Positions 1 to 64,000 of a DNA stretch of 64,000 nt are shown here, piece by piece. Source of the DNA: an uncultured Bdellovibrio sp. (GTDB taxonomy: Bacteria; Bdellovibrionota; Bdellovibrionia; Bdellovibrionales; Bdellovibrionaceae). Positions within the stretch are counted from its first letter, which is position 1; the number at the start of each line of letters is the position of its first letter. Under the pieces are notes generated by a model. That model ran no database searches. It was not told the origin of the DNA and worked only from the letters and a program-made list of their open reading frames with translations. The stretch covers positions 115,576 through 179,575 of the forward strand of contig CBIHNI010000009.1 in NCBI GenBank assembly GCA_966211455.1. Reading direction: 5' to 3'. Both the position numbers and the translations under genes were made by a program.

Positions 1-1
1 G

Positions 2-1069
2 AAGTCAGATATTGATGCCCGCATTCACAAAGTGCTCGAGCACGGCGCTTACATCAATGGCCCCGAAGTCGCGGAACTTGAAAAAAAACTTGTCGAGTTC
101 ACGGGCGCGAAGGCCGCCTTGGCATGCTCGAATGGAACTGATGCTTTGCTCATCCCTTTGATGGCATTGGGAATCGGTGCCGGTGATGAAGTGATCACCA
201 CGGCCTTTTCCTTTATCGCGACGGCTGAGACCATCGTTCTGGCGGGTGCGACTCCGGTGTACGTGGATATCGATCCAAAAACTTTCAATTTGGATCCTGT
301 CCAAGTTGAAAAAGCGATCACGTCGAAAACGAAGGCGATCATGCCTGTTTCTTTGTACGGACAACTTCCGGATATGGACGCCTTGCAGGCGATCGCCAAA
401 AAGCACGGCCTGCACATCATCGAAGATGCCGCGCAAAGTTTCGGCGCGACTTTCAAAGGCAAGCGCAGCTGCAGTCTGACGATTGCATCCGGCACGAGCT
501 TCTTCCCTGCGAAACCTTTGGGCGCTTATGGCGACGCGGGTGCGATGTTCACCAATGACGAAAAACTTGCCGTCGTCATGAAGGAAATCCGCGAGCATGG
601 CTCTGAAAGCCGTTACTATCACACACGCCTGGGAATGAACGCGCGTTTGGATAGCATTCAGTGCGCAATTCTATTGGCCAAATTGCAGCGCTACCCTTGG
701 GAAATCGAACAGCGCGAAAAAATCGCTCGCCGCTTCAACGAGGCTTTTGCATCGATCAAGGTTCAAGATTTTGCCTGCCCGGTGGTCGCTGAAGGACATC
801 AAAGCGTTTGGGCTCAGTACACCGTGACAGTTGGCGATCGTGCAACTTTCCAAAAGAAACTGCAAGATGCCGGTGTTCCGACCAGCATCCACTATCCACG
901 CATTATGCCAGATCAACCTTGGTACAAACAAAATGCCAATAAATGCGTCGGCGACTTGCAGCATGCACGCTGGGCGGCCGAGCACGTGATCAGCTTGCCA
1001 ATGTACCCTGACATGGACGATAAGACTCAAACTTACATTATCGACCAAGTCTTGAAAGCGGTGAAATAA
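2..1069 (+). CDS. DegT/DnrJ/EryC1/StrS-family PLP-dependent sugar aminotransferase (5' end cut by window edge)
   Basis: The frame is open from nt 2 (KSDIDARIHKVLEHGAYINGPEV...), so the listed Met at 32 is internal. Family motifs: NGTDALLIPLMALGIGAGDEVITTAFSFIATAE, IIEDAAQSFGA, SFFPAKPLGAYGDAGAMFTND. Stop TAA at 1067-1069. Confidence 0.9.
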   Translation, partial: KSDIDARIHKVLEHGAYINGPEVAELEKKLVEFTGAKAALACSNGTDALLIPLMALGIGAGDEVITTAFSFIATAETIVLAGATPVYVDIDPKTFNLDPVQVEKAITSKTKAIMPVSLYGQLPDMDALQAIAKKHGLHIIEDAAQSFGATFKGKRSCSLTIASGTSFFPAKPLGAYGDAGAMFTNDEKLAVVMKEIREHGSESRYYHTRLGMNARLDSIQCAILLAKLQRYPWEIEQREKIARRFNEAFASIKVQDFACPVVAEGHQSVWAQYTVTVGDRATFQKKLQDAGVPTSIHYPRIMPDQPWYKQNANKCVGDLQHARWAAEHVISLPMYPDMDDKTQTYIIDQVLKAVK

Positions 1070-1071
1070 AG

Positions 1072-1926
1072 ATGACAGGCTTTTCGGCTCTGCCAAATCT
1101 GGTGAAGATGAAAACTTCCTCGGGCGAAATCACCTGGGGAAATGCCAAGCAATGGGTTCTATTTGCAGGCCCTGACATCATCGAAGATGAAGGCATGGTT
1201 TTCGAAACAGGAAAAGAAATCAAACGCGTGACCCAAGCTTTGGGTATTCCGTGGATTTTGAAATGCTCTTTCGATAAGGCCAACCGTCAAAGCGCGGGTT
1301 CTTTCCGTGGACCGGGCGCAAACAGTGCTTTGAAAAGCCTTGAACGCATCAAAGCTGAATTGGATGTTCCACTTCTCACCGATGTGCACGAAACAATTCA
1401 GGTTGCAGACACAGCCAAAGTGGCAGATGTGATTCAGATCCCTGCTTTCTTATCTCGTCAGACCGATCTTTTGGTCGAAACGGCAAAAACTGGAAAAGTC
1501 ATCCATATCAAAAAAGGTCAGTTCCTAGCGCCTTGGGATATGAAGGCGATCGCGCAAAAAGCGGTGAATGCGGGCAATAAGAATGTTCTTCTTTGCGAGC
1601 GCGGAACGACTTTCGGTTACAATCGTTTGATTAACGATATGACGGGTCTTGTGGACATGCGAAGCCTGGGCTTTCCGGTGATTATGGATTGCACTCACTC
1701 GACTCAGCTTCCAGGTGCGACGGGCGAAAGCTCGGGCGGCCGTGGGGAGATGGTCTGGCCTCTGGCTCGGGCCGCGATGGCTGTTGGTGTGGATGGTATT
1801 TTCTTGGAAACGCATCCGAATCCTGAAAAGGCTTTGTGTGATGGCCCGACTTCGCTTCCATTGCGAAACTTGGAGAAAATGCTCACAAATCTGCAGGCGA
1901 TTTGGAAGACGCATTTCCTCAAGTAA
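1072..1926 (+). CDS. kdsA: 3-deoxy-8-phosphooctulonate (KDO8P) synthase
   Basis: 284 aa. CSFDKANRQSAGSFRGPG, LLTDVHE, IQIPAFLSRQTDLL, IKKGQFLAPWDM, CERGTTFGYNRLINDM and DCTHSTQLPG are characteristic KdsA blocks. The ATG lies 2 nt after the upstream stop. Confidence 0.93.
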   Translation: MTGFSALPNLVKMKTSSGEITWGNAKQWVLFAGPDIIEDEGMVFETGKEIKRVTQALGIPWILKCSFDKANRQSAGSFRGPGANSALKSLERIKAELDVPLLTDVHETIQVADTAKVADVIQIPAFLSRQTDLLVETAKTGKVIHIKKGQFLAPWDMKAIAQKAVNAGNKNVLLCERGTTFGYNRLINDMTGLVDMRSLGFPVIMDCTHSTQLPGATGESSGGRGEMVWPLARAAMAVGVDGIFLETHPNPEKALCDGPTSLPLRNLEKMLTNLQAIWKTHFLK

Positions 1927-1958
1927 GACGAACGAACTTCGCCTAGGATCCTGATCGG

Positions 1959-3371
1959 ATGCTATTTCAAACCACCCAGTTTTTGGGATTTTTCCTAATT
2001 TTCTATAGCCTGTTTTTGTTGTTGCACAACCGTACGCAGGCTCGTCTGTTGGTGTTGCTTGGCGCCTCTTACATTTTTTATTCCTATTGGGACTGGCGCT
2101 TTTTAGGATTGATCATCTTCTCGACTGGTGCCGATTATTATTTAGGCAAATGGATCGAAGACTGTGCGGATCAGGCGCGAAAAAAAAGGCTTCTGATCGC
2201 CAGTGTGGTTTTAAATCTCAGTGTTTTGGGATTCTTTAAGTACTTTAATTTTTTCTTGGATGGATTTCATGAGCTCTTAACGAGCTTTGGGGTGAGCTCT
2301 CCAAGCCCGATCTTCAGAATCATTCTGCCCGTCGGAATTTCTTTTTATACTTTCGAAAGTCTTAGCTACGTGATTGATGTTTATCGCGGAAAACTGAAAG
2401 CCACCCGAAGTTTTCTGGATTACGCCATTTTTATCTCTTTCTTTCCGCACTTGGTGGCCGGCCCGATCATTCGGCCCAAAACTTTCTTCCAGCAAATCCG
2501 TACGGATTTGAACATCAGTGAAAAGGAATTCCATCTGGGGATGATTCGTTTTGGGGTCGGGGTTTTAAAGAAAGTTTTTCTGGCGGATATCTTGGCTTTG
2601 CATTTTGCCGATCTCGTTTTCGAATCGCCGGATAAATACAGCGCCTTGGATTGCTTGCTGGCAGCTTACGCTTACGCTTTTCAGATCTATCTCGATTTTT
2701 CGGCCTATTCAGATATGGCCATCGGGCTTTCGCAAGCTTGCGGAATTCATCTACCCGAGAATTTCAATTATCCTTACGTCGCCCGAAATCTGCAGGACTT
2801 TTGGAATCGATGGCATATCTCGCTTTCGACTTGGTTACGCGATTACCTGTATATTCCGCTCGGGGGCAACCGAGATGGCAATCTGAAAAAGCATCGAAAC
2901 ATCATGCTAACCATGGTTTTGGGCGGCCTGTGGCATGGTGCGAACATGACTTTTATTGTCTGGGGTTTTATCCATGGTATTTTCATTTCCGCCAGCCATT
3001 TGATCAAAGATCGCATTCAAGTTCCCGCGAAGAGCGCTAATATTCTAGGTTGGTTCCTTACCTTTCATATCGTTGTTTTAGCTTGGGTTTACTTCCGCGC
3101 GCCGAATCTACATGATGCTCATGCTTTCTTAAGCAGAGTTTTCCTGTTACCACTTCAAGCTCCCAAGTCCGTTATCCCTTGGGAATGCGTTTTGGTCCTA
3201 CTGATTTGTGCTGTGACCCAATACTTTGGCGCACGCGGATCGAAGTTCCGCTGGATTGAAAATTTCTCGACAAGACCTTGGTGGCAGCTGATTTTCTTCT
3301 ATGTGTTGATCGTGGGATCAATCATTCTCGCCGAACAACATTTTCAACCTTTTATCTATTTCCAGTTTTAA
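1959..3371 (+). CDS. MBOAT-family membrane O-acyltransferase (AlgI/PatA/DltB-like)
   Basis: 470 aa and polytopic. Motifs AYAFQIYLDFSAYSDMAIG, FWNRWHISLSTWLRDYLYIPLGGNR and LGGLWHGA include the conserved MBOAT His. Confidence 0.88.
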   Translation: MLFQTTQFLGFFLIFYSLFLLLHNRTQARLLVLLGASYIFYSYWDWRFLGLIIFSTGADYYLGKWIEDCADQARKKRLLIASVVLNLSVLGFFKYFNFFLDGFHELLTSFGVSSPSPIFRIILPVGISFYTFESLSYVIDVYRGKLKATRSFLDYAIFISFFPHLVAGPIIRPKTFFQQIRTDLNISEKEFHLGMIRFGVGVLKKVFLADILALHFADLVFESPDKYSALDCLLAAYAYAFQIYLDFSAYSDMAIGLSQACGIHLPENFNYPYVARNLQDFWNRWHISLSTWLRDYLYIPLGGNRDGNLKKHRNIMLTMVLGGLWHGANMTFIVWGFIHGIFISASHLIKDRIQVPAKSANILGWFLTFHIVVLAWVYFRAPNLHDAHAFLSRVFLLPLQAPKSVIPWECVLVLLICAVTQYFGARGSKFRWIENFSTRPWWQLIFFYVLIVGSIILAEQHFQPFIYFQF

Positions 3372-3372
3372 T

Positions 3373-4389
3373 ATGATGAACTTGAAGGGCTTTTACAAAA
3401 TTGTTGCCGGAATCCTCCTCTGCCTGATGGTCGTGAACATTCCTCTGAATCTGACTTTCGAGGCTCTGAAAGAACGGCACTATATCACTCAGAAAAGCAT
3501 GGATGGCTTTAGCACCTGGGACTTGCATCTAACACCCCAGAGCCAAAATGCGATTGCTCCACCAGATGAACTTTTCCCATACGAAACCGAATCACCCGAA
3601 ACAATTTCGACATATCAAAAGGTGATCGTCCTGATCGGCTCTTCAGTGGTCGCCGGGGACGGCGTCAAAAGAGGAGACCGTTTTTCAAACGAGCTCAGCC
3701 GCATATCGTCCGCGTCTTCCGTCCCTACTTATTTTTTCAATGCCGGCCGCAGTGGATCTGAGATCTACACTTACTTTACGAATCTGAAAGAGCTCATCAA
3801 AAAATATCCTAAAATCCAGTGTTTGATCTGGTTCCCCAATCGCAATGATCTGATCAGTCAGGCCGAGCTTCAGACAAGACTGAGCGAAAAACAAGAGGCC
3901 AAAAATCTCAGCTCAGCTTCGACGATGCCTTTGCAGGACATGCTGTTCTTGGGGTTTTTCAAACGCCTGGGGCAGCGCTTTACTTTCGAAGGCAATATCC
4001 TGAAAGAGAACTCGATCCAAAGTGAGCACAATCTTTATTACACAACCGGCTTAATGGAAGGATTGGATTCAGAAACCAAGTCCGACCTGGCGGCAGCTTT
4101 GCAATCCTATAAAGAAATATTGGATGCGCATGGAACTCATTTCTCGGCGGTGTTTTTGCCTTCGCGCCATTTCAATCGATTTCATCAATGGTCCGAAGCC
4201 AAATCCTTGCTGGATGTCCAGGCCCTCCTAAATGATCAAGGTATTACGAATATTTCTTTCTTTGAACAAGTCAAAGAACATGATGATTACGTTGATTACA
4301 TTCACTTCTCACCGGTAGGCCACTCGATGATTGCCAAACTTTTGCAAGAAAGAATGTCCGAGCTTTGTCCTGACTCTGCCAAAAAATAA
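3373..4389 (+). CDS. Membrane-anchored SGNH/GDSL-like partner of the MBOAT (putative polysaccharide O-acetyltransferase component)
   Basis: N-terminal signal-anchor (FYKIVAGILLCLMVVNIPL). SGNH-like blocks: I VLIGSSVVAGDG, III WFPNRNDL, V DYIHFSPVGH (DxxH). The ATG lies 1 nt after the MBOAT stop. Confidence 0.55.
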   Translation: MMNLKGFYKIVAGILLCLMVVNIPLNLTFEALKERHYITQKSMDGFSTWDLHLTPQSQNAIAPPDELFPYETESPETISTYQKVIVLIGSSVVAGDGVKRGDRFSNELSRISSASSVPTYFFNAGRSGSEIYTYFTNLKELIKKYPKIQCLIWFPNRNDLISQAELQTRLSEKQEAKNLSSASTMPLQDMLFLGFFKRLGQRFTFEGNILKENSIQSEHNLYYTTGLMEGLDSETKSDLAAALQSYKEILDAHGTHFSAVFLPSRHFNRFHQWSEAKSLLDVQALLNDQGITNISFFEQVKEHDDYVDYIHFSPVGHSMIAKLLQERMSELCPDSAKK

Positions 4390-4399
4390 ACGTCTCGAC

Positions 4400-5905
4400 T
4401 TAGACTTTGCTTGCTTTGACTCGCATTTTTGCAATGGTCGCTTTCACTTCCTTGCGAAGCGCTAGACTGACCAAAGCCAGACACATCACTTCCAGTGCGC
4501 CGAGGCGGAAGAAAAAGCTTTTCGCATCCGGAGCCTCGTTGACGTAGTGATAAGCCGCAAAATGCAAAATCCCGGCAATCCCCAAAGAGACAAGCCAGCT
4601 TTTCAAACCCGACATCAAACGGAATGAAAAATCCCGTCGGGCCCAAACGATATAAAATAGCCCCACAAAGAAGAACTGAAATACAGTCGTGAGGATTGTT
4701 GCCGTCACACCCCAGTACCAGGTCGCGGGCAATGAAGCCACGATACTGATGACAGAAATGATCGTCGGCCACAAAGACATATCCCGATTGCGCTCACCTC
4801 GCGCCACCAACACCGCACCGAGCACCGACCCATAGGGTGCAATCAACACGATAAATCCCGCCAAGAACAAAGGCAGGGCCAGGTTTTCATATGAGCTTCC
4901 CAACCAGTAGGTCACCAGTGAACGTGAAAACAGGCCAAAGGCGATTAAGAAAACAATGATATAGGCCATCAAAATGTTGCAGAGACTTTCCGAAAGATCG
5001 CGAATATAGATTTTATGCTCAGGCGCCCGCTTCAAACTGGCCACCGGAATGATCACCTCGCTGACCCGACCTAAAAGACTTTTCATCAAAGCCGGAACCT
5101 TTACGCTGATATCATAGATTGCAACTGCCGTAGGCCCCAGAATCAAAGATACCAAAGTCACGTCGCTTTGACGTTGGGCCGTGCCGTTCACCCTTGAGAA
5201 AAAGAAAGGGCTCCATTCAGACCACTCGCCGCGAAGCTGTGCAAAAGTCAAACGACCAAAGCCTGGCAAATACTGAAAACTTTTTCGTGTCCGATACAAA
5301 ACAATCACAAACATCACAACTTGTGAAATCAAGAAGGCCATCACAAGATTGTTAAAGTCGGCTTTCATGGCCAGCAGAACGAAAGAAAGCAAAACGAAAA
5401 GTAGATATCCCAAGGTGTCGATTTGCTTGAATTGCGCGTTTCGGTGTTTGGCCACCCAAATCAAACCGCAGACCGCGGTCGGCGCCGCGAAGAAGTTCGA
5501 AAGTAAAATCAAAAGCAGTGGAAGGCGATAGGTTTCAATACGGGCGGCATCGATATGCAGAAGATCCAATAAAATCGAACTTCCAACCCATCCTACTAAA
5601 AATGTAAGAAGGCTGATTACCGACATATAAGTCATTAGCGAAGAGAGTCTTTTTTTATCCGAATCCAGCAGCGCATCGCCCGACTGTCTGGCGATTTGAT
5701 TTAGCACATAGGCTGGGTAACCCAAATCCAAAAGTGCCAACATGCCTTGATAAAAGGTCAGCAAAAGAAGAGTCGAAAACAATCCATAATTTTCAAGACC
5801 GATGCGCGAGATGATGAAAGGGATCAATGCGAGGGCCAGCCCCCCTCGGATCAACTGCGAAAACACGCCCCAAAACGAATTGAAAAATATAGATCGCTCT
5901 TTCAT
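4400..5905 (-). CDS. Wzx-type (MOP superfamily) polysaccharide/oligosaccharide flippase, copy 1
   Basis: 501 aa with about 12-14 hydrophobic segments. The N-terminus (FFNSFWGVFSQLIRGGLALALIPFIISRIGLENYGLF) is typical of polysaccharide biosynthesis (Polysacc_synt) proteins. Confidence 0.8.
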   Translation of the reverse strand: MKERSIFFNSFWGVFSQLIRGGLALALIPFIISRIGLENYGLFSTLLLLTFYQGMLALLDLGYPAYVLNQIARQSGDALLDSDKKRLSSLMTYMSVISLLTFLVGWVGSSILLDLLHIDAARIETYRLPLLLILLSNFFAAPTAVCGLIWVAKHRNAQFKQIDTLGYLLFVLLSFVLLAMKADFNNLVMAFLISQVVMFVIVLYRTRKSFQYLPGFGRLTFAQLRGEWSEWSPFFFSRVNGTAQRQSDVTLVSLILGPTAVAIYDISVKVPALMKSLLGRVSEVIIPVASLKRAPEHKIYIRDLSESLCNILMAYIIVFLIAFGLFSRSLVTYWLGSSYENLALPLFLAGFIVLIAPYGSVLGAVLVARGERNRDMSLWPTIISVISIVASLPATWYWGVTATILTTVFQFFFVGLFYIVWARRDFSFRLMSGLKSWLVSLGIAGILHFAAYHYVNEAPDAKSFFFRLGALEVMCLALVSLALRKEVKATIAKMRVKASKV

Positions 5906-5912
5906 TCGCCCC

Positions 5913-6917
5913 TTATGACGGCTTCGGCAAAGCGTCGCTCAGCTCTCGAATCTGAGGAATATTTTGACCCCATTTCGTTCGCCCTAGCAGTGGCCACTGG
6001 ATCCACTTCTGCAGCTCATCTTTCGTCTTCTCCGATTGCATCAAATAAGCCGAACCCACCCCTGCCAAGGATGCCGTCATTAGATCCACGGCCGAATCAC
6101 CGACAAAGATTGAATTTTCCAGATCCACGCGAAACTCATTGATCACGGAATGAATCATTCCGGGTCGGGGCTTTCGCAGACTGCGACGAACAAGACCCGA
6201 AGCAAACTGGCTGCTTTCGTAGAAAGGTGCCCGCATAATTCGATCCAAGAAAATCCCCTCTTTAACAAGAAGATCCTGCATTCGATGGGTGACCTTTTCA
6301 TACTCGGCCCATTTTACCGTGCCACGACCAATTCCGGATTGATTTGAAATCACAATCAGAAAGTATCCTAGCTCACGCGCACGACGAAGAGCTTCAGGTA
6401 CTCCGGGTAAAAGGCGAACGTTGGAAGGATCCCTGACATAACCTGTATCTTCAATCAACACACCATCGCGGTCTAAGAAGAGAGCGCGATTCAATCGGCT
6501 CCCTTCCATCGAAATTTGACCTTTCAAAGACTGCAACTGTTGCAAAAGCTTTCCAATATCGAATAAAGCCGAGCGCAGGTCTTTTTCAGGAAAGGTAAAG
6601 TCCGCAAGCGATGGCTCTTTCAAGGAATCGGTCATCAAGGCGATCTGGGCCCCAGTCTTATGCGAAAGATTCCACAACAGATCGACTGAGGCATTTTCAA
6701 CAAAGATTAAATCCTTCACACCGAAATCACTGACGGTGTGTAGATTCTGCAGATCTATTTTTTCGAAGATCACATGCTCGGGCACCATACTGAAAAGCAT
6801 CTCGACCTGCGGCCCCGTGCAAATGATGCGACCGCCATCGAAAATGCTTGCAAGCAATCCGCCCAGGATCGGATTCTGCCGAAAGGCTTCGGAAAGAATT
6901 TGATCGCCGGCGTTCAC
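5913..6917 (-). CDS. HAD-IIIA phosphatase of the D,D-heptose 1,7-bisphosphate phosphatase (GmhB) type with an extra ~145-aa N-terminal domain
   Basis: The C-terminal half carries LFLDRDGVLIED, LIVISNQSGIGRG, RKPRPGM and IFVGDSAVDL (HAD motifs I-IV as in GmhB). The GTG start overlaps the ugd stop (GTGA). Confidence 0.75.
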   Translation of the reverse strand: MNAGDQILSEAFRQNPILGGLLASIFDGGRIICTGPQVEMLFSMVPEHVIFEKIDLQNLHTVSDFGVKDLIFVENASVDLLWNLSHKTGAQIALMTDSLKEPSLADFTFPEKDLRSALFDIGKLLQQLQSLKGQISMEGSRLNRALFLDRDGVLIEDTGYVRDPSNVRLLPGVPEALRRARELGYFLIVISNQSGIGRGTVKWAEYEKVTHRMQDLLVKEGIFLDRIMRAPFYESSQFASGLVRRSLRKPRPGMIHSVINEFRVDLENSIFVGDSAVDLMTASLAGVGSAYLMQSEKTKDELQKWIQWPLLGRTKWGQNIPQIRELSDALPKPS

Positions 6918-8257
6918 GCCTTGGCTTTCAGGACCGAAGGTCGACCAACCGACCAGTAATCATATCCGGTCTCTTCCATCACTTTCAGACTGAACAGATT
7001 TCGTCCGTCAAAGATGGTTGGTGTTTTCAATAAGCTTTTCATTTTGTCAAAATTTGGCTCTTTGAAAGACTTCCACTCCGTGACGATCACCAAGCAAGCC
7101 GCATCCTTCAGGGCTTCATACTGATCAGCCACAAAGCTTAAGCCGTTTTGACCCTTGAAATGTTCCTTGGCGTGCGGCTCGGCAACTGGGTCAAATGCGG
7201 TGACAGTCGCCCCGGCATCCAGCATGCCTTGGATCAAATCCAAAGATGGAGCTTCGCGAATATCATCCGTTCCCGGCTTGAAAGCGACCCCCCAGACGGC
7301 CACTTTTTGATTGCGCAATCCCGATGGAGTTTTACGTTTGATTAAATCCAAAAAATTTTCTCGCTGCATCTGATTCGTCTTTTCGACTGCTTCCAAAATA
7401 TCCAAATGCTCGTCATTATCACGACCCGCTTTGATCAATGCTTTTACATCTTTCGGAAAGCATGAACCGCCGTAACCCACGCCGGCAAAAATGAAATGCG
7501 GACCGATACGGAAGTCACTGCCAATTCCGCGACGAACATTCTCAATGTCAGCGCCCACTTTTTCACAAACGCGTGAAAATTCATTCATCAAAGAAATTTT
7601 TGTCGCGAGCAACGCATTTGCCGCGTACTTGGTCATTTCCGAGGACAGAATATCCATCACAAGCAAGGGATTGCCGTTTTTCAAGAACGGCTCATACAAG
7701 CGACTCATCAGCTCTGCAGCTTTGTTCGATTCACATCCCACAACGACGCGTGAGGGCTTCAAGCAATCTTCAATTGCAGCACCTTCACGCAAGAATTCTG
7801 GATTTGAAACGATATCAAAGGTTGCCAGGCTGCCACGTTTCTTGATGGCTTCGTCGATCGCCTTGCGAACCCTATGACCAGTACCAACCGGAACGGTCGA
7901 TTTCGTGATTACAACTTTGTAACCATTCATGTGTGTGCCAATGGTTTCGGCCACTTGCAAAACGTATTTCAAATCGGCAGAACCATCAACATCTGACGGA
8001 GTTCCAACCGCGATGAACAACAGATCCGATTCCTCAATCGCCTTCACCGAATCAGTCGTGAAATTAATACGCTGAGCTTTCAGATTGTTCGTGATCAGAC
8101 CATCCAAACCAGGTTCATAAATTGGCGAACGACCATCTTTCAGTTGTGCGACTTTCTTAGCATCAACATCCACACAGATGACATCATTTCCCATCTCGGC
8201 AAAACAAACGCCGGTTACCAGTCCTACATAGCCCGTTCCAAAAACTGAAATCTTCAC
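6914..8257 (-). CDS. ugd: UDP-glucose 6-dehydrogenase
   Basis: 447 aa. KISVFGTGYVGLVTGVCFAEMG (Rossmann fold), NPEFLREGAAIED and GYGGSCFPKDV (catalytic Cys). The GTG start overlaps the upstream stop (GTGA) and GGAAGGAAAG lies upstream. Confidence 0.92.
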   Translation of the reverse strand: MKISVFGTGYVGLVTGVCFAEMGNDVICVDVDAKKVAQLKDGRSPIYEPGLDGLITNNLKAQRINFTTDSVKAIEESDLLFIAVGTPSDVDGSADLKYVLQVAETIGTHMNGYKVVITKSTVPVGTGHRVRKAIDEAIKKRGSLATFDIVSNPEFLREGAAIEDCLKPSRVVVGCESNKAAELMSRLYEPFLKNGNPLLVMDILSSEMTKYAANALLATKISLMNEFSRVCEKVGADIENVRRGIGSDFRIGPHFIFAGVGYGGSCFPKDVKALIKAGRDNDEHLDILEAVEKTNQMQRENFLDLIKRKTPSGLRNQKVAVWGVAFKPGTDDIREAPSLDLIQGMLDAGATVTAFDPVAEPHAKEHFKGQNGLSFVADQYEALKDAACLVIVTEWKSFKEPNFDKMKSLLKTPTIFDGRNLFSLKVMEETGYDYWSVGRPSVLKAKA

Positions 8258-9498
8258 GATACTTTCCTTCCCACGGAGAGACAGTTGTACTTTCTAGCCA
8301 GAAAAATCACATATGCCCAAATCAGCATCACGACAAAACGAACTTTCGAATGTTCAAAATTCGCTTCGGTCAAACTTCCCACGCAGAAGGCGACTTGGGC
8401 CATCAAAAAACCAAGCGTGACGCCACGATCCCAAGTTTCGATCCCAGGATGACGCCAAAGCCGAATCAGCAAATAAAAGAAAAATCCCCAAACCAGAAGG
8501 TAGATCCCAAGACCCAAAATCCCTGTTCCTGCTGCAAGATGCAGATATTGATTGTGGGCATGGCTGACGATGATGCCCTCGGGCGCTCCCATTTTAATAA
8601 AATACTGTGGCAGCATCTTCGTGTTTTGTCCGTAGCCAGCGCCAAAAAAAGGATGATCTTTAAAAATCTGCCAATGTGTGTTCCACAGCACTTTTCGTTC
8701 GCTATAACCCTGGTATTCGCTGATCGTTTGATCCATACGGGTGCCAAAGTCCTTATTCGACTGATAGAGCAAAAGTCCGCAGCAACAGACCAAAACTGAA
8801 AACACGATCGCCACCCACGGACGCCAAATAAAAAAGCAAATTACCATCGCGCAAGTCAGCCCAATCCATACGCCGCGCGTGTAGGTCCAATACAAACCCG
8901 CCGCACTGAGCCCAATGACAACGAAAGCCATCAGCCGCTGGCGGGATGTCCAACGCGCTTGATCCAGCAAGAAAACGCCCAATAAAAAGCAGAAAAACAG
9001 AACGTAAGAGTGCGCAAAGGTCATTGGATCGGCAAAGAAACCACCTGCCCGCAAAAAACCATTTTCACCGACTCCATAGCGAAGCGAATCAAAAATCGGC
9101 CAATCCGCTAGAAAAAGAAAAATATTTGTCGCTGAAATCACACACAAAAAGCCCAAAATGAAATTCAAAATCTGTCGATTCGGCTTTAAGAGCTCAAGCG
9201 CTTCGATCAAGACGTAAAGAATCAGAATCCATTTGTATTCGATCACGCGCGACAAAGCATAAGGCAAATCCATGGGATTTAACAAAAATCCCACGATAGC
9301 GACCACTAGCCAGGCAATCCAGACCTTCTCGAGTCCAAATGGGTGCAGCAGCGCCGGCTTCGGAGTTTCCGCTTTTCGACGATTCCACACCATCCAGATC
9401 CATTGCCCACACAAAAGCGTAGAAAACAGATCCATCAAGGACTGTGACACCAGAACGGAAATCACGAACAGCATGAAAATCCAACGAAGACGATTCAT
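8254..9498 (-). CDS. O-antigen ligase/polymerase family (Wzy_C domain) membrane protein
   Basis: Polytopic. SHAHNQYLHLAAGTGILGLGIYLLVW is the typical Wzy_C/O-antigen ligase loop. The ORF is open to a TTG at 9543, but the ATG at 9498 (MNRLRW...) has an AGGG Shine-Dalgarno-like element, so the start is uncertain. Confidence 0.72.
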   Translation of the reverse strand: MNRLRWIFMLFVISVLVSQSLMDLFSTLLCGQWIWMVWNRRKAETPKPALLHPFGLEKVWIAWLVVAIVGFLLNPMDLPYALSRVIEYKWILILYVLIEALELLKPNRQILNFILGFLCVISATNIFLFLADWPIFDSLRYGVGENGFLRAGGFFADPMTFAHSYVLFFCFLLGVFLLDQARWTSRQRLMAFVVIGLSAAGLYWTYTRGVWIGLTCAMVICFFIWRPWVAIVFSVLVCCCGLLLYQSNKDFGTRMDQTISEYQGYSERKVLWNTHWQIFKDHPFFGAGYGQNTKMLPQYFIKMGAPEGIIVSHAHNQYLHLAAGTGILGLGIYLLVWGFFFYLLIRLWRHPGIETWDRGVTLGFLMAQVAFCVGSLTEANFEHSKVRFVVMLIWAYVIFLARKYNCLSVGRKVS

Positions 9499-9536
9499 AG
9501 ACCCTACAAGCAATATTGGCTGAGAAATATTTGATA

Positions 9537-9565
9537 TTGCCAAAGTTTCTGGTTCTTTTTAACTT
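9537..9565 (+). promoter_or_regulatory. Candidate sigma70-type promoter (TTGCCA-N17-TAACTT) for the 9574 gene, possibly giving a leaderless mRNA
   Basis: Hexamers at 9537-9542 and 9560-9565 with a 17-nt spacer. Only 8 nt separate the -10 element from the ATG at 9574, and there is no Shine-Dalgarno sequence. Confidence 0.3.
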
Positions 9566-9573
9566 GAATCACA

Positions 9574-11016
9574 ATGAAAACTTTAATTCTGACACCCCTG
9601 GCCGAGCGCGAAGTTAACTTTTACCTCGAGACCGCGCAAGCTCTGCAAAAAAGCTCCAAATTGCAGATCGTCTTCGTTTCTTTTTTCCAACCTGGCAATC
9701 AGTTGATCAAAGACAGCGGTTTTCCCGTTTACGACCCCTATCAAGTTCCGGTGCCTCATCAAGATTTGGCGGCATGGATTCCACAAGCCGAAAAAGACTA
9801 TGGCATTGCCTCTTTAGAAAAATTGATCTTGCACGAAAAATTAACCTTTGGAGTCTCGGATCCCGCTCAGGTTTTTCGCAAATTTCAACAGCGCATTCAC
9901 AGCTGCGAACAGATCTTCGAACAGATCGAGAAAGACTTCCCGTCGAGTGAAAAGCAGGTCGTACAAGAGCTTGCCGGTTTCATGAGTCCGTTAGCTCTCT
10001 ACTTTGTCGCCAGGAAAAGAGGCTGGAAGCATTATTTCACCGAGCCTTCTTTCTTTAAGGGACGCATTCACTTTCTTTTGAATGATCTGAACTTACATAT
10101 CCCGCGCATCTCACCCACTGACGATTCACGCCAAGCAGTTAAAGACTATCTAGCTAAAGCCGCAACCACTAAGCTGGTGGTCGCCGCCGCCAAAGACAGC
10201 CACCATTACAAAGACATGGGGCTGGCAAAAGTTTTCAATAGCACAAACCTGAAAAAGATCCTGAAAAAGAATTATCAAAAATATGTCCGCGGCCAAAAGC
10301 AAGAATTCGAATTTTTCTGGAATCACAGCCGCCGTTACATGTCGATGCTGATCAATCGCTATAGAAATACGGGAGCCTACACATCCCTAGACCAATTGCC
10401 TTCAGGACAGAAATACATTTATTTTCCGTTTCACGTGCAATTGGATTTCTCACTGACCATCCGCACGCCCGATTGGCTGGATCAGCTGTCGTTGATTGAA
10501 AAAATCCTGCCGCATTTACCGGACGGCACAGTGCTGCTGGCGAAAGAGCATCCCGCTTCGATTGGTTGCTTGGCACAAGGGAAACTGGAGGCCTTACTGA
10601 AACATCCCCAGTTTCGCCTTTTGCACCCGCAGGTCAATAGTTACGACATTTTGGATCAATGTTATGGTGTCGTCACTATCAACTCGAAGGTTGGAGCCGA
10701 AGCCATTACCAAGGGACTGCCCGTATTTACATTTGGTAACGCCTTTTATACCAATATCGGTTTTGCCGAGCATTTTCAGTCGTGGACGCAGTTTGCCACG
10801 GTGATGGAAAAGTGGCTGCGACCGAATGCCGATGCCGACACTTCGCATGCCAAATGGATCGAGTTCTTAGCGCAGGTTTGGCAAGATAGTTTTGCCACCG
10901 AGCTTTATGATCTGACACCGACCAATGTTGATAAGTTTGCGGGTGCTATCGCTTCTTTGCCGCGACCAAATCGCGAAAAAACTGAAGCGTCCGAGCCCCC
11001 ATCACCAAAACATTGA
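9574..11016 (+). CDS. Capsule polysaccharide biosynthesis protein of the KpsS/KpsC (Capsule_synth, beta-Kdo transferase) family
   Basis: 480 aa. YIYFPFHVQLDFSL...LLAKEHPAS...VVTINSKVGAEAITKGLPVFTFGNAFY matches the pattern of the KpsS/KpsC/LpsZ family. Confidence 0.6.
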   Translation: MKTLILTPLAEREVNFYLETAQALQKSSKLQIVFVSFFQPGNQLIKDSGFPVYDPYQVPVPHQDLAAWIPQAEKDYGIASLEKLILHEKLTFGVSDPAQVFRKFQQRIHSCEQIFEQIEKDFPSSEKQVVQELAGFMSPLALYFVARKRGWKHYFTEPSFFKGRIHFLLNDLNLHIPRISPTDDSRQAVKDYLAKAATTKLVVAAAKDSHHYKDMGLAKVFNSTNLKKILKKNYQKYVRGQKQEFEFFWNHSRRYMSMLINRYRNTGAYTSLDQLPSGQKYIYFPFHVQLDFSLTIRTPDWLDQLSLIEKILPHLPDGTVLLAKEHPASIGCLAQGKLEALLKHPQFRLLHPQVNSYDILDQCYGVVTINSKVGAEAITKGLPVFTFGNAFYTNIGFAEHFQSWTQFATVMEKWLRPNADADTSHAKWIEFLAQVWQDSFATELYDLTPTNVDKFAGAIASLPRPNREKTEASEPPSPKH

Positions 11017-12094
11017 ATTCTTTCATCGCTCGCTGATGGGCGGCGTCGGCGTACTTTTGCAATTGAGCGGGCTGTTGCTGCAAAGACAGAATGGCTTCTT
11101 TAAGTTGCTGCGGGCTTAAAGGTTCGACGACCCTGCCCGTCACTTGATCCAAATTCACGTAGTTTACACCATTCCCGAGATTTGTCGACAGAACGGGCTT
11201 TCCGCACAACATTGCTTCAACTTGTGTGTAGCCAAAGGCTTCGGTACGATCGATCGACGGAAAGCAAAACAGATCGCACGCTTTTAGATACATTTTCAGC
11301 TGTGACATCGATAGTAAACCAATCAGACTTACCCGTGATTGCAATTTATTATCTTCGATAAACTTTTGAAATTCATGAGTCAAAGGACCTTCTCCGCCTA
11401 AAAGCAAAACTGCTTGTGGCAAGTCCTTCATCGCCTCCAGAAGGTAAATAAATCCCTTGTAAGGTACATGCCGACCAAACGAGAACAGCAAAAAACGGCC
11501 CACATATTGTTGCCGAACTTGCTCGGCCCGTTTCTTGATTTCATCATCGATTTGCCAAAGCTTGGGGTCGATACCAAACGGAATCACTTCGATCTTCTTC
11601 TCGATTTGGTCTTGCATCTGTAGCTGCGGACACGAAGGCAGATGATAAGGGGTCGCTACAATCACCCGCGCCACACGTTTCATGAACAATTTCAAAACCG
11701 GCAGGTAGAAAGGTAGAAAAATCTTCTGACGGATGACATCCGAATGCCAGGTCACCACTACCGGAATTTTCCGCGGTAAAAAAAAAGCCGCAAGCATTGC
11801 CAAAGGATCCGGAAAATTCAGATGGATCAAATCATATTTGCGCGTCCAACAAAGCCATAAAGCCCAAAACGGCAAGGTCGGAGAAAAGGGCACCGAAAAC
11901 CAGACGCCCCAAGATGCCACGGCAACCATCCAACCCCTCGCAGCTTTTTCGAATCGGGTTTTCGGCTTTATCGCCGACACCAAAAGATCGACTTCAATTT
12001 CTTTGCGCAGTTCGTGGGTCAACGAGTCCGCATAAAACTGCACGCCACCTTTATGCTCTTTGAAATCGAAGCGACCAAACTGCAGAACGCGCAT
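10946..12094 (-). CDS. GT4-family (GT-B) glycosyltransferase
   Basis: 382 aa. The C-terminal domain carries the E-x7-E motif region FPSIDRTEAFGYTQVEAMLCGKPVLSTNLGNG. The gene follows the PGT after an 8-nt gap. Confidence 0.85.
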   Translation of the reverse strand: MRVLQFGRFDFKEHKGGVQFYADSLTHELRKEIEVDLLVSAIKPKTRFEKAARGWMVAVASWGVWFSVPFSPTLPFWALWLCWTRKYDLIHLNFPDPLAMLAAFFLPRKIPVVVTWHSDVIRQKIFLPFYLPVLKLFMKRVARVIVATPYHLPSCPQLQMQDQIEKKIEVIPFGIDPKLWQIDDEIKKRAEQVRQQYVGRFLLFSFGRHVPYKGFIYLLEAMKDLPQAVLLLGGEGPLTHEFQKFIEDNKLQSRVSLIGLLSMSQLKMYLKACDLFCFPSIDRTEAFGYTQVEAMLCGKPVLSTNLGNGVNYVNLDQVTGRVVEPLSPQQLKEAILSLQQQPAQLQKYADAAHQRAMKEFNVLVMGARTLQFFRDLVAAKKR

Positions 12095-12101
12095 CGCAGG
12101 T

Positions 12102-13451
12102 TTACCTTCCTCGGCCGAACAGAACGACTTGAACCGTCTTTAGAATGACCGAGATGTCCATCCACAAAGAATAGTTTTTGATATAGTACAAATCATACTG
12201 AAGCTTTTGCTTCGCATCTTCGACACTGGCGCCATATGGATAAAGAATTTGCGCCCAACCCGTTAACCCCGGATGTACAAGGTGTCTCATATTATAGAAA
12301 GGCAATTGACCACTAAGGCCCACATTGAATTCGGGACGTTCGGGTCGGGGCCCGACAAAGCTCATCGAGCCATTTAAAATATTAAATAGCTGTGGCAGCT
12401 CATCGATACGGGTTTTCCGAATAAAGTTACCCATCCGGGTGACGCGACTATCATTATGGGCGGCCCACTGCGCACCCTGTTTTTCGGCATCGACACGCAT
12501 CGAGCGAAATTTATAAATCACGAAATCCTGACCGTCTTTGCCTGTACGCACCTGCTTGTAAATCGCCGGCCCCGGCGAATCTAGACGTACCAGAAGCCAC
12601 GTGATCAGCATCAAAGGCCAAGTCAAAAGCAGAAGCCCTGCCGAGACCAAAACATCCATCAGCCGCTTCAGGCGAAGACGAACTGGATTTCCCAAAAGAT
12701 GAAAACCTTCGGTAAATAGAAACCATCGTGATCCTAGGTAATACAAAGGAACTTTATGCCAAATATCTTCGTAGAACTGAATCAAATCGCGGATCTTCAC
12801 ATGGTGAAATCGTGCATACATCAGACGCTCAAGCAATACCGATGGTGCCGACTCTTCAACTGCGACCACGATCGTTGACCATGAGTCCCGCAATGTCCCA
12901 TCCAACTGAGTCCAGTCACCGATGATGTCGGGATGGCGACTGCCCGTTTGGTCTATCAAGAAAGCTGTTTGTCCTTCGAATCGATTGTCTTTCAGATCAC
13001 GCAGAATCTGCTCAAACAAAGTCCCCGAGCACACGAAAAGCCACTTGGCGCGGCGAAAGGATCGATGCACAATCGAAACGATCACCGCACGATAGGAACA
13101 AGAAATCGCTCCGAAAAGAGCGAAAGACCCAACCAAAATTCCTCGACCGAAGATCCCGGTACGATCTTTGGCCACCAGATAGTTGACCGCAACGACAACC
13201 ACCACGCCAACCGTCAGCGCGATCAGCGAGCGCGCCTGCATCCGTCGCAGCGATGTCATATGATCCACATCATAAGCACCAAAGATGTAAAACAGAATCA
13301 CGACAACTGCGCCGATAAACCACAGGCCAAATGCGGTGAAGACTTTCATCGCCTCAACACTTTCGCCACGCAAAATGGTCATCAGATAAACGACGCTGAC
13401 GAAGATTGCCAGATCGAACAGTAGAAGGAAAATTTTCTGTTTACGCTTCAA
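12102..13451 (-). CDS. Polyprenyl-phosphate hexose-1-phosphate transferase (Bac_transf; WbaP/WcaJ-like initiating enzyme), copy 1
   Basis: 449 aa. N-terminal TM segments plus YKFRSMRVDAE, DELPQLFNILNGSMSFVGPRPERPEF and PGLTGWAQI. Confidence 0.9.
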   Translation of the reverse strand: MKRKQKIFLLLFDLAIFVSVVYLMTILRGESVEAMKVFTAFGLWFIGAVVVILFYIFGAYDVDHMTSLRRMQARSLIALTVGVVVVVAVNYLVAKDRTGIFGRGILVGSFALFGAISCSYRAVIVSIVHRSFRRAKWLFVCSGTLFEQILRDLKDNRFEGQTAFLIDQTGSRHPDIIGDWTQLDGTLRDSWSTIVVAVEESAPSVLLERLMYARFHHVKIRDLIQFYEDIWHKVPLYYLGSRWFLFTEGFHLLGNPVRLRLKRLMDVLVSAGLLLLTWPLMLITWLLVRLDSPGPAIYKQVRTGKDGQDFVIYKFRSMRVDAEKQGAQWAAHNDSRVTRMGNFIRKTRIDELPQLFNILNGSMSFVGPRPERPEFNVGLSGQLPFYNMRHLVHPGLTGWAQILYPYGASVEDAKQKLQYDLYYIKNYSLWMDISVILKTVQVVLFGRGR

Positions 13452-13562
13452 GAAGACTCCTGGTCACGGCCATCCTAAGCGAAGCTTGACACTCCCGAAA
13501 GACGCGATGCGTAAGTAATTCAAATTGCACGCCTACGCGACTTCACTCAGTATCCAGGCGTG

Positions 13563-14888
13563 ATGAGAAAGCGAATTCTAATCGTCGTCGACAATCCCTT
13601 GAGAGACCTTGCATCCTGCACCCTTTTAGCGCAGGAGCTGAGCGCTGATCACGATGTTTTCTTGTGCTCGATGAGCCAAGCCCGATTCGAAGCCTTCCGC
13701 GTAAATGCCGACCTGGTGCTGCTCAATTATTTGCGCATCACGAATGTTCCGATGGTGCGAAACCTGATTCGAAGTGGGATTGCTTTCAGTGTGCTGGATA
13801 CCGAAGGCGGCATCTTCGCCAAAATACCTGGCACCAACGAGACGACCTACACCAAAACGATCATTTCCCAGCCCGATATTCGCGCAAAGATCAGTCATTA
13901 CTTCGTCTGGGGCAAAGCCTTGTGGCGGGACCTAAAAAGCCGTGACCTTTACCCTGAACAAGCCTTGCTCTGTTTAGGTACGCCAAGAATGGATTTTTAC
14001 CATCCGTCGTTTGCGCCTTTCTATCTAGATAGCGGTCGATCTCCGGCTCGGCCGATGATTCTGATTAACACCAGTTTTTCTTTGAATAACCCAAAATTTT
14101 CCACTCGGGACAAAGAATCGGCAACCTTGATTGCAAAATTCAATTACCCTGCTGATTTCGTACAGACACTGTTTTCGAATCTGGATCTGGTATTACAAGC
14201 CTATTTATCTTTGACTCGATTTTTAGCCGAATCTCGTCCGGAATTGGATTTTGTTCTGCGGCCTCATCCTTTTGAAGATCTTAAAATTTACGAAGACTTC
14301 TTTCGAGGGCTGGCAAACATCAAGGTCGACTCCAGCGACACAGTGGCTCCTTGGATTTTCCGCAGCCAGGCCTTAATTCATTATGAATGTTCGACAGCCA
14401 TCGAGGCCGGTTTTGCACAAAAGCCGGCCATCAGCTTGGAAAAATTCAAAGATATCAGGCCGAACGAGAATATCGCTAAAATCACGGCCTATGCCTCCTC
14501 GGCGGAAGACGCCTTAAGCCTAATCGATCAAATTGTATCCGGAAAGTACAAGCGCCCGGATCACATTCTGAAAAGCCTGCAGGAAATTGACGAGGAGCTT
14601 TACTTCCGGGTTGATGGTCAAGCCTACCACCGCATTGCCGAGGTCATCCGTCAGTGGCAAAAGCCGCAAAAAACCTGGCTGCAACACGCGTTTCACGGGT
14701 TGTATCTTGGGATTTTCTCGCTGCGCACGTTGCTGAAGAAAGCCGTAAAAGGCCGCCTGGTGCCTTCACAAAAAGCCTTCTCGACTGCCCAGGTGGACGA
14801 TGCGCTTACAAAGCTATCCTTCCTATCGCGCTGCAAAGCCAAGCCCATGGCTCTTTCGACGTCCATTCAGATTTTACCAAAGGCGTAA
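13563..14888 (+). CDS. Hypothetical surface-carbohydrate biosynthesis protein (GT-B-like / capsule-synthesis-like C-terminal half)
   Basis: 441 aa. The VLRPHPFEDL...ALIHYECSTAIEAGFAQKPAISL pattern resembles capsule-synthesis and teichoic-acid-type transferases. No firm family call. A GTG at 13560 is also possible. Confidence 0.35.
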   Translation: MRKRILIVVDNPLRDLASCTLLAQELSADHDVFLCSMSQARFEAFRVNADLVLLNYLRITNVPMVRNLIRSGIAFSVLDTEGGIFAKIPGTNETTYTKTIISQPDIRAKISHYFVWGKALWRDLKSRDLYPEQALLCLGTPRMDFYHPSFAPFYLDSGRSPARPMILINTSFSLNNPKFSTRDKESATLIAKFNYPADFVQTLFSNLDLVLQAYLSLTRFLAESRPELDFVLRPHPFEDLKIYEDFFRGLANIKVDSSDTVAPWIFRSQALIHYECSTAIEAGFAQKPAISLEKFKDIRPNENIAKITAYASSAEDALSLIDQIVSGKYKRPDHILKSLQEIDEELYFRVDGQAYHRIAEVIRQWQKPQKTWLQHAFHGLYLGIFSLRTLLKKAVKGRLVPSQKAFSTAQVDDALTKLSFLSRCKAKPMALSTSIQILPKA

Positions 14889-14933
14889 TTTTCTTCAGAA
14901 AATTATCCTGGGCCGCCTAACCTATCGTGTTAA

Positions 14934-14962
14934 TTAATGCATTGTCCGGTGGCTTGTATACA
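14934..14962 (+). promoter_or_regulatory. Candidate promoter (TTAATG-N17-TATACA) upstream of the pseB-like operon
   Basis: Hexamers at 14934-14939 and 14957-14962. The -10 element lies inside a perfect 10-bp palindrome, TTGTATACAA (14954-14963). A GAGGA Shine-Dalgarno sequence sits at 14981-14985. Confidence 0.3.
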
Positions 14963-14989
14963 ATCGGGCCTTTTGGATTCGAGGATTGT

Positions 14990-16000
14990 ATGTTGAATGG
15001 TAAGAAAATTCTGGTTACCGGTGGCACAGGTTCGTTCGGTAAAAAGTTTATCGAAATGGCATTGCAAAAGTTTCCAGATATCAAACGCCTGGTCATCTAT
15101 TCACGCGATGAGCTTAAGCAATTTGAAATGGCTCAGCTCTATCCCAACGATAAATATCCACAGGTTCGATTCTTCATCGGTGATATTCGTGACGAAGAAC
15201 GTCTAAAACGCGCTTGTGAAGGCATTGACATGATCGTGCATGCGGCAGCCTTAAAACAGGTCCCGGTGGCCGAATACAATCCAATGGAAGCGATCAAGAC
15301 GAACGTTCTCGGTGCCGAAAATGTCGTCAACGCCGCTTTGGATTGTGGCATTCAAAAAGTTGTCGCCCTTTCAACCGACAAAGCTGCAGCTCCGATCAAT
15401 CTATACGGCGCAACGAAGCTTTGTTCCGATAAACTGTTTATCGCCGCCAACAATATGAAAGGCGCACGCAATCTTAGTTTTTCCGTGGTTCGTTACGGGA
15501 ATGTTTTGGGCTCACGTGGCTCTGTAGTTCCGTTTTTCTTGGCGAAAAGAAATTCCGGCATGATTCCGATCACACATCCCGAAATGACTCGTTTCAATAT
15601 CACCCTCGAGCAAGGGGTCGAGATGGTCTTGTACGCTCTGGAAAACTCTTGGGGTGGTGAATTGTACGTGCCAAAAATTCCATCTTACAAAATTTTAGAT
15701 GTAGCGAAAGCCGTAGCTCCGAATTGCCGCACTGAAATTGTCGGTATTCGCCCCGGCGAAAAAATCCACGAAGAAATGATCACCGAAACGGATTCTTTAA
15801 ATACCGTCGACTGCGGTCGCTATTATGTGATCTTACCGGTCGGAAGCTTCAAGCGCGAAGCTGAATGGATGACTCATTTCAAAGCCACGCGCGTGCCGGT
15901 TGGCTTCAAGTACAATTCTGGTTCGAATACTGAATGGCTCAGTGTCGACGAGCTTCGCCAACAGATTGTTCAACACGTTGATCCACAGTTTAAGGCGTAA
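14990..16000 (+). CDS. pseB: UDP-N-acetylglucosamine 4,6-dehydratase (inverting), PseB/WbvB-like
   Basis: 336 aa from the ATG at 14990, which has a GAGGA Shine-Dalgarno sequence; the listed GTG at 14927 was rejected. Motifs: ILVTGGTGSFGKKF, IYSRDELKQFEM, RFFIGDIRDEERL, HAAALKQVP, YGATKLCSDKL, VRYGNVLGSRGSVVPFF. Confidence 0.85.
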   Translation: MLNGKKILVTGGTGSFGKKFIEMALQKFPDIKRLVIYSRDELKQFEMAQLYPNDKYPQVRFFIGDIRDEERLKRACEGIDMIVHAAALKQVPVAEYNPMEAIKTNVLGAENVVNAALDCGIQKVVALSTDKAAAPINLYGATKLCSDKLFIAANNMKGARNLSFSVVRYGNVLGSRGSVVPFFLAKRNSGMIPITHPEMTRFNITLEQGVEMVLYALENSWGGELYVPKIPSYKILDVAKAVAPNCRTEIVGIRPGEKIHEEMITETDSLNTVDCGRYYVILPVGSFKREAEWMTHFKATRVPVGFKYNSGSNTEWLSVDELRQQIVQHVDPQFKA

Positions 16001-16861
16001 ATGGCAACGAAGATTGTCGTCCTCGGAGCCTCTGGGCTTTTAGGAAGCTGGCTGCTTCCCCGACTAAAAGAAGATTCAAAGCTTCAGGTGTGGTCGCAAG
16101 GCCGTACGCAGGGCGACCTTGTTTTCGATCCACGCGATGCCAAATCTTTGCACGAACATTTAGATCGCATTCAACCTGATTTTGTTATCAACCTGATTGC
16201 ACTGACCAACGTGGACCTTTGTCAAACGGAACCGCAAGAAGCTTATCTGGCCAATGCACTGATCCCGCAAAACCTAAATCGATATTTTCAAACGCAACCG
16301 GGACAAGCCATTCAAATTTCGACGGACCATATATATGATGGCCCCCATATCAAAACGGAAGATGACATCACGATTCGAAACGTCTATGCCATGTCAAAAC
16401 TGATGGGCGAGTGGGCCTTAGACCCGAAACGACATATCAGCTTGCGCACCAATTTTTTTGGCAAATCAGTTTCAGAAAAACCAAGCTTTTCGGATTGGAT
16501 TCTAAAAAGCTGGCGACAAAAACAAAAGATCAGCCTTTTTACCGACATGATTTTCACACCAGTTCATTGGTCGGTTATCGAACAAGCCATCCGCCAGATC
16601 CTGCAAACGCCCATCGCGGGCAGTTACAATTTAGGTTCCAGCACCCCGATCAGTAAAGCGGACTTCGCCTTAGCCTTAGCGAAAGCTTTTGCATTGAACA
16701 TCCAAGATCTTTACGAACTTAAGACTAGCACATCGGTTGCCAGTCGCGCCCCTCGGCCTTTCAATATGTCGATGAACAGCCAGCGGTTCATCGATACTTA
16801 TAACTTTGAAATTGGAAGCATTTCCCAGCAAATTGAATTTTTGAAAAAGGAAAATCCATGA
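16001..16861 (+). CDS. RmlD-like NAD(P)H-dependent 4-ketoreductase (SDR)
   Basis: 286 aa. IVVLGASGLLGSWL (Rossmann fold) and YAMSKLMGE (YxxxK). The ATG directly abuts the pseB-like stop. Confidence 0.7.
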   Translation: MATKIVVLGASGLLGSWLLPRLKEDSKLQVWSQGRTQGDLVFDPRDAKSLHEHLDRIQPDFVINLIALTNVDLCQTEPQEAYLANALIPQNLNRYFQTQPGQAIQISTDHIYDGPHIKTEDDITIRNVYAMSKLMGEWALDPKRHISLRTNFFGKSVSEKPSFSDWILKSWRQKQKISLFTDMIFTPVHWSVIEQAIRQILQTPIAGSYNLGSSTPISKADFALALAKAFALNIQDLYELKTSTSVASRAPRPFNMSMNSQRFIDTYNFEIGSISQQIEFLKKENP

Positions 16862-17940
16862 AGACACCCGCTACCGAGATCACGATCGAAGGCTACAAAA
16901 TCGGCCTTCAGCATCCTACATACTTTATTGCCGATGTCGCCGCCAATCATGATGGGGATCTACAACGAGCTAAAGATTTGATTTATCTAGCAAAGGAAAG
17001 TGGCGCGCACGCTGCCAAGTTTCAACATTTCAAAGCTAACACCATCGTTAGCGATTATGGCTTTAAAAATCTTCCGCAAAATAGATCTCATCAGGCCTCA
17101 TGGAACAAAAGCGTCTTCGAAGTATATAAAGACGCAAGCTTGAATCCTGACTGGACGGCAATTCTAAAAGAAACCTGCGATAAGGCCGGCATCACCTTCT
17201 TTACCAGCCCTTATAGTTTTGATCTGGTTGATCTGGTCGATTCTTACGTGCCAGCTTATAAGGTGGGCTCAGGTGACATCACCTGGACGCAAATCATTGA
17301 GCATATGTGTAAAAAAGGAAAGCCCATGCTCCTGGCCTGCGGGGCTTCGAACCAAGAGGAAGTCGATGTCGCGGTCAAAGCCATTTTGAAAAACACATCC
17401 GACATCGTGCTGATGCAGTGTAATACCAATTACACTGCAAGTCTTGAAAACTTTAAGTACATCAATTTGAACGTGCTGAAAACTTTCCGTCAAAAATATC
17501 CCGAAATGATTTTAGGCCTTAGCGATCACACCCCTGGACATACCACCGTTTTGGGTGCGGTTACCTTGGGTGCTCGGGTCGTGGAAAAGCATTTCACCGA
17601 TAATAATGATCGCAACGGACCTGATCACAAATTTGCCATGAATCCCCAATCTTGGCGCGATATGGTCGAGCGCACCCGCGAACTCGAAAATGCTTTGGGT
17701 GATGGGATCAAGGTTGTTGAAGAGAACGAAAAAGAAACCGTCGTTTTGCAAAGACGTTCGGTTCGTACAACTCGTGAATTAGCTGCGGGAACCGTACTGA
17801 AAAATTCGGATCTTGAAGTTCTGCGCCCCGCACCCAAGGACTGCTATCGCCCATTTGAAATGGATCAATTGATTGGAAAAAAAATCAATCGTAGCATTCC
17901 GCATGGCGATTACCTTCGCCGATCGGACGTCGAATCATGA
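16858..17940 (+). CDS. NeuB-family nonulosonic acid synthase with C-terminal SAF domain (PseI/LegI/NeuB-like)
   Basis: 360 aa. FIADVAANHDGDLQRAKDLIYLAKESGAHAAKFQHF, YKVGSGDITW and LGLSDHTPG, plus a SAF-like tail (RRSVRTTRELAAGTVLKNSDLEVLRP). ATGA overlap with the upstream gene. Confidence 0.88.
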   Translation: MKTPATEITIEGYKIGLQHPTYFIADVAANHDGDLQRAKDLIYLAKESGAHAAKFQHFKANTIVSDYGFKNLPQNRSHQASWNKSVFEVYKDASLNPDWTAILKETCDKAGITFFTSPYSFDLVDLVDSYVPAYKVGSGDITWTQIIEHMCKKGKPMLLACGASNQEEVDVAVKAILKNTSDIVLMQCNTNYTASLENFKYINLNVLKTFRQKYPEMILGLSDHTPGHTTVLGAVTLGARVVEKHFTDNNDRNGPDHKFAMNPQSWRDMVERTRELENALGDGIKVVEENEKETVVLQRRSVRTTRELAAGTVLKNSDLEVLRPAPKDCYRPFEMDQLIGKKINRSIPHGDYLRRSDVES

Positions 17941-18575
17941 AGCTTGGCTTTGTCATTCCGGCTTATAACGAAGAAAAGACCATTCATAAGACTGTGCAAG
18001 CCTTGGTCGCGCACGGAATACCAATCGTGGTGAATGATTGCTCGAAGGATCGGACAGCATCACGCGCAGCGGAAGCTGGCGCAACGGTTGTCAATCACAC
18101 GATCAATGGTGGATATGATAAGGCTTTAAATTCGGGTTTTCGCAAGGCCTTAGAGCTAGGACTCACCCACGTGATCACCTTCGATGCTGATGGCCAGCAT
18201 CCGGCCGAATTGATTTCCACCTATCGCACGGCCTTCGATGAAGGCTACGGCATGGTGGTCGGTGTGCGCCCGCAGAAACAAAGATTCTCGGAAAGCTTTT
18301 TTGCTCTCTATACAAGGCTTGCTTACGGCATCTCGGATCCTTTGTGCGGAATGAAGGGTTACGATTTGTCCTATTTTCCCGAGATCGGTTTTTTTGATTC
18401 CTTTGGCTCGACAGGTACCGAGTTGATGCAAAGGTATCTGAAGAAAAAGGTGAAAACCAAACAGGTGCCAATCCCGATCTACCCGCGCGAAGATGAGCCA
18501 CGCTTTGGCAGCGTGATCAAGGGCAACTGGCGCATTCTAAAGTCCCTTTTCAAAAGCTGGGTTTACATTCGATGA
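17937..18575 (+). CDS. Small soluble GT2-family glycosyltransferase-like protein
   Basis: 212 aa. GFVIPAYNEEKTI, VVNDCSKDRT and TFDADGQHP (DxD region). ATGA overlaps at both ends. Confidence 0.65.
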   Translation: MKLGFVIPAYNEEKTIHKTVQALVAHGIPIVVNDCSKDRTASRAAEAGATVVNHTINGGYDKALNSGFRKALELGLTHVITFDADGQHPAELISTYRTAFDEGYGMVVGVRPQKQRFSESFFALYTRLAYGISDPLCGMKGYDLSYFPEIGFFDSFGSTGTELMQRYLKKKVKTKQVPIPIYPREDEPRFGSVIKGNWRILKSLFKSWVYIR

Positions 18576-19297
18576 AGATCGGAATTGTTTCGCAAGCTAG
18601 GATGACCAGCACACGGCTCCCGGCAAAGATTCTGAAATCCGTCGCCGGCCAAAGCCTACTTGATTATCACGTAGATCGCCTGCAATGGTCCGCTCTTCCG
18701 GTCTATATCGCGACGACCATCAATGCGACCGACGATGTGGTGGAAGCCTTTTGTCGAAAAAGGCAGATTGGCTTATTTCGCGGTAGCGAAGACAACGTCT
18801 TGTCTCGCTACGCAGGATTGGCAGAAAAATACGGTCTAGATGTAATTGTGCGAGTGACGTCGGACTGCCCTTTGATTGATGGACATGTGGTACGCGCCGG
18901 GGTCGATCGCTTTTTGCAGCTGAAAGATCTTTCACGAAGCTATGTGACGAACTGTCAGAAACGCACATTTCCCCGCGGCTTTGATTTCGAAGTCTTTCAT
19001 CGGGATGCTTTAAATGAAATGATGAACTTAGCCAAAGAACCCTATGAGCTTGAGCACGTAACGCCTTACATTTGGAAAAGCCATCCGGACCGTTTTCGGA
19101 TTGAGCACTTCATCCGTTCGGCGGACGCTTCTAGCTATCGCATTACGGTTGACGAACCCGATGATTTCAAACTGATTGAAAAATTAATTGCAGATTATGC
19201 CTGCGCTTCAAAGAATGCTGAAGAGATCATCCGCGTGCTGCAAACCCATCCTGATTTGGCGTTGATAAATCGACATGTTGAACAAAAGAAAGTTTGA
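18572..19297 (+). CDS. Cytidylyltransferase of the SpsF/PseF (CTP_transf_3) type
   Basis: 241 aa. IVSQARMTSTRLPAKILK..GQSLL, VRVTSDCPLID, TFPRGFDFEVF. Confidence 0.75.
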   Translation: MKIGIVSQARMTSTRLPAKILKSVAGQSLLDYHVDRLQWSALPVYIATTINATDDVVEAFCRKRQIGLFRGSEDNVLSRYAGLAEKYGLDVIVRVTSDCPLIDGHVVRAGVDRFLQLKDLSRSYVTNCQKRTFPRGFDFEVFHRDALNEMMNLAKEPYELEHVTPYIWKSHPDRFRIEHFIRSADASSYRITVDEPDDFKLIEKLIADYACASKNAEEIIRVLQTHPDLALINRHVEQKKV

Positions 19298-20525
19298 TCC
19301 CCCAATTCTATGGTTTCTAGGGCTGATGCTGGTCCTTTGCGGAAAGTTTTACTTCCTTTTAGGATTTGTACCCGGCTCGCGGCAACCGATTGCCCCCCCT
19401 TCAGTCATCATGATGCGCGACCTGCTTTTAATTATATTTTTGGGTGGATGCTTTTGGTTTGGCCGTAGCCAAATCTGGGCGCAGCGCAAACAGATGTTCT
19501 GGTTTTTCGTTTTTCTCATCACCGCCTTGATTTTTGCAGGCTTCCAATTCACCGGCGAAAAAAAGGCCATGGAGATTTTGCAACATTATCTGCGCAATGC
19601 TCTTTTGCCGCTTTTGGCTTTCCCGGCGGGTTATTTTGTCTTTTCAAGATTTGAAAACCTAAGGTTTCAGAAGGCTATTTCGGCCTTTGCCGTTATCAAT
19701 ATTATTCTCGGAGTGGTTGAAATTTTCTGGCGCAAGGATCTGATGTGGGTCACACGTCCGACGGGCATTTTGGGTGATCCTTTATTGTGTTCGGCTTTTT
19801 TGCTTTTAGGCGTCGGCGCTTTAAATTTTCGCGGTCTGGGCACAAAGACTCTGTCGCTGGCTCTGATTGTTTCGGGATCCATGGTGCTATTTGCCGCAAG
19901 CTCGCTGAGCGCCTGGGTGTCTTGGGGACTTGCCGTTTTAGCGATCGGTTGGATGGCCTGGCGCCGAGGCCAAAATCCGGTGTGGCTGAAGGCCCTGGGG
20001 ATCTTTATTTTTGCGGCGATCGTGCTTCTGGCGGTCTCGCAGTCGTCTTATATGTCCCAGTACATGAGCAATGCTGATCGTCTGGATCAAAAGGCCGAGC
20101 GCCTGAAAGATTCGCTTCTCTGCCTAGGAAGCGAATGTAAAGCCAGCCATCGCTCTGTTTCCGATCGCATTTATTCGAACCGTCTACCCTTCGAAAAATG
20201 CGCCGAAGATCTTTCGATTTGTTTACTTGGAGACTTGAAAGGACCGAAATATCACCGTGTAGATTCCACTTGGTCATCGCTGACGATCAATTGGGGTTTG
20301 ACGGTGATGCTACTGTATTATTTTGTTTTCGCTCTGTACTCGTGGCGGAAAATTATCAGCATCAAGAATTGGAATTCAGAAATTCAACTTTGCGTGTTGG
20401 TATTTTTCTTTTACTGGGGCTTTAGCGTGATGAACACAGTGATCTATAAATATCCATTAAATGTTCTATTTTATCTCTGCGTCGCTAAACTCTGGTATCT
20501 GGCCGAGAAAGAAAAGAATCAGTAA
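19275..20525 (+). CDS. Polytopic membrane protein, putative Wzy-type polymerase
   Basis: 416 aa with about 10 hydrophobic segments and a large loop (residues ~260-330). It sits at the end of the NulO operon. The start is uncertain (ATG at 19275 overlaps the upstream gene by 23 nt; ATG at 19323 is an alternative). Confidence 0.45.
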   Translation: MLNKRKFDPPILWFLGLMLVLCGKFYFLLGFVPGSRQPIAPPSVIMMRDLLLIIFLGGCFWFGRSQIWAQRKQMFWFFVFLITALIFAGFQFTGEKKAMEILQHYLRNALLPLLAFPAGYFVFSRFENLRFQKAISAFAVINIILGVVEIFWRKDLMWVTRPTGILGDPLLCSAFLLLGVGALNFRGLGTKTLSLALIVSGSMVLFAASSLSAWVSWGLAVLAIGWMAWRRGQNPVWLKALGIFIFAAIVLLAVSQSSYMSQYMSNADRLDQKAERLKDSLLCLGSECKASHRSVSDRIYSNRLPFEKCAEDLSICLLGDLKGPKYHRVDSTWSSLTINWGLTVMLLYYFVFALYSWRKIISIKNWNSEIQLCVLVFFFYWGFSVMNTVIYKYPLNVLFYLCVAKLWYLAEKEKNQ

Positions 20526-21883
20526 GCGTTTTTATTCATGAAACCGCGCCAGACAGTCAAAAAGAGAATTTTGACATCAAACCAAAGCGACCAGTTTCGA
20601 ACGTAATACAAATCGCACTCGATTCGCTTTTCCAGCGATGTATCCCCACGCCAGCCGTTGACCTGTGCCCATCCGGTGATGCCCGCCTTCATCTTGTGGC
20701 GAAGCATGTAGGCCGGAATTTCCTGACGAAATTTTTCCACGAATTTGGTCTGCTCGGGTCTTGGTCCGACTAAGCTCATATCACCAATAAAAACATTCCA
20801 CAGTTGAGGCAATTCATCCAAAGAGGTCGCCCGCAAGAAACGACCAAATGTCGTTCTTCGCGGATCATCTTTCACCGTCCAAGTCACCTGCGCTTCGGCA
20901 TCAACCCGCATTGAACGGAATTTCCACATCTTAAACTTCACCCCGTCCAGACCGACACGTTCTTGCTTAAAAAAGATCGGTCCCTTCGAATCAAGCTTGA
21001 TCAAAAGACCAATCAGCAACAGCAGTGGCGAAACCACCAGCAATCCTAAACCCGAAGCCACCAGGTCAAAAGCGCGCTTGCTGACTTCATCGATCGTCGA
21101 AAAGTTTGGCTGATTGACAACCAAGGCCGGATAACCTGCCAGATCTTCAACTTGGTAGCCAATGAAGGAATATTGCAGATCCGGCAAAACCACCAAAGGT
21201 ACAACATCGTTATAGTTCTGCCTCAAAAACTGATCGAGATGCAGATAATCCTGGGCTGGATATCCGATGATGAAATAATCAGGATGAAACCGTTTACGAA
21301 CTGAATTCAGGTCACCTGTCGTTTCGCTGATATTGAAATCTTGCGAAGTACCACGCGAATCTAACCAGGCCACCATCTCGATCCCCGCGTCGGGGAAGCT
21401 GCGAACAGCCCGGACATAAGATTCGATCATTGGACCGTAACCAACCAAAGCCACATGGCGAAGATTGCGGCCACGACGACGAAGGCTTCGCAAACCCATG
21501 CGCAAAACATAGCGGTAGAAACAAAACACGAAGGTCGATAAGAAAAAATAAGCGATGACGGTAGCGCGCGACAGTTTCAATTCATTGACGAAATAAATCA
21601 GCACGACAAAAGAAATGACGACCAAAAAGTTGGCGCGCATGACCGACATCAGCTCTTTCCACAGCGTGCTCAGGCGATAGGACTTATACAGCCCAATGCG
21701 AGAGAAGAAGAAATAGGTCAGAAAGATCAGCGGCAAAGAGACCTTGTAATAGAAAATATCCAGCGGCTCCGAGCGGAAATAGGTGAATCGAACAAATCCT
21801 GCAAACCACCAACAAATGGCTGCCAGTCCCAAATCGACTAATTTCTGGAGAAACGAGAAACCCTTCTCGTGGGTCTTTAACAT
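20519..21883 (-). CDS. Polyprenyl-phosphate hexose-1-phosphate transferase (Bac_transf; WcaJ/WbaP-like), copy 2
   Basis: 454 aa. WKFRSMRVDAE, LDELPQLWNVFIGDMSLVGPRPEQ, AGITGWAQVNGWRG and DLYYVRNWSLWFDVKIL, plus N-terminal TM segments. Confidence 0.9.
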   Translation of the reverse strand: MLKTHEKGFSFLQKLVDLGLAAICWWFAGFVRFTYFRSEPLDIFYYKVSLPLIFLTYFFFSRIGLYKSYRLSTLWKELMSVMRANFLVVISFVVLIYFVNELKLSRATVIAYFFLSTFVFCFYRYVLRMGLRSLRRRGRNLRHVALVGYGPMIESYVRAVRSFPDAGIEMVAWLDSRGTSQDFNISETTGDLNSVRKRFHPDYFIIGYPAQDYLHLDQFLRQNYNDVVPLVVLPDLQYSFIGYQVEDLAGYPALVVNQPNFSTIDEVSKRAFDLVASGLGLLVVSPLLLLIGLLIKLDSKGPIFFKQERVGLDGVKFKMWKFRSMRVDAEAQVTWTVKDDPRRTTFGRFLRATSLDELPQLWNVFIGDMSLVGPRPEQTKFVEKFRQEIPAYMLRHKMKAGITGWAQVNGWRGDTSLEKRIECDLYYVRNWSLWFDVKILFLTVWRGFMNKNAY

Positions 21884-22050
21884 CCGCTCAATATGCGAGA
21901 AGAGCCTACTTTTTTCAATGCGGTTTTAGGCCAGCCTGCAGACCTCATGCCGCACCATATCACAATCACATGCCCTCGCTTTGCAGTATTTGGCAAACTG
22001 TATGACATTGTCTCTGCAATTATCAATAAGTTGACTGAGGTGAAGGAAAT

Positions 22051-23613
22051 TTGCCAATGCGGGATATGTCGCAGCTGAAAGGGAAACTTTCTCGAGGTTT
22101 TCAGGCTTACTATTTTTTTATTTCTATCGGCTTTCGAAAAGAATTCCGCTTTAAATCCCTTCTAACTATCGCTTTAGGCGGCGCCGGAATTTCCCTTCAG
22201 GTCGGGGCGATTTCTTTAGCCCTGAAATATCTATCACACTCAGTAAAGCATGAAACTTTCGATTTGTTGGGGCAAACTTATGAGCTTCGAACGTCGGTCT
22301 TGTTGTTAGGCTTAACAACGTTATTTTGTTTTCTTTTATTAGTCTTAAGCAGCATCGCCACATTTTACTCGCATAAACTGACGATGCAACTGGGGGCATC
22401 CGCCGAACATGATATTTTTGGCCGTATCTATGAAAAGCTTGTGCGCTCGCCATTGCTAAAAATTCCCGAGCATGACCAAAAAACGGACACAAGTTTTTTG
22501 GTTCGAACTTTAGTCTCGGATGCACGCACATTTGGCCGCGCTTTTCACATCAGTTTGATGATGGTGGTACCTGCCTTTACTTTCGTCGGTGCAATTATCT
22601 CTTTGCTTCTGCTTCATCCTTTGACAACTTTAACTCTAATTCCATTTGCGACAGCTATGTTGTTTTTCGTCTATCGGGAAAATCAAGCAAGCGTCACGAC
22701 TTCAAAAAAATTCGAAAAGATTCAGTCCCAGTACACCAAATATGCAGCCGATAAAATCGCAGCCCTCGCAAAAAGCCTTCGATCCGACCTTAATGTGAAT
22801 TTACATTCCGAGAATGACGATTTTCATCCTAAGATTCCCACTCAATCCTTTGCAGATCTGATGCTAATTCCTTACCGCAGCAGCTTAATATCGGACCTAT
22901 TTTTGGCGGGAACCGCATCTTTCGTTCTTTTTACGCTCTCCGCCTCTGCGATCTCGGGCCGAACTAGCTGGACATCAATTGCGGCTTACCTAGTCAGTAT
23001 CCGATACGGTACAAATGCCCTTAAAACTTTACTTTCTCGATTTTCCGTTCTCGGCCGATTCTTACCGCAGATGACTCGAATCCGATCACTGCTTCAATCC
23101 ATCGACAAAAAGCATCTCGTTCCTCCCCAAGATATTCGGCTTACCCATCCTTCCTTTCCTGGAAAATACATTCCGTTCGAAACCGGATCTCCGATTGGAA
23201 TTGTCTCGCCTCAATATATCAATCGCTTTAACATCTCTCGTCTGTTCCAAAGTCTCCATGTTGAAGGAACAAACGAATCCCTGGCGCGTTTTTATCGCCC
23301 ACGCTTTCATTTCGAGATCGAAAATCTTCTTGATGAAAACTCAGTTTTCTACTGTACTGGTCTCGAATTTTATCGCGAACGACATGAGATCACTCAAAAT
23401 TCTAAGGCCATGTGCCGCCTGACCTCTGCCGAAGCAGTCGTGGATCCTGTCAAATACGTTATCGTGTATCTCAATGCTCAAGTGGTCTGGCTAGGCAACA
23501 GCACTGATTTCTATCTCATCAAAGATACTCTTAATCTGAACGCCATCAAGGCTGAAGAGGATGTCCAAATCGATCACGATCAGGATATCGATGATACCGA
23601 TGATTTTGAATAA
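22051..23613 (+). CDS. ABC-exporter-like membrane protein with degenerate/truncated nucleotide-binding domain
   Basis: 520 aa. The N-terminal ~340 aa look like a type-I ABC exporter TMD (six hydrophobic segments; LGASAEHDIFGRIYEKLVRSPLL at the usual ICL1 position). Where Walker A is expected the sequence reads GIVSPQYINRFNISRLF, and no LSGGQ is seen. The tail is acidic (DHDQDIDDTDDFE). Start is TTG at 22051 or ATG at 22057, after GAGGTGAAGGA. Confidence 0.45.
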   Translation: MPMRDMSQLKGKLSRGFQAYYFFISIGFRKEFRFKSLLTIALGGAGISLQVGAISLALKYLSHSVKHETFDLLGQTYELRTSVLLLGLTTLFCFLLLVLSSIATFYSHKLTMQLGASAEHDIFGRIYEKLVRSPLLKIPEHDQKTDTSFLVRTLVSDARTFGRAFHISLMMVVPAFTFVGAIISLLLLHPLTTLTLIPFATAMLFFVYRENQASVTTSKKFEKIQSQYTKYAADKIAALAKSLRSDLNVNLHSENDDFHPKIPTQSFADLMLIPYRSSLISDLFLAGTASFVLFTLSASAISGRTSWTSIAAYLVSIRYGTNALKTLLSRFSVLGRFLPQMTRIRSLLQSIDKKHLVPPQDIRLTHPSFPGKYIPFETGSPIGIVSPQYINRFNISRLFQSLHVEGTNESLARFYRPRFHFEIENLLDENSVFYCTGLEFYRERHEITQNSKAMCRLTSAEAVVDPVKYVIVYLNAQVVWLGNSTDFYLIKDTLNLNAIKAEEDVQIDHDQDIDDTDDFE

Positions 23614-23769
23614 GGCCTTGTCGCTCGAAGCCACGATCAAGTCCTAACGCAGAAAATATAATCCAATTTATACATTTATACTTGTTTATGTTTTAAGCAG
23701 TGATTCATGACGCACATTCAAAACCACAACCCAAGGGCTAGAAAACAAATATCAGTTTGTACGAATTTT

Positions 23770-23794
23770 TTGAAAATCTTAGGCTGATTTTCAA
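23770..23794. promoter_or_regulatory. 9-bp perfect inverted repeat (TTGAAAATC-N7-GATTTTCAA) in the leader/promoter region of the C1q-like gene
   Basis: Arms at 23770-23778 and 23786-23794, 38 nt upstream of the ATG at 23832. It could be an operator site or a 5'-UTR hairpin. Confidence 0.3.
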
Positions 23795-23831
23795 GCCACG
23801 AGCTAAAACCATCTTTTTCAAGGAGGAAAAA

Positions 23832-24482
23832 ATGTTCAAAACAGCTTTGGTATTCTTAGGTCTCTTAACAGCAGCTGTCTCTCAAGCCCATGCGATCGAA
23901 GTTCAAGATATCGGCTTCGGAGCACCCACGGTTTATGACCACGATAATGTCGATGCAAGTAAAGGGGATATTATCTACGATACTTTCCGAAACGGATTCT
24001 ACGGCTACGACGGAACAAGCTGGAGTTCATTTGGAGCAACCGGTATCCAGTCCATCCAAGCTCGTTACACAACAACTGCCGGACAAAGCATTTCAAATGG
24101 CTCGACACCAATCATCGTTGATTTCGGAACATCTGATTACGACACCAACAGTGCCGTGACCACGGGTGCTTCTTGGAAGTTCACCGCTCCTGTAGCTGGT
24201 AAATACGCGGTCAGCGCCCGTGTTACTTTTGCTGCAGCCAGCTTTACTGCGGGGAATGGTATCACTTTAGACATTTATAAAAATGGCTCTTTCTTTCAGC
24301 GCATTGGTACAACTCGCGCTTCCGTTACTGGCAGCGCATCAGCCCAAGTTTGGGGAAATGAAGACATTTCTTTAAATGCGAATGACTATGTCGACATTCG
24401 TGTTACTCACGCTGAAGGCTCAGCTCGAAGCATTTTATCTACAGCTGGATACAACTCAGTATCGATTCACAAAATCAATTAA
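23832..24482 (+). CDS. Secreted protein with C1q/TNF-like jelly-roll C-terminal domain
   Basis: 216 aa from the ATG at 23832, with a consensus AGGAGG at 23821-23826. Sec signal peptide MFKTALVFLGLLTAAVSQAHA. C-terminal pattern WKFTAPVAGKYAVSARVTF...ITLDIYKNG...ISLNANDYVDIRV...SVSIHKI is C1q-like. Flanked by a 218-bp AT-rich leader and a strong terminator. Confidence 0.6.
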   Translation: MFKTALVFLGLLTAAVSQAHAIEVQDIGFGAPTVYDHDNVDASKGDIIYDTFRNGFYGYDGTSWSSFGATGIQSIQARYTTTAGQSISNGSTPIIVDFGTSDYDTNSAVTTGASWKFTAPVAGKYAVSARVTFAAASFTAGNGITLDIYKNGSFFQRIGTTRASVTGSASAQVWGNEDISLNANDYVDIRVTHAEGSARSILSTAGYNSVSIHKIN

Positions 24483-24530
24483 ATCTTGGGAAAGAGTTCT
24501 CCCATAAAGGACTCATTTTTTATCAATCAT

Positions 24531-24566
24531 GTCATGATCTGGCTGCAACCGTAGCCAGATCATGAC
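24531..24566. terminator. Bidirectional intrinsic terminator hairpin between convergent genes
   Basis: Perfect 14-bp stem GTCATGATCTGGCT / AGCCAGATCATGAC with an 8-nt loop. It lies between the stop at 24482 (+) and the stop at 24577 (-). Confidence 0.7.
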
Positions 24567-24576
24567 ATCCAATCCC

Positions 24577-26217
24577 TTACGGTAACTCATAAATGCTAGC
24601 CAGGCCGTCGACAGTTCGCACTTTCTGTGCCTTCATCTCGGTCATTTTTTTGGTCAGCCAATCTCGCTCGATGGCGGCGATGGCCTTGCTCCACGCGTCC
24701 AGATCTTGCAAAGGATCTGTTTCTGGCTGCAGCAAAGCCCTTCGGATTTTGCGCAGTTCTACTTTCACATCTATTCCGTAAATCTTTTGGAATGCAGCGA
24801 CCACGTCGCCGCCGCGAATGTCATTGAACTTGTCGGTGATCAGAACATACTTGATCGAATTCTTCTCTAGGCACTTTTCAAATTCTTCCTGACAGAAGTT
24901 TGAAAAAGTCACAGCTTGATCCCCTAGGTACATATGTCCACTTAAAGCATAGGCCAAAGAACCACCCCACATCGCTTTGCGATTTTCGTATGCGAATGGG
25001 ACACCCAGTTTGTTTGTTGGACCGACCAAATCCTTCGTTTGCAAGTAGATCTGTCGATGCCACGAAATCTCGATGTCTTGTTTGGAAACCTTATATGTGG
25101 TCCAGATAGAATATCCCATCAGCGAAGCCATTGCGATCATGGAAAGCTTGCGATGCCAGCTTTGCAAAAACAAAAAGAATCCACAAAATGTAACCAAAAT
25201 GCCGATTGGCAACATGGGGGTGAATAGTCTGGGCAGATCCACTGGCCCAACTAAGAAACTGTAAGATAAAAGATAAAACAAAGGGATAAAAGCACAAGCC
25301 AACAGAATAGGGACTTGCGCCGGTGTTTCTATCTGACGGGCCTTTAAATATCCCGCTAATAAAACAAAAGCGACAAAGCCAAGGCTGAGATAAAATCCGT
25401 AAATATCCATGAAAAAGGACTGCGCAATCGTAAATACCGTGAACAAGCTGGCGCTGCTTTGTCTGGTCACCGAATGATGAATTTCAGCCATGTTTTTAAA
25501 CACCGCGGATGGACCAAAAATCAAAAGACCTAAGATAAAAGGTGCACAAAAAGAAAGACCAGCAATCACGCTTTTTTTCAAAAAGGTTTTGCGAAATTTA
25601 GCATTCCATTCTCTTTCGGCTCGGAAAACCACCCACCCAATGACGCATCCAATGAACAACGTCAGAAGCCCCATGTCTTCATGAGTATTAGCCGCCAACC
25701 CCAGCCACAGGCTCATCAAAGCTAGATACTTATCACTGCCATAGGTCTTCATGCCCAAAGACTGAAGATAGCAAATAAAGAAAATCAAAAAGCCCAGTAA
25801 AAAAGTCGTGCTGTAGATATGGCAAAGCTCTTGCCCGCTTTGTAGCACCATTGGCAGCCACGAAGCATAGAAAAGGCCGACGGCAAAACCAAATGCGCGA
25901 GATCCAGTTATCCGAACGGCCAGTAGAAACAGGATGACGGCATTTAAGCTATCAAATGTCGAAACCATGAATTTGATCGAATGATCTTGATAATGGAACA
26001 TCAAGAGTCCGATTCCGTTGATCAAATAAGCCAAAGGACGATAGAAAAGCAGGTAGGGATCCCCAGTGATCAGACGTTCCGAAAAAACAAAGTACTGAAA
26101 GGTATCATGTCCAGAAACTCCCAGATCAAAAATTCGTCGGTACCTGAGATATCCAGCAATCGCAAAAACAATCAGCGCTAAGAGGCCTACAATCCAATGG
26201 TTCTTATTGATTTTCAT
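24577..26217 (-). CDS. GT-C-like (ArnT/PMT_2-like) polytopic glycosyltransferase candidate with C-terminal periplasmic domain, paralogue A
   Basis: 546 aa from the ATG at 26217 (GAGGTG Shine-Dalgarno; the upstream stop is at 26240). About 11 TM segments. The first-loop motif SGHDTFQYF is shared with ORF 37398-39032, followed by a soluble C-terminal ~160 aa. Confidence 0.5.
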   Translation of the reverse strand: MKINKNHWIVGLLALIVFAIAGYLRYRRIFDLGVSGHDTFQYFVFSERLITGDPYLLFYRPLAYLINGIGLLMFHYQDHSIKFMVSTFDSLNAVILFLLAVRITGSRAFGFAVGLFYASWLPMVLQSGQELCHIYSTTFLLGFLIFFICYLQSLGMKTYGSDKYLALMSLWLGLAANTHEDMGLLTLFIGCVIGWVVFRAEREWNAKFRKTFLKKSVIAGLSFCAPFILGLLIFGPSAVFKNMAEIHHSVTRQSSASLFTVFTIAQSFFMDIYGFYLSLGFVAFVLLAGYLKARQIETPAQVPILLACAFIPLFYLLSYSFLVGPVDLPRLFTPMLPIGILVTFCGFFLFLQSWHRKLSMIAMASLMGYSIWTTYKVSKQDIEISWHRQIYLQTKDLVGPTNKLGVPFAYENRKAMWGGSLAYALSGHMYLGDQAVTFSNFCQEEFEKCLEKNSIKYVLITDKFNDIRGGDVVAAFQKIYGIDVKVELRKIRRALLQPETDPLQDLDAWSKAIAAIERDWLTKKMTEMKAQKVRTVDGLASIYELP

Positions 26218-26239
26218 ATCACCTCGGCAAATCACGCTA

Positions 26240-27538
26240 TCATGCTGTAGATGGCTCCACAAGAGCCCGACGAAAATACTGAAAGCTTAATGCCGAACTT
26301 GCAACAGCAAGCGCGGTGGCAATCGCCGATCCATAAACTCCCCACACCGGAACAAAAGCTAAATTCAAAATAATATTCATCACCGCGATCGACATCATAA
26401 ACAAGGTCTGCCGCACTGGCTGCCCTGCCATGACGAAAATCGTATGAAATGGATAAAATCCAGAAGCCAACCAGATTCCGGTCATCAAAATCCCGAAGAT
26501 CTTCCAGCTTTGATGAAATTCAGTCGAAACATGCATCAACTGCAATCCATACGGAAAAAGAAAAATGGCCAGCGGCACCAATATAATCCCTGCGCCATAT
26601 ACCTTCTGAGCCGTTTGTCGAACCGTTTGGTTAAATTCCAGAAATTTTCTTTCGTGCAGCAATCGACCCAAGCGCGGATTGTAAATGTTCTGCAAAACCA
26701 CCAAAAACTGACTGAGCCCTTCGACAAATAACGCGGCAAAACTGTAGATTCCCGTTTCGCGATCCGAAAGGAAAAAACCGATAATCAAAACATCAACTCG
26801 AGAATTCAACTCAAGCAAAGCGCCTGAAATCAAACTTTGAAAGCCAAAGATTAAATACTTTTTATGTTCGGACCACTGAAGACGATACCGGCTTAGCTTT
26901 CGCCATAAAAAACCAAAGCGAAACAGAAAGACCAGAAACAAAAAACCTTCAGAGCCCGTAAAGACAAATGGCAACAGGCTACCGTCCCAACGAAAAACGA
27001 AAAATCCAATCAGTAACAGCAAAACACCAGCATAGCGCAGGCACTGGTAAAAAGCGTAATCTTTCATCCGATTTTGGCCGTTGATCACACCGAGAAAGAA
27101 CTTATTAAAGCTAAAAAACAGCAAACCCGGCGCAATCACCCAACAACCAATGGAAACCGGATCGCTTCCCAGAATCTGGGCCCACAGGTCAGCAGTTAAA
27201 ATAAGAACCATTGTCCAAAAGATCGCAATACCCAAAAGCATTTTAAAATGAACAATAAGAACCGAATGAAGGTCCTCGGATAGATCGGTATTTTGTTTTC
27301 CCACAGAATGCAAAATAGAAAGCTGCAAACCACCCGAGCTCAGCTGGGAAAAAATAATGTAAATCGCGATGACTTGATTCAGAATTCCCAAAGTGGCCGC
27401 ATCATAGAAATACCCCACCCCTACATTCAGAGCGACGCCAGAAATCCCAAGCAAACCAATGCTTAGAAAATTCAAAATGACATCACGTTTTCCCGAGGTA
27501 TTCGACATTGCAAAACCAGCTTTATTTCGAAAACTCAA
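26240..27538 (-). CDS. Wzx-type (MOP superfamily) polysaccharide flippase, copy 2
   Basis: 432 aa and polytopic throughout, with a Polysacc_synt-like layout. The TTG start at 27538 is preceded by GAGGGG 5 nt upstream; ATG at 27508 is an alternative. Confidence 0.78.
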   Translation of the reverse strand: MSFRNKAGFAMSNTSGKRDVILNFLSIGLLGISGVALNVGVGYFYDAATLGILNQVIAIYIIFSQLSSGGLQLSILHSVGKQNTDLSEDLHSVLIVHFKMLLGIAIFWTMVLILTADLWAQILGSDPVSIGCWVIAPGLLFFSFNKFFLGVINGQNRMKDYAFYQCLRYAGVLLLLIGFFVFRWDGSLLPFVFTGSEGFLFLVFLFRFGFLWRKLSRYRLQWSEHKKYLIFGFQSLISGALLELNSRVDVLIIGFFLSDRETGIYSFAALFVEGLSQFLVVLQNIYNPRLGRLLHERKFLEFNQTVRQTAQKVYGAGIILVPLAIFLFPYGLQLMHVSTEFHQSWKIFGILMTGIWLASGFYPFHTIFVMAGQPVRQTLFMMSIAVMNIILNLAFVPVWGVYGSAIATALAVASSALSFQYFRRALVEPSTA

Positions 27539-27763
27539 ACTATCCCCTCAAACCTTTTCGGAAGCATCATTTTGCGCCCCGCATAAGATGTCGCTTGAAA
27601 ATCCAAAATATGAATTTCAAGTTTCTAAATTGCTCAATGACATCAGATCTTCCTAAAGCCTCGAAGCAGGCTCTACGAAAGAGAAAAAGGGTTGCCCAAG
27701 AGACTATCGGACACTAATCTAAATCCCTCATAAATAGGCTAATTTTTCTAAGGACTTAAGATC

Positions 27764-29695
27764 ATGCTCGGGCAAAAAGTGGCCAAGTGGTTCTCTCATC
27801 CGATTCTGGTAATTTTGCCCATTTGTCTACTTGTTTCACTTTTTAATTATTGGAACTTTGATCTGATCAATGCGATTTCCGGTTACAGTGCTCACGACTG
27901 GATCAACAAACTTTTTAATCCTTCGAACTTCAGTCGTGATTTTCCGTCTATCATTGATGATTATAAGGCTTCTCTGGCGATGTATCCATACAAGTGGATG
28001 TGGCAGTACTTTCATATGCCAGTCGATTTCACTTTGCCAGTTTACATGTTTTTCGAAGTTCTGGCTTTATCGCTCGCTCTTTGGCACTTATGCGGAATCT
28101 TGATTCCGAAATGCAATTGGATGGTGCGAACCTTGGTCATCTTATTGACCTTATCTGGATACGCCCGAGATGTGAACTTAGCTCGCTTTCATCAACCGAC
28201 GATTTGGGGTTTGTATTATAACTTTGCTGATGCCTTTCGTCTGGCGGGCGTCAGCTTCTTTTTGCGTCGGAGGGCTTGGATGGGGGCTTTTTTTCTAGCT
28301 CTCACGTTTATGTGCCATCCCGTCTTAGGTTTGATCTCTGGGATTTTTGTCGGCAGCCTTTTTCTTTTTTCCCGAAAAGATTTGCCCTGGCAAACTTGGA
28401 TCGGTTCATTTGGACTTTTTGCTGTTCTTTCTCTTGGCTGGATTTTTTTGACCGGAACTGCAGCGCAGGTTGGCACCTCCAAAATTCCAATCGATATGTG
28501 GTTTCAAATCACCGAAATGACCAATTACCATTGGTATCCCTTCAGCTTTGGCCTTCTGACAACAGATGCCCACGAGCGCTTGCTGCCCTTTTTATGCCTT
28601 CTGCTATTATCCATGGCATACTTTCTGGGAAAGCAGCCACTATCTGATATTGATCAAAAAGTACTTCGCGGTTCTGCAATTCTTCTGGCCATCACCGGTC
28701 TTGGAGTAATCATTTCGGTGCTGAAGCCAAGCCCAATGTTGATTAAGATGGCGCTTCACCGATCCAACGACCTGGTAGCATTTATGGCCTTACCTTATTT
28801 TGCACAGTTTATTTTTCAAGTTTTTCAAACTTCAAATTTCTTTTTTAAAACATTGGCAACCTTGGTGACCTGCACTTGTTTTGCTTTTTTTCCTGGGTAT
28901 TCCATTCCTTTGACAGTACTTTTGGCCTCAGACAAATTGTGGACAACTGGGCGTGGATATCTCAAAAATATTTTTATCCTGATCTTGACCACCACCATAC
29001 TTCTGCCTGTTATTTACAAATTCGCTGGAATTCGCGTGAGCTGGAGCTCGTCGACCTATCAGCTCCCACTGTGGTTCGTAATAACAGGGCTTATCGGGCT
29101 TGTGTGCTTTTTTGTTTTTAGAAAAAATAAGATTTGGACAAACATGCTGATTGGCGCAGCAATCTTAGTTGCCTTTGGCTTTTCCCTTTGGCAGCTCCAG
29201 CAAGAGCGACTGTGGCCAGAAGAAAATCGAAAAATGGCGCAAGATTACAAAGATGTTCAGCTTTGGGCTTCAGAGCACACTGATCCTCAAGCTCTTTTTC
29301 TTCCCGAACCTGTCACTTTCTATGCTTGGCGCGGCTATGCCAATCGCAGCTCGGCCGGCAATCTTCGCGAGTGGATTTCCGTCGGCTGGTATTACAACTC
29401 AAACTATGACAGTTACATCGAAGGACAGAAACGCTACGAAGAATTTGGATTTCAGACTAAAAATTATTTTGGCAGATCCCCCCCCATCCAAGGCTTCATT
29501 GATCTGACAAATGATTTCGAAAAAAAGTTCTACAGCCTGTCAGACAACGACTTTCTGAATTTCGCCGGCAAGTACAAAATCGATTATATGGTTCTACGAA
29601 AACCCAAGCTGGGACGCAAAACCGAGCTTCCAGTGGCTTACGAAAATGAAAACTATCTCTTGGTTAAAACCGCTTCAACAAAGGCAGAAAAGTGA
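27764..29695 (+). CDS. Large polytopic membrane protein with C-terminal soluble domain (possible GT-C-type transferase/polymerase; family unknown)
   Basis: 643 aa with about 14 hydrophobic segments, then ~150 soluble residues (YKDVQLWASEHTD...KIDYMVLRK). AAGGA lies 9 nt before the ATG. Contains a C8 homopolymer. Confidence 0.45.
   Translation: MLGQKVAKWFSHPILVILPICLLVSLFNYWNFDLINAISGYSAHDWINKLFNPSNFSRDFPSIIDDYKASLAMYPYKWMWQYFHMPVDFTLPVYMFFEVLALSLALWHLCGILIPKCNWMVRTLVILLTLSGYARDVNLARFHQPTIWGLYYNFADAFRLAGVSFFLRRRAWMGAFFLALTFMCHPVLGLISGIFVGSLFLFSRKDLPWQTWIGSFGLFAVLSLGWIFLTGTAAQVGTSKIPIDMWFQITEMTNYHWYPFSFGLLTTDAHERLLPFLCLLLLSMAYFLGKQPLSDIDQKVLRGSAILLAITGLGVIISVLKPSPMLIKMALHRSNDLVAFMALPYFAQFIFQVFQTSNFFFKTLATLVTCTCFAFFPGYSIPLTVLLASDKLWTTGRGYLKNIFILILTTTILLPVIYKFAGIRVSWSSSTYQLPLWFVITGLIGLVCFFVFRKNKIWTNMLIGAAILVAFGFSLWQLQQERLWPEENRKMAQDYKDVQLWASEHTDPQALFLPEPVTFYAWRGYANRSSAGNLREWISVGWYYNSNYDSYIEGQKRYEEFGFQTKNYFGRSPPIQGFIDLTNDFEKKFYSLSDNDFLNFAGKYKIDYMVLRKPKLGRKTELPVAYENENYLLVKTASTKAEK
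29478..29485 (+). repeat. Poly-C (C8) homopolymer inside CDS 27764-29695
   Basis: Read directly: ggcagatCCCCCCCCatcc, encoding R-S-P-P-I. Confidence 0.95.
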
Positions 29696-29696
29696 T

Positions 29697-30608
29697 ATGA
29701 GCACCACACATCAGATCAATCATTCTGGCTTGAGAAAAGACTATCTGAAGGTTTCCCACCAAGTGATCAATGTCGCGAGGCTACTTGGATCCCATATTGC
29801 TTTCGGCCTCAGCCTTTGGATGATTTATCATTTTCTATCAGGAGCGATGGCCTGGCTTTTGACCCTGGTTGCGATTTTTTTGCACCAAAAGGAAATGAGC
29901 GAATGGGTTCACGAAGCCAGCCATTATAACCTTTTGAAAAACCGCAAATGGAACGATCTCTTGATCAATGCAGTGACCGCACCTTTATTCGGTGTAAGCA
30001 TAGCGCAGTACCGCAACTTGCATTTTTCCCATCATAGCGCCGAAGCATTTTTCACTTCCGATGATCCCGATACACGATCTATGATTGCGCGCAATCGACA
30101 CCAGCTTTATCGGGATTGTCTCTTAGATCTAACTGGAGTTCGGGCTTTGCAAATATATTTGCAAGTGGCATTAAAGCCTCAGACAAATGGCAAAAAAGAA
30201 AATAGATCTCTCGGATTCTTTTTTTATATGTGCACCTTCCATTCTTGTCTTTTGGTGTTTTTTATTTCAGTTGGACAATGGCAGATTTATTTCCTGTACA
30301 TGTTGAATCTTATTTCTATTTACCAGCTCTTTAGCCGTCTTCGTACTTACGGGCAGCACGCAGGCCTTCGCACAGATGGAACAACCCAAACTTTCGAAAC
30401 ACGGAACTCCAGAACTATGGTGGCCGGTTTTTGGGACCGCGTTGTTTTCAATTCGAAGTTGATGCTCTATCACCACGAACATCACCTTTACCCAACACTG
30501 CCCTACCGCGCACTTGAAGCCATTTCCCAACCCCAAAATGATCCCAATCTTTATTGCACCAGCAGGTGGAGCATTTTAAAGGGACTGACAAAAGGGGAAG
30601 AAATATGA
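29697..30608 (+). CDS. Membrane di-iron fatty-acid desaturase/hydroxylase family protein
   Basis: 303 aa from the ATG at 29697, 1 nt after the upstream stop. Three His boxes are present: HEASH, HFSHH, HHEHH. Hydrophobic segments flank them. Confidence 0.8.
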   Translation: MSTTHQINHSGLRKDYLKVSHQVINVARLLGSHIAFGLSLWMIYHFLSGAMAWLLTLVAIFLHQKEMSEWVHEASHYNLLKNRKWNDLLINAVTAPLFGVSIAQYRNLHFSHHSAEAFFTSDDPDTRSMIARNRHQLYRDCLLDLTGVRALQIYLQVALKPQTNGKKENRSLGFFFYMCTFHSCLLVFFISVGQWQIYFLYMLNLISIYQLFSRLRTYGQHAGLRTDGTTQTFETRNSRTMVAGFWDRVVFNSKLMLYHHEHHLYPTLPYRALEAISQPQNDPNLYCTSRWSILKGLTKGEEI

Positions 30609-31537
30609 CGGCAACTTGCCCTGCTTGCAAAAGTTCCGATGTGATACTTTTCGTCAGCCATCCCCAAGACCGCGAATATTTCGTGAAAAGAACTGTCTCG
30701 GCGCAAATTCTACGTTGCAAAACATGCTTATCGTTATTCCAAGATCCGCTGCCAACAGCTGAAGAAACGTCGACATTTTATGGTCCTTCCTATCAGCAGT
30801 ATGCTAAAAGCTCGATTCCTTTCCTGAGCGAGATTTACACACGCACACAGAATCTAGCGGCGGAAAAATTTGTAAGGACCCATGGGAAAGACCAAAAGGT
30901 TTTAGATTTTGGCTGCGGACACGGTTTTTTTCTTTCGGCGCTTCACCGGGTGGGATGCACCCGTCTTTACGGTTTTGATTTTGTTCCACAAAATCTGGAT
31001 GAGCTTTCGGGGGTGACTCAATATTTTGATACTCTGATATCTCTTGCAAATTGCGGCCTTCAATTCGATATCATTCGAATGAACCACGTGATCGAGCATC
31101 TGGTTGATCTGGATCAAACGATGGTTCTTTTACGCCGCTTGCTCAGTCCGAATGGACAAATTATCGGACAGACTCCGAACGCCGCTCATTACACCTCAGA
31201 TTTTTTTAAGTCTTGGTGGGGGCCCCTGCATTACCCCTACCATACGATTCTGCTAAGCCCAAAGAGCTTGCAGGCAGCTCACAAGCGTTGGGGATTTCAA
31301 TCTGTTTCTATTTTCAAAAGCCTGATGCCAACAGCCTGGGCTATGACTTTTGAAAATTGGTGTAAGGCATGCAGCGGAAGCCACCAAACTGGAAGAACAC
31401 CGATTTACAGTCTCTTATTGATGTGTTCGATACCTTTTATTTTACTCGATAAGTTCGTTCCATTTTTATCAACCGGAATCATGGACTATACGCTTAAAAT
31501 CACGGCAGATAAATCTTTATCCCGAGGTAAAAAATAA
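30605..31537 (+). CDS. Class I SAM-dependent methyltransferase with N-terminal CxxC...CxxC zinc ribbon
   Basis: 310 aa. CPACKS...CKTC, VLDFGCGHGFFLSAL (motif I), FDIIRMNHVIEHL. ATGA overlap with the desaturase stop. Confidence 0.8.
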   Translation: MTATCPACKSSDVILFVSHPQDREYFVKRTVSAQILRCKTCLSLFQDPLPTAEETSTFYGPSYQQYAKSSIPFLSEIYTRTQNLAAEKFVRTHGKDQKVLDFGCGHGFFLSALHRVGCTRLYGFDFVPQNLDELSGVTQYFDTLISLANCGLQFDIIRMNHVIEHLVDLDQTMVLLRRLLSPNGQIIGQTPNAAHYTSDFFKSWWGPLHYPYHTILLSPKSLQAAHKRWGFQSVSIFKSLMPTAWAMTFENWCKACSGSHQTGRTPIYSLLLMCSIPFILLDKFVPFLSTGIMDYTLKITADKSLSRGKK

Positions 31538-32295
31538 TGATTCGAAACTATCTTCCCGAGAAAATTTCAATCGAGCTTTTTGGTAATCGAAAAAAATATG
31601 GAATGAAACCCGCATCTGAAGATCCTGATTGGACGCGGTGGCTTCAGAATTATCCCACAATTTATTTTTCAACACAGCGAAGCTCAAGTCTTTTTGCAGG
31701 TGTGAATAATTCTGGATATAAAATTCTTCACTTGCTGGATTTAACGGGATTAAATGTCGCCGAAATTGGTCCCGGTGGTTGCTATCACTTTCCTTATTTT
31801 AAGGGCATTCCTAAACTGTACACAGCGATCGATATCAGCAAAGAATTTCTGAACTTAGCGGAATCAGAGTGTCGAAAAAGGAATTTTCCCTGCGAAATGA
31901 AGCAAAACAACCTGGATCGACCCCAGATTTCTCTACCAGATCAAAGCCAGGATATTTTCATTTCTTTTTATTCTTTGGAACACATTTCACCTCTTGAACA
32001 ATGGCTCGATGAAATTTTTCGAATTCTTAAGCCCGGTGGTCTTTTGGTGGGGAGCATTCCAACAGAAGGCGGTCTAGCTTGGGGATTGGGTCGCTGGCTT
32101 ACCAGTCGACGTATTTTAAAACAAAAGTTTGATTTTGAAGTGCGCAAAATGATCTGTTGGGAACACCCCAACTTTTCCGACGATATCCTAAATGCACTCA
32201 AAAAAAGGGGGCATCTCAAGGCGCAATCTTGGCCCTTGCGCGGGCTTCCCCTTGACCTCAATTTGACCGTCAGCTTCACGGTGCAAAAGCCATAA
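31537..32295 (+). CDS. Class I SAM-dependent methyltransferase
   Basis: 252 aa. VAEIGPGGCYHF (motif I), IFISFYSLEHI, LKPGGLLVGSIP. TAATG overlap with the upstream gene. Confidence 0.75.
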   Translation: MIRNYLPEKISIELFGNRKKYGMKPASEDPDWTRWLQNYPTIYFSTQRSSSLFAGVNNSGYKILHLLDLTGLNVAEIGPGGCYHFPYFKGIPKLYTAIDISKEFLNLAESECRKRNFPCEMKQNNLDRPQISLPDQSQDIFISFYSLEHISPLEQWLDEIFRILKPGGLLVGSIPTEGGLAWGLGRWLTSRRILKQKFDFEVRKMICWEHPNFSDDILNALKKRGHLKAQSWPLRGLPLDLNLTVSFTVQKP

Positions 32296-32327
32296 AACAT
32301 AGATTAGGCCGAGCAGACCCAAAGACA

Positions 32328-32356
32328 TTGACAGCCCTCCCGATCGGATCAAATAT
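32328..32356 (+). promoter_or_regulatory. Candidate internal promoter (TTGACA-N17-AAATAT), possibly leaderless, for the 32368 gene
   Basis: Consensus -35 at 32328-32333, a 17-nt spacer, and -10 at 32351-32356. The ATG at 32368 is only 11 nt downstream, with no Shine-Dalgarno sequence. Confidence 0.35.
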
Positions 32357-32367
32357 GGCCCTATCTT

Positions 32368-33714
32368 ATGGCAAAAACGTCAAATCCCCATTCGGAAAAA
32401 AGTTGTATCCTGATTGAACTCAATGAATTCAATTACGACCTGATGAAAACCATCGCGGATGAAGAGTCTTTTGAAAGTATCAAAAAACTTCTCAGTCTGA
32501 AAACAATCGCGACCAAAACAGATGACAGCTACGAAAGCGAGCGCCTTGAGCCGTGGGTTCAGTGGATTTCGGTTCATACGGGACAAACCTCTTTGCAGCA
32601 CTCGGTTCGCCATCTCGGGGATGTTCCGGATCTACAGGTACCTCAGCTTTGGGAAACACTTTCTAAAAATGGCATCAGCTCTGGCATTTGGGGTGTACTG
32701 AACGGAAATCGAGGGCAAGCTGAAAACTGTCAATTCTTTCTCCCGGACCCTTGGACTTTTTCAGAACAAGCTCATCCTAGAAACCTAAACCCCTTGCTGG
32801 AATTTCCAAGATACATAGCAACGAATCGTTCGAACTTTTCACCACTGAAATTTGCTCGGCTGCTCTTCGCTTTTGGTGGGAAACTGGTTTTTAATTTTTC
32901 CGCCCTGAAAGATCTTGTTTGGATTTTACCGCGCTTTTTGAAAATGGTCGCGAAGTATCCAAAAGCCGAATTTGTTGGTTACTGCCCGTTTGAATATTTC
33001 TCTGGAATGCTTTTTCTGAAATTCTACAAAAGGGAAAAGCCCGCTTTTGGTGCAGTTTTTTTGAATATGATCGCGCACCTTCAACATTACTATTGGGATT
33101 TTTCGATTCCGGGGAATCGCGACAAGCTGGTGTATGGTTTTAAGTTTGTCGATAAACTGCTCGAACACTTCTTCAATGAGATTTCGCCCGGCACCCAAAT
33201 TTACGTCGCCAATGCTCTTTCGCAGGCCAACACCAACCACGAAAAGCCTTGGGTTTCATACCGACCAGTGAAATTTGAAACTGTATTGGATTTGCTGCAG
33301 GTTCCTTACAAGGAAGTTAACGCATTGATGAGTTACGATGCCACAGCTTCTTTTGAATCCGAAGAAAAATGCCGGCAGGCAAAAAAGATCCTGGATGAAA
33401 CCACGATTTTGGGACAGCCACTGTTTTATACTGAACTCAATCTCCACACCCCGACACGATTATTTTTCCGTACCGGATTTTATGACGAAGTCTTCGCCCC
33501 GACGGAATTCAAATCTCAAGGGAAGTCTTTTTCTTTCCAGGATAACTTTATCGCTTTAGCCGTACGAACGGCGAAGCACGTCCCACGCGGGACCTTGCTG
33601 ACCACCGATCCAGCCGTCCAAGGACCAATCTACAACCATCAGATTTACGATACCATTTGCCGTTTTTTCGGTATTTCCGTCCCACAACAGACATCTTCAC
33701 AGCCTTCTTTATGA
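32368..33714 (+). CDS. Hypothetical protein, possibly a divergent alkaline-phosphatase-superfamily (phosphodiesterase/phosphotransferase-like) enzyme
   Basis: 448 aa and soluble. The N-terminal pattern ILIELNEFNYDLM...LEPWVQWISVHTGQTSLQHSV loosely follows the metal-site and nucleophile blocks of NPP/PglZ-like enzymes, but with substitutions. The call is weak. Confidence 0.3.
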   Translation: MAKTSNPHSEKSCILIELNEFNYDLMKTIADEESFESIKKLLSLKTIATKTDDSYESERLEPWVQWISVHTGQTSLQHSVRHLGDVPDLQVPQLWETLSKNGISSGIWGVLNGNRGQAENCQFFLPDPWTFSEQAHPRNLNPLLEFPRYIATNRSNFSPLKFARLLFAFGGKLVFNFSALKDLVWILPRFLKMVAKYPKAEFVGYCPFEYFSGMLFLKFYKREKPAFGAVFLNMIAHLQHYYWDFSIPGNRDKLVYGFKFVDKLLEHFFNEISPGTQIYVANALSQANTNHEKPWVSYRPVKFETVLDLLQVPYKEVNALMSYDATASFESEEKCRQAKKILDETTILGQPLFYTELNLHTPTRLFFRTGFYDEVFAPTEFKSQGKSFSFQDNFIALAVRTAKHVPRGTLLTTDPAVQGPIYNHQIYDTICRFFGISVPQQTSSQPSL

Positions 33715-33723
33715 GAAGGCTGT
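33699..33723. terminator. Weak hairpin (9-bp stem) at a convergent gene junction
   Basis: ACAGCCTTC-N7-GAAGGCTGT spans the TGA stop at 33712-33714. No U-tract follows. Confidence 0.25.
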
Positions 33724-33772
33724 ATAAACGAAGTATCAGATTTTATCCGTAGTTTTTGAAACTCTATTTAAT

Positions 33773-35329
33773 TTAGGGAGCAATTGGCTTTTCCGCTAAA
33801 ATGGGCCTGCTCGTAGACATCAAAAGCTTTTCATACAATTTAAAAAGAACATTTCTTTCCTGCTCCCAGCAAAGTTCTTCTTGAGCCCGCTGGATGTTCG
33901 CATTTAATTCACGACGGAAGGTTTGATCCACCGTTAGCTTTTGCAGATTTGCCACAAGTGAATCGTGATTATAATTGTCAAATAAAGCACCACAGCCGTA
34001 CTTGCGAATATGGTTTTCCAGCTCAGGAAGACGACAAGCCAAAATTGGTAGACCTGCCTGGATACTTTCAAAGAATTTATTTGGCAACGTATAGAAGTAA
34101 CTCAAACAAATCGGATCCATTGAAACAACCGAAAAATCAGCGGATGAAGCCCAGCTTGAAACCTCTCCGGTTGGCACCGGTCCGTAATGAAAGACTCGAT
34201 TCTTCAGATTCAACAGATCGACTTTTTTCCAAAACTCGATCGCGAAATTTGTGTCGAAATATCCAAGCAAAACAAATTTCAAATCTGGATGCACATGCGG
34301 CAAAGCCTCTAGAATCCCCATCACACCACGATTGTAGGTGATCTTTCCTACGTACAGACCAATGACATCCTTATCAGTCAGTCCCAACTTTTGGCGTAAA
34401 TCAAATTTGCCTTTTTCAAAATGGACACGATACGGGGTGTTTCTAATCACAACTGGATCGGCGACACCATGAAACTGTCCTAAATGCTGAGCGATTTTCT
34501 CACAAACCGTAATGGCTCCGGCTGCCTTTTTGATAGATTCACGCTCATAGTGGATCTCCCAGATTTTTTCCTCATAGGTAATCGGAGTCTTGCCACGATT
34601 GCGATCAACCCACAGCTCATGGGAATCGTAAATATAAGGAATTTTCAGCTTTTCATGAATCATTCGCGCCGCAGGCAAGGTGTTAAAATCATGCGCGTGC
34701 ACAATCTCCGGCGAAAAACCCTGTGCCAATGCCAATGCTTGACGGCCGAAGCGAAAGTAACTTTCCTGACGAGATTTAAATTCCGCTGACAAAATCGCTC
34801 GTAAAATATTTGAAACCCGCAGCGAATCCAGATGGCGAATTTTATCCAAAAGGAAAATAACCTGAAAGACCTTCTTTTGCCACCAGCGCAACTTGCTTAG
34901 AATTTTAAATGTCCATGGCGTTTTTGTTAATGCATTCACCACTGGTTTACGAATAGTTTTTGGAATCAAAAGCCAAGGCGAAGTGACATACATTAGCTTG
35001 TCTGTCGTAAAGAATGGTTTTTTCGATTCGACATAAATCGAAGGTGTCCCTTTCCCAGAGCCAGCCTTTGCGCCACCGCTTCCATTTTTAATACCAAACA
35101 AAGTTCCCGTCGGGTGTCCCAACTGTGGATCTGCACTGACACGCCAAATGTCGTAACCCAAGGCATGTCGCTCTTTAAGCACTTGCTCCGGCTGCCCAAT
35201 GGCGCCTAAGCAAACTAAAGCTAACTGCGCCCCTTGATCCAGTAAGGCTTTCGCACAGCGCTCCACGCGCGAGTCATGCTCGTGCGTGTTCAAAACCAAC
35301 ATCATGATTTTTTTTCCGGCGATCGACAT
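33773..35329 (-). CDS. GT4-family (GT-B) glycosyltransferase with long N-terminal domain
   Basis: 518 aa. IVHAHDFNTLPAARM and the C-terminal LPNKFFESIQAGLPILACRLPEL. An A8 tract covers codons 5-8, and the downstream ATG-ATG (MMLVLN...) is an alternative start. Confidence 0.8.
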   Translation of the reverse strand: MSIAGKKIMMLVLNTHEHDSRVERCAKALLDQGAQLALVCLGAIGQPEQVLKERHALGYDIWRVSADPQLGHPTGTLFGIKNGSGGAKAGSGKGTPSIYVESKKPFFTTDKLMYVTSPWLLIPKTIRKPVVNALTKTPWTFKILSKLRWWQKKVFQVIFLLDKIRHLDSLRVSNILRAILSAEFKSRQESYFRFGRQALALAQGFSPEIVHAHDFNTLPAARMIHEKLKIPYIYDSHELWVDRNRGKTPITYEEKIWEIHYERESIKKAAGAITVCEKIAQHLGQFHGVADPVVIRNTPYRVHFEKGKFDLRQKLGLTDKDVIGLYVGKITYNRGVMGILEALPHVHPDLKFVLLGYFDTNFAIEFWKKVDLLNLKNRVFHYGPVPTGEVSSWASSADFSVVSMDPICLSYFYTLPNKFFESIQAGLPILACRLPELENHIRKYGCGALFDNYNHDSLVANLQKLTVDQTFRRELNANIQRAQEELCWEQERNVLFKLYEKLLMSTSRPILAEKPIAP

Positions 35330-35330
35330 C

Positions 35331-37373
35331 CTAGGCTCTCACAATTCCACGATCATACATCTGCGGAATTTCGTGGATGCGATGCAAAGCTCTTTCCAAG
35401 TCAAAGCCCACTACCTGCGAATACCAGTGCAAGGTCTCCCAACGTGGTTGGTTGTCTCGTTCCGTAAGACGCAAAGCCTCTTCTCGGGTCAAATGGCCTT
35501 CGCGAATTTGGTTCGAACGGAAGGTGTCGTTTTCAGTGAAACCTGCAACCACGTAATAAATGTAATTGTAGAAGGCTGCCGTTCCGTCACCAATACGCCA
35601 TGTCGATTTGGTATCGTTAGAAACTTCCCAGTCATATTCCTTCAACAAAGTGCCGACAACCTCGTCTTCTTTCCATTCAATGTAACGGAACAAAGGAACG
35701 AATTCTTGCGGAACAAAGTAATACGACCAAAAACCAACAAATGTGTCCCACAAAGAGCGATTCAAATATCCAGGATTGGTCAAAAATTCTTTGGCGTAAA
35801 ATCCCGCCAGCTTAGCACGATTGAGCATTGCCAATTGCTCTCCGAATTTATCCGAATCTGCACCTGGCTTCCAGAACTGAATGCCGGTCATTTCTTCTTT
35901 AAACTGGGTTTTTTCCAGCAAATTAAAGCTGAAGATTTCCCCCTTGATGCCCATACGCATGCGAATTTCGCGCGCCAAAGACATAAACTCCTTATCTCCC
36001 GCCATAAACAAAGGGATCATCCCTAAGTGTGGCTTCTTTAGCCAAGCTTCAATATTCTTGCGAACATTTTCACGTTTCCACAAGATGTCGGCCGAAATAA
36101 TGATGTTTTCGACCCCTAGCTGACTACACACACGCGAAATATTTCTTCGCGCCAGATCCGTCACCAAGCCCCAGTCATAAGTATAAGTCACAGGCTTCAG
36201 GCCCAGCTCTTTCACCGCATAGTGAAGGCCGTAACAAGAATCACGCCCCCCCGACAAAGCCAGAACGACGCCCGGCTTGCCATTGGCTTCACGAAACTTT
36301 TCGACATCCTTATCCAGCTGGTCACGACCAATGTAGACGATTTTTTTATAGTTACTGCAGAAGTTGCAGACACCCTGTTCATTGAACTCAATGAATGGAA
36401 CGGTTTCCGGCATGATACACTGGGTGCAACGACGGATCTTATTGATCTTCATTTCGGCTGCACGGAATTTTTTTAAAACTTCAGGAAGCTCCAACTTGCT
36501 TGGAAGAGCAAACAGCGAGCGAGCATTGTTATTGCCCGCCACGTACTTCACTTCCACATTTCGATGCATCAGCGCTTTATCGGCCGATGATTTTTGTAAA
36601 CCTTGATCTTTCAAAGAAAAGTTTCTCTGCACGCCCTTAGTGAAATCAAAGAACCAGCCTTCGCCAGCTTCTACTGGAACGATGGCATATTTGCTTTCTT
36701 CCAAACCACTTTTTTGCAAAAACGAATGCAAAGTCAAAAATTCAGAAGCAAAAAACCAAGGGCCTTTTCCATCCGTCGGTTTCAAAAGATACAACGATCC
36801 ATTGTTTGTCGCCAAAATCAGTTGGTTTGTCTGGGTTAAAGCCAAAGCGATCGAAGCAGTTCCACGGATTTCCGCAAAAGCTTTCTTTGCGGCTGACAAA
36901 GGATCCAATCCTTCTTCCAGGAACATGCCGATCAAAGCCACAATCGCTTCAGAATCGACATCGGTACGTTTTTGCAATTGCGGGAATTTTTTCCAGATCT
37001 CTTCGACATTCACAACGATACCATTGTGAACGATCACATTCGAATGCGACATCACGGGCTGGTTGTTGTCTTTTTCCGATTGCGAACCATTGGTCACCAA
37101 ACGGGTATGACCGAACGCCGCACCCGAAAAGCTTTCACGATTCAAAAGAAACGAATCGCGAAAATTTCGAAATTCGTCAGATTTAATCATGTCTGATGCT
37201 GGCAACGGAGACTTGATCAACCCCATCGCTTCGCTTCCGTTTCGCATCAGCGTCCAACCGGAAGCTTCTTTACCCCGAGACTCGGATAATTTAAAAAGCT
37301 GTTTCGACCAATTTTGAACCTGCTCTGATTTGATTTCTTCCGCAGCCGAGATCACTCCAAAAATTCCACACAT
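35331..37373 (-). CDS. Fusion protein: class-II (Ntn) glutamine amidotransferase domain + WbuX/PseA/WbpG-type PP-loop N-acetyl-sugar amidotransferase domain
   Basis: 680 aa. N-terminal MCGIFGVIS (Cys2 nucleophile), GHTRLVTNG and DSEAIV. The central Cys-rich motif CTQCIMPETVPFIEFNEQGVCNFC is followed by the PP-loop LALSGGRDSCYGLHY. Confidence 0.75.
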   Translation of the reverse strand: MCGIFGVISAAEEIKSEQVQNWSKQLFKLSESRGKEASGWTLMRNGSEAMGLIKSPLPASDMIKSDEFRNFRDSFLLNRESFSGAAFGHTRLVTNGSQSEKDNNQPVMSHSNVIVHNGIVVNVEEIWKKFPQLQKRTDVDSEAIVALIGMFLEEGLDPLSAAKKAFAEIRGTASIALALTQTNQLILATNNGSLYLLKPTDGKGPWFFASEFLTLHSFLQKSGLEESKYAIVPVEAGEGWFFDFTKGVQRNFSLKDQGLQKSSADKALMHRNVEVKYVAGNNNARSLFALPSKLELPEVLKKFRAAEMKINKIRRCTQCIMPETVPFIEFNEQGVCNFCSNYKKIVYIGRDQLDKDVEKFREANGKPGVVLALSGGRDSCYGLHYAVKELGLKPVTYTYDWGLVTDLARRNISRVCSQLGVENIIISADILWKRENVRKNIEAWLKKPHLGMIPLFMAGDKEFMSLAREIRMRMGIKGEIFSFNLLEKTQFKEEMTGIQFWKPGADSDKFGEQLAMLNRAKLAGFYAKEFLTNPGYLNRSLWDTFVGFWSYYFVPQEFVPLFRYIEWKEDEVVGTLLKEYDWEVSNDTKSTWRIGDGTAAFYNYIYYVVAGFTENDTFRSNQIREGHLTREEALRLTERDNQPRWETLHWYSQVVGFDLERALHRIHEIPQMYDRGIVRA

Positions 37374-37397
37374 CGCCAGTCACCTTCTTCAACGAAT

Positions 37398-39032
37398 TCA
37401 CGGTAAAAAATAAAGCGTTCCTACATCCGAACTCAACGGCAACCTGACACCGCCTCGTGATTGCACAAAGGCTTCGATTTTCCGCACATCTTCTTCCACC
37501 TTGTAGGTTTCTGGATTCATTCCTACACAAGCCCCAAGTTGAGCGTACTGAGGTTCCTTTTTCCGCAAAATGCGTGTGTCCCATTCGCTTGAATTCGAAA
37601 GAAAAATGTACCTGATTCCACTATTTCTGACAAACTCATCCAGCGTTAATCCTGAACTAGTGCATTCAATCAAATAAACGGCATTTTTCCCAAAATAAGG
37701 GGTCGCATTGAACTGCCTTCTCATCTCATAGTGAATATAAGGGGCAATCAAAATTTTTTGCTCTGCATTCACTTGGGTGCCCAATTGCTCAAACACAGGT
37801 CGGACATTTCCTTTTTCGCGACCTTCTGAAATCCTTTGGAACTGCAGATGCGAAGGCCAAAACGACAGATAGGCCATCCAGACAGCAAATCCCGTCATCA
37901 AAACTGGCGACAAGAAGCGCAAATGAGGCTGGACCAGAACCTGCTCCAGAGCCTGAAAACAGGTCAGCAGAACAAAAACATTAAACGGGAGGAAAAGGCG
38001 ACTATAATACACATCCGGAAAAGCCATCGTGAAGAAAAATAAAGTAAAAACATAGACCGCGAGGGGAAGGAGATCCAAACCACTCAGCCATGGTTTGCCC
38101 CGCAGTCTCCGCAAAATAAAAGGTGCTGCAAAAACCAAAACCGCCAACAACCAGATCCAAGATAATGCCGGATTCAGTGACTCTTGTGGACCTTTCCACA
38201 GGTAAGCGCGAAATAGTTCAAGCGCGTCAGTTCCCGCCCCGCCATGGATATGAGATTCCGAAAAAAGCGAGTCGAAAACTTTGCCAAAACCAATCACAAA
38301 GCCCCAAAGAACATGATTCAAGAAAAAACCTGCTGTGAAAATCACACACATTCGAAGATTGTCGCGGTCGAAGATAGCCCGAAAAGATCGCGACGGCCAA
38401 AAATGCAGAATTGAAAAGATTAAAATCGCTGCCGGCCCCAGAAATGAAAGGCTTCCGTGGCAGGTTGCAGCAGCACCGGCCAAAATTCCGGATAGAAAAA
38501 TCAGCCTCCAAGCCTTCTTGTCAGTTTTCAAAACTGCGTCCAAAGCGAGCTTAAAGACCGCCAAAAAAAATAATGCAAACAACGTCGAAAGCGTGTGTGG
38601 TAATTCCGAATTTGACATCACAAACACCGATGGAGATGCCATGTACACCAAGGCCAGCAGAAGCGCGCTTAAGCGATGACGCAAGAACATCAACCCCAGA
38701 ACAATCACCAACAGCGTATTCAGAGTTTCGACAAAACCCATCATCATCCGTAACGAATAATCCCGACCTTCGAAAAGAGATATTCCCAAAGCACCTAGAG
38801 CATAATGAAGTGGACGAAAAAATTGGTAGAACTCGGTCAGTATATCATTCAAGACAAATTGGCCTTGATGCCACAACGTTGCGATCTCAAAATACTGAAA
38901 AGTATCAGAACCGCGAATGCCATTCTGGGTAACTCCACGCATGCGAAAGTAAGCATCAGTCACAATCATCAAAGTCGCGACAATCCAGAAAAAGAAAGTC
39001 GCGAATCGTCCTTCGCCTTTGGCTGAGTTCAT
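37398..39032 (-). CDS. GT-C-like (ArnT/PMT_2-like) polytopic glycosyltransferase candidate, paralogue B
   Basis: 544 aa with about 11 TM segments. The first-loop motif RGSDTFQYF resembles that of ORF 24577-26217. Soluble C-terminal domain. It sits 3 nt downstream of the GtrB/ArnC-like GT2. Confidence 0.5.
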   Translation of the reverse strand: MNSAKGEGRFATFFFWIVATLMIVTDAYFRMRGVTQNGIRGSDTFQYFEIATLWHQGQFVLNDILTEFYQFFRPLHYALGALGISLFEGRDYSLRMMMGFVETLNTLLVIVLGLMFLRHRLSALLLALVYMASPSVFVMSNSELPHTLSTLFALFFLAVFKLALDAVLKTDKKAWRLIFLSGILAGAAATCHGSLSFLGPAAILIFSILHFWPSRSFRAIFDRDNLRMCVIFTAGFFLNHVLWGFVIGFGKVFDSLFSESHIHGGAGTDALELFRAYLWKGPQESLNPALSWIWLLAVLVFAAPFILRRLRGKPWLSGLDLLPLAVYVFTLFFFTMAFPDVYYSRLFLPFNVFVLLTCFQALEQVLVQPHLRFLSPVLMTGFAVWMAYLSFWPSHLQFQRISEGREKGNVRPVFEQLGTQVNAEQKILIAPYIHYEMRRQFNATPYFGKNAVYLIECTSSGLTLDEFVRNSGIRYIFLSNSSEWDTRILRKKEPQYAQLGACVGMNPETYKVEEDVRKIEAFVQSRGGVRLPLSSDVGTLYFLP

Positions 39033-39035
39033 GAT

Positions 39036-39998
39036 TTAGATGACTTTCTGGAGCGGCGTGCCAGGTCTTGAAGCGATGTCGTACTGAACCGCCGAGATCA
39101 AAAGTTGAAATCCTAAAACCAAAAGAATCGTCACCAAAGAAATCGTACCTGGCTCCGTCATAATCCCGGCCTGCATTCCGCTAATCCATTTCCACAAACC
39201 ATAAAAAAAGCCAGCACCGAACATCAACAGCCCCATGCACAGCTGCACTGAGCCAACGTTGAAATCATGCACGAAATAATCATAAACGATCCGCTTATAG
39301 AAACGGCTCAGATGCCCTTTCAAAAACGGACCGATGATTTTGGAAATGGAAAGATTGCTTTCTTCGTCGCCGTAAAAAGCAATCATCGGCACATCAACGA
39401 CCACGGCATTTATCAAATGCAGTCGGAACAGCATATCCGATTCAAAGAAATATCGGTTGGCGATTTTTTCGGATTCCAACATCAGAAAAACTTGTGCATG
39501 AATGGCCACGAAACCATTGGTAGGATCCATGATCTGCCAATAGCCCGAAGATAACTTTGTTAAAAAAGAAAGGACCGAATTCCCAAACAATCGCATGCCC
39601 GGCATTTGCGCCAACGATCGAGGATTTGAAAAACGATTTCCCTTCGAATAATCACAAAGCTCATCGACGATAGGTCGAATCAACTTTTGAATCAGAGCCG
39701 GATCCATTTGGCCATCACCATCCAATTTAACCAAAATATCGTATCCATCTTGAGCGGCTTTTTTCATGCCTGCTTTGGTCGCGGATCCAACACCGCCGTT
39801 GATCTCTTGAAAAACCACTTCGACCCGTGGATCTTGGCAATTTTCTTTAACGAACTGACCCGATTTATCAGGGCAACAATCATCAACGACATACACCTTG
39901 GCCACGTCGGGGCCAATCTTTGCCAGGACCTGCATGATGTGTCGTTTCACCTTATAACTGGGAATAACAACGGCGACTGTTTTTTCTTTTTTTTGCAC
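39036..39998 (-). CDS. GT2 polyprenyl-phosphate glycosyltransferase (GtrB/ArnC-like) with C-terminal TM helices
   Basis: 320 aa. VAVVIPSYKV, VYVVDDCCPDKSG, LDGDGQMDP, and two C-terminal hydrophobic helices. GTG start with AGGA 8 nt upstream. Confidence 0.8.
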   Translation of the reverse strand: MQKKEKTVAVVIPSYKVKRHIMQVLAKIGPDVAKVYVVDDCCPDKSGQFVKENCQDPRVEVVFQEINGGVGSATKAGMKKAAQDGYDILVKLDGDGQMDPALIQKLIRPIVDELCDYSKGNRFSNPRSLAQMPGMRLFGNSVLSFLTKLSSGYWQIMDPTNGFVAIHAQVFLMLESEKIANRYFFESDMLFRLHLINAVVVDVPMIAFYGDEESNLSISKIIGPFLKGHLSRFYKRIVYDYFVHDFNVGSVQLCMGLLMFGAGFFYGLWKWISGMQAGIMTEPGTISLVTILLVLGFQLLISAVQYDIASRPGTPLQKVI

Positions 39999-40068
39999 GG
40001 CATGATTCCTATGTGCGGTATGCTACCGAAACAGGCTCTAACAAATCAAGCCCACTTGCGCTGTATTT

Positions 40069-41139
40069 TTAATGAACGGAAGCTTCGCGATAAATGTCAA
40101 AGGTTCGGGCAGCCATACTTTGCAATCGGTGATTTTCCGAAACATACGCGAAAGCGGCTCGAGCCAGCGCTTCGCGCCTTTGCGCATCCGCGGATAAAGC
40201 CTGAAGGGCTCCTACGAGCTCTTCAGGTTTTTCTAAATGAAATCCTTGGGCGATCTGATGTTGGATAAAGTAAGAATTCCCAGGCACGAAGGATAAAACT
40301 GAGGGGATACCATAGGCCATGGCCTCGAGCACCACCAAGGGAAAGCCCTCCCATCGTGAAGTGCTGACGAAAATATCAATTTTCTCAAAGAATTCGTTTG
40401 AACTGGGAACCTCCCCCATCAACACTAGGCGCTTTTGCAACTTGGGCGGAACTACGATTTGATTCGTTGGAAAACCGGCCAAATAAAATTGCCAGGCTCG
40501 CTCGGGATCGCCATCGTGAAAAGACTCTAGATGCTTGAGCAAAATATCGACACCTTTAGCGTGATCTAATCGCGCCATCATGCCAAAGCGATTCCGAAAC
40601 TCTTTAGCTGGATGAAGCTGCTGAATCTTAACGCCATTCATGATGACGCTGGTTGGAACCGATCCGAGACAGGCATTCTTCTCGAGCAGGTCCTTCTCGG
40701 ATTCGGATACTGCGATATAATGATCGGCAAAAGAGGCCAAAACCTGATCCACAGCCAATTTCACCCGACCAATAATTCCGGGAGAGCGGTGAAATCCATG
40801 AAATGTGTGCACCACCTTCACGCATGGCAAAACAAGCTTTAACAGCCGCGAATACATTCCGGCCCCTCGCCCATGCGAATGAACAATGCGAATCTTCTGA
40901 TCTCGAGCTTGACACCACAGTCTCCACCAAGCTTTCAAAGAAAAGCTGCGATGTGGAATTTCTATGTGCTGATCAGCGAGTTTTTGAAAGATCGGACCAT
41001 ATGGAGTCTCCAAAGGTGAAGCGACACTGATATTGAGTTCGGGCCATTGCATCTGGCACTCTTGTATCAGATCCAGGAGGTGCTTCGGCCCCCCACCATG
41101 ATCGGCGCGTACAGTGATAAATAAAATGCTTTCGCTCAT
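40069..41139 (-). CDS. GT4-family glycosyltransferase
   Basis: 356 aa from the ATG at 41139 (MSESILFITV..GGGPKHL). IVHSHGRGAG and STSRWEGFPLVVLEAMAYGIPSV (E-x7-E). The ORF is open to a GTG at 41169. Confidence 0.83.
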   Translation of the reverse strand: MSESILFITVRADHGGGPKHLLDLIQECQMQWPELNISVASPLETPYGPIFQKLADQHIEIPHRSFSLKAWWRLWCQARDQKIRIVHSHGRGAGMYSRLLKLVLPCVKVVHTFHGFHRSPGIIGRVKLAVDQVLASFADHYIAVSESEKDLLEKNACLGSVPTSVIMNGVKIQQLHPAKEFRNRFGMMARLDHAKGVDILLKHLESFHDGDPERAWQFYLAGFPTNQIVVPPKLQKRLVLMGEVPSSNEFFEKIDIFVSTSRWEGFPLVVLEAMAYGIPSVLSFVPGNSYFIQHQIAQGFHLEKPEELVGALQALSADAQRREALARAAFAYVSENHRLQSMAARTFDIYREASVH

Positions 41140-41152
41140 CGCCACTGGAGCC

Positions 41153-42244
41153 TCATTTTTGCAAGACACCCTTTAGAAAAGAGAGTCTCTTTTTTTCCTT
41201 CTCCAGTCGATCGAAATAAGGACGAAATTTTTCGGGCCGATGGGGCTGATGCTGATGCTTGCGGGCAAAGTCATCGATCTCCGACGCCGACCTCAACACG
41301 GCTCCGTCCTGATTCGGAAGCTGAAGCACAAAATCTAAATTTGGTGGCAAGTCCGTGTCTACAAATGCGTAGACGTAAGGTAAGCCCCAAGCCCCATACT
41401 GACGCGTTTTTAGAGGGGAGGCTTCAGTTAAACCATTGCGATACAAAGCCAAACTTCCAAGGCCAATATCCATTTGCCGGGCCAATTCATCCAACTGTTT
41501 CCCAAATAATAAGCCGTGAAAAATAACATTCTTATCAGCTTGCTCTGGCGTCACGCCAACTAAATGAAAATCAATCTCGGGCAGAGATTGCGCCAGTTTC
41601 AAAATTAAGTCTGTTCCATGCCAAGACTGCCCCTCGGTACCGACGAACAAGGCTTGTGGTCTTTGCGAAATAATCTTTCTTTCCAAAGGCGCAGCACCAA
41701 AATTCGACCCATTGCTGCAAACCAAACTTGGCTTTTGAAACACCGATAGATCGGCTTCAATTTCCCGAGAAACCGGACAGAAAGCCAAGGCTTCAGATAA
41801 AATCTTTTTGCGCCCCCAAAGATAAATAGATCTCTTAATGAAGCTTTCGTTCTTCATTTCGTAACGATCCAAGCTATTCACTTCGATCACTGTCGGCGCA
41901 ACGGACAGCACATCCATCAAACCAGGATGCCAAATGCCCAAGCGATAAAAAATCAAATCCGGTCGGAACTCGGAAAGTTTCCTTTGAGCTTTTCTAGCAC
42001 ACAGCATCTTATTCAGAAAAGAACGCGCCCCACCCCTTACTGAATGCGGTAAGGATGCCGAGTCAAAATGTGCAGGAAAGCGAAGCGCACTGGTGGTCGA
42101 CAAGGATGGCGCATAGGGTGTTATATCGAAGAGCTGCGTCTGCGTCCCTAAAGAGTTCCATGTCTGAATCTGCTCGACGATCTTCTGCTGTACGCCTGAG
42201 CCGACAGAGAAATCCCATTCCGCAAAGTAAGCGATTTTCACCAC
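41153..42244 (-). CDS. Putative glycosyltransferase (GT-B-like), family unassigned
   Basis: 363 aa. First gene of the minus-strand GT operon. The two-domain layout has a C-terminal LKTRQYGAWGLPYV segment at the position of a GT-B donor-binding helix. GTG start with no obvious Shine-Dalgarno sequence. Confidence 0.4.
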   Translation of the reverse strand: MVKIAYFAEWDFSVGSGVQQKIVEQIQTWNSLGTQTQLFDITPYAPSLSTTSALRFPAHFDSASLPHSVRGGARSFLNKMLCARKAQRKLSEFRPDLIFYRLGIWHPGLMDVLSVAPTVIEVNSLDRYEMKNESFIKRSIYLWGRKKILSEALAFCPVSREIEADLSVFQKPSLVCSNGSNFGAAPLERKIISQRPQALFVGTEGQSWHGTDLILKLAQSLPEIDFHLVGVTPEQADKNVIFHGLLFGKQLDELARQMDIGLGSLALYRNGLTEASPLKTRQYGAWGLPYVYAFVDTDLPPNLDFVLQLPNQDGAVLRSASEIDDFARKHQHQPHRPEKFRPYFDRLEKEKKRLSFLKGVLQK

Positions 42245-42398
42245 GCTTCAAACAAACAGGATTCTCAAAGTTTGTCAAAATCCCAAGGAGAGGCTCTTTT
42301 GCAACACTCAAACACCCTCTCTGAAGTGAGACCGAATCTTGCTGACGCCGAGTATAAATGATTTCCAAGCGACCATATTCTCGAGAGATTGTCCCCCC

Positions 42399-42989
42399 AT
42401 GATCGCAAAAACAGCCATTGTCTATCCCGAGGTTAAACTCGGAAAAAATGCTCACATCGAAGACTACTGCATCGTCGGCGCTCCCCTGCAAGACGGAAGC
42501 TGTCCCGAAACTTGGATCGGCGATAACTGCGTGATTCGCTCACATACCGTCATTTATGCGGGCAACAAGATCGGCAATAACTTTAAGGCCGGCAACAAAT
42601 CCAACATTCGCGAACTCAACGAAATTGGCAACAATGTCAGTATCGGCACTCTAAGCGTCGTCGAGCATCATGTTGTGCTAGAGGACAATGTGCGTATTCA
42701 CACCTCTGCATTTATTCCCGAATATTCGATTTTAAAAAAAGGCTGCTGGATCGGCCCGCATGTGGTTTTAACCAATGCCCGCTATCCCAATCGCCCCGAT
42801 ACCAAACACAATTTGCAGGGCGTGACCGTACAAGCTGGCGCTGTGATCGGAGCCAACTCAACCCTTTCACCGGGAATTGAAATCGGCGAATCAGCTTTGG
42901 TTGGCTCGGGCTCGAATGTTGTCAGAAACGTCAGAAACCATTCCACTTGCGTCGGGAATCCGGCCAAAGAACGAGAGAAGAAAGCATGA
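42399..42989 (+). CDS. Left-handed beta-helix (hexapeptide repeat) N-acetyltransferase, WbpD-like
   Basis: 196 aa from the ATG at 42399. Tandem hexapeptide repeats: IGDNCVIRSHTVIYAGNKIGNNFKAGNKSNIRELNEIGNNVSIG. Confidence 0.85.
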   Translation: MIAKTAIVYPEVKLGKNAHIEDYCIVGAPLQDGSCPETWIGDNCVIRSHTVIYAGNKIGNNFKAGNKSNIRELNEIGNNVSIGTLSVVEHHVVLEDNVRIHTSAFIPEYSILKKGCWIGPHVVLTNARYPNRPDTKHNLQGVTVQAGAVIGANSTLSPGIEIGESALVGSGSNVVRNVRNHSTCVGNPAKEREKKA

Positions 42990-44122
42990 ACATCCCTTTC
43001 ATGGATCTGCATCGCCAATATCAATCGATCAAACCCGAAATCGATCAGGCTTTCGAGCGCACCATGAGCCGTTGCAGCTTTATTGGCGGATCTGACAAAG
43101 ACCTTTTTGAAAAAGAATTTGCCGAATCTATTGGTGCTAAATTTTGTATTGGCGTTGGCAACGGAACTGATTCTTTAATGCTGATCATGAAAGCGATGGG
43201 CTTGGGCGCTGGTGACGAAGTCGTTGTTCCGGCAAATACTTTCATCGCGACATCCGAAATGGTCACAGCATGCGGCGCCAAACCGATCTTCTGTGATATC
43301 GAAGAGTCAACCAATTTGATGGACCTGGATCATATCGAGCGCATCTTGTTGCAAAAGGCCTCCGGCGGGAAAAATCCTGTCAAAGCCATCTTACCGGTGC
43401 ACTTGTATGGCCGAATCATGGACATGAAAAAAGTGATGGCACTTGCCGAGAAGTACAATCTTTTTGTCATTGAAGATTGTGCTCAAGCCCACCGTGCCGT
43501 GATCGATGGAAAAATGGCTGGAACCTGGGGACACGCAGGCAGCTTCAGCTTTTACCCTGGAAAAAATCTGGGCGCCTTCGGTGATGCCGGCGCAATCGTC
43601 ACAAACGATGCGGCTTTGGCAGAAAGGATGCGCAAATTGGCCAATCACGGCCGTATTGGAAAATACGATCACGACATGGAAGGCTACAATTCGCGTCTTG
43701 ATGGCATGCAGGCTGCTTTTCTGCGTGTGAAGCTGCCGCACCTTCCTGAATGGACACGCAAACGCCAGGTTTTGGCGGAGCGCTATTACAGGCTTCTAAA
43801 GGACATCCCAAATGTAAAGACTTTGGCCCAGCCGTCACAAGCGACCGAGCACGTCTACCATCTTTTTGTTGTGCGTGTTCAAAACCGCTCTGCGATTCAA
43901 TCTTTCATGAAAGAAAAGAAAGGAATCGAGACCGGAGTTCACTATCCGACATCTTTACCATTTCTTAAGGCATATAGTTTCATGGGACATACTCCGAAGG
44001 ATTTTCCTGTATCTTATCAATTACAGTCGGAAATTATGAGCCTTCCCCTATTTCCAGAGCTGACTTTTGAGGAACAAGACTATATTGTCTCTGCTTTACG
44101 TGAAGCAGCGGCATTATCTTGA
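42986..44122 (+). CDS. DegT-family PLP aminotransferase, WbpE-like (UDP-2-acetamido-2-deoxy-3-oxo-glucuronate aminotransferase type)
   Basis: 378 aa. ATGA overlap with the acetyltransferase. MNIPFMDLHRQY, GNGTDSLMLIMKAMGLGAGDEVVVPANTFIATSE, SFYPGKNLGAFGDAGAIVTND. Confidence 0.88.
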   Translation: MNIPFMDLHRQYQSIKPEIDQAFERTMSRCSFIGGSDKDLFEKEFAESIGAKFCIGVGNGTDSLMLIMKAMGLGAGDEVVVPANTFIATSEMVTACGAKPIFCDIEESTNLMDLDHIERILLQKASGGKNPVKAILPVHLYGRIMDMKKVMALAEKYNLFVIEDCAQAHRAVIDGKMAGTWGHAGSFSFYPGKNLGAFGDAGAIVTNDAALAERMRKLANHGRIGKYDHDMEGYNSRLDGMQAAFLRVKLPHLPEWTRKRQVLAERYYRLLKDIPNVKTLAQPSQATEHVYHLFVVRVQNRSAIQSFMKEKKGIETGVHYPTSLPFLKAYSFMGHTPKDFPVSYQLQSEIMSLPLFPELTFEEQDYIVSALREAAALS

Positions 44123-44144
44123 TGCTTGTTTAAGGGGGGACTCT

Positions 44145-45209
44145 TTGATTCGATTTGCTCTTTTGGGTTGCGGACGCATCACATCTAAACACGCGGATCC
44201 TATTTTCAAAGGTCAAGTTGCCGACGCAGAACTTGCCGCCGTTTGTGACATCAACAAAGAAGCAGCGGATCGATTGGCAGCCAAGTACAATGTTCCGGCA
44301 TTTTACTCTTTGGATGAGCTTCTTCATCAAACTAAAGTGCAATTCGACGTTGTCTCCGTTCTGACCCCAAGTGGATTGCACCCCGAGCATTCCATTCAGG
44401 CTCTGTCGAAAGGCAAGCATGTCGTCGTCGAAAAACCGATGGCTCTGCGTCTGGAAGATGGCGAAGAGATGATTAAGACCGCAAAAAAACATGAACGCAT
44501 GCTGTTTGTGGTAAAGCAAAACCGATTCAATCCTGCCGTTCAGCAGTTGAAGACGGCGATCGCCGAAGGTCGCTTTGGCAAAATTTCTTTGGCGACGGTT
44601 CGCGTTCGTTGGTGCCGCCCTCAAGATTATTACAATCAATCTCCTTGGCGAGGAACTTGGGCTCTGGATGGTGGTGTATTTTCCAACCAAGCCAGCCACC
44701 ATGTCGATTTATTGCAATGGTTGGCGGGCGAAGTTGAAAGCGTTATCGCACGTGGTTCACAGGCCATGGCAAAAATCCAAGCCGAAGATACCGGTGTCGT
44801 TTTGGTGAAATTTAAAAATGGCGCGCTTGGTGTAATTGAAGCGACAACGGCCACTCGGCCCTTCGACCTTGAAGGTTCAGTTTCAATCTTAGGTGAAAAA
44901 GGGACTGTGGAAATCGCTGGCAAAGCGGTCAACGAAGTTCGTCACTGGCAATTCATCGATGCAAATGCCAACGATAAAACTGCGGCCACCGACTCGAATA
45001 CGGCCCCGCCAGATGTCTACGGTTTTGGACACGTTCATTATCTGAATAACGTCGTTCAGACATTGCTGGGTAAAGAAAAAGCTTTGGTAGATGGAGCCGA
45101 AGGCTTCTCGTGCTTAAAGCTTCTCAATGCAATTTATGAATCAATGGCTAGTGGCAAGGAAGTCTTCTTGTCTGAATCATTTAGCCAAAGCAAATTGGGA
45201 AAACGATAA
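44145..45209 (+). CDS. Gfo/Idh/MocA-family NAD-dependent oxidoreductase, WbpB-like
   Basis: 354 aa from the TTG at 44145, with AAGGGGGGA 5 nt upstream. IRFALLGCGRITSKH, HVVVEKPMAL. Confidence 0.85.
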   Translation: MIRFALLGCGRITSKHADPIFKGQVADAELAAVCDINKEAADRLAAKYNVPAFYSLDELLHQTKVQFDVVSVLTPSGLHPEHSIQALSKGKHVVVEKPMALRLEDGEEMIKTAKKHERMLFVVKQNRFNPAVQQLKTAIAEGRFGKISLATVRVRWCRPQDYYNQSPWRGTWALDGGVFSNQASHHVDLLQWLAGEVESVIARGSQAMAKIQAEDTGVVLVKFKNGALGVIEATTATRPFDLEGSVSILGEKGTVEIAGKAVNEVRHWQFIDANANDKTAATDSNTAPPDVYGFGHVHYLNNVVQTLLGKEKALVDGAEGFSCLKLLNAIYESMASGKEVFLSESFSQSKLGKR

Positions 45210-45220
45210 GCTTTCCCAAT
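45194..45220. terminator. Weak hairpin (9-bp stem ATTGGGAAA / TTTCCCAAT) at a convergent junction
   Basis: The stem spans the TAA stop at 45207-45209. It is AT-rich and has no clear U-tract. Confidence 0.25.
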
Positions 45221-45249
45221 CTCCAAGTTTCTAAATTTCATCAAAATGC

Positions 45250-46209
45250 TTATTTTTTAATTCTTCGCCCAACGACATAAGGCTTGAAAGGATTTGCCCG
45301 AACAATCAGTTCAGCGACTAATCCAATTAAACCGATCTGCAGTCCCATTAGGAACAAGAATACGGCAATCGTTAATAACGGTCGGTTATTGAGCTGCAAA
45401 CCAAAAGGCAGCTCCAATAAATAAAAAATATGAAACAAAAGAAGATATAGACCTAAAGCCATACCGAGTCCCAAAAGCGGCACAGCAAAAGCTGCAAAAA
45501 AATAGAGCGGGTTTGGTGCAAAACGAGTCACCAACATCGTCGTCAGTAAATCAAAAGCCCCATAAAAATAACGGGCCAGCCCGTATTTGCTTGTCCCAAA
45601 TTGGCGACTGAAATGACGAACCGGAAGCTCCGTTACTTTTGCTCCCTTCCAAAATAATAAGACCGGAATATACCGATGCTGATTGCCGCGTAGATTCAGC
45701 TCCTTTAGACACCAGCTTCGATATAATTTCAGTCCACAGTTAAAATCATGAAGCTGCAATCCAGAAGCAAAGCGAACGACCGTATTAAAAAACTTTGAAG
45801 CCCAGCGCTTTTCGGTGGGATCATTACGATCTTTCTTCCATCCAGAAACAAGGTCGTATCCCTCAAGAGCTTTGTTGATCAATCTCGGAATCTCTTCCGG
45901 ATCATCCTGCAGATCAGAATCCATTGTCACAATAAACTCGTATTTGGCGTGTTCAAATCCGGCCTGCAAGGCAGCTGCTTTTCCAAAATTCATTCTCAAA
46001 AAAAGGGCCGATGTCTGAGGTTCAGTTTGAGCAAGTTGCTCGATGATCTGCGGACTTTGATCGCTCGAACCATCATCCACAAAAATAAGCTCCCAATCCT
46101 TAATTTGTGGATTGCGCTGAATCATGGAAACAATTTTTTGATGCAATAAGTTTAAGCTTTCTGCCTCATTAAAAACAGGAATAACGACACTTAAAGTAAT
46201 TGGATTCAT
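45250..46209 (-). CDS. GT2 polyprenyl-phosphate glycosyltransferase (ArnC/Dpm1-like) with C-terminal TM helices
   Basis: 319 aa from the ATG at 46209, 1 nt after the asnB stop. LSVVIPVFNEAESL, IFVDDGSSDQS, VTMDSDLQDDPEEIPRL, and two C-terminal TM helices. Confidence 0.85.
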   Translation of the reverse strand: MNPITLSVVIPVFNEAESLNLLHQKIVSMIQRNPQIKDWELIFVDDGSSDQSPQIIEQLAQTEPQTSALFLRMNFGKAAALQAGFEHAKYEFIVTMDSDLQDDPEEIPRLINKALEGYDLVSGWKKDRNDPTEKRWASKFFNTVVRFASGLQLHDFNCGLKLYRSWCLKELNLRGNQHRYIPVLLFWKGAKVTELPVRHFSRQFGTSKYGLARYFYGAFDLLTTMLVTRFAPNPLYFFAAFAVPLLGLGMALGLYLLLFHIFYLLELPFGLQLNNRPLLTIAVFLFLMGLQIGLIGLVAELIVRANPFKPYVVGRRIKK

Positions 46210-46210
46210 A

Positions 46211-48091
46211 CTAATAGCCGTACCTCTGAAGAAGCCATTTTTGCAAGACATAACTTGTCCAGAGCGGTTTGAAAAGGCTGTCCTGGTGATCCAGATGCCG
46301 TTGGAACATGCTCAGTATAAATTCTCGATTGAAAATATCAGTTCGGCGGCAATTATCTTCAGAGAAGGCATCCAAAAATTCGCTTTTCAATGGGCCACTA
46401 AGCAACAAGCCAACGGGCGATGTAAAACCCTTTTTCTTTTGCCCCAAAAGATGTGGAGGAAGGCTGTCGCGTCCAATCTCTTTTAAAATTCTTTTTGTCT
46501 TCAAGTTCGAAAACTTCTCCGCTTCTGGTAAAGCCTGCGCCAATTGAAAGAGGTCCAAATCTAGAAAAGGAGCCCGCAATTCAATACCTAATTTCATTGA
46601 AGCGCGGTCCGAATTTCGAAGTACATATTCTGGTAAAAATGTTCTTTGGTAAAGATGGGAAAAAGCAGTCAAAGAGTTAGAAGATGCTTCTTCGTCAAAA
46701 ATCTGACGATACAACTTTTTGATTTCTGAAACCGCGTCTTCGGCCTGTCCGGGATGCCTCAATCCTGAGAATAGTTCCTGAGTATGAAAAGACCCCGCCC
46801 ATATCAAATTGCGATACATCGGATCCTCAGCAAGCCCTAATGCGAACCGTTTGATCTTTAGTCCGATTGGCATGTAAGAGTGGGACGGCTTAATTTGCTG
46901 AGCGATAAAAGTGAAAAAATTTTTTTTGAGCACCCTAGGCAGCCACTCGACTTTACCAGCTATCCATGCAGCTTTAAAAATTTCATATCCGAAAAAGACT
47001 TCGTCGCCACCATCACCAGTAAGAGCAACTTTATGAGACTTAGCTAACTTCTGGCAAATATGATACTTTGGTAAAAAACCAGGATCTGCAATAGGTTCGT
47101 CCATTTGCGGAAGAACTTCCTGCGCGATCCTTGCCATGTCTTTTAGACTGAGCTCTATTTCTGTGTGATCAGTCTTAAAAAAATTTGCCGTTTTGGCTGC
47201 CAATGTACTTTCGTCAAAGCTCGCATCTATATTGCGAATCGTAAATGTTGAGATTTTTTGCGAATCTAAAATTTTCTTTGCCTGCGACAGGACCAACGAA
47301 GAATCAATCCCGCCGCTAAGAAGAACGGCAACGGGCACATCAGCGCGAAGAGATCTTCTTACGGCGCTTTCCAAACCCTGTTCAACCTGCTCTTGCGAAG
47401 GAATTGCGCCGGCCTTGCATGACAAGTCAAAGTACCGCCACACTTGAGCTCGCTTCCCGTCCCAAATTAGAGACTGACCAGGAAGAAGCTTCTGAAAATT
47501 CTTTTCGAAAGTTTCGCTACCGGCCCACGATTCCGTCACCAAAAATCGGGCAGCCAGAGAAATGTTCACCTCACCATTCGGTATCAGGATTCTCAAAGCT
47601 GATAGCTCGGACGCAAAAGCAAAGTTTTGACCTTCTGAATAGTAATAAAGTGGCTTTTGACCGAAAGGATCACGCGCTAGAAAAGCAACTTCATTTTTAG
47701 AATCGAAAATGGCAAAAGCAAACATGCCATTCATTTTTTTTACGCATTCCGAGCCCCACTCTTGATAAGCCCGTATCACAACTTCAGTATCAGATTGGGT
47801 GAAGAATCGATGCCCCCTCGTCTCAAGCTCAGCCCTTATTTCGATGTAATTATAAATCTCGCCGTTGTAGGTAAGCATCTGAAGATGCTCTTTATCTATG
47901 AACGGTTGCTTCCCCCCCTCCAGATCTATAATGGACAGTCTGACATGCCCAAAGCTAGCAGGACCTGAACTATGTATGCCTGTTCCATCCGGGCCTCGAT
48001 GCCGAATAGCACTCATTGCTTTCTCAACATTCGCTTCTCTTTCAGATTTCGGAATTTGCGCTGAAATAATGCCTAGGATTCCGCACATGCA
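46211..48091 (-). CDS. asnB: Asparagine synthetase B family, glutamine-hydrolysing (WbpS-like glycan amidotransferase candidate)
   Basis: 626 aa. Class-II GATases need Cys2, so the start must be MCGILGIISA at 48091. PP-loop VLLSGGIDSSLVL. Confidence 0.9.
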   Translation of the reverse strand, partial: CMCGILGIISAQIPKSEREANVEKAMSAIRHRGPDGTGIHSSGPASFGHVRLSIIDLEGGKQPFIDKEHLQMLTYNGEIYNYIEIRAELETRGHRFFTQSDTEVVIRAYQEWGSECVKKMNGMFAFAIFDSKNEVAFLARDPFGQKPLYYYSEGQNFAFASELSALRILIPNGEVNISLAARFLVTESWAGSETFEKNFQKLLPGQSLIWDGKRAQVWRYFDLSCKAGAIPSQEQVEQGLESAVRRSLRADVPVAVLLSGGIDSSLVLSQAKKILDSQKISTFTIRNIDASFDESTLAAKTANFFKTDHTEIELSLKDMARIAQEVLPQMDEPIADPGFLPKYHICQKLAKSHKVALTGDGGDEVFFGYEIFKAAWIAGKVEWLPRVLKKNFFTFIAQQIKPSHSYMPIGLKIKRFALGLAEDPMYRNLIWAGSFHTQELFSGLRHPGQAEDAVSEIKKLYRQIFDEEASSNSLTAFSHLYQRTFLPEYVLRNSDRASMKLGIELRAPFLDLDLFQLAQALPEAEKFSNLKTKRILKEIGRDSLPPHLLGQKKKGFTSPVGLLLSGPLKSEFLDAFSEDNCRRTDIFNREFILSMFQRHLDHQDSLFKPLWTSYVLQKWLLQRYGY

Positions 48092-48948
48092 GTGTCCTTC
48101 GCTTGAAAACAAGTGGCGTGCAAGCCCTTCTCAAGACTTGTCATATGAAAACCTAAATCCGCCTGAATCTCGGCGCTATCCCAAGGGGGGTGCGCATGCA
48201 TAAATTTAAACTGCTGAAGAGGAAAGTTCGAAGTTTTTACAAATTTTGAGATAACATGTGCTGCTAATTTAATAAGTGGCAGCGGTATCGGAATGATCCA
48301 TGTGTGACTTTGTATTAAGTCTTTAATTTTATGAGCTAAATCAATTGTTCGGATCGGCTCGGGTCCACCCATGACCCAAACCTTCTTTTTCCATTTCTGC
48401 TCGGTAAGTAAACGAAGAACGGCGCGACCGACATCTTCTACATACAGGGGCTGTATATAAATATTTGCATCATAAGGCACAGGTGTAACCGGTGACTTGC
48501 GAATCACATTCAAAAGGCTGATCAAATTCTTTGAATCACCTGGTCCATAGATAAGACTGGGTCTTAATATTGCCCAATTTTGCAAATAGCTTTGAATCAG
48601 TTCGTTATCTCCATCTTGTTTGGTTTGACCGTATGGTCCCAAGCGATGAACTGCAGAAACTGATGAGATGTGAATCCAGCGAATATTCGGCTTATTCTTA
48701 AAAAGTTGGACCACTTCTCGAACCGAATTCGTATTGGCTTCTTTCAAAACAGGTTCAGGTCCATTAATCACTCCTGAACAGAAAACGATAGCATCCAGCT
48801 CAAGGCTCAGCTCTCGCAGCTTGCATATAGATTCTGCTTTAACAGTTTCACGTAAAGACAGCCGAAAAACTTGATGAGACTCTTTTTCAATCAGTTTAGA
48901 AAGATGCCGCCCCAGAAAACCATAAGCGCCTACGACTGCAACCTTCAT
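48073..48948 (-). CDS. NAD-dependent epimerase/dehydratase family (extended SDR)
   Basis: 291 aa. KVAVVGAYGFLGRHL, PYGQTKQDG (YxxxK). The ATG at 48948 follows the radical-SAM stop. Confidence 0.8.
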   Translation of the reverse strand: MKVAVVGAYGFLGRHLSKLIEKESHQVFRLSLRETVKAESICKLRELSLELDAIVFCSGVINGPEPVLKEANTNSVREVVQLFKNKPNIRWIHISSVSAVHRLGPYGQTKQDGDNELIQSYLQNWAILRPSLIYGPGDSKNLISLLNVIRKSPVTPVPYDANIYIQPLYVEDVGRAVLRLLTEQKWKKKVWVMGGPEPIRTIDLAHKIKDLIQSHTWIIPIPLPLIKLAAHVISKFVKTSNFPLQQFKFMHAHPPWDSAEIQADLGFHMTSLEKGLHATCFQAKDTACAES

Positions 48949-48950
48949 CA

Positions 48951-50282
48951 CTAAATCCGTAAGGTATTTCGCACGAATCGATAGGCCGTATTAAACCCAT
49001 AAGTTTTCAGCCAATTGAAACGGAAATAATATCCGTAGGCCTTTTGCGATGCTTGAACCACCTCTTGCGGAGTTGCAGAGCTAATATTCACGACCGGTCT
49101 GTATTCATCAAATTCTGCAAAGTCTGTTGTCATCAGCCGCTCTTTGCTATCTTCAAACAACGGAGTTCCCGGAAAAGGAGTCATCGTGCAAAACTGTGCA
49201 CCCATAGTATTCATCCAACGGGAAAGATCGATTGTTTTTTGCATACTCTGAGCCGTGTCTCCAACCAGGCCCAACATATAGAAAGCATTAATTCGAACAC
49301 CCTTTTTTTGAAGATAGTCCAAGATCGATTTTTGGAAATCGACTTGAGGTGCTTTTTTTCCAGACTCTTTAAGGATATCCAAGTTTCCGGTTTCAATGCC
49401 GAAATTAACTCCACGAAAGCCAGATTCATACATGATATCGATGAGTTCGAAATTCAAGCAGTCAACGCGAGTTTCGCAAGCCCACTCGATTTTCAAATTT
49501 CGACGCATAATTTCGCGAGAAATCTCTTCAGCGTGTTTCTTATTTAATGTGAAACAGATGTCTCGGAAAAGAACGCTGCGCACGCCATGATTTTTCACCA
49601 AACTCTCAATCTCATCCACAACCAGCTTAGGAGACCGCATTCGATATTTCTTTGTCTGCTCGACCATATACGGACAAAAATCACAGTTAAAAGAACAACC
49701 TCGACTTGATTGCAAGCTCATAAAAGGTCGAAGGTGAAGCAACGGAAAATAATTGAACTGCTTAATGTCGACCCCAGTCCAATCAGGAATCGGCAATTGA
49801 TTCAGATCCGTTACCAGCCCAAAGTTCAACTTACCGGTAAAGTCATGCTTCCCTTCAAAGAAAGCCATGGCCGTCGCTTCAACCTCACCATGGATCAAAA
49901 AATCCGAATCTGCCTCAAAAAGTTGAGGTTGCGTCATCACAAAGGGTCCGAAAAAACCAATTTTTGATTTTGGATATTTTTTCTTTGTTTCACGAGCGAA
50001 AGCGACTTCATCTTTATAGCAATGCATAGAGGACGCGATCAGGATTATATCTTCACCTTGAGTTGCACCATCATAAATACGAACATCCCAACCTTGCTTA
50101 CGAAAGATCCCTTGTAAGTATCCAAGATGCAAAACTGGAAGCTCGACAAAATTACTTTTCAAGCCAGAGACCAATTTGCCAAAAAAACCCTGCGCTTGCA
50201 TGTAAGAACCAAATCCACCGGTATGATCACGGTTGGCTTTTTTATCAGCAAATTTTAAATCAACAAGCGCTATCGAAGGCAT
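48951..50282 (-). CDS. B12-binding-domain radical SAM protein (class B)
   Basis: 443 aa. The N-terminal Rossmann-like B12-binding region (DIILIASSMHCY...KIGFFGPF) is followed by SSRGCSFNCDFCPY (CxxxCxxC). Confidence 0.85.
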   Translation of the reverse strand: MPSIALVDLKFADKKANRDHTGGFGSYMQAQGFFGKLVSGLKSNFVELPVLHLGYLQGIFRKQGWDVRIYDGATQGEDIILIASSMHCYKDEVAFARETKKKYPKSKIGFFGPFVMTQPQLFEADSDFLIHGEVEATAMAFFEGKHDFTGKLNFGLVTDLNQLPIPDWTGVDIKQFNYFPLLHLRPFMSLQSSRGCSFNCDFCPYMVEQTKKYRMRSPKLVVDEIESLVKNHGVRSVLFRDICFTLNKKHAEEISREIMRRNLKIEWACETRVDCLNFELIDIMYESGFRGVNFGIETGNLDILKESGKKAPQVDFQKSILDYLQKKGVRINAFYMLGLVGDTAQSMQKTIDLSRWMNTMGAQFCTMTPFPGTPLFEDSKERLMTTDFAEFDEYRPVVNISSATPQEVVQASQKAYGYYFRFNWLKTYGFNTAYRFVRNTLRI

Positions 50283-50283
50283 C

Positions 50284-51015
50284 TCATCTCCTCAGCAGGC
50301 GAAAGACAAAGTTGGGGATCAGTTTTAAACAAAAAGCTATACCTCTCCACCAGCCAGGTACATATGCCAAACGATCGTTTCTCTCAAATACTTCAATGGC
50401 ACGCCTTGCGGCATTCTCAGGAGAACAGGTCGGTAAAAGTAATTTTTGTCCATAGGACATTGATGTGTCAAGGTAGCCAAATCGAACTACAGTGACCTTT
50501 ACAGAACCTGACAATGCATGCAAAAGACTTTCTGCGTAAAACTCGAGGCCAGCTTTGGATGCGCAGTAAATAGCTCCACGTCCACGAGGCCTAACAGCAC
50601 CCATAGTGCTAGCAATTAACAATGAAATGTTCGGGGAGACCGCACTTCTGTTTTGCAACAAAATCTCGATAATTTCCACGGGTCCATAGAAATTTGTGTG
50701 AATTAACTGCTGCGCAGATAAAAGAGAGCTTTGACCTGGCAAATTCGGATTGTAGTGGCCCGCTAACAAATAGCATTTTACAATCTGCGAAGCGAGATTT
50801 TGAAGTTGTAAAATACCATCCGCTGAAAGCGGCTGACCGATGTCTAAAACAAGAATTTGGCACTCATTTCCGAACCGAATCTTAAGGTCCTGAGACAAGC
50901 GCATAAGCTCTTCTTGATCGCGTCCACAAAGAATAAGCTTATGTCCGCGCCTCGCCAATTCTTCCGATAGACTTCGCCCAAGACCAGAGTTTGCCCCAAC
51001 CACCAAATCCATCAA
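50284..51015 (-). CDS. Short-chain dehydrogenase/reductase, DprE2-like
   Basis: 243 aa. VVGANSGLGRSL, YCASKAGLEF, and the C-terminal tail IPNFVFRLLRR. Its start overlaps the stop of the FAD oxidase. Confidence 0.7.
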   Translation of the reverse strand: MMDLVVGANSGLGRSLSEELARRGHKLILCGRDQEELMRLSQDLKIRFGNECQILVLDIGQPLSADGILQLQNLASQIVKCYLLAGHYNPNLPGQSSLLSAQQLIHTNFYGPVEIIEILLQNRSAVSPNISLLIASTMGAVRPRGRGAIYCASKAGLEFYAESLLHALSGSVKVTVVRFGYLDTSMSYGQKLLLPTCSPENAARRAIEVFERNDRLAYVPGWWRGIAFCLKLIPNFVFRLLRR

Positions 51016-52355
51016 AGATCCAATCTGGCTGTAAAATGAGAATTCAAAACAAATTCAGGATCTAAACTTCGGACAGCCTCTTGAAAGACGTTTAATTCGG
51101 GAACAAACTCGCGCGCACGCGAGCCCGAAATATAACTTGCCTTTGTTATATTCAGCCTTCCACCTTTTTCCAAAGCTAGTAAATCCAATTTCTCAAGAAG
51201 ATCCAATCCGTTCCTGTGATTCGGGATATCCCAGGTAAAAACAATTCCTTGCCCCTGAAAAGATCGGCCCACGGAAGATCCCGAAAAAATTTTAAGTGTC
51301 CCCATAGGAATCGTGCATTCAGATGTCTTTCGTACTTTCTCAAATCCGGTTAAATATGACTCAACATCCGCAAATGGAATCAAGACTTGATGCTCGAAAA
51401 ATCCCGATTTCCCATAAGAACGGTAATAATGCCACTTATTAGCGATTGGGAAATGATGAAGCAACGATGGCTCATAAGATTCTTTTTGAGCCATCGCCGC
51501 CGCAAGATACATTTTATTCACCGTTTTCGATACAAAGGGACGATTTAAAATAGAAAATGCCGGACTTAATTTAGTTGACTGGATATATAGGTTCTTTTGA
51601 ATTTGATAGCCTTCTTCCCAGCTTCCCAATACAAGAAATCCCTTTCCAACTGATGAAGGGTCCGAAACATCATTCCAACTATATAAAGTCGAAGCTTCTG
51701 ATTTATACTTTTCTAGCATCTCGACCGTCTGGTGAAGGCTCAAGACTTGCAAATTTCGCTTCCGATAAGCGCCAACTCCTTGCCTTAAAACCTTCAACCG
51801 AGCACTTAATATCAAACCAGTCAGCCCATAACCCGCGCGAGTCAAATCCCAGATTTCTGGCCTTAATTGCGCACCAGTTTGCACATTTCCCAAACGGGGA
51901 TGATATAGATGGCAGGACTCGACCCAATCGCCAAAAGTTCCTTCGCGAAATTGATTTTTTCCATGCACATCCTGCGCAATACAGCCACCAATTGTGATAT
52001 TTGGATGGCCTGGCAAAACTGGAAGTGTGAAACCTTTAGAGTTTAAAAACTCAAGCAAATGACAAAGACTTACGCCCGCTTCAACCTCAATGATGCCTTC
52101 GCGAGGATCAAAATTTAAAATTCGATTGAGGCGAGTGAGATCAATGCTGACAACATCCTTCCCAAAGCTGGCCGGAGTATAAGATAGGCCGGCGCCCCGA
52201 GGAATCCACTTTTTAAACTGAACTAATGACTGAAGTTCCCGCAAACGCTCAGGGCGAAGGGCCAATGCCGCACATCGAAAGCTTGAATCTGCAGATTGCA
52301 TCTCGATATCCAAAGTCTTTGCCTGGACCGAATCGCTTTTTATTGCTTCCATCAT
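51012..52355 (-). CDS. FAD-linked oxidase (FAD_binding_4), DprE1-like
   Basis: 447 aa. IPRGAGLSYTPASFG, PVLPGHPNITIGGCIAQDVHGKNQFREGTFGDWV, AGYGLTGLILSARL. Confidence 0.78.
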   Translation of the reverse strand: MMEAIKSDSVQAKTLDIEMQSADSSFRCAALALRPERLRELQSLVQFKKWIPRGAGLSYTPASFGKDVVSIDLTRLNRILNFDPREGIIEVEAGVSLCHLLEFLNSKGFTLPVLPGHPNITIGGCIAQDVHGKNQFREGTFGDWVESCHLYHPRLGNVQTGAQLRPEIWDLTRAGYGLTGLILSARLKVLRQGVGAYRKRNLQVLSLHQTVEMLEKYKSEASTLYSWNDVSDPSSVGKGFLVLGSWEEGYQIQKNLYIQSTKLSPAFSILNRPFVSKTVNKMYLAAAMAQKESYEPSLLHHFPIANKWHYYRSYGKSGFFEHQVLIPFADVESYLTGFEKVRKTSECTIPMGTLKIFSGSSVGRSFQGQGIVFTWDIPNHRNGLDLLEKLDLLALEKGGRLNITKASYISGSRAREFVPELNVFQEAVRSLDPEFVLNSHFTARLDL

Positions 52356-52383
52356 ACTTTCGGCTTCACTTAGTGTACCAATT

Positions 52384-53499
52384 TTAGTGACTCGTATTGA
52401 TCGTCAACAAACCAATCACGGGCGACCTCATTCGATTAGCATCAGATTGCGGGAAAATATCCGATGCTCCATAAAGATTTGCGATTTCTTGATTAAGCTT
52501 AGGCAAATCTAAAAGATGCTCGGCCCAGTTTCCCGTTAAAGGGTCACATGTATTTGTCGGGAATTTAGGATCAACGAAGCTGAGGTTCTCGTTGGCCACC
52601 AATTGATCTAGCTTTTGCAAAATTAAAGGACAGATCAACCCTCTTGTCCGAGTCGCCATCGAATGGATTGCAGATGGGGGAACTGAAATATTTCTCTCTT
52701 TTAGGGCCTGTGCGATAAAGCTTTCACGAATGCCATGGTAAGACTTCAAAGAATCACGTTCTTTATGTCCCCACACTTTCGGCCGATCTTGCTCTTCTAC
52801 TTGCAGATGCAAAGCGCTCAGTTCGCGCACAATCTTTGGATTAAACGAGTTTGCGGCCGAACCCATAAAAATGCGTCCGTTTTCTTCCATCGCACGTTGC
52901 AGGGTTTGATAGAAAGATTCGGGATCATAAATATGCTCGATCACGTCATAAGAAGCGACGATCGAAAAAAGAATTTTCTTATCGTGAGCCGCCTTCACAA
53001 CAGCGTCCGTGTCACCACAAATAATTCCAACCGGACGATACCCCAACGCCTTCGACACCACTGTAAAATCTTGGCAAGAAACCTCGTAAATATCGTTGTA
53101 GAAAACATTCTTTAGCCCCATTTCCATCGCCAGCATGGAAATCAAACCCGTGCCACCGCCATACTCTAAGAAATAGACATCACTGTGAATCTCCATGCTA
53201 TCAGTCGCATATTCCATAACGAAATTCAGTTTCGTCAGACAGGTGTGCAGGCTACTTTGAATTCCGCTCAAATAACGTTTCGAGTATTCTGAGATTGGCA
53301 AAGATGTTACATCCAAAACGCTCAGTTTTTTCAGCAATCGTTCGGAAGCCTTCATGATCTCTTTTCTATGTGCTTCGGTGCCTCCGGCTGGCAGGCTCTT
53401 CAGATATCGAAAAATCTGCGCATAAACCGGCAAAGGCAGTTGATTCAGGGATTTTTTCGCAAGACCCTTAGCCGTTTTTTTGAAAAATTGCAGGGCCAT
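52384..53499 (-). CDS. Class I SAM-dependent methyltransferase with ~110-aa N-terminal extension
   Basis: 371 aa from the ATG at 53499, in a TAATG overlap with the neuA-like stop. LEYGGGTGLISMLAMEMG (motif I), ASYDVIEHI. Confidence 0.75.
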   Translation of the reverse strand: MALQFFKKTAKGLAKKSLNQLPLPVYAQIFRYLKSLPAGGTEAHRKEIMKASERLLKKLSVLDVTSLPISEYSKRYLSGIQSSLHTCLTKLNFVMEYATDSMEIHSDVYFLEYGGGTGLISMLAMEMGLKNVFYNDIYEVSCQDFTVVSKALGYRPVGIICGDTDAVVKAAHDKKILFSIVASYDVIEHIYDPESFYQTLQRAMEENGRIFMGSAANSFNPKIVRELSALHLQVEEQDRPKVWGHKERDSLKSYHGIRESFIAQALKERNISVPPSAIHSMATRTRGLICPLILQKLDQLVANENLSFVDPKFPTNTCDPLTGNWAEHLLDLPKLNQEIANLYGASDIFPQSDANRMRSPVIGLLTINTSH

Positions 53500-54182
53500 T
53501 ACGAAACTCCTTCGTGTTTTTGCATTTTCAGCAAGCCTTCGCAAATCACCCAATCCGCAGGCTCATCAATTTCAAATCCCGACACCTCGGGCATCTCGTA
53601 AAGACCGATTTTCCCGCTCAGACGATTTTTCGATTTTAAAATATCGCCGACAGAGCTCATATAGAAAGCGCCGTTTTCCATAAAAAGCCCATCGAAATCC
53701 TGCCGACGTGGGCGTTTTTGGAAGTCGTAATTCAACGGTTTCCCGTCAGCAGTCCAAAAAAATCTTTTCGTACGCACGACCGATAAAATGCTATCGGCTT
53801 TTTCCTCTTCCAAAAGGTGCAAAGCTCCAGCCAAATCTTCGGCTCGCAAAAAAGGATTGGTCGCTTGGATCAAAATGAATAGATCTTCACTTTGCAATTC
53901 CGCTTTTCCCAGATACTCCAACATGACACTTTCGGTTGAGGATGTATTCTGTGCATTCAAAGCATCGCGTTTATAGATTTTAACTTTCGAACTTTTAAGA
54001 TCACGAGCGACTTTTTCAATGTCATCACTATCAGTCGCAATGACGATTTCATCGATTAGCGGACACTTCTCAGCCGCTTCCATTGTCCAGTAGAGCAATG
54101 GTTTACCGGCAAGAGGTTTAATATTCTTGCCCGGAATGGACTGGCTCCCTCCACGCACTGGGATAAAAGCCACTCGTTTCAT
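53499..54182 (-). CDS. Acylneuraminate (NulO) cytidylyltransferase, NeuA-like
   Basis: 227 aa. AFIPVRGGSQSIPGKNIKPLAGKPLL, LIQATNPF. The ATG directly abuts the neuB-like stop. Confidence 0.88.
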   Translation of the reverse strand: MKRVAFIPVRGGSQSIPGKNIKPLAGKPLLYWTMEAAEKCPLIDEIVIATDSDDIEKVARDLKSSKVKIYKRDALNAQNTSSTESVMLEYLGKAELQSEDLFILIQATNPFLRAEDLAGALHLLEEEKADSILSVVRTKRFFWTADGKPLNYDFQKRPRRQDFDGLFMENGAFYMSSVGDILKSKNRLSGKIGLYEMPEVSGFEIDEPADWVICEGLLKMQKHEGVS

Positions 54183-55121
54183 TTAGCGGTCTCGGTATTT
54201 CAGCTTGTCGCGCTGAACTTGTTCGATCGGTAGAATTTCGGTTTTCTTGAAATTCAAAGCTTTATAAGTCGCATTCACGTCTCGGCAAAGCTTCTGCAGT
54301 CCAGCTGGCTCCAATGAAGCCGCATGGTCAGTTCCCTTCCAAGTGCGATCTTTCGTAAAGTGACGCTCGATCCAGCGTGAGCCCAAAGTGTAGGCCGCAA
54401 TATCAATCGCGATACCCAAATGGTGACCCGAAAACGCAATATCTCTCACTCGAGATTCAAAGCGATCTTGGATTTTGGTGATTTCCAGCAAACAAACATC
54501 TTCAAACGGAACTGGATATCCCGAAGTGCACGAATACAGAACGACTCGGTCCGCTTGTTTTTTATCTTCAAAGAATTTCACGATCTGTTCTTGTTCAGCT
54601 GTGGTCGTCATTCCCAAAGAAATGTGCACTTCGCCTTTGTACTGATCGCGCAGAACTTCCAGCATTTTGAAATGGTTGTTACATGCCGATGGGACCTTGA
54701 TGAATTCAGGATCCAAAGAGATCGTCTCTTTCGCCGAAGTCACATCCCAAACCGAAGTCGCCCAAACGATACCGATCGATTCGCAATACTTTTTCAGCTG
54801 CGCGTGTTGATCGATATTCAATTCCAAAAATTCACGGTGAGCACCATAAGTCGCACCGTAAGCGTTGGCTGGATTTGGGTGAGGAGCATTGTACTGCTCT
54901 TCGGTCAGCAATTCTTTTGGAGTGCGCTTTTGAAATTTAGCTGCGTAGGCACCGCAATCTTTCGAAAGTTTGATCAATTCTTTGGCGATTTCAAATTCGC
55001 CTTTGTGATTGCAGCCGATTTCCGAGATCACTCGGGGTTGCTGATATTTTCTCATATAGCCCGCGCTTTCAGTCTTGTTAAAAGAGTTTTCTACTCTGCC
55101 AAAGATAGAATGAGGATTCAT
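54183..55121 (-). CDS. NeuB-family sugar-PEP condensing synthase lacking the C-terminal SAF domain
   Basis: 312 aa from the ATG at 55121, in an ATGA overlap with the galE stop. VISEIGCNHKGEFEIAKELIKLSKDCGAYAAKFQKR, KVPSACNN, FSGHHLG, ERHFT. The protein ends about 35 aa after the TIM-barrel core. Confidence 0.82.
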   Translation of the reverse strand: MNPHSIFGRVENSFNKTESAGYMRKYQQPRVISEIGCNHKGEFEIAKELIKLSKDCGAYAAKFQKRTPKELLTEEQYNAPHPNPANAYGATYGAHREFLELNIDQHAQLKKYCESIGIVWATSVWDVTSAKETISLDPEFIKVPSACNNHFKMLEVLRDQYKGEVHISLGMTTTAEQEQIVKFFEDKKQADRVVLYSCTSGYPVPFEDVCLLEITKIQDRFESRVRDIAFSGHHLGIAIDIAAYTLGSRWIERHFTKDRTWKGTDHAASLEPAGLQKLCRDVNATYKALNFKKTEILPIEQVQRDKLKYRDR

Positions 55122-56104
55122 TTTGCATTGCGCAAGGATTTCATTTCCCATTGGTATGCCGTCCGACAAATCAGCTCCAGATTGTCGCGTTTCGGGCTCC
55201 ATTTGAGAATACGTTTCACCTTGTCGTTCGAAGCTACGACCTGCGGCAAATCCCCAGGCCGCCGGGCTTCAAGTTTCACCTCGAAATCCTGGCCACTGAC
55301 CTTTTTCATCACGTCGATCACCTGCCGCACAGAAAAACCGTGCCCATAGCCACAATTCATCAATTCCGAGCTGCCGCCTTTTTCAAGGTGGTGAAGAGCT
55401 GCTGTATGAACATCGGCTAAATCGTCGACATGGATAAAATCCCGCACCCCTGTCCCATCTGCCGTCGGATAATCCGTTCCAAAAATCGACAGGGACTTTA
55501 GCTTTCCTGCCGCCGTCAGCGCGGCTCGTTTGATCAGAACAGAGCCTTCATTGCCATGCTGACCACGCAGGCCTTGCTCGTTGGCACCTGCCACATTGAA
55601 GTAACGAAGAATTATGTACTTATAATTCAAAGATTGGGCGCAGTCCTGAATCACCTTTTCGCTCATCAGCTTTGAACGCCCATACGGAGTCAGCGGGTTG
55701 GTGACTGAACCTTCTGTCACCAGCTCCATTCCTGGATCCTGGTACACGGCTGCCGTCGATGAAAAAACGAAATATCGAACGCCTGATTTCTGGCAGGACT
55801 CCAGCAAATTCACCGTTCCCTGGAAGTTATTTTCGTAGTACTTTTCGGGAACTTTGAGAGATTCGGCCACATTGGTGAATGCTGCAAAATGCATGACACC
55901 TTCAATTTCATTTTCATTCAAAATTTCGCGCACCAATTGAATATCACGAACATCGCCTTCAAAAAGCTTCGCTTTCGAATGAACCAGATCACGATGGCCC
56001 GTCGAGAAATTATCTAAAATGAAAACCTGATCACCACGTTGAACCAATGCATCGACCGCATGCGAGCCGATATAACCTGCGCCACCGGTAACAAGAATTC
56101 TCAC
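55118..56104 (-). CDS. galE: UDP-glucose 4-epimerase
   Basis: 328 aa from the GTG at 56104, in a GTGA overlap with the rfbC stop. This gives (M)RILVTGGAGYIGSH. YGRSKLMSE, NVAGA. Confidence 0.9.
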   Translation of the reverse strand: MRILVTGGAGYIGSHAVDALVQRGDQVFILDNFSTGHRDLVHSKAKLFEGDVRDIQLVREILNENEIEGVMHFAAFTNVAESLKVPEKYYENNFQGTVNLLESCQKSGVRYFVFSSTAAVYQDPGMELVTEGSVTNPLTPYGRSKLMSEKVIQDCAQSLNYKYIILRYFNVAGANEQGLRGQHGNEGSVLIKRAALTAAGKLKSLSIFGTDYPTADGTGVRDFIHVDDLADVHTAALHHLEKGGSSELMNCGYGHGFSVRQVIDVMKKVSGQDFEVKLEARRPGDLPQVVASNDKVKRILKWSPKRDNLELICRTAYQWEMKSLRNAK

Positions 56105-56664
56105 GACCCACTCCACTTAAATTTTGGATCTTGAGCATACTGAGCAAGGCTCTGCATTTCTGCATCCTTCGGACTCACGATTGGGTCTTGATATGGCCAC
56201 TCGATTTGCAAGGCTGGGTCCGACCAGCGAATGCCAGACTCTCCCTTGCCATTGTATTCAGATGTGCACTTGTAAAGAAGATCAGCACTTTGAGACAGAA
56301 CTGCAAAACCATGGGCAAAACCTGGGGGGATCCAAAACCACTGCGGCTTTGCTCCATCCAACTCGACATGAATGGACTTTCCAAAGGTCGGAGACCCTTG
56401 CCTTACATCGACGGCCACATCAAAGATACGACCGTTTGCGCATGTCACAAGCTTTCCCTGTGGTTGATCCCACTGATAATGAAGACCACGAAGCACTTTT
56501 TCGCTCGATCTCGAGAAATTGTCCTGCACGAACTGGGTCGGCAATCCAGCTTCCTGAAAAACTGATTGCTTATAACGCTCGACAAAGAAGCCCCTCGAAT
56601 CCGGAAAACTTCTCAACGTAATGAGCTTCAAGCCCGTAATAGGAAATGTTTCGATTTGCAGCAT
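56101..56664 (-). CDS. rfbC: dTDP-4-dehydrorhamnose 3,5-epimerase
   Basis: 187 aa. DSRGFFVERY, LRGLHYQ, FWIPPGFAHGF. Confidence 0.93.
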   Translation of the reverse strand: MLQIETFPITGLKLITLRSFPDSRGFFVERYKQSVFQEAGLPTQFVQDNFSRSSEKVLRGLHYQWDQPQGKLVTCANGRIFDVAVDVRQGSPTFGKSIHVELDGAKPQWFWIPPGFAHGFAVLSQSADLLYKCTSEYNGKGESGIRWSDPALQIEWPYQDPIVSPKDAEMQSLAQYAQDPKFKWSGS

Positions 56665-56715
56665 ATCGGCCTCAAATCTAGGTCAGCCCCACCGAAAGTG
56701 CAAGGCGCCGCGAGC

Positions 56716-57609
56716 CTAGCCTTGTGAATTGCTGCGGATGCGTTTTAGGCAAAGACTCACGGACTCTTGCCATGATGGCAGCTGCAAACCAAAGATCTTC
56801 GAAAGCTTGTCTTGGTTGAGCCGCGAATTGTGCGGACGATGGGCCGGTGTCGGATAGTCCGAAGTCGGGATCCCCTCCACCTTTTCCACAGCCACCGAAT
56901 AATTCAGGGCGCGAGCTTCAGCAAAAATTCCTTCGGCGAAACCAGCCCAGCTAACAAAACCCTGTCCGGCCATGTGATACACGCCGGATGCAAATTTCTC
57001 CCCAGCCTTCACGCGTTCGATAATTTTCCAAACAGCCTCGGCAATCGCCGGCGCATAGGTCGGCCCGCCCACTTGGTCATTTACGACCCGCATGGTGGCC
57101 CGATCCCGACCGTAGCGAAGCATGGTCTTCAAAAAATTTTTTCCGTATTCCGAATACACCCAGGACGTTCTGAAAATAAAATGCCGACAGCCCGAAGCAT
57201 AAATTGCTTCGTCACCATGAAGCTTGGTTTCACCGTACCAGTTGCAAGGAGCCTTGGGCGAATCCTCGGCCCATGGCTTCGAACCTTCGCCCGAATAGAC
57301 ATAATCCGACGAGAAATGAATCATCAGCGCGCCATTGGTCCCGCACCATCTGGCAATCGCCTGCGGTGCTTTGGCGTTCAGGCTTTCAGCAAGATCACGG
57401 TCTTCTTCAGCTTTGTCGACTTGGGTGTAGGCCGAGCACACGACAACAATTTCCGGCCCATACTTATCCAGAAAACCTGCAAGCTTTGCAGGCTCTTCAA
57501 AATTAGCTTCGTGACTGGAAACATAAACCGTCTGCCCTTCGTATTGCGAAGGCATCATGGCTTGAAAAGATTGAGCAAGCTGTCCGCTTTTACCGAAAAC
57601 TAAAATCAT
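56716..57609 (-). CDS. rfbD: dTDP-4-dehydrorhamnose reductase
   Basis: 297 aa. ILVFGKSGQLAQ, CSAYTQVDKAE, YGETKLHGD, RTSWVYSEYGKNFLKTM. Confidence 0.92.
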   Translation of the reverse strand: MILVFGKSGQLAQSFQAMMPSQYEGQTVYVSSHEANFEEPAKLAGFLDKYGPEIVVVCSAYTQVDKAEEDRDLAESLNAKAPQAIARWCGTNGALMIHFSSDYVYSGEGSKPWAEDSPKAPCNWYGETKLHGDEAIYASGCRHFIFRTSWVYSEYGKNFLKTMLRYGRDRATMRVVNDQVGGPTYAPAIAEAVWKIIERVKAGEKFASGVYHMAGQGFVSWAGFAEGIFAEARALNYSVAVEKVEGIPTSDYPTPAHRPHNSRLNQDKLSKIFGLQLPSWQESVSLCLKRIRSNSQG

Positions 57610-57610
57610 C

Positions 57611-60600
57611 TTAGAAGATTAAATTCGAAAGCCACTTTTCAATCAACTGCCGAGACACTTGCTTGCGCCGAGCCAAGTCCTGCACCTGATCTTCGCCGAT
57701 TTTTCCCACATGGAAATAACGGCTGGCCGGATGGAAGAAGTAATAGCCCGACACCGAGCTCCCCGGCGTCATCGCATAATTTTCGGTCAGCTTCACGCCC
57801 GTGCGTTTTTCCGCATCCAGAAGCTTCCACAGCTTTTCTTTTTCACTGTGGTCCGGGCATGCCGGATATCCCGGCGCCGGACGGATGCCCTGGTATTTCT
57901 CGTCGATCAGGTCCTGAGCGCTGAGATTTTCATTTTGACCAAAGCCCATCCATTCACGCATGCGTTTATGGCAAGCTTCAGCCAAAGCTTCGGCAATGCG
58001 ATCGCCCAAGGCCTTGGTGATCAACGAACTGTAATCGTCATGTTGTTTTTCAAATTTCAAAGCGAGCTCTTCAACCTGCGCACCGGCGGTGACGACAAAG
58101 GCCCCCATCCAGTCTTTTTGGCCACTGGTTTCGGGCGCCACAAAATCTGCCAGGCAGCGATAAAATCCGCCAACGGCCTCTTTCTCGCGCTGCTGACGAA
58201 GGAAACACAACGTTTCAAGCTCCTTGCCTTGCGCATCGCGGATCACGACATCATCGTCATGCACCTGATTGGCCTGCCAGACTCCGACCGTTGCTTTTGG
58301 CGAGAACAGTTTCTCGTCGACAACTTTCTTCAAAAGTTTCTGCGCATCTTGGAACAGTTGGGTCGCTTGCACACCGTATTTTTGATGGCCGAGGATTCCG
58401 GGATAAAGACCTTTCAGATCCCATGCCCAGAAAAACGGTGACCAGTCGATATAAGGAGTGATTTCTTCCAGAGAAAATTTCCAATCAAAAACACCAGCCG
58501 CTTGTGGCTTCCAAGCGATTGGCGCCTTCCAATCAACAGCCGACTTCTGCTCGCGAGCTTTTTCCAGTGTCACAACAGGAGATTCTGTCTTCTGTGCCAA
58601 GTGACGCTCTTTCAAGCCTTGGTACTGCTCTTTGATTTCCAAAGTGTACTTGTCTTTTTCTTTGGCGTTTTGCAGTTTCCCCATGACTTCGGTGACAAGC
58701 GAAGCATCTGCAACATGCACCACCGCACCCGAATAATGTTCTGCAATCTTCACCGCCGTGTGCAGCTTCGAAGTCGTGGCTCCACCGACAAGCACTGGGA
58801 TCTTCATGCCAAGCTTTTCAAACTCTTTCATATTGAATATCATTTCATCCAATGACGGCGTGATCAGACCCGAAAGGCCGATCGCGTCCACACCATGTTC
58901 TTGCGCTTTTTTGATAATATCGTGGCAAGAGACCATCACGCCCATGTCAATCACTTGATAGCCATTGCAGGCCAAGACGACTGATACGATATTTTTTCCA
59001 ATATCGTGAACGTCACCTTTCACTGTTGCCAGCAGCACGCGGCCCTGACTTGCGGCTTTCGATTTGTCCGCCAGCATATAAGGCTCAAGCACGGCGACCG
59101 CTTTTTTCATCACGCGCGCGCTTTTCACCACCTGGGGTAGGAACATCTTTCCCTGACCGAAAAGCTCGCCCACCACTTTCATACCGGCCATCAAAGGGCC
59201 TTCGATCACCGCCAGTGGTGACTGCAGCTGCTGATAGGCTTCCAGTGCATCCTTTTCGATATGCTCGTCGATTCCTTTGATCAATGCGTGCGTGATTCGT
59301 TCTTGCAAAGGCAGCTTCAACCACTGATCGGTTTCTTTGGCGACCTGGGTTTTCCCCATGGATTTAAACTGCTCGGCCATTTCGATCAGTTTTTCAGTGG
59401 ATTCCGGATTGCGATTTAAAATGACATCTTCGCAAAGCTCTTTCAGCTTCGGATCGATTTCTTCGTAGATCTCGATCATGCCGGCATTGACGATGGCCAT
59501 ATCCAGCCCCGCCTTGATTGCATGATGCAAGAAGATCGAATGCATCGCTTCGCGCACGCGATCGTTTCCGCGGAACGAAAAAGAAAGGTTCGAAAGCCCA
59601 CCGCTGGTCAAAGCTCCTGGGCATTCGGCTTTGATCTTTTTGACCGCTTCGATAAAATAGACGCCATATGGATTGTGCTCTTCCATACCGGTTGCGATCG
59701 CCAAGATATTCGCATCAAAAATCAAATCACCTGGATGAAATCCAAGCTCGTTCACCCAGATATTGTAGGCCCGTTTGCAAATTCTAATTTTATCTTCGAC
59801 CGTCACAGCTTGGCCTTGTTCATCAAAAGCCATCACCACCGCAGCGGCTCCGTAACGATTGACAAGCTCGGCTTGGCGCTTAAAGACCTCAGGTCCTTCT
59901 TTCAGAGAGATCGAATTGACGACCGCCTTGCCTTGCACGCACTGAAGACCCGCTTCGATCACATCCCATTTGGACGAGTCGATCATAAATGGCACGCGTG
60001 AAATATCCGGCTCGCTGGCCAAAAGATTCAGGAAATGAGTCATCTCCTCTTTCGAATCCAACATGCCTTCATCAAGATTGATATCGATAATATTGGCACC
60101 GTTTTCAACTTGCCCACGCGCGATTGTCAGCGCATCGGAATAGCGCTTTTCTTGAATGGCCTTGGCAAATTTTTTCGATCCCGTCACATTTGTGCGCTCG
60201 CCGACGAACAGAAAGGGTCGTTCGCTTCCACTCTGAAAGCTTAAAGCTTCCAACCCAGAGACGGCAAAAGCCATGGGCGTTGTCGGGACTTTTCGCGCCG
60301 GCAATGCCTTCAAACCATCGACAAGTGCCTTGATATGCTCCGGGGTCGTTCCGCAACAACCACCAACGACGTTCAAAAGCCCGTCCTTCGCATATTTTTT
60401 CATTTCAAATGCCAGCATCTCGGGGGTTTCATCATAGCCCGTTGGCGCCAGCGGATTTGGCAAACCGGCATTGGGATAACAACTGACAAAAGTATCCGAA
60501 ATGCGCGAAAGCTCGGCCAAGAATGGACGCATCTCTTTCGCTCCCAAAGCGCAGTTCATACCGACACTCAAAGGCTTCGAATGTTTCACCGAATTCCAGA

Positions 60601-61300
60601 AGGCACCGGTGTTCTGACCGGACAGAGTTCGTCCTGAAAGATCGGTGATCGTCACCGAAATCATCAGCGGAATGCGCTCACCACGCTCTTGCTCGATTTT
60701 TTGAATCGCCCAAAGTGCGGCTTTCAAATTCAAAGTATCAAACACCGTTTCCGGCAAAAGAATATCCGCGCCACCATCCAGCAAAGCTCTTACTTGTTCT
60801 TCGTAAGCATCTGCCAGCTCTTGAAAGGCAATCGCCCGGAAAGCCGGATTGTTCACCTCTGGCGAAAGGCTTAAGGTTTTATTGGTTGGCCCCAATGCGC
60901 CTGCCACATAGGCTTTGCGACCGGTTTTTTGAAACAAAGCTTCGCATTCCAATTTCGCCAAGCGCGCCGCTTCGAAATTGATTTGCTTCACATACTTTTC
61001 AAGGCCGTATTCTTTTTGCGCGACCGTCGTGCCGTTGAAGGTATTGGTCTCGATGATATCGGCGCCGGCTTCCAGATACTGACGGTGGACTTCACGAACC
61101 ACGTCTGGCTTCGTCAAACAAAGCAGATCATTGTTACCTTTGAGATCGATTTTCGAATCTTGAAAAATCGTCCCGCGATAGTCGGCCTCTTGCAGTTTGT
61201 ACTGCTGAATCATGGTGCCCATGGCGCCATCGATAAAAAGAATTCTTTCGGCAAGGGCTTTTTCCAGCTCTTGCCATAGAGCCGACTTCTTCAACAGCAT
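57611..61300 (-). CDS. metH: Cobalamin-dependent methionine synthase
   Basis: 1229 aa with the full architecture: Hcy-binding domain ([24 protein letters not shown]), pterin-binding domain, B12 cap plus [11 protein letters not shown] (DxHxxG), and the AdoMet activation domain ([12 protein letters not shown]). Confidence 0.97.
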
Positions 61301-61309
61301 GGTGCGACC

Positions 61310-62254
61310 TTATTTGAATTTGCGAACGACATCGACAACCAAATCCGTGTCATTCATCACATAAAAATGGACGCAAGGAGCTTTTTGAGCCAATAAACCT
61401 TCAACCTGTTTCATCGCCCAACGTTTACCAATTTCACTGGCCAAACTTGGATGCTTTAAAACGTCATCCGAAAGCTCAACCGGAATATCGACGTAGAAAT
61501 TTTTCGGTATCGATTTCAACTGCTCAGCTGATTTTAAAATTTTAATGCCGGGAACAATTGGAACATCAATATCAGCCTTTCGGCACTGATCCACAAAGTC
61601 GAAATATTTCACATTATCAAAGAACATTTGGGTCACGATATAGTCTGCGCCCGCTTCAACCTTTTGCTTCAGATAATCAATGTCAACTTTCATGTTTGGC
61701 GCTTCGAAATGTTTTTCTGGATAGCCCGCTACGCCAATTCCAAAGTCCATCTTTGCCGTCTCCGACATTTCTTCCAAATACTGCCCGCGCTTTAAGTCAG
61801 AAATCTGCAACACCAGATCTTTGGCATATTTGTTTGATGTGCGGTCTTTTGAAATTGCCTTTTGAAAATTGAGATAATCCCCACGCAACGCCAAAACATT
61901 ATTGATCCCTAAATAACTCAGTTCAATCAAAGCATCTTCGGTCTCTTCACGTGTAAAGCCCTGACAAAGAATGTGCGCGACCGTATCAATATGAAAGCGA
62001 TTCTGAATAATTCCACAAATACCCATTGTGCCGGGCCGCTTTTTCACGATCCGACGTTTGATACTTCCGTCATCCATCTCGTTGTAGAATGCGACGGACG
62101 AGTGAGCTGTCACATCGATCCACGGTGGATTGAGCGGCGCCAATTGCTCCACAACCTCAATCAAGTCATTCACGCTTCGTCCGCGCGGAGGGGGAACAAT
62201 TTCATAACTGAACAAAGGAGCTTTCGCCCCTTGCAAATGCTCGATGACTTTCAT
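61310..62254 (-). CDS. metF: 5,10-methylenetetrahydrofolate reductase
   Basis: 314 aa. FSYEIVPP, NVLALRGD, GVAGYPEKH, ADYIVTQMFFD. Confidence 0.9.
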   Translation of the reverse strand: MKVIEHLQGAKAPLFSYEIVPPPRGRSVNDLIEVVEQLAPLNPPWIDVTAHSSVAFYNEMDDGSIKRRIVKKRPGTMGICGIIQNRFHIDTVAHILCQGFTREETEDALIELSYLGINNVLALRGDYLNFQKAISKDRTSNKYAKDLVLQISDLKRGQYLEEMSETAKMDFGIGVAGYPEKHFEAPNMKVDIDYLKQKVEAGADYIVTQMFFDNVKYFDFVDQCRKADIDVPIVPGIKILKSAEQLKSIPKNFYVDIPVELSDDVLKHPSLASEIGKRWAMKQVEGLLAQKAPCVHFYVMNDTDLVVDVVRKFK

Positions 62255-62255
62255 T

Positions 62256-63134
62256 TTATAGCTGCTCGTACTTCAAAAGGTTTTTCAAATACAAACCATA
62301 ACCTGAAGCAGGGTAACTTTCAGCAATTTGTTGCAAATGTTGTCGACTGATAAACCCGCGGAGGTAAGCGATCTCTTCAAGACATGCGATCTTCAGACCT
62401 TGGCGTTGCTCGATCGTCTGGACGAATTGCGAAGAAGCCAGTAAAGATTCGTGCGTGCCTGTATCAAGCCATGCCACGCCCCGACCTAAAGTTTCTACTC
62501 GAAGTTCTTTCGCTTCCAGATAGCGACGGTTCAGATCGGTGATCTCAAGCTCACCGCGCTTCGAAGGCTTCAACTGTTTCGCGTATTCGACAACTCTATC
62601 GTCATAAACATACAATCCCGTAACAGCCCAGTTGGATTTCGGCTTCAATGGTTTTTCTTCGATCGACAAAGCCTGATGTTTGGCATCCAGCTCGACCACG
62701 CCATATCGTTCCGGATCTTGTACATGATAGGCAAATACAGTCGCACCTTTTTCCAGCTCACAGGCTCTCTGCAGCTGCTGGGGCACATCGTGGCCATAGA
62801 ATAAATTATCGCCCAAAATCAGGCAAACGCGATCGTTGCTAATAAATTTCTCGCCCAGCAAAAAGGCTTGCGCGATACCTTCAGGCTTCGCTTGCTCTTG
62901 AAACGAAAATTGAACACCAAACTGCGAGCCATCACCCATCAAATCGCGAATCATTGGCAAATCCCGAGGCGTACTGATAATCAGAATTTCGCGGATCCCC
63001 GCCAGCATCAAAATCGAAATTGGATAATAGATCGTGGGCTTATCATACACCGGCAGCAACTGTTTGCTGACAGTTTTAGTGCTTGGATAAAGTCGGGTGC
63101 CACTGCCCCCCGCAAGAACAATTCCCTTCATCAT
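62256..63134 (-). CDS. rfbA: Glucose-1-phosphate thymidylyltransferase
   Basis: 292 aa. [55 protein letters not shown]. Confidence 0.95.
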
Positions 63135-64000
63135 GATCCTCTTTTCTCTGAACCCGTCTTCGAATTCTTTTCTTTGACGGCCTCAATCCAAGCGTGGTTG
63201 TCTAGATACCAACCAATCGTTTGTTCGAGCCCATCTTCAAACTGCCGATACTGGCGTTTGAATCCCAGCTCGCGCTCGGCCTTCTGATCATCGATCGCGT
63301 ACCGGAAATCATGCCCCAGGCGATCTTCGACGAACCGAATGCCTTGCGCGTGAGCCTGCCCTCCTTTGCGTGGGGCCATGCGATCCAAAATGCCGCAGAT
63401 CTTCGTCACGACATCCAAATTATTGCGCTCGGAATTTCCGCCAAAGCAGTAGCTCTCACCAACGCGACCCTTTTCAAACGCCAAAAGTACGCCGGCACAG
63501 TGATCTTGCACGTGAATCCAATCACGAATATTCGCTCCACGTCCGTAAACCGGAAGCGGCTCTTCTTTTAAAGCCTGAGTGATCATGCGCGGAATCAACT
63601 TCTCTGGAAACTGACGCGGGCCATAGTTATTCGAGCAATTGGTAATAATTGTTGGAAGCCCGTAAGTATGGTGCCACGCGCGCACTAGATGATCGCTTCC
63701 CGCTTTCGATGACGAATACGGAGAGTTCGGCGCATATGCCGTCTCTTCGCTGAACTTTCCCGTGTCGCCCAGCGAACCAAAAACTTCATCCGTTGAAACA
63801 TGCAGAAATCGAAATTTGGATTTCCTCTCGGTTGGCAGCTTTGCCCAGTAGCCACGTGCACCTTCCAAAAGTTCGAAAGTCCCCATGATATTGGTCAACA
63901 AAAATTGACGTGGCCCCGTGATCGAATTGTCGACATGACTTTCGGCCGCAAAATGGATCACACCATCGAACTCATTCTCAGCGAAAAGTTTTTGCACCAG
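63131..64000 (-). CDS. rfbB: dTDP-glucose 4,6-dehydratase (N-terminus beyond window end)
   Basis: The frame is open to nt 64000. [56 protein letters not shown]. The stop overlaps the rfbA start (ATGA type). Confidence 0.93.

Follow-up and report, generated by a model that had tools for sequence, protein, structure and literature searches.

The gene at positions 35331..37373 on the minus strand of the window encodes a class-II glutaminase fused to a synthetase related to the N-acetyl sugar amidotransferases (NASATs). We consider it fairly likely that its product is a PP-loop amidotransferase that draws on glutamine through a domain of its own and serves in the biosynthesis of a surface glycan. 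Its probable effect is to give a sugar of the cell surface an amidine group, and with it a positive charge. The window is a 64,000-nucleotide stretch from an uncultured Bdellovibrio sp. (contig CBIHNI010000009.1 of GCA_966211455.1, positions 115,576 to 179,575). The ORF is complete, stop codon included, and its translation of 680 residues has no internal stop and begins with MCGIFGVIS, as the preliminary description had it. A Shine-Dalgarno-like GAAGAAGGTG lies 7 nt 5' of the ATG. The gene belongs to an operon of four genes, all on the minus strand, of which the first codes for a 320-residue GT2 glycosyltransferase with C-terminal TM helices (39036..39998; Pfam Glycos_transf_2) and the second for a 544-residue polytopic membrane protein with at least 8 predicted TM segments (37398..39032). 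The fusion gene is next, and the last gene codes for a 518-residue GT4 glycosyltransferase (33773..35329; Pfam Glycos_transf_1 and Glyco_trans_4). The fusion-gene stop codon and the ATG of the GT4 gene are separated by a 1-nt gap, and the GT4 gene is translationally coupled to the fusion gene. The surroundings are those of polysaccharide biosynthesis throughout, with GT2 and GT4 glycosyltransferases, MOP flippases, DegT aminotransferases, hexapeptide acetyltransferases, and WecB. Since the four-gene operon lies inside a large polysaccharide locus, the fusion protein would serve in the decoration of a surface glycan.

The N-terminal part of the protein, residues 1-255 (36609..37373, minus strand), is an Ntn (class-II) glutamine amidotransferase domain as judged by Pfam, by alignment to GlmS and by Foldseek. 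Residues 85-215 matched GATase_6 with 46.9 bits (cut-off 27) and GATase_7 with 44 bits (cut-off 25). The features of a class-II glutaminase are all in place, namely, a Cys straight after the initiator Met (Cys2, codon 37368-37370), the glutamine-binding Arg and Asp (R91 and D140), and the Asn-Gly pair of the oxyanion hole (N117-G118); R33-G34 is present as well. When aligned to GlmS (1xff), R91, N117-G118, and D140 fell on GlmS R73, N98-G99, and D123. Among 87 homologues from many phyla C2, R33, G34, R91, N117, and G118 are invariant while D140 is kept in at least 90%, and in a 28-sequence alignment D140 is invariant too. Thus, the earlier assignment of an Ntn glutaminase domain of about 250 residues is confirmed, with all catalytic residues present and Pfam scores above the cut-offs. 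The best Foldseek matches of this domain in the AF2 model were GlmS/GFAT (E 6e-15), and in sequence and predicted fold it resembles GlmS more than AsnB. It keeps the equivalents of Cys1, R26-G27, R73, N98-G99, and D123 of GlmS, but unlike GlmS/GFAT the fusion does not have the SIS isomerase domain and has a PP-loop synthetase as the partner domain instead.

That partner, residues 313-680 (35334..36437, minus strand), is a NASAT-like synthetase domain with a zinc ribbon, a PP-loop core of Rossmann-like fold, and a C-terminal part that is helical. The canonical NASATs (TIGR03573) are WbuX of E. coli O145, WbpG of P. aeruginosa O5, PseA of C. jejuni, MMP1081 of M. maripaludis, and LpNASAT (8WEX). 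The two domains are joined by a linker, residues 256-312 (36438..36608, minus strand), that is variable in length and sequence and then runs into a helix (residues 297-310). No other region of alignment A1 varies as much as the linker, in which there are many indels, and the pLDDT blocks of the AF2 model are lowest here (71-85). The Cys4 zinc-ribbon motif, residues 313-342 (36348..36437, minus strand), has the form CxxC-x16-CxxC (C316, C319, C336, and C339) with a Gly, G334, two residues ahead of the third Cys. It agrees with the tetracysteine motif of NASATs, CXXCXn[GN]XCXXC, which also stands N-terminal to the PP-loop and which binds zinc in LpNASAT (PMC10607449). None of the four Cys varies among 87 fused sequences, and they and G334 are conserved across the fused, canonical, and short clades. 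The PP-loop SGGRDS, the ATP pyrophosphatase signature, is at residues 374-379 (36237..36254, minus strand) and is invariant in 87 aligned homologues; SGGxDS is the defining NASAT/AANH motif, and LpNASAT has the same combination of zinc site, PP-loop, and Rossmann-like fold (PMC10607449). The Cys-rich and PP-loop segments quoted in the preliminary description are both there, CTQCIMPETVPFIEFNEQGVCNFC as residues 316-339 and LALSGGRDSCYGLHY as residues 371-385.

In the NCBIfam search residues 314-648 matched TIGR03573 (WbuX) with an E value of 5e-36, the alignment spanning 2-325 of the 344 profile positions. The score of 124.8 bits did not reach the curated cut-off of 203.2 bits, and 28 of 28 tested members of the fused family were also under it (best E 2.3e-43). 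In the same phylum, NASATs that stand alone scored 210-396 bits. A profile made from the fused family matched PDB 8WEX with an E value of 7e-16. The AF2 model of the whole 680-residue protein had a pLDDT of 93.1 and a pTM of 0.93 and therefore the two domains are predicted to form one rigid body. Foldseek matched this model to 8WEX with a probability of 1.00, an E value of 6e-12, and a target-normalised TM of 0.60-0.61 over about 390 aligned columns at 18% identity. The C-terminal half had been described as being of the WbuX/PseA/WbpG type. The zinc ribbon, the PP-loop, the TIGR03573 match, and the 8WEX fold bear out this kinship, but the domain is not an ordinary member of that clade and belongs to a sister clan below the cut-off.

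This separation was evident in the tree, in which the fused NASAT-like domains (40 of 40) formed one clan with an SH-aLRT support of 100, which argues that the fusion arose only once. They fall outside the main canonical NASAT clade (support 99) and are parted from it by a stem of 2.14 substitutions per site. The C-terminal domain is a deeply separated sister clan of the WbuX/WbpG/PseA clade. What it has in common with the canonical enzymes is the order of Cys4 zinc ribbon and SGGxDS PP-loop, the Rossmann-like AANH core and helical C-terminal part, the 8WEX fold, location in surface-glycan loci, and 26 conserved positions. On the other hand, about 60 conserved positions are specific to the fused clan and different in canonical enzymes. 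Its clade-specific invariant synthetase residues are D400-W401-G402, R409-R410, K433, D460-K461, W592-R593-I594-G595-D596-G597-T598, E614, R619, and R644. How widespread the fusion might be was a question raised in the preliminary description, and full-length homologues were found in at least 586 species genomes from many phyla, including some archaea. Homologues occur, for example, on plasmid pDCAR1 of the culturable Solidesulfovibrio carbinolicus DSM 3852 and in Bosea sp. WAO. The family amounts to about 505 clusters at 50% identity, and the 120 homologue clusters among the matches listed are 42-55% identical to the query, cover 98-100% of it, and are 641-704 residues long. The fusion is thus an old and very widespread family and is not peculiar to this Bdellovibrio sp. 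genome. In the literature on N-acetyl sugar amidotransferases and acetamidino sugars we found neither an account of the fused enzyme nor a characterised member.

The reaction presumed for the fusion is that of the canonical NASATs, namely, the ATP-dependent conversion of an acetamido to an acetamidino group with glutamine-derived ammonia. Met1 would be removed and Cys2 of the Ntn domain would then hydrolyse glutamine to glutamate and ammonia, with R91 and D140 holding the glutamine and N117-G118 forming the oxyanion hole. In the NASAT-like domain ATP would bind at the SGGRDS PP-loop and the carbonyl oxygen of the N-acetyl group of an amino sugar would be adenylated. Ammonia passed internally from the glutaminase would displace AMP, by which the acetamido group (-NH-CO-CH3) would become an acetamidino group (-NH-C(=NH)-CH3) that is cationic at neutral pH. 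In the case of MMP1081, deletion of this NASAT removes the acetamidino group from a glycan (PMC2952790). For the fusion we infer glutaminase activity, the channelling of ammonia, the chemistry of adenylation, an amidine as the product, and the kind of sugar that is modified. The substrate and acetamidino product are presumptive because the domain stands in a sister clan that is far apart from the canonical clade and under the curated cut-off. The gene neighbourhoods did not narrow down the substrate. No single sugar pathway common to all fused-gene neighbourhoods was found, these being generic polysaccharide loci, and an assignment from conserved neighbours was rejected.

Since the scores are below the cut-off, the stem is long, and about 60 positions are clade-specific, the acceptor and conceivably even the type of reaction may differ from those of canonical NASATs. 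An enzyme with the same architecture and the same glutamine-dependent PP-loop mechanism might act on an acceptor other than an N-acetyl group and thus represent a new specificity in the NASAT superfamily. It could, for example, convert the carboxylate of a uronic or nonulosonic acid to a carboxamide, or it could convert a formamido or another acyl-amido group. The many invariant synthetase residues confined to this deeply diverged family would fit such a change, and PP-loop enzymes as a class, including NadE and AsnB, also adenylate carboxylates. However, the sole functionally studied relatives, WbpG, WbuX, PseA, and MMP1081, make amidines, and the 26 core positions are common to the fused clan and these canonical enzymes. 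Moreover, AsnB-type amidotransferases dedicated to forming carboxamides are already encoded close to the fusion gene, in this window at 46211-48112, and two of them adjoin the fusion homologue of S. carbinolicus, so a second carboxamide-forming enzyme would be redundant. We therefore regard a different acceptor as unlikely, and conversion of an N-acetyl group is the reading we prefer.

Public records suggest other identities for some homologues. The fused family has no agreed name and is mis- or unnamed in these records, where homologues are called hypothetical, 'glutamine-fructose-6-phosphate transaminase' (GlmS), 'asparagine synthetase B', or '7-cyano-7-deazaguanine synthase' (QueC), the last being the RefSeq name of the S. 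carbinolicus homologue. It is highly improbable that the fusion is an ordinary AsnB, GlmS, or QueC. Its N-terminal domain does match the GlmS, AsnB, and PurF models of NCBIfam, but these matches are confined to the first ~245 residues and are far under every curated cut-off (64.7 against 381 bits and 41.6 against 267 bits); TIGR01536, for instance, covered only residues 2-218 with 41.6 bits against a cut-off of 267.1. Pfam gave no Asn_synthase (PF00733) match in the fusion at E<=0.1, whereas in a control the AsnB-like gene at 46211-48112 of the same window scored 253.6 bits on this model. QueC was absent from the NCBIfam matches at E<=0.1, and residues 300-680 matched none of Asn_synthase, SIS, and QueC in either collection, the C-terminal domain matching WbuX and 8WEX instead. 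These searches agree with the preliminary description, which had proposed an AsnB-like architecture with a non-AsnB synthetase; the C-terminal half is not an ordinary asparagine-synthetase domain. The fusion is like AsnB and the AsnB-like sugar amidotransferases (PF00733 with GATase_7) in the order of its parts, with an Ntn glutaminase that has a nucleophilic Cys at the N-terminal end and an AANH PP-loop ATP pyrophosphatase after it, and in the logic by which glutamine-derived ammonia would attack an adenylated intermediate. It is unlike AsnB in having a zinc ribbon, which AsnB does not have, in its more GlmS-like glutaminase sequence, in its poor whole-chain superposition on 1CT9 (TM 0.28/0.37), and in its presumed acceptor, an amide carbonyl and not a carboxylate. 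As for a frameshift or assembly artefact joining two genes, or a glutaminase that is a decayed inactive remnant, nothing was found in favour of either and both can be practically discounted because the same architecture and length recur in at least 586 species genomes as well as on complete plasmids from strains in culture, the listed clusters cover nearly the whole query, the glutaminase residues are conserved, and the two-domain model is confident.

The fusion of a glutaminase to the synthetase bears on where the ammonia comes from. For NASATs the ammonia source is a hypothesis that rests on gene linkage and one pull-down, and to our knowledge a NASAT has never been reconstituted in vitro. 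Pull-downs show binding of WbpG to HisF2 and thereby support delivery of ammonia by HisH2/HisF2 (PMC11445079). The preliminary description had seen no HisH/HisF homologues in the window, and this absence extends to the whole genome (99.95% complete), in which neither a TIGR03572 search nor tblastn with the WbuY/WbuZ of a relative gave a match; a hidden HisH/HisF pair elsewhere in the genome is ruled out by these searches. Co-occurrence was examined in 401 genomes of the host phylum, and the counts and p values are uncorrected for phylogeny. A WbuZ-like gene was found in 70 of the 82 genomes with a canonical NASAT compared to 1 of 14 with only the fused gene (Fisher p 1.6e-8, uncorrected for phylogeny), and that single genome also has a high-scoring NASAT fragment, below the cut-off, at a contig end. 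Similarly, a HisF-like WbuZ is at most 4 genes away in 17 of 19 stand-alone NASAT loci but in none of 14 fused loci (p 1.5e-7, likewise uncorrected). WbuY/Z was within 10 kb of the fused gene in 4 of 80 loci, and in all four a separate canonical NASAT stands beside the pair; WbuY/Z as the partner of fused genes there was rejected on this ground. These results support the proposal that the fused glutaminase does the job of the separate HisH/HisF paralogues WbuY/WbuZ of canonical NASATs, as had been suggested when the glutaminase was described as swapped for another GATase class and fused. In the fusion a covalent class-II glutaminase replaces the non-covalent class-I HisH/HisF pair, and the WbuY/WbuZ of canonical NASATs never adjoin the fused genes.

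Exchanges of this kind have precedents. The ammonia source varies by lineage in NadE, which occurs with or without a fused nitrilase-type glutaminase, and in GuaA, which has a fused or a separate class-I GATase. The FGAM synthetase PurL, an amidine-forming enzyme dependent on glutamine and ATP, likewise has its glutaminase fused or separate. As in these enzymes, the chemistry of the synthetase would have been kept while the glutaminase module was swapped, joined on, or separated, and PurL in addition is a chemical precedent for the conversion of an amide to an amidine. They differ from the fusion in that they are other synthetase families with other substrates, and PurL is not a PP-loop enzyme.

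The first two genes of the operon suggest a more specific role. Judged by its sequence the GT2 (39036..39998) is a polyprenyl-phosphate glycosyltransferase of the GtrB/ArnC/PpgS type, its best NCBIfam matches, which are weak, being AglJ and the polyprenyl-phospho-GalNAc synthase PpgS. In 32 of 74 loci a member of its GT2 cluster is encoded at most 4 genes away from the fusion gene, and in the same phylum a GtrB-like GT2 is nearby in 6 of 14 fused loci compared to 1 of 19 canonical NASAT loci. The 544-residue protein (37398..39032) had no family match in Pfam or NCBIfam, and database searches found only itself, a paralogue in the window at 24577-26262 (E 5e-16), and two marginal matches. Its AF2 model, made from two sequences, was unusable (pLDDT 40). 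It is a near-orphan and possibly a GT-C-like transferase. Tentatively, and with considerable doubt, one may see in the fused clan the enzyme that tailors the sugar in an undescribed lipid-carrier ('three-component') decoration cassette. In such a cassette the GtrB/ArnC/PpgS-like GT2 would load an N-acetyl amino sugar onto undecaprenyl phosphate, the soluble fusion enzyme would then make the cationic acetamidino group from the N-acetyl group at the cytoplasmic face, or would act on the nucleotide sugar just ahead of loading, a MOP-type flippase would export the product, and the polytopic GT-C-like protein would attach the modified sugar to the surface glycan. If true, this route would be functionally analogous to the addition of Ara4N by ArnC/ArnD/ArnT and would lower the negative charge of the surface. 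The frequent linkage of fused genes to polyprenyl-phosphate GT2 hints at such an undescribed route.

Since the family is unnamed or misnamed as hypothetical, GlmS, AsnB, or QueC, curating a model for it would put thousands of annotations right. As a single polypeptide, the fused enzyme should lend itself to expression and assay far more readily than a complex of three proteins. Acetamidino sugars put positive charge on bacterial and archaeal surface glycans and affect serotype, recognition by phages and antibodies, and motility. Because a sister clan carries a covalent glutaminase of another class and excludes HisH/HisF, it provides independent 'Rosetta-stone' evidence that NASATs are glutamine-dependent amidotransferases.

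The gene at window positions 35331-37373 (-) is a single unbroken ORF of 680 codons whose product begins MCGIFGVIS. A Shine-Dalgarno-like GAAGAAGGTG lies 5' of its ATG, which is 24 nt past the stop of the preceding gene, and the ATG of the gene that follows lies a single base beyond its TAG stop. Both motifs quoted in the preliminary description are there, CTQCIMPETVPFIEFNEQGVCNFC spanning residues 316-339 and LALSGGRDSCYGLHY residues 371-385. A tight four-gene operon on the minus strand, with intergenic gaps of 3, 24, and 1 nt, has this gene in third place. It is preceded by genes for a GT2 (320 aa; 39036-39998, -) with C-terminal TM helices and a 544-aa polytopic protein (37398-39032, -), and it is followed by a gene for a 518-aa GT4 (33773-35329, -). 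In NCBIfam the GT2 comes closest, though weakly, to AglJ (a dolichyl-phosphate transferase) and PpgS (a polyprenyl-phospho-GalNAc synthase).

That this protein joins an Ntn glutaminase to a domain of the N-acetyl sugar amidotransferase (NASAT) type, as had been claimed from the sequence, is borne out by the profile searches and by residue conservation. The Pfam models GATase_6 and GATase_7 scored above gathering on residues 85-215, and the NCBIfam models for GlmS, AsnB, and PurF were restricted to residues 1 to about 245. The C-terminal 380 residues had no significant Pfam match, and in NCBIfam the WbuX model TIGR03573 aligned with residues 314-648 (E 5e-36) over profile positions 2-325 of 344, with a score of 124.8 bits that is below the curated cut-off of 203.2 bits. 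The possibility that the C-terminal half is an ordinary asparagine synthetase is ruled out because Asn_synthase (PF00733), which gives 253.6 bits with the AsnB-type gene at 46211-48112 (-) in the window, did not match the fusion protein and TIGR03573 matched instead. Residues R91, N117-G118, and D140 align with R73, N98-G99, and D123 of GlmS (PDB 1XFF), its glutamine-binding and oxyanion-hole residues. Among 87 homologues of 42-53% identity, C2, R33-G34, R91, N117, and G118 are invariant, as are C316, C319, C336, C339, and SGGRDS (87/87); D140 is kept in 90% or more, and without exception in a 28-sequence alignment. In the only structural paper, on LpNASAT (PDB 8WEX), the NASAT family is defined by a zinc-binding CXXCXn[GN]XCXXC and an SGGXDS PP-loop (PMC10607449).

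An AlphaFold2 model built from the 87-sequence alignment has a mean pLDDT of 93.1 and a pTM of 0.93, and from these values the prediction is that the two domains pack into a single rigid unit. The sole dip (pLDDT 71-85) is in a variable linker at residues ~256-296. The top Foldseek matches of the N-domain in the PDB are GlmS/GFAT (E 6e-15), and the C-domain matches LpNASAT 8WEX with a probability of 1.0, a target-normalised TM of 0.60, and 18% identity. The family sequence profile also retrieves 8WEX (E 7e-16) as well as GlmS. Superposition of the model on AsnB over the whole chain was poor (TM 0.28/0.37).

When 401 genomes of the window's phylum were searched with TIGR03573 the scores were clearly multimodal. 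Stand-alone canonical NASAT genes (370-460 aa, 210-396 bits, above the cut-off) were found in 82 genomes, and the long frames were of 586-699 aa and 100-153 bits; all long frames that were fetched start with the Ntn signature MCGI or MCGV. There is also a clade of short stand-alone NASAT-like genes (333-395 aa, 150-175 bits, below the cut-off) that is monophyletic (support 100) and at times occurs in tandem pairs, for example, at loci L112-L118 of the sampled genomes G115, G360, G231, G153, G208, G240, and G246. A maximum likelihood tree was built from 77 NASAT-like domains (IQ-TREE, LG+C20, quick search). All 40 fused domains group in it as a single clan (SH-aLRT 100) whose stem measures 2.14 substitutions per site, and this clan mixes many phyla with the window's own. 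The fused state requires a single state change on this tree, and the fusion has a single origin. The pairing of the clan with its sister is weak (support 35) and may reflect long-branch effects. Conserved positions of the fused clan that are common to canonical NASATs number 26 and include the ribbon, the PP-loop, N411, E487, Y564, W567, Y604, R624, and R630. About 60 others are specific to the fused clade, including D400-W401-G402, R409-R410, K433, D460-K461, W592-R593-I594-G595-D596-G597-T598, E614, R619, and R644. Since the fused proteins form one clan with a long stem and so many positions of their own, they are an old and distinct sister family of the canonical NASATs and not recent fusions of an ordinary wbuX.

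Canonical NASATs have as gene neighbours the HisH/HisF-like WbuY and WbuZ, their presumed source of ammonia, whereas the fused gene has its glutaminase built in and no such neighbours of its own. In a relative of the same family (G131), wbuX (394 aa), wbuY (204 aa), and wbuZ (259 aa) stand in that order, followed by fnlA-like genes. The window's genome (3.76 Mb, 26 contigs, 99.95% complete) has the fusion gene as its only TIGR03573-like gene. The HisF-like WbuZ model had no match in this genome and matched all 14 control genomes, and tblastn of the genome with WbuY and WbuZ of G131 found nothing. Because HisF-like and HisH-like genes are absent from so complete a genome, the organism is most likely a histidine auxotroph. 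Of the 82 genomes with a canonical NASAT among the 401, 70 have a WbuZ-like gene (E<=1e-50), as against only one of the 14 fused-only genomes (Fisher p 1.6e-8, without phylogenetic correction), and that one also has a high-scoring NASAT fragment, below the cut-off, at a contig end. Within four genes of canonical NASATs of this phylum WbuZ is found at 17 of 19 loci and WbuY at 15, as against none of 14 fused loci (p 1.5e-7, without phylogenetic correction). Among 80 fused loci from other phyla, WbuY/WbuZ occur within 10 kb in four, each time beside a canonical NASAT of their own (212-298 bits). The proposal that the glutaminase has been swapped is thus supported, namely, that a class-II glutaminase replaced the HisH/HisF ammonia supply in the fused family. 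Swapped glutaminase modules are a familiar theme among amidotransferases. For the canonical system, Pseudomonas aeruginosa WbpG pulls down with HisF2, which supports the older proposal of ammonia delivery by HisH2/HisF2 (PMC11445079). We found no published description of the fused form in the literature.

The fusion is widespread, which answers a question left by the preliminary description. An exhaustive phmmer search of 1.84 billion representatives gave 505 clusters (50% identity) at E<=1e-30, nearly all of 620-690 aa in the best 150, and the family-specific peptides PLFMAGDK and TWRIGDGT led to at least 586 species genomes. The 80 loci kept from the peptide search belong, by their record titles, to Bdellovibrionales, Planctomycetota, Bacteroidetes, Anaerolineae, Patescibacteria and Saccharibacteria, Verrucomicrobia, Proteobacteria (Pseudomonadota), Omnitrophota, Nitrospinota, Ignavibacteriota, Myxococcales, Desulfobacteraceae, Deferribacterales, Aminicenantes, and Zhuqueibacterota, and include the isolate Bosea sp. 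WAO. A word-indexed search gave one archaeal match, in Ca. Methanoperedens; the 120 clusters among its listed matches all have 98-100% query coverage and 641-704 aa, and are named, if at all, hypothetical, GlmS, AsnB, or 'predicted glutamine amidotransferase'. In cultured strains, homologues on complete plasmids of Agrobacterium sp. MA01 and RAC06 are called 'glucosamine 6-phosphate synthetase' or hypothetical, and the full-length homologue on the complete plasmid pDCAR1 of Solidesulfovibrio carbinolicus DSM 3852 (NZ_CP026539.1, 9001-10965) is misannotated in RefSeq as '7-cyano-7-deazaguanine synthase'. The family has no consistent name because its members score under the TIGR03573 cut-off, as did 28 of 28 tested. 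One phmmer representative, P0270 (756 aa), has a NASAT-like domain of the fused-clan type at residues 57-418 (52% identity), no N-terminal glutaminase, and ~340 additional C-terminal residues; it may represent another arrangement of domains or an error of gene calling.

At 32 of 74 fused loci, or 23 of the 45 having full flanks, a GtrB-like GT2 of the same cluster, with C-terminal TM helices, is encoded no more than four genes away. In the window's phylum, 6 of the 14 fused genes have this GT2 nearby but only 1 of the 19 canonical NASATs does (p 0.026). A MOP flippase-like protein is as close at 29 of the 74 loci and another protein of at least 7 TM at 40. On pDCAR1 a GT2 gene adjoins the homologue upstream and two AsnB genes follow downstream. 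The linkage to GT2 is real but partial, and it lends support to, but does not prove, a part for the fusion in decorating glycans by way of a lipid carrier.

The 64-kb surroundings are one large glycan locus, which also has a radical-SAM enzyme and MOP flippases. At 42339-45209 (+), genes for a hexapeptide N-acetyltransferase, a DegT/PseC-like aminotransferase, and a GFO/UDP-GlcNAc 3-dehydrogenase-like oxidoreductase stand in a row. This WbpD/WbpE/WbpB-like set, a plausible source of a substrate, would make a 3-acetamido (2,3-diacetamido) sugar that is a candidate for amidination. Directly downstream of the AsnB-type gene is an ArnC-like polyprenyl-phosphate GT2 (45250-46251, -; 180 bits to the ArnC model), and this pair gives the locus a second, different glutamine-dependent sugar amidotransferase and a second GtrB/ArnC-like GT2. 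The 544-aa polytopic protein, which lies between the GtrB-like GT2 and the fusion gene, has a paralogue of 561 aa (24577-26262, -; 25% identity, E 5e-16) that adjoins a MOP flippase gene. Neither matches Pfam or NCBIfam, both have almost no relatives among 5.8 billion proteins or the 401 genomes, and the AlphaFold2 model of the 544-aa protein was uninformative (pLDDT 40).

The fusion is very probably a bifunctional glutamine-dependent PP-loop amidotransferase. By analogy with the families involved, Met would be removed and Cys2 would attack glutamine and free ammonia, the PP-loop domain would adenylate the carbonyl oxygen of the N-acetyl group of the sugar, and the ammonia, channelled from the fused glutaminase, would displace AMP to give the amidine. 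The main rival keeps this mechanism and has a different acceptor; we consider it unlikely, and the full reading, with an acetamidino product, is probable. The fused family is large, unnamed, and uncharacterised. The fusion provides a clean Rosetta-stone argument and a tractable single-polypeptide enzyme, and it exposes a family-wide gap in annotation.

Follow-up and report, generated by a model that had tools for sequence, protein, structure and literature searches.

A DprE1/DprE2-like oxidase and reductase pair in a Bdellovibrio glycan locus, with a proposed role in tailoring a carrier-linked sugar

An oxidase-reductase pair resembling DprE1 and DprE2

Our analysis of a 64,000-nucleotide stretch of DNA from an uncultured Bdellovibrio sp. 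(the window, in what follows) concerns two coupled genes on the minus strand. The first (51012-52355, 447 aa) encodes an FAD-dependent oxidase with the DprE1 fold, which from profiles, PDB matches, fold and residues we assign to a GT2-linked sister clade of DprE1. The second (50284-51015, 243 aa) encodes a DprE2-type classical SDR reductase, assigned from the adh_short, PRK07102 and DprE2 models and from its C-terminal tail. The original prediction had given both reading frames with these coordinates, and all of the motifs that it quoted occur in the translations (IPRGAGLSYTPASFG, PVLPGHPNITIGGCIAQDVHGKNQFREGTFGDWV, VVGANSGLGRSL, YCASKAGLEF and the tail IPNFVFRLLRR). DprE1/DprE2 is a major tuberculosis drug target.

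The oxidase matches FAD_binding_4 with 78 bits (Pfam), far above chance, as does the reductase with adh_short (64 bits). Among NCBIfam models the DprE1 model NF053785 aligns to the oxidase over its full length (model positions 38-449 of 449) with 191.6 bits, which lies below the curated equivalog cut-off of 500 bits, while the next-best flavoenzyme family reaches 45 bits. Residues 51-447 align to PDB chains of DprE1 (7.6e-33), and the next PDB family, L-galactonolactone dehydrogenase, matches over the FAD domain only (1e-9). The same was found for the other candidates that we considered, namely GlcD, GlcE, sugar-lactone oxidases, xylitol oxidase and D-lactate dehydrogenase, all of which match the FAD domain alone, with at most 45 bits or an E value of 1e-9 or worse. 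In the AF2 model (pLDDT 87) all of the top 49 Foldseek matches are DprE1, with TM scores of 0.78-0.84, and the first other family follows at 0.68. Sequence, catalytic residues and predicted fold thus confirm that the oxidase is DprE1-like and belongs to no other vanillyl-alcohol-oxidase subfamily, in agreement with the original claim that it follows DprE1 rather than MurB- or GlcD-type oxidases.

The residues tell us both how close this likeness is and where it ends. The oxidase keeps H131, K133, K355, K405, Q323, Y59 and W227, which in Mycobacterium tuberculosis DprE1 are His132, Lys134, Lys367, Lys418, Gln336, Tyr60 and Trp230 and which are kept in all clades, so that the catalytic His/Lys/Lys/Gln set is the same. 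Two active-site positions differ, Q334 being replaced by E321 and Y415 by N402, and C387 is replaced by Thr. Position 334 is Glu in 80/80 examined members of the clade and Gln in 6/6 UbiA-linked sequences, and Y415N splits the clades in the same way.

For the reductase, a ranking over 127 NCBIfam families puts PRK07102 first (108.9 bits, cut-off 267) and DprE2 (NF053786) third (73.6 bits, cut-off 250). PRK07102 is the family of Gram-negative reductases that are found beside UbiA-linked DprE1 homologues and that score 247-359 bits. The classical SDR motifs are present as GANSGLG (GxxxGxG), IASTMGA (catalytic Ser) and YCASK (YxxxK), and the hydrophobic/basic C-terminal tail motif, which had been likened to that of DprE2, is indeed common to the GT2-linked and the UbiA-linked clades. 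The pair therefore resembles DprE1/DprE2 in fold, in catalytic set, in reductase type and in gene arrangement, at an identity of roughly 23-27%, and judged by their sequences the two proteins are not orthologous to DprE1 and DprE2.

The two genes are also tightly coupled. At the junction, cTTTGATGg, the stop codon of the oxidase (TGA, 51014-51012) overlaps either possible start of the reductase (TTG at 51015 or ATG at 51012), as had been predicted, and such overlaps are also seen in homologues. Among 84 related loci, drawn from many phyla, the reductase adjoins the oxidase in at least 73, so that an unconserved pairing, which had been named as part of a refuting outcome, was not observed. The pairwise distances of the two proteins are correlated (r = 0.83). 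Translational coupling and co-diversification of this kind are what we would expect of a two-step couple.

Separation from the UbiA-linked systems

Could the pair simply convert undecaprenyl-phosphoryl-ribofuranose to the arabinofuranose, as happens in mycobacteria, in the arabinosylation of P. aeruginosa pilin and in the Gram-negative three-component systems, with a UbiA-type phosphoribosyltransferase encoded outside the window? Among characterised proteins the pair is closest to DprE1 and DprE2, Araf-containing glycans of Gram-negative bacteria go together with DprE1/E2 homologues (PMC11127046), and in this genome our searches for UbiA covered the 64-kb window. Against this stands first the phylogeny, in which the window proteins fall in a sister clade and not among the UbiA-linked members: the UbiA-linked oxidases, including M. 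smegmatis DprE1, exclude the window oxidase in 200/200 neighbour-joining bootstraps, and the window reductase lies outside the UbiA-linked reductases in 200/200. Within the window's own clade the tree is weakly resolved, an rSAM-linked oxidase subclade (see below) being recovered in 48/200 bootstraps. The DprE1-model scores separate the groups in the same sense, with 373-428 bits for UbiA-linked Gram-negative oxidases, 208-220 for GT2-linked ones and 191.6 for the window, which is about half the UbiA-linked value; the Q334E and Y415N changes are specific to the clade.

Gene content points in the same direction. An HMM for decaprenyl-phosphate phosphoribosyltransferases (DPPRS), built from four such enzymes of canonical loci, matched nothing in a six-frame translation of the window, nor in any of the 84 related loci, and a motif and transmembrane scan of all open reading frames found no UbiA-type protein in either, which bears out the original statement for the 64 kb. 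For comparison, the UbiA gene adjoins the oxidase or sits one gene away in 4/5 plasmid loci examined. A GtrA model built from three canonical loci likewise picked out no GtrA-type flippase, whether in the window or among the GT2-linked loci. We thus regard the ribose-to-arabinose reading as very unlikely. Since the clade has a GT2 partner instead of a UbiA phosphoribosyltransferase, the substrate is probably not ribofuranose, and since the pair belongs to a sister branch with a different sugar-loading enzyme, its product is probably a rare surface sugar and not arabinose. The original suggestion of a different lipid-linked sugar, which comparative genomics and phylogeny strengthen, is what we infer here as well. 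The clade is widespread: at least 589 species-level genomes match a motif specific to it.

The genes around the pair

The pair is embedded in a co-directional array on the minus strand that ends, as had been proposed, in a polyprenyl-phosphate GT2 of the ArnC/GtrB type (45250-46251, or from an alternative start at 46209). This protein has a GT-A catalytic domain (Glycos_transf_2, 109 bits) with its DxD motif present as DSD in TMDSDLQDDP, and two hydrophobic segments that form predicted C-terminal TM helices. It scores 179.8 bits against the NCBIfam ArnC model, and among PDB entries it aligns over its full length to ArnC, with 163.5 bits over residues 10-318, and matches GtrB with 93 bits over 17-318 and DPMS with 52 bits. 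In the window the GT2 is not adjacent to the pair and lies four genes away from it. Across related loci a GT2 flanks the pair in 42/80 cases and is at most two genes away in 58/80; large multi-TM proteins, some PMT_2- or YfhO-like, occur in 64 of 85 loci (the 84 related ones and the window), and flippase-like LPG_synthase_TM genes in 14. Neither an LPG_synthase_TM protein nor the c17-type 559-aa soluble protein of the relatives is found in the window. UDP-glucose 6-dehydrogenases recur near the module. The window also encodes a KdsA, which falls into one 90%-identity cluster with a protein of a Pseudobdellovibrionaceae MAG.

These neighbours bear on a second alternative, in which the substrate is soluble (a nucleotide sugar, sugar acid or lactone), is processed before the GT2 step, and the GT2 linkage merely reflects a common glycan pathway. 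The array does contain enzymes of soluble sugars (GalE, a NeuB-like protein, a cytidylyltransferase and an AsnB), other relatives in the VAO family oxidise soluble sugar lactones or alditols, and a subclade in Lysobacterales has the pair without any nearby GT2. On the other side, the sole full-length relatives of the oxidase are lipid-sugar oxidases while soluble-sugar oxidases match its FAD domain only, the tight linkage of the pair to polyprenyl-phosphate-type GT2s, to flippase-like proteins and to polytopic GT-C-like proteins spans phyla and fits a membrane pathway, and the hydrophobic tail of the reductase is common to DprE2-type enzymes. We consider a soluble substrate unlikely, if the least unlikely of the alternatives discussed here.

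Between the pair and the GT2 lie further candidate tailoring genes, all on the minus strand. The nearest to the pair encodes a radical SAM enzyme (48951-50282, 443 aa) with a degenerate B12-like N-terminal domain, a Radical_SAM match of 69.6 bits and a CxxxCxxC cluster motif (CSFNCDFC). Its NCBIfam scores all lie under the cut-offs: 145.6 bits for HpnJ (TIGR03471, cut-off 577.6), 121.6 for BchE and 108.5 for AprD4 (NF033070, cut-off 500). The best PDB match is AprD4 (6fd2, 87.6 bits). On these scores it resembles AprD4 and HpnJ and is a member of neither family. HpnJ is the radical SAM enzyme of the hopanoid cyclitol ether and acts on a lipid-linked sugar. Next to the radical SAM gene lies that of an NAD(P)-binding extended or atypical SDR (48073-48951, 292 aa; Epimerase and RmlD_sub_bind in Pfam, NDUFA9-like PDB matches), whose homologue adjoins the radical SAM gene or is one gene away in 7/7 loci with a radical SAM enzyme at least 37% identical, and which is thus a candidate reductase partner. 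A similar partnership is known from AprD4 and AprD3, a radical SAM diol dehydratase and an NADPH reductase that together remove the C3' oxygen of aminoglycosides (PMC5461906).

The remaining gene is that of an AsnB-type glutamine-dependent amidotransferase (46211-48112, with a likely true start at 48088, MCGILG), which has Asn_synthase (253.6 bits) and GATase_7 domains and exceeds the cut-off of TIGR01536 with 432.8 bits. Directly upstream of the oxidase, after a gap of 28 nt, lies the gene of a 389-aa protein with a class I SAM methyltransferase domain (52384-53553, minus strand; Methyltransf_11/23/31 in Pfam). We count it as a probable member of the module because of its position and because methyltransferases are present in other loci: in L093 and L094 the module includes a class I methyltransferase, and in L095 one forms a fusion with the radical SAM enzyme. 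By BLAST the window protein has no detectable homology to the module methyltransferases of other loci.

A search from the radical SAM enzyme recovered four related loci (L002, L093, L094 and L095) that keep the oxidase, reductase, radical SAM enzyme (55-63% identical), NAD-reductase-like protein, AsnB and GT2 as a set, in four different orders. A fifth locus, L096, has GT2, AsnB, radical SAM enzyme and reductase without the pair, beside a flippase-like gene and a PMT_2 GT-C, which indicates that the pair is an optional add-on and not part of the core. AsnB is also found in these five and in most rSAM-linked loci. Scans for promoters and terminators between 44.9 and 57.8 kb yielded no more hits than expected from shuffled sequence and were uninformative.

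Given such company, one may ask whether the pair epimerises at all. C-methylation and amination usually start from keto-sugars, and the pair, as just described, is embedded among a radical SAM enzyme, an NAD-reductase-like protein, a methyltransferase and AsnB; moreover, in 25 loci of one architecture (A) a small methyltransferase follows the FAD oxidase, SDR and GT2. The substrate could then be lipid-linked with no net epimerisation, the keto group being used by the radical SAM enzyme, a methyltransferase or an aminotransferase and the SDR reducing a later intermediate or restoring the configuration. The coupling and co-diversification of oxidase and reductase argue against this, as do the many related loci that have the pair and a GT2 and no other tailoring enzyme. 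We think it improbable, more so than a soluble substrate.

The operon of the pair contains no GT-C or flippase, and candidates for both lie elsewhere in the window, in line with the original remark on GT-C-like proteins. A 544-aa protein (37398-39032, minus strand), next to a second GT2, is a candidate periplasmic user of the polyprenyl-phosphate sugar: its AF2 model has a pLDDT of 93.4, and its top 29 Foldseek matches are all GT-C enzymes (AglB, ArnT, ALG12, AftD, Pmt4, PglB). A paralogue of 561 aa (24577-26262, minus strand), from a PMT_2-related family, is 26% identical to it over 249 aa (E 1e-18) and has the same G[SH]DTFQYF loop-1 motif, the GT-C fold being confirmed for the 544-aa protein of the two. 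Pfam, PDB phmmer and a k-mer homologue search identified neither, and it took an exhaustive HMMER search and then AF2 and Foldseek to place them; 16/40 relatives of the 544-aa protein match PMT_2. The second GT2 (39036-39998, minus strand), immediately upstream of the 544-aa gene, has a C-terminal hydrophobic region, a Glycos_transf_2 match of 61 bits and a catalytic core that is 29% identical to that of the module GT2, and its 55% homologue sits 2.7 kb from the oxidase in L002. The gene of the 561-aa paralogue overlaps by 23 nt that of an upstream MATE/Polysacc_synt-like 9-TM protein (26240-27538, minus strand; Polysacc_synt 40.8 bits, MatE 30.1 bits), which is a candidate flippase and could also be an ordinary Wzx.

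A model for tailoring on the carrier lipid

How, then, might the pair work? On balance we favour, by a modest degree, a couple of oxidase and reductase that acts as DprE1/DprE2 do, but on another sugar bound to the carrier. Its most likely function is to tailor, on the carrier, a polyprenyl-phosphate sugar loaded by the GT2, which is then transferred in the periplasm. In the model that we infer, from substrate and oxidised position through net epimerisation and the order of the steps to which steps take place on the lipid and which GT-C acts last, the ArnC/GtrB-type GT2 would load undecaprenyl phosphate, at the cytoplasmic face, with a sugar taken from a nucleotide sugar. This sugar may be a uronic acid, as the AsnB in the module and the recurring UDP-glucose 6-dehydrogenases suggest. 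The flavoenzyme would oxidise a secondary hydroxyl of the lipid-linked sugar to a ketone, at C2 if the analogy to DprE1 holds, and the coupled SDR, using NAD(P)H, would reduce this ketone from the other side to give the epimer. In the rSAM subclade the radical SAM enzyme and its reductase-like partner may then carry out an AprD4/AprD3-like deoxygenation or an HpnJ-like rearrangement, with AsnB and the methyltransferase as further tailoring enzymes; for the radical SAM enzyme, AsnB and the methyltransferase the substrate could also be the nucleotide sugar before it is loaded. Finally, the polyprenyl-phosphate sugar would be flipped, and in the periplasm a GT-C would attach the sugar to LPS, O-antigen or capsule.

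Parts of this scheme have precedents. In the ArnC/ArnD/ArnT (L-Ara4N), GtrA/GtrB/Gtr* and CsbB/GtcA/YfhO pathways a monosaccharide that comes from a nucleotide sugar is placed on undecaprenyl phosphate by a GT2, and a GT-C transfers it in the periplasm; ArnD modifies the sugar on the lipid, and ArnC is the enzyme that the module GT2 most resembles. We know of no GT2-based pathway in which the sugar, while bound to its carrier, undergoes DprE1/DprE2-type oxidation-reduction or a radical SAM step, and to our knowledge on-carrier epimerisation is established only for PRPP-derived pentofuranoses, by DprE1/DprE2 and in the Gram-negative three-component systems. On GT2-linked DprE1/DprE2 homologues we found nothing relevant in the literature outside subscription journals.

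The three-component systems (Kelly et al., PNAS 2024, PMC11127046) are a close parallel in that an auxiliary epimerase acts on a polyprenyl-phosphate donor before a periplasmic GT-C. They combine a PPPRS, a MATE flippase and a GT-C; the window has GT-C genes, has in the MATE-like gene a candidate flippase, and lacks the UbiA-type synthase. They start from PRPP via that synthase, whereas the lipid-sugar synthase of the window is a GT2. Their reductases, moreover, pass the PRK07102 cut-off. The authors of PMC11127046 wrote that, to their knowledge, systems for O-antigen side-chain glycosylation had no further epimerases. In the same group we place the D-Araf pilin glycosylation of P. aeruginosa (TfpW) and UbiA-GtrA-FAD-SDR-GT-C loci on plasmids of Rhizobium, Paracoccus, Agrobacterium and Chondrinema.

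More generally, we tentatively raise a bolder possibility, in which we have distinctly less confidence than in the model itself. The clade may form a large family, so far unrecognised, of epimerases for sugars on carrier lipids, whose substrates are hexoses, pentoses or uronic acids that a GT2 has loaded on polyprenyl phosphate and not PRPP-derived ribose. The window pair would then belong to an on-carrier line of seven enzymes that load the sugar, epimerise it by oxidation and reduction, deoxygenate or rearrange it by radical chemistry with the help of a reductase, amidate it and methylate it, a line that yields a rare, undescribed sugar for periplasmic GT-C glycosylation of a Bdellovibrio-like envelope. 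The pair is carried by cultured bacteria (Magnetospirillum sp. SS-4, Bradyrhizobium sp. Leo170 and Dokdonella sp. MW10) and the enzymes of the clade should also be expressible, so that the hypothesis is directly testable. If a widespread sister clade of DprE1/DprE2 is indeed wired to GtrB/ArnC-type synthases, redox tailoring on the carrier would be a general way of diversifying the donors of periplasmic glycosylation, new rare sugars would be predicted in the LPS, capsules or glycoproteins of many phyla, and additional enzymes would become available for glycoengineering.

Identity of the oxidase and the reductase

Our analysis indicates that the 447-aa FAD oxidase (51012-52355, minus strand) and the 243-aa SDR reductase (50284-51015, minus strand) are indeed DprE1-like and DprE2-like, and the motifs on which the original prediction relied are all found in the two translated ORFs. 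The oxidase carries a Pfam FAD_binding_4 domain, and the only profile that it matches over the full length is NCBIfam DprE1, at 191.6 bits (positions 38-449 of the 449 in the model); the second-best NCBIfam flavoenzyme family reaches 45 bits. Among solved structures, residues 51-447 match DprE1 chains at 7.6e-33; L-galactonolactone dehydrogenase, xylitol oxidase and D-lactate dehydrogenase were rejected as identities, their matches being confined to the FAD domain. With the AlphaFold2 model (pLDDT 87, pTM 0.88), the first 49 Foldseek matches are all DprE1 (TM 0.78-0.84, E down to 3e-35), and the next family reaches only TM 0.68. The DprE1 residues His132, Lys134, Lys367, Lys418, Gln336, Tyr60 and Trp230 are all kept, and Thr stands at the position of Cys387, the attachment site of benzothiazinone.

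The reductase is a classical SDR whose top NCBIfam model is PRK07102 (108.9 bits), the DprE2 model ranking third (73.6 bits). Since the reductases adjoining DprE1 homologues in canonical loci with a UbiA-type polyprenyl-phosphate phosphoribosyltransferase belong to PRK07102 (247-359 bits in Rhizobium, Chondrinema and Agrobacterium), both matches are DprE2-type. The hydrophobic, basic C-terminal tail that had been flagged as DprE2-like proved common to the DprE2-type proteins of these UbiA-linked loci.

In the junction sequence, cTTTGATGg, the TGA that ends the oxidase overlaps each of the two candidate start codons of the reductase (TTG 51015, ATG 51012). The pair sits within a tightly packed, co-directional array in which neighbouring genes overlap or stand apart by no more than some tens of bases. 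On the minus strand this array also holds GalE (55118-56116), a NeuB-like synthase (54183-55202), a cytidylyltransferase (53499-54182), a class I methyltransferase-domain protein (52384-53553), a radical SAM enzyme (48951-50282), an NAD-binding epimerase/reductase-like protein (48073-48951), an AsnB amidotransferase (46211-48112) and a GT2 (45250-46251). The G+C content of the entire glycan region is 0.42-0.45 vs 0.49-0.51 in the flanks. Genes for KdsA, GmhB, rmlABCD and UDP-glucose dehydrogenase confirm that the host is Gram-negative and makes LPS, and KdsA shares a 90%-identity cluster with a protein from a Pseudobdellovibrionaceae MAG.

The GT2-linked clade and the UbiA-linked loci

Both proteins score far under the curated cut-offs (500 bits for the oxidase; 250/267 bits for the reductase), and their closest relatives among 5.8 billion proteins are about 37% identical. 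The motif GC[IV][AG]x[ND][VIA]HGK recovers at least 589 relatives, taking one genome per species. It was not found in any of six UbiA-linked sequences, so the 589 matches are probably members of the clade of the window pair, which we call GT2-linked. For comparison, tblastn of plasmids found canonical loci in Rhizobium, Paracoccus, Agrobacterium and Chondrinema whose oxidases are 28-30% identical to ours; here UbiA comes first, followed by GtrA (in two loci), the FAD oxidase, the SDR and membrane genes that are GT-C candidates.

In neighbour-joining trees the UbiA-linked oxidases, joined by M. smegmatis DprE1, are separated from every GT2-linked oxidase in 200/200 bootstraps, and the reductase tree gives the identical split with the same support (200/200). 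DprE1-model scores follow suit, falling from 373-428 bits in UbiA-linked members to 208-220 in GT2-linked ones and 191.6 in the window. Two residues which we take to line the DprE1 pocket (M. tuberculosis numbering) also differ: Gln334 is Gln in 6/6 UbiA-linked sequences and Glu in 80/80 clade members and the window (Glu321), while Tyr415 is Tyr in 6/6 and Asn in 70/80 and the window (Asn402). As judged from sequence, the window proteins are thus members of a sister clade with another partner rather than orthologues of DprE1 and DprE2.

Neighbourhoods were analysed for the best 80 of the at least 589 relatives plus four metagenomic loci, 84 in all; cultured carriers among them include Magnetospirillum sp. 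SS-4 (L023) and Bradyrhizobium sp. Leo170 (L056). The reductase adjoins the oxidase in at least 73 of the 84; a GT2 is the immediate, co-directional neighbour of the pair in 42/80 and lies at most two genes away in 58/80. With the window included (85 loci), the pair has near it a small class I methyltransferase in 25, NAD-epimerase-like proteins in 20, AsnB in 16, LPG_synthase_TM flippase-like proteins in 14, a radical SAM enzyme in 13 and large polytopic proteins, some of them PMT_2- or YfhO/DUF6044-like, in 64. No UbiA was found with an HMM built from four phosphoribosyltransferases, whether in these 84 neighbourhoods or in a six-frame translation of the window. Could the pair nonetheless perform the canonical ribose to arabinose conversion, with UbiA encoded elsewhere in the genome? 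Given the family resemblance to DprE1 on one side and the clade split on the other, we consider this very improbable.

A Lysobacterales subclade including Dokdonella (200/200 bootstraps; loci L031, L043, L049, L050, L052, L055, L074-L077, L081 and L083) keeps the pair without a nearby GT2. In most of them a KefB-like transporter is encoded upstream; on the opposite side, several encode a ~1140-aa membrane protein with ankyrin repeats.

The module around the pair

The module GT2 aligns full-length to ArnC (163.5 bits), GtrB (93) and dolichol-phosphate mannose synthase (52), and has a DxD motif and two hydrophobic C-terminal helices, which together identify it as a polyprenyl-phosphate glycosyltransferase. 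The radical SAM enzyme has a CSFNCDFC motif, HpnJ as top family model (145.6 bits) and AprD4 as closest solved relative (87.6 bits); B12-dependent methylases reach 33 bits at most. AprD4 works with an NADPH reductase partner, AprD3 (PMC5461906), and the radical SAM enzyme with its reductase-like neighbour resembles this couple: the two genes adjoin (one gene apart in L097) in 7/7 related loci whose radical SAM enzyme is at least 37% identical.

A search seeded with the radical SAM enzyme returned homologues 55-63% identical, surrounded by module genes in four different orders. L002 reads FAD-SDR-radical SAM-reductase-AsnB-GT2. L093 has methyltransferase-radical SAM-reductase-AsnB, then convergent GT2-FAD-SDR and UDP-glucose dehydrogenase. 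L094 has AsnB-radical SAM, the reductase on the opposite strand, and GT2-FAD-SDR-methyltransferase. L095 has a radical SAM-methyltransferase fusion, then reductase-FAD-SDR-AsnB, and adjoins Wzm/Wzt. This 738-aa fusion with a class I methyltransferase (L095 9001-11217), beside an O-antigen ABC transporter bearing a Wzt_C carbohydrate-binding domain, argues that the methyltransferase is part of the module. In L098 (1-13000) carrier-lipid glycosylation systems are densely packed: four PMT_2 GT-C genes are interspersed with short GT2 genes (225-240 aa), and a remote (30%) homologue of the radical SAM enzyme is encoded there too.

We lean, modestly, towards the following reading. The pair would oxidise a secondary hydroxyl, C2 by analogy, on a polyprenyl-phosphate sugar loaded by the GT2 and re-reduce it to the epimer, as one part of a multi-step tailoring line whose product would be transferred in the periplasm. 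One locus, L096, has GT2-AsnB-radical SAM-reductase, with a flippase-like gene and a PMT_2 GT-C next in line; the oxidase-reductase pair is not present there, and this gene set fits a pair that is an auxiliary epimerase joined to a carrier-lipid pathway. That the substrate is instead a soluble sugar, not yet loaded onto the lipid, seems unlikely to us beside a GT2 so often adjacent, even with the Lysobacterales loci in mind. Less likely still, even with so many tailoring genes around the pair, is that the keto intermediate is used without epimerisation. For the carrier-lipid epimerase that we prefer, the precursor might be a uronic acid, as is faintly suggested by AsnB, by recurrent UDP-glucose 6-dehydrogenase neighbours (L003, L032, L036, L093) and by the Ugd of the window itself.

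Glycan genes of the window and wider significance

Two GT-C candidates could serve periplasmic transfer. A 544-aa protein (37398-39032, minus) is encoded immediately after a second GT2 (39036-39998, minus) in the direction of transcription, and a 561-aa protein (24577-26262, minus) overlaps a MATE/Wzx-like gene (26240-27538, minus). They are paralogues with a common first-loop motif, G[SH]DTFQYF, in a rare family (270 representatives at E <= 1e-3 among 1.84 billion proteins) without its own Pfam model; 16/40 members match PMT_2, and Gly38, Asp43, Arg73, Arg345 and Pro431 are invariant across a 40-sequence alignment. The top 29 Foldseek matches of the 544-aa AF2 model (pLDDT 93.4) are all GT-C glycosyltransferases, including AglB, ArnT, ALG12, AftD, Pmt4 and PglB. 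Since the second GT2 goes with the 544-aa enzyme, parsimony would assign the module GT2 to the MATE-like/561-aa pair, an unproven partnership.

The window holds further glycan genes. Two separate NeuB-family synthase and cytidylyltransferase pairs (16858-17940 with 18572-19297, plus; 54183-55202 with 53499-54182, minus, in the module operon) score 267 and 180 bits on the NeuB model, both under its 400-bit cut-off, and suggest two distinct nonulosonic or ulosonic-acid-type pathways. At 56101-63997 (minus) the dTDP-rhamnose genes are interrupted by methionine genes, in the co-directional order rmlB, rmlA, metF (61310-62254), metH (57611-61300), rmlD, rmlC; rmlA, rmlC and rmlD pass NCBIfam cut-offs. 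At 35331-37373 (minus), adjoining the GT-C/GT2 pair, a 680-aa fusion joins a class II glutamine amidotransferase domain to a WbuX-type N-acetyl-sugar amidotransferase (124.8 bits), with a 52% homologue beside the module in L002. A hexapeptide acetyltransferase, DegT aminotransferase and Gfo/Idh/MocA oxidoreductase (42339-45209, plus) make up a trio resembling WbpD/E/B, which serve 3-acetamido sugars. It is convergent with the end of the module operon, and in L002 too such a trio adjoins the module. An odd, lipid-modifying-looking block within the glycan locus, at 27764-33714 (plus), encodes a 643-aa, 9-TM protein without family assignment. The four genes after it comprise one for a fatty-acid-desaturase-family protein (PF00487, 87.6 bits), two for class I methyltransferases, one of which matches the small methyltransferase of FAD-SDR-GT2 loci (41.8 bits), and a 448-aa ORF that Pfam does not match. 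A 241-aa protein encoded among the glycan genes (23757-24482, plus) is hydrophobic in an N-terminal segment and matches BclA_C (C1q-like) weakly (E 1e-3).

More generally, our literature searches met DprE1/DprE2 homologues only in PRPP/UbiA-based systems. The enzymology proposed here is familiar; its wiring, with a GT2 in place of UbiA and with radical SAM, AsnB and methyltransferase tailoring, appears uncharacterised, as does the GT2-linked clade as such.
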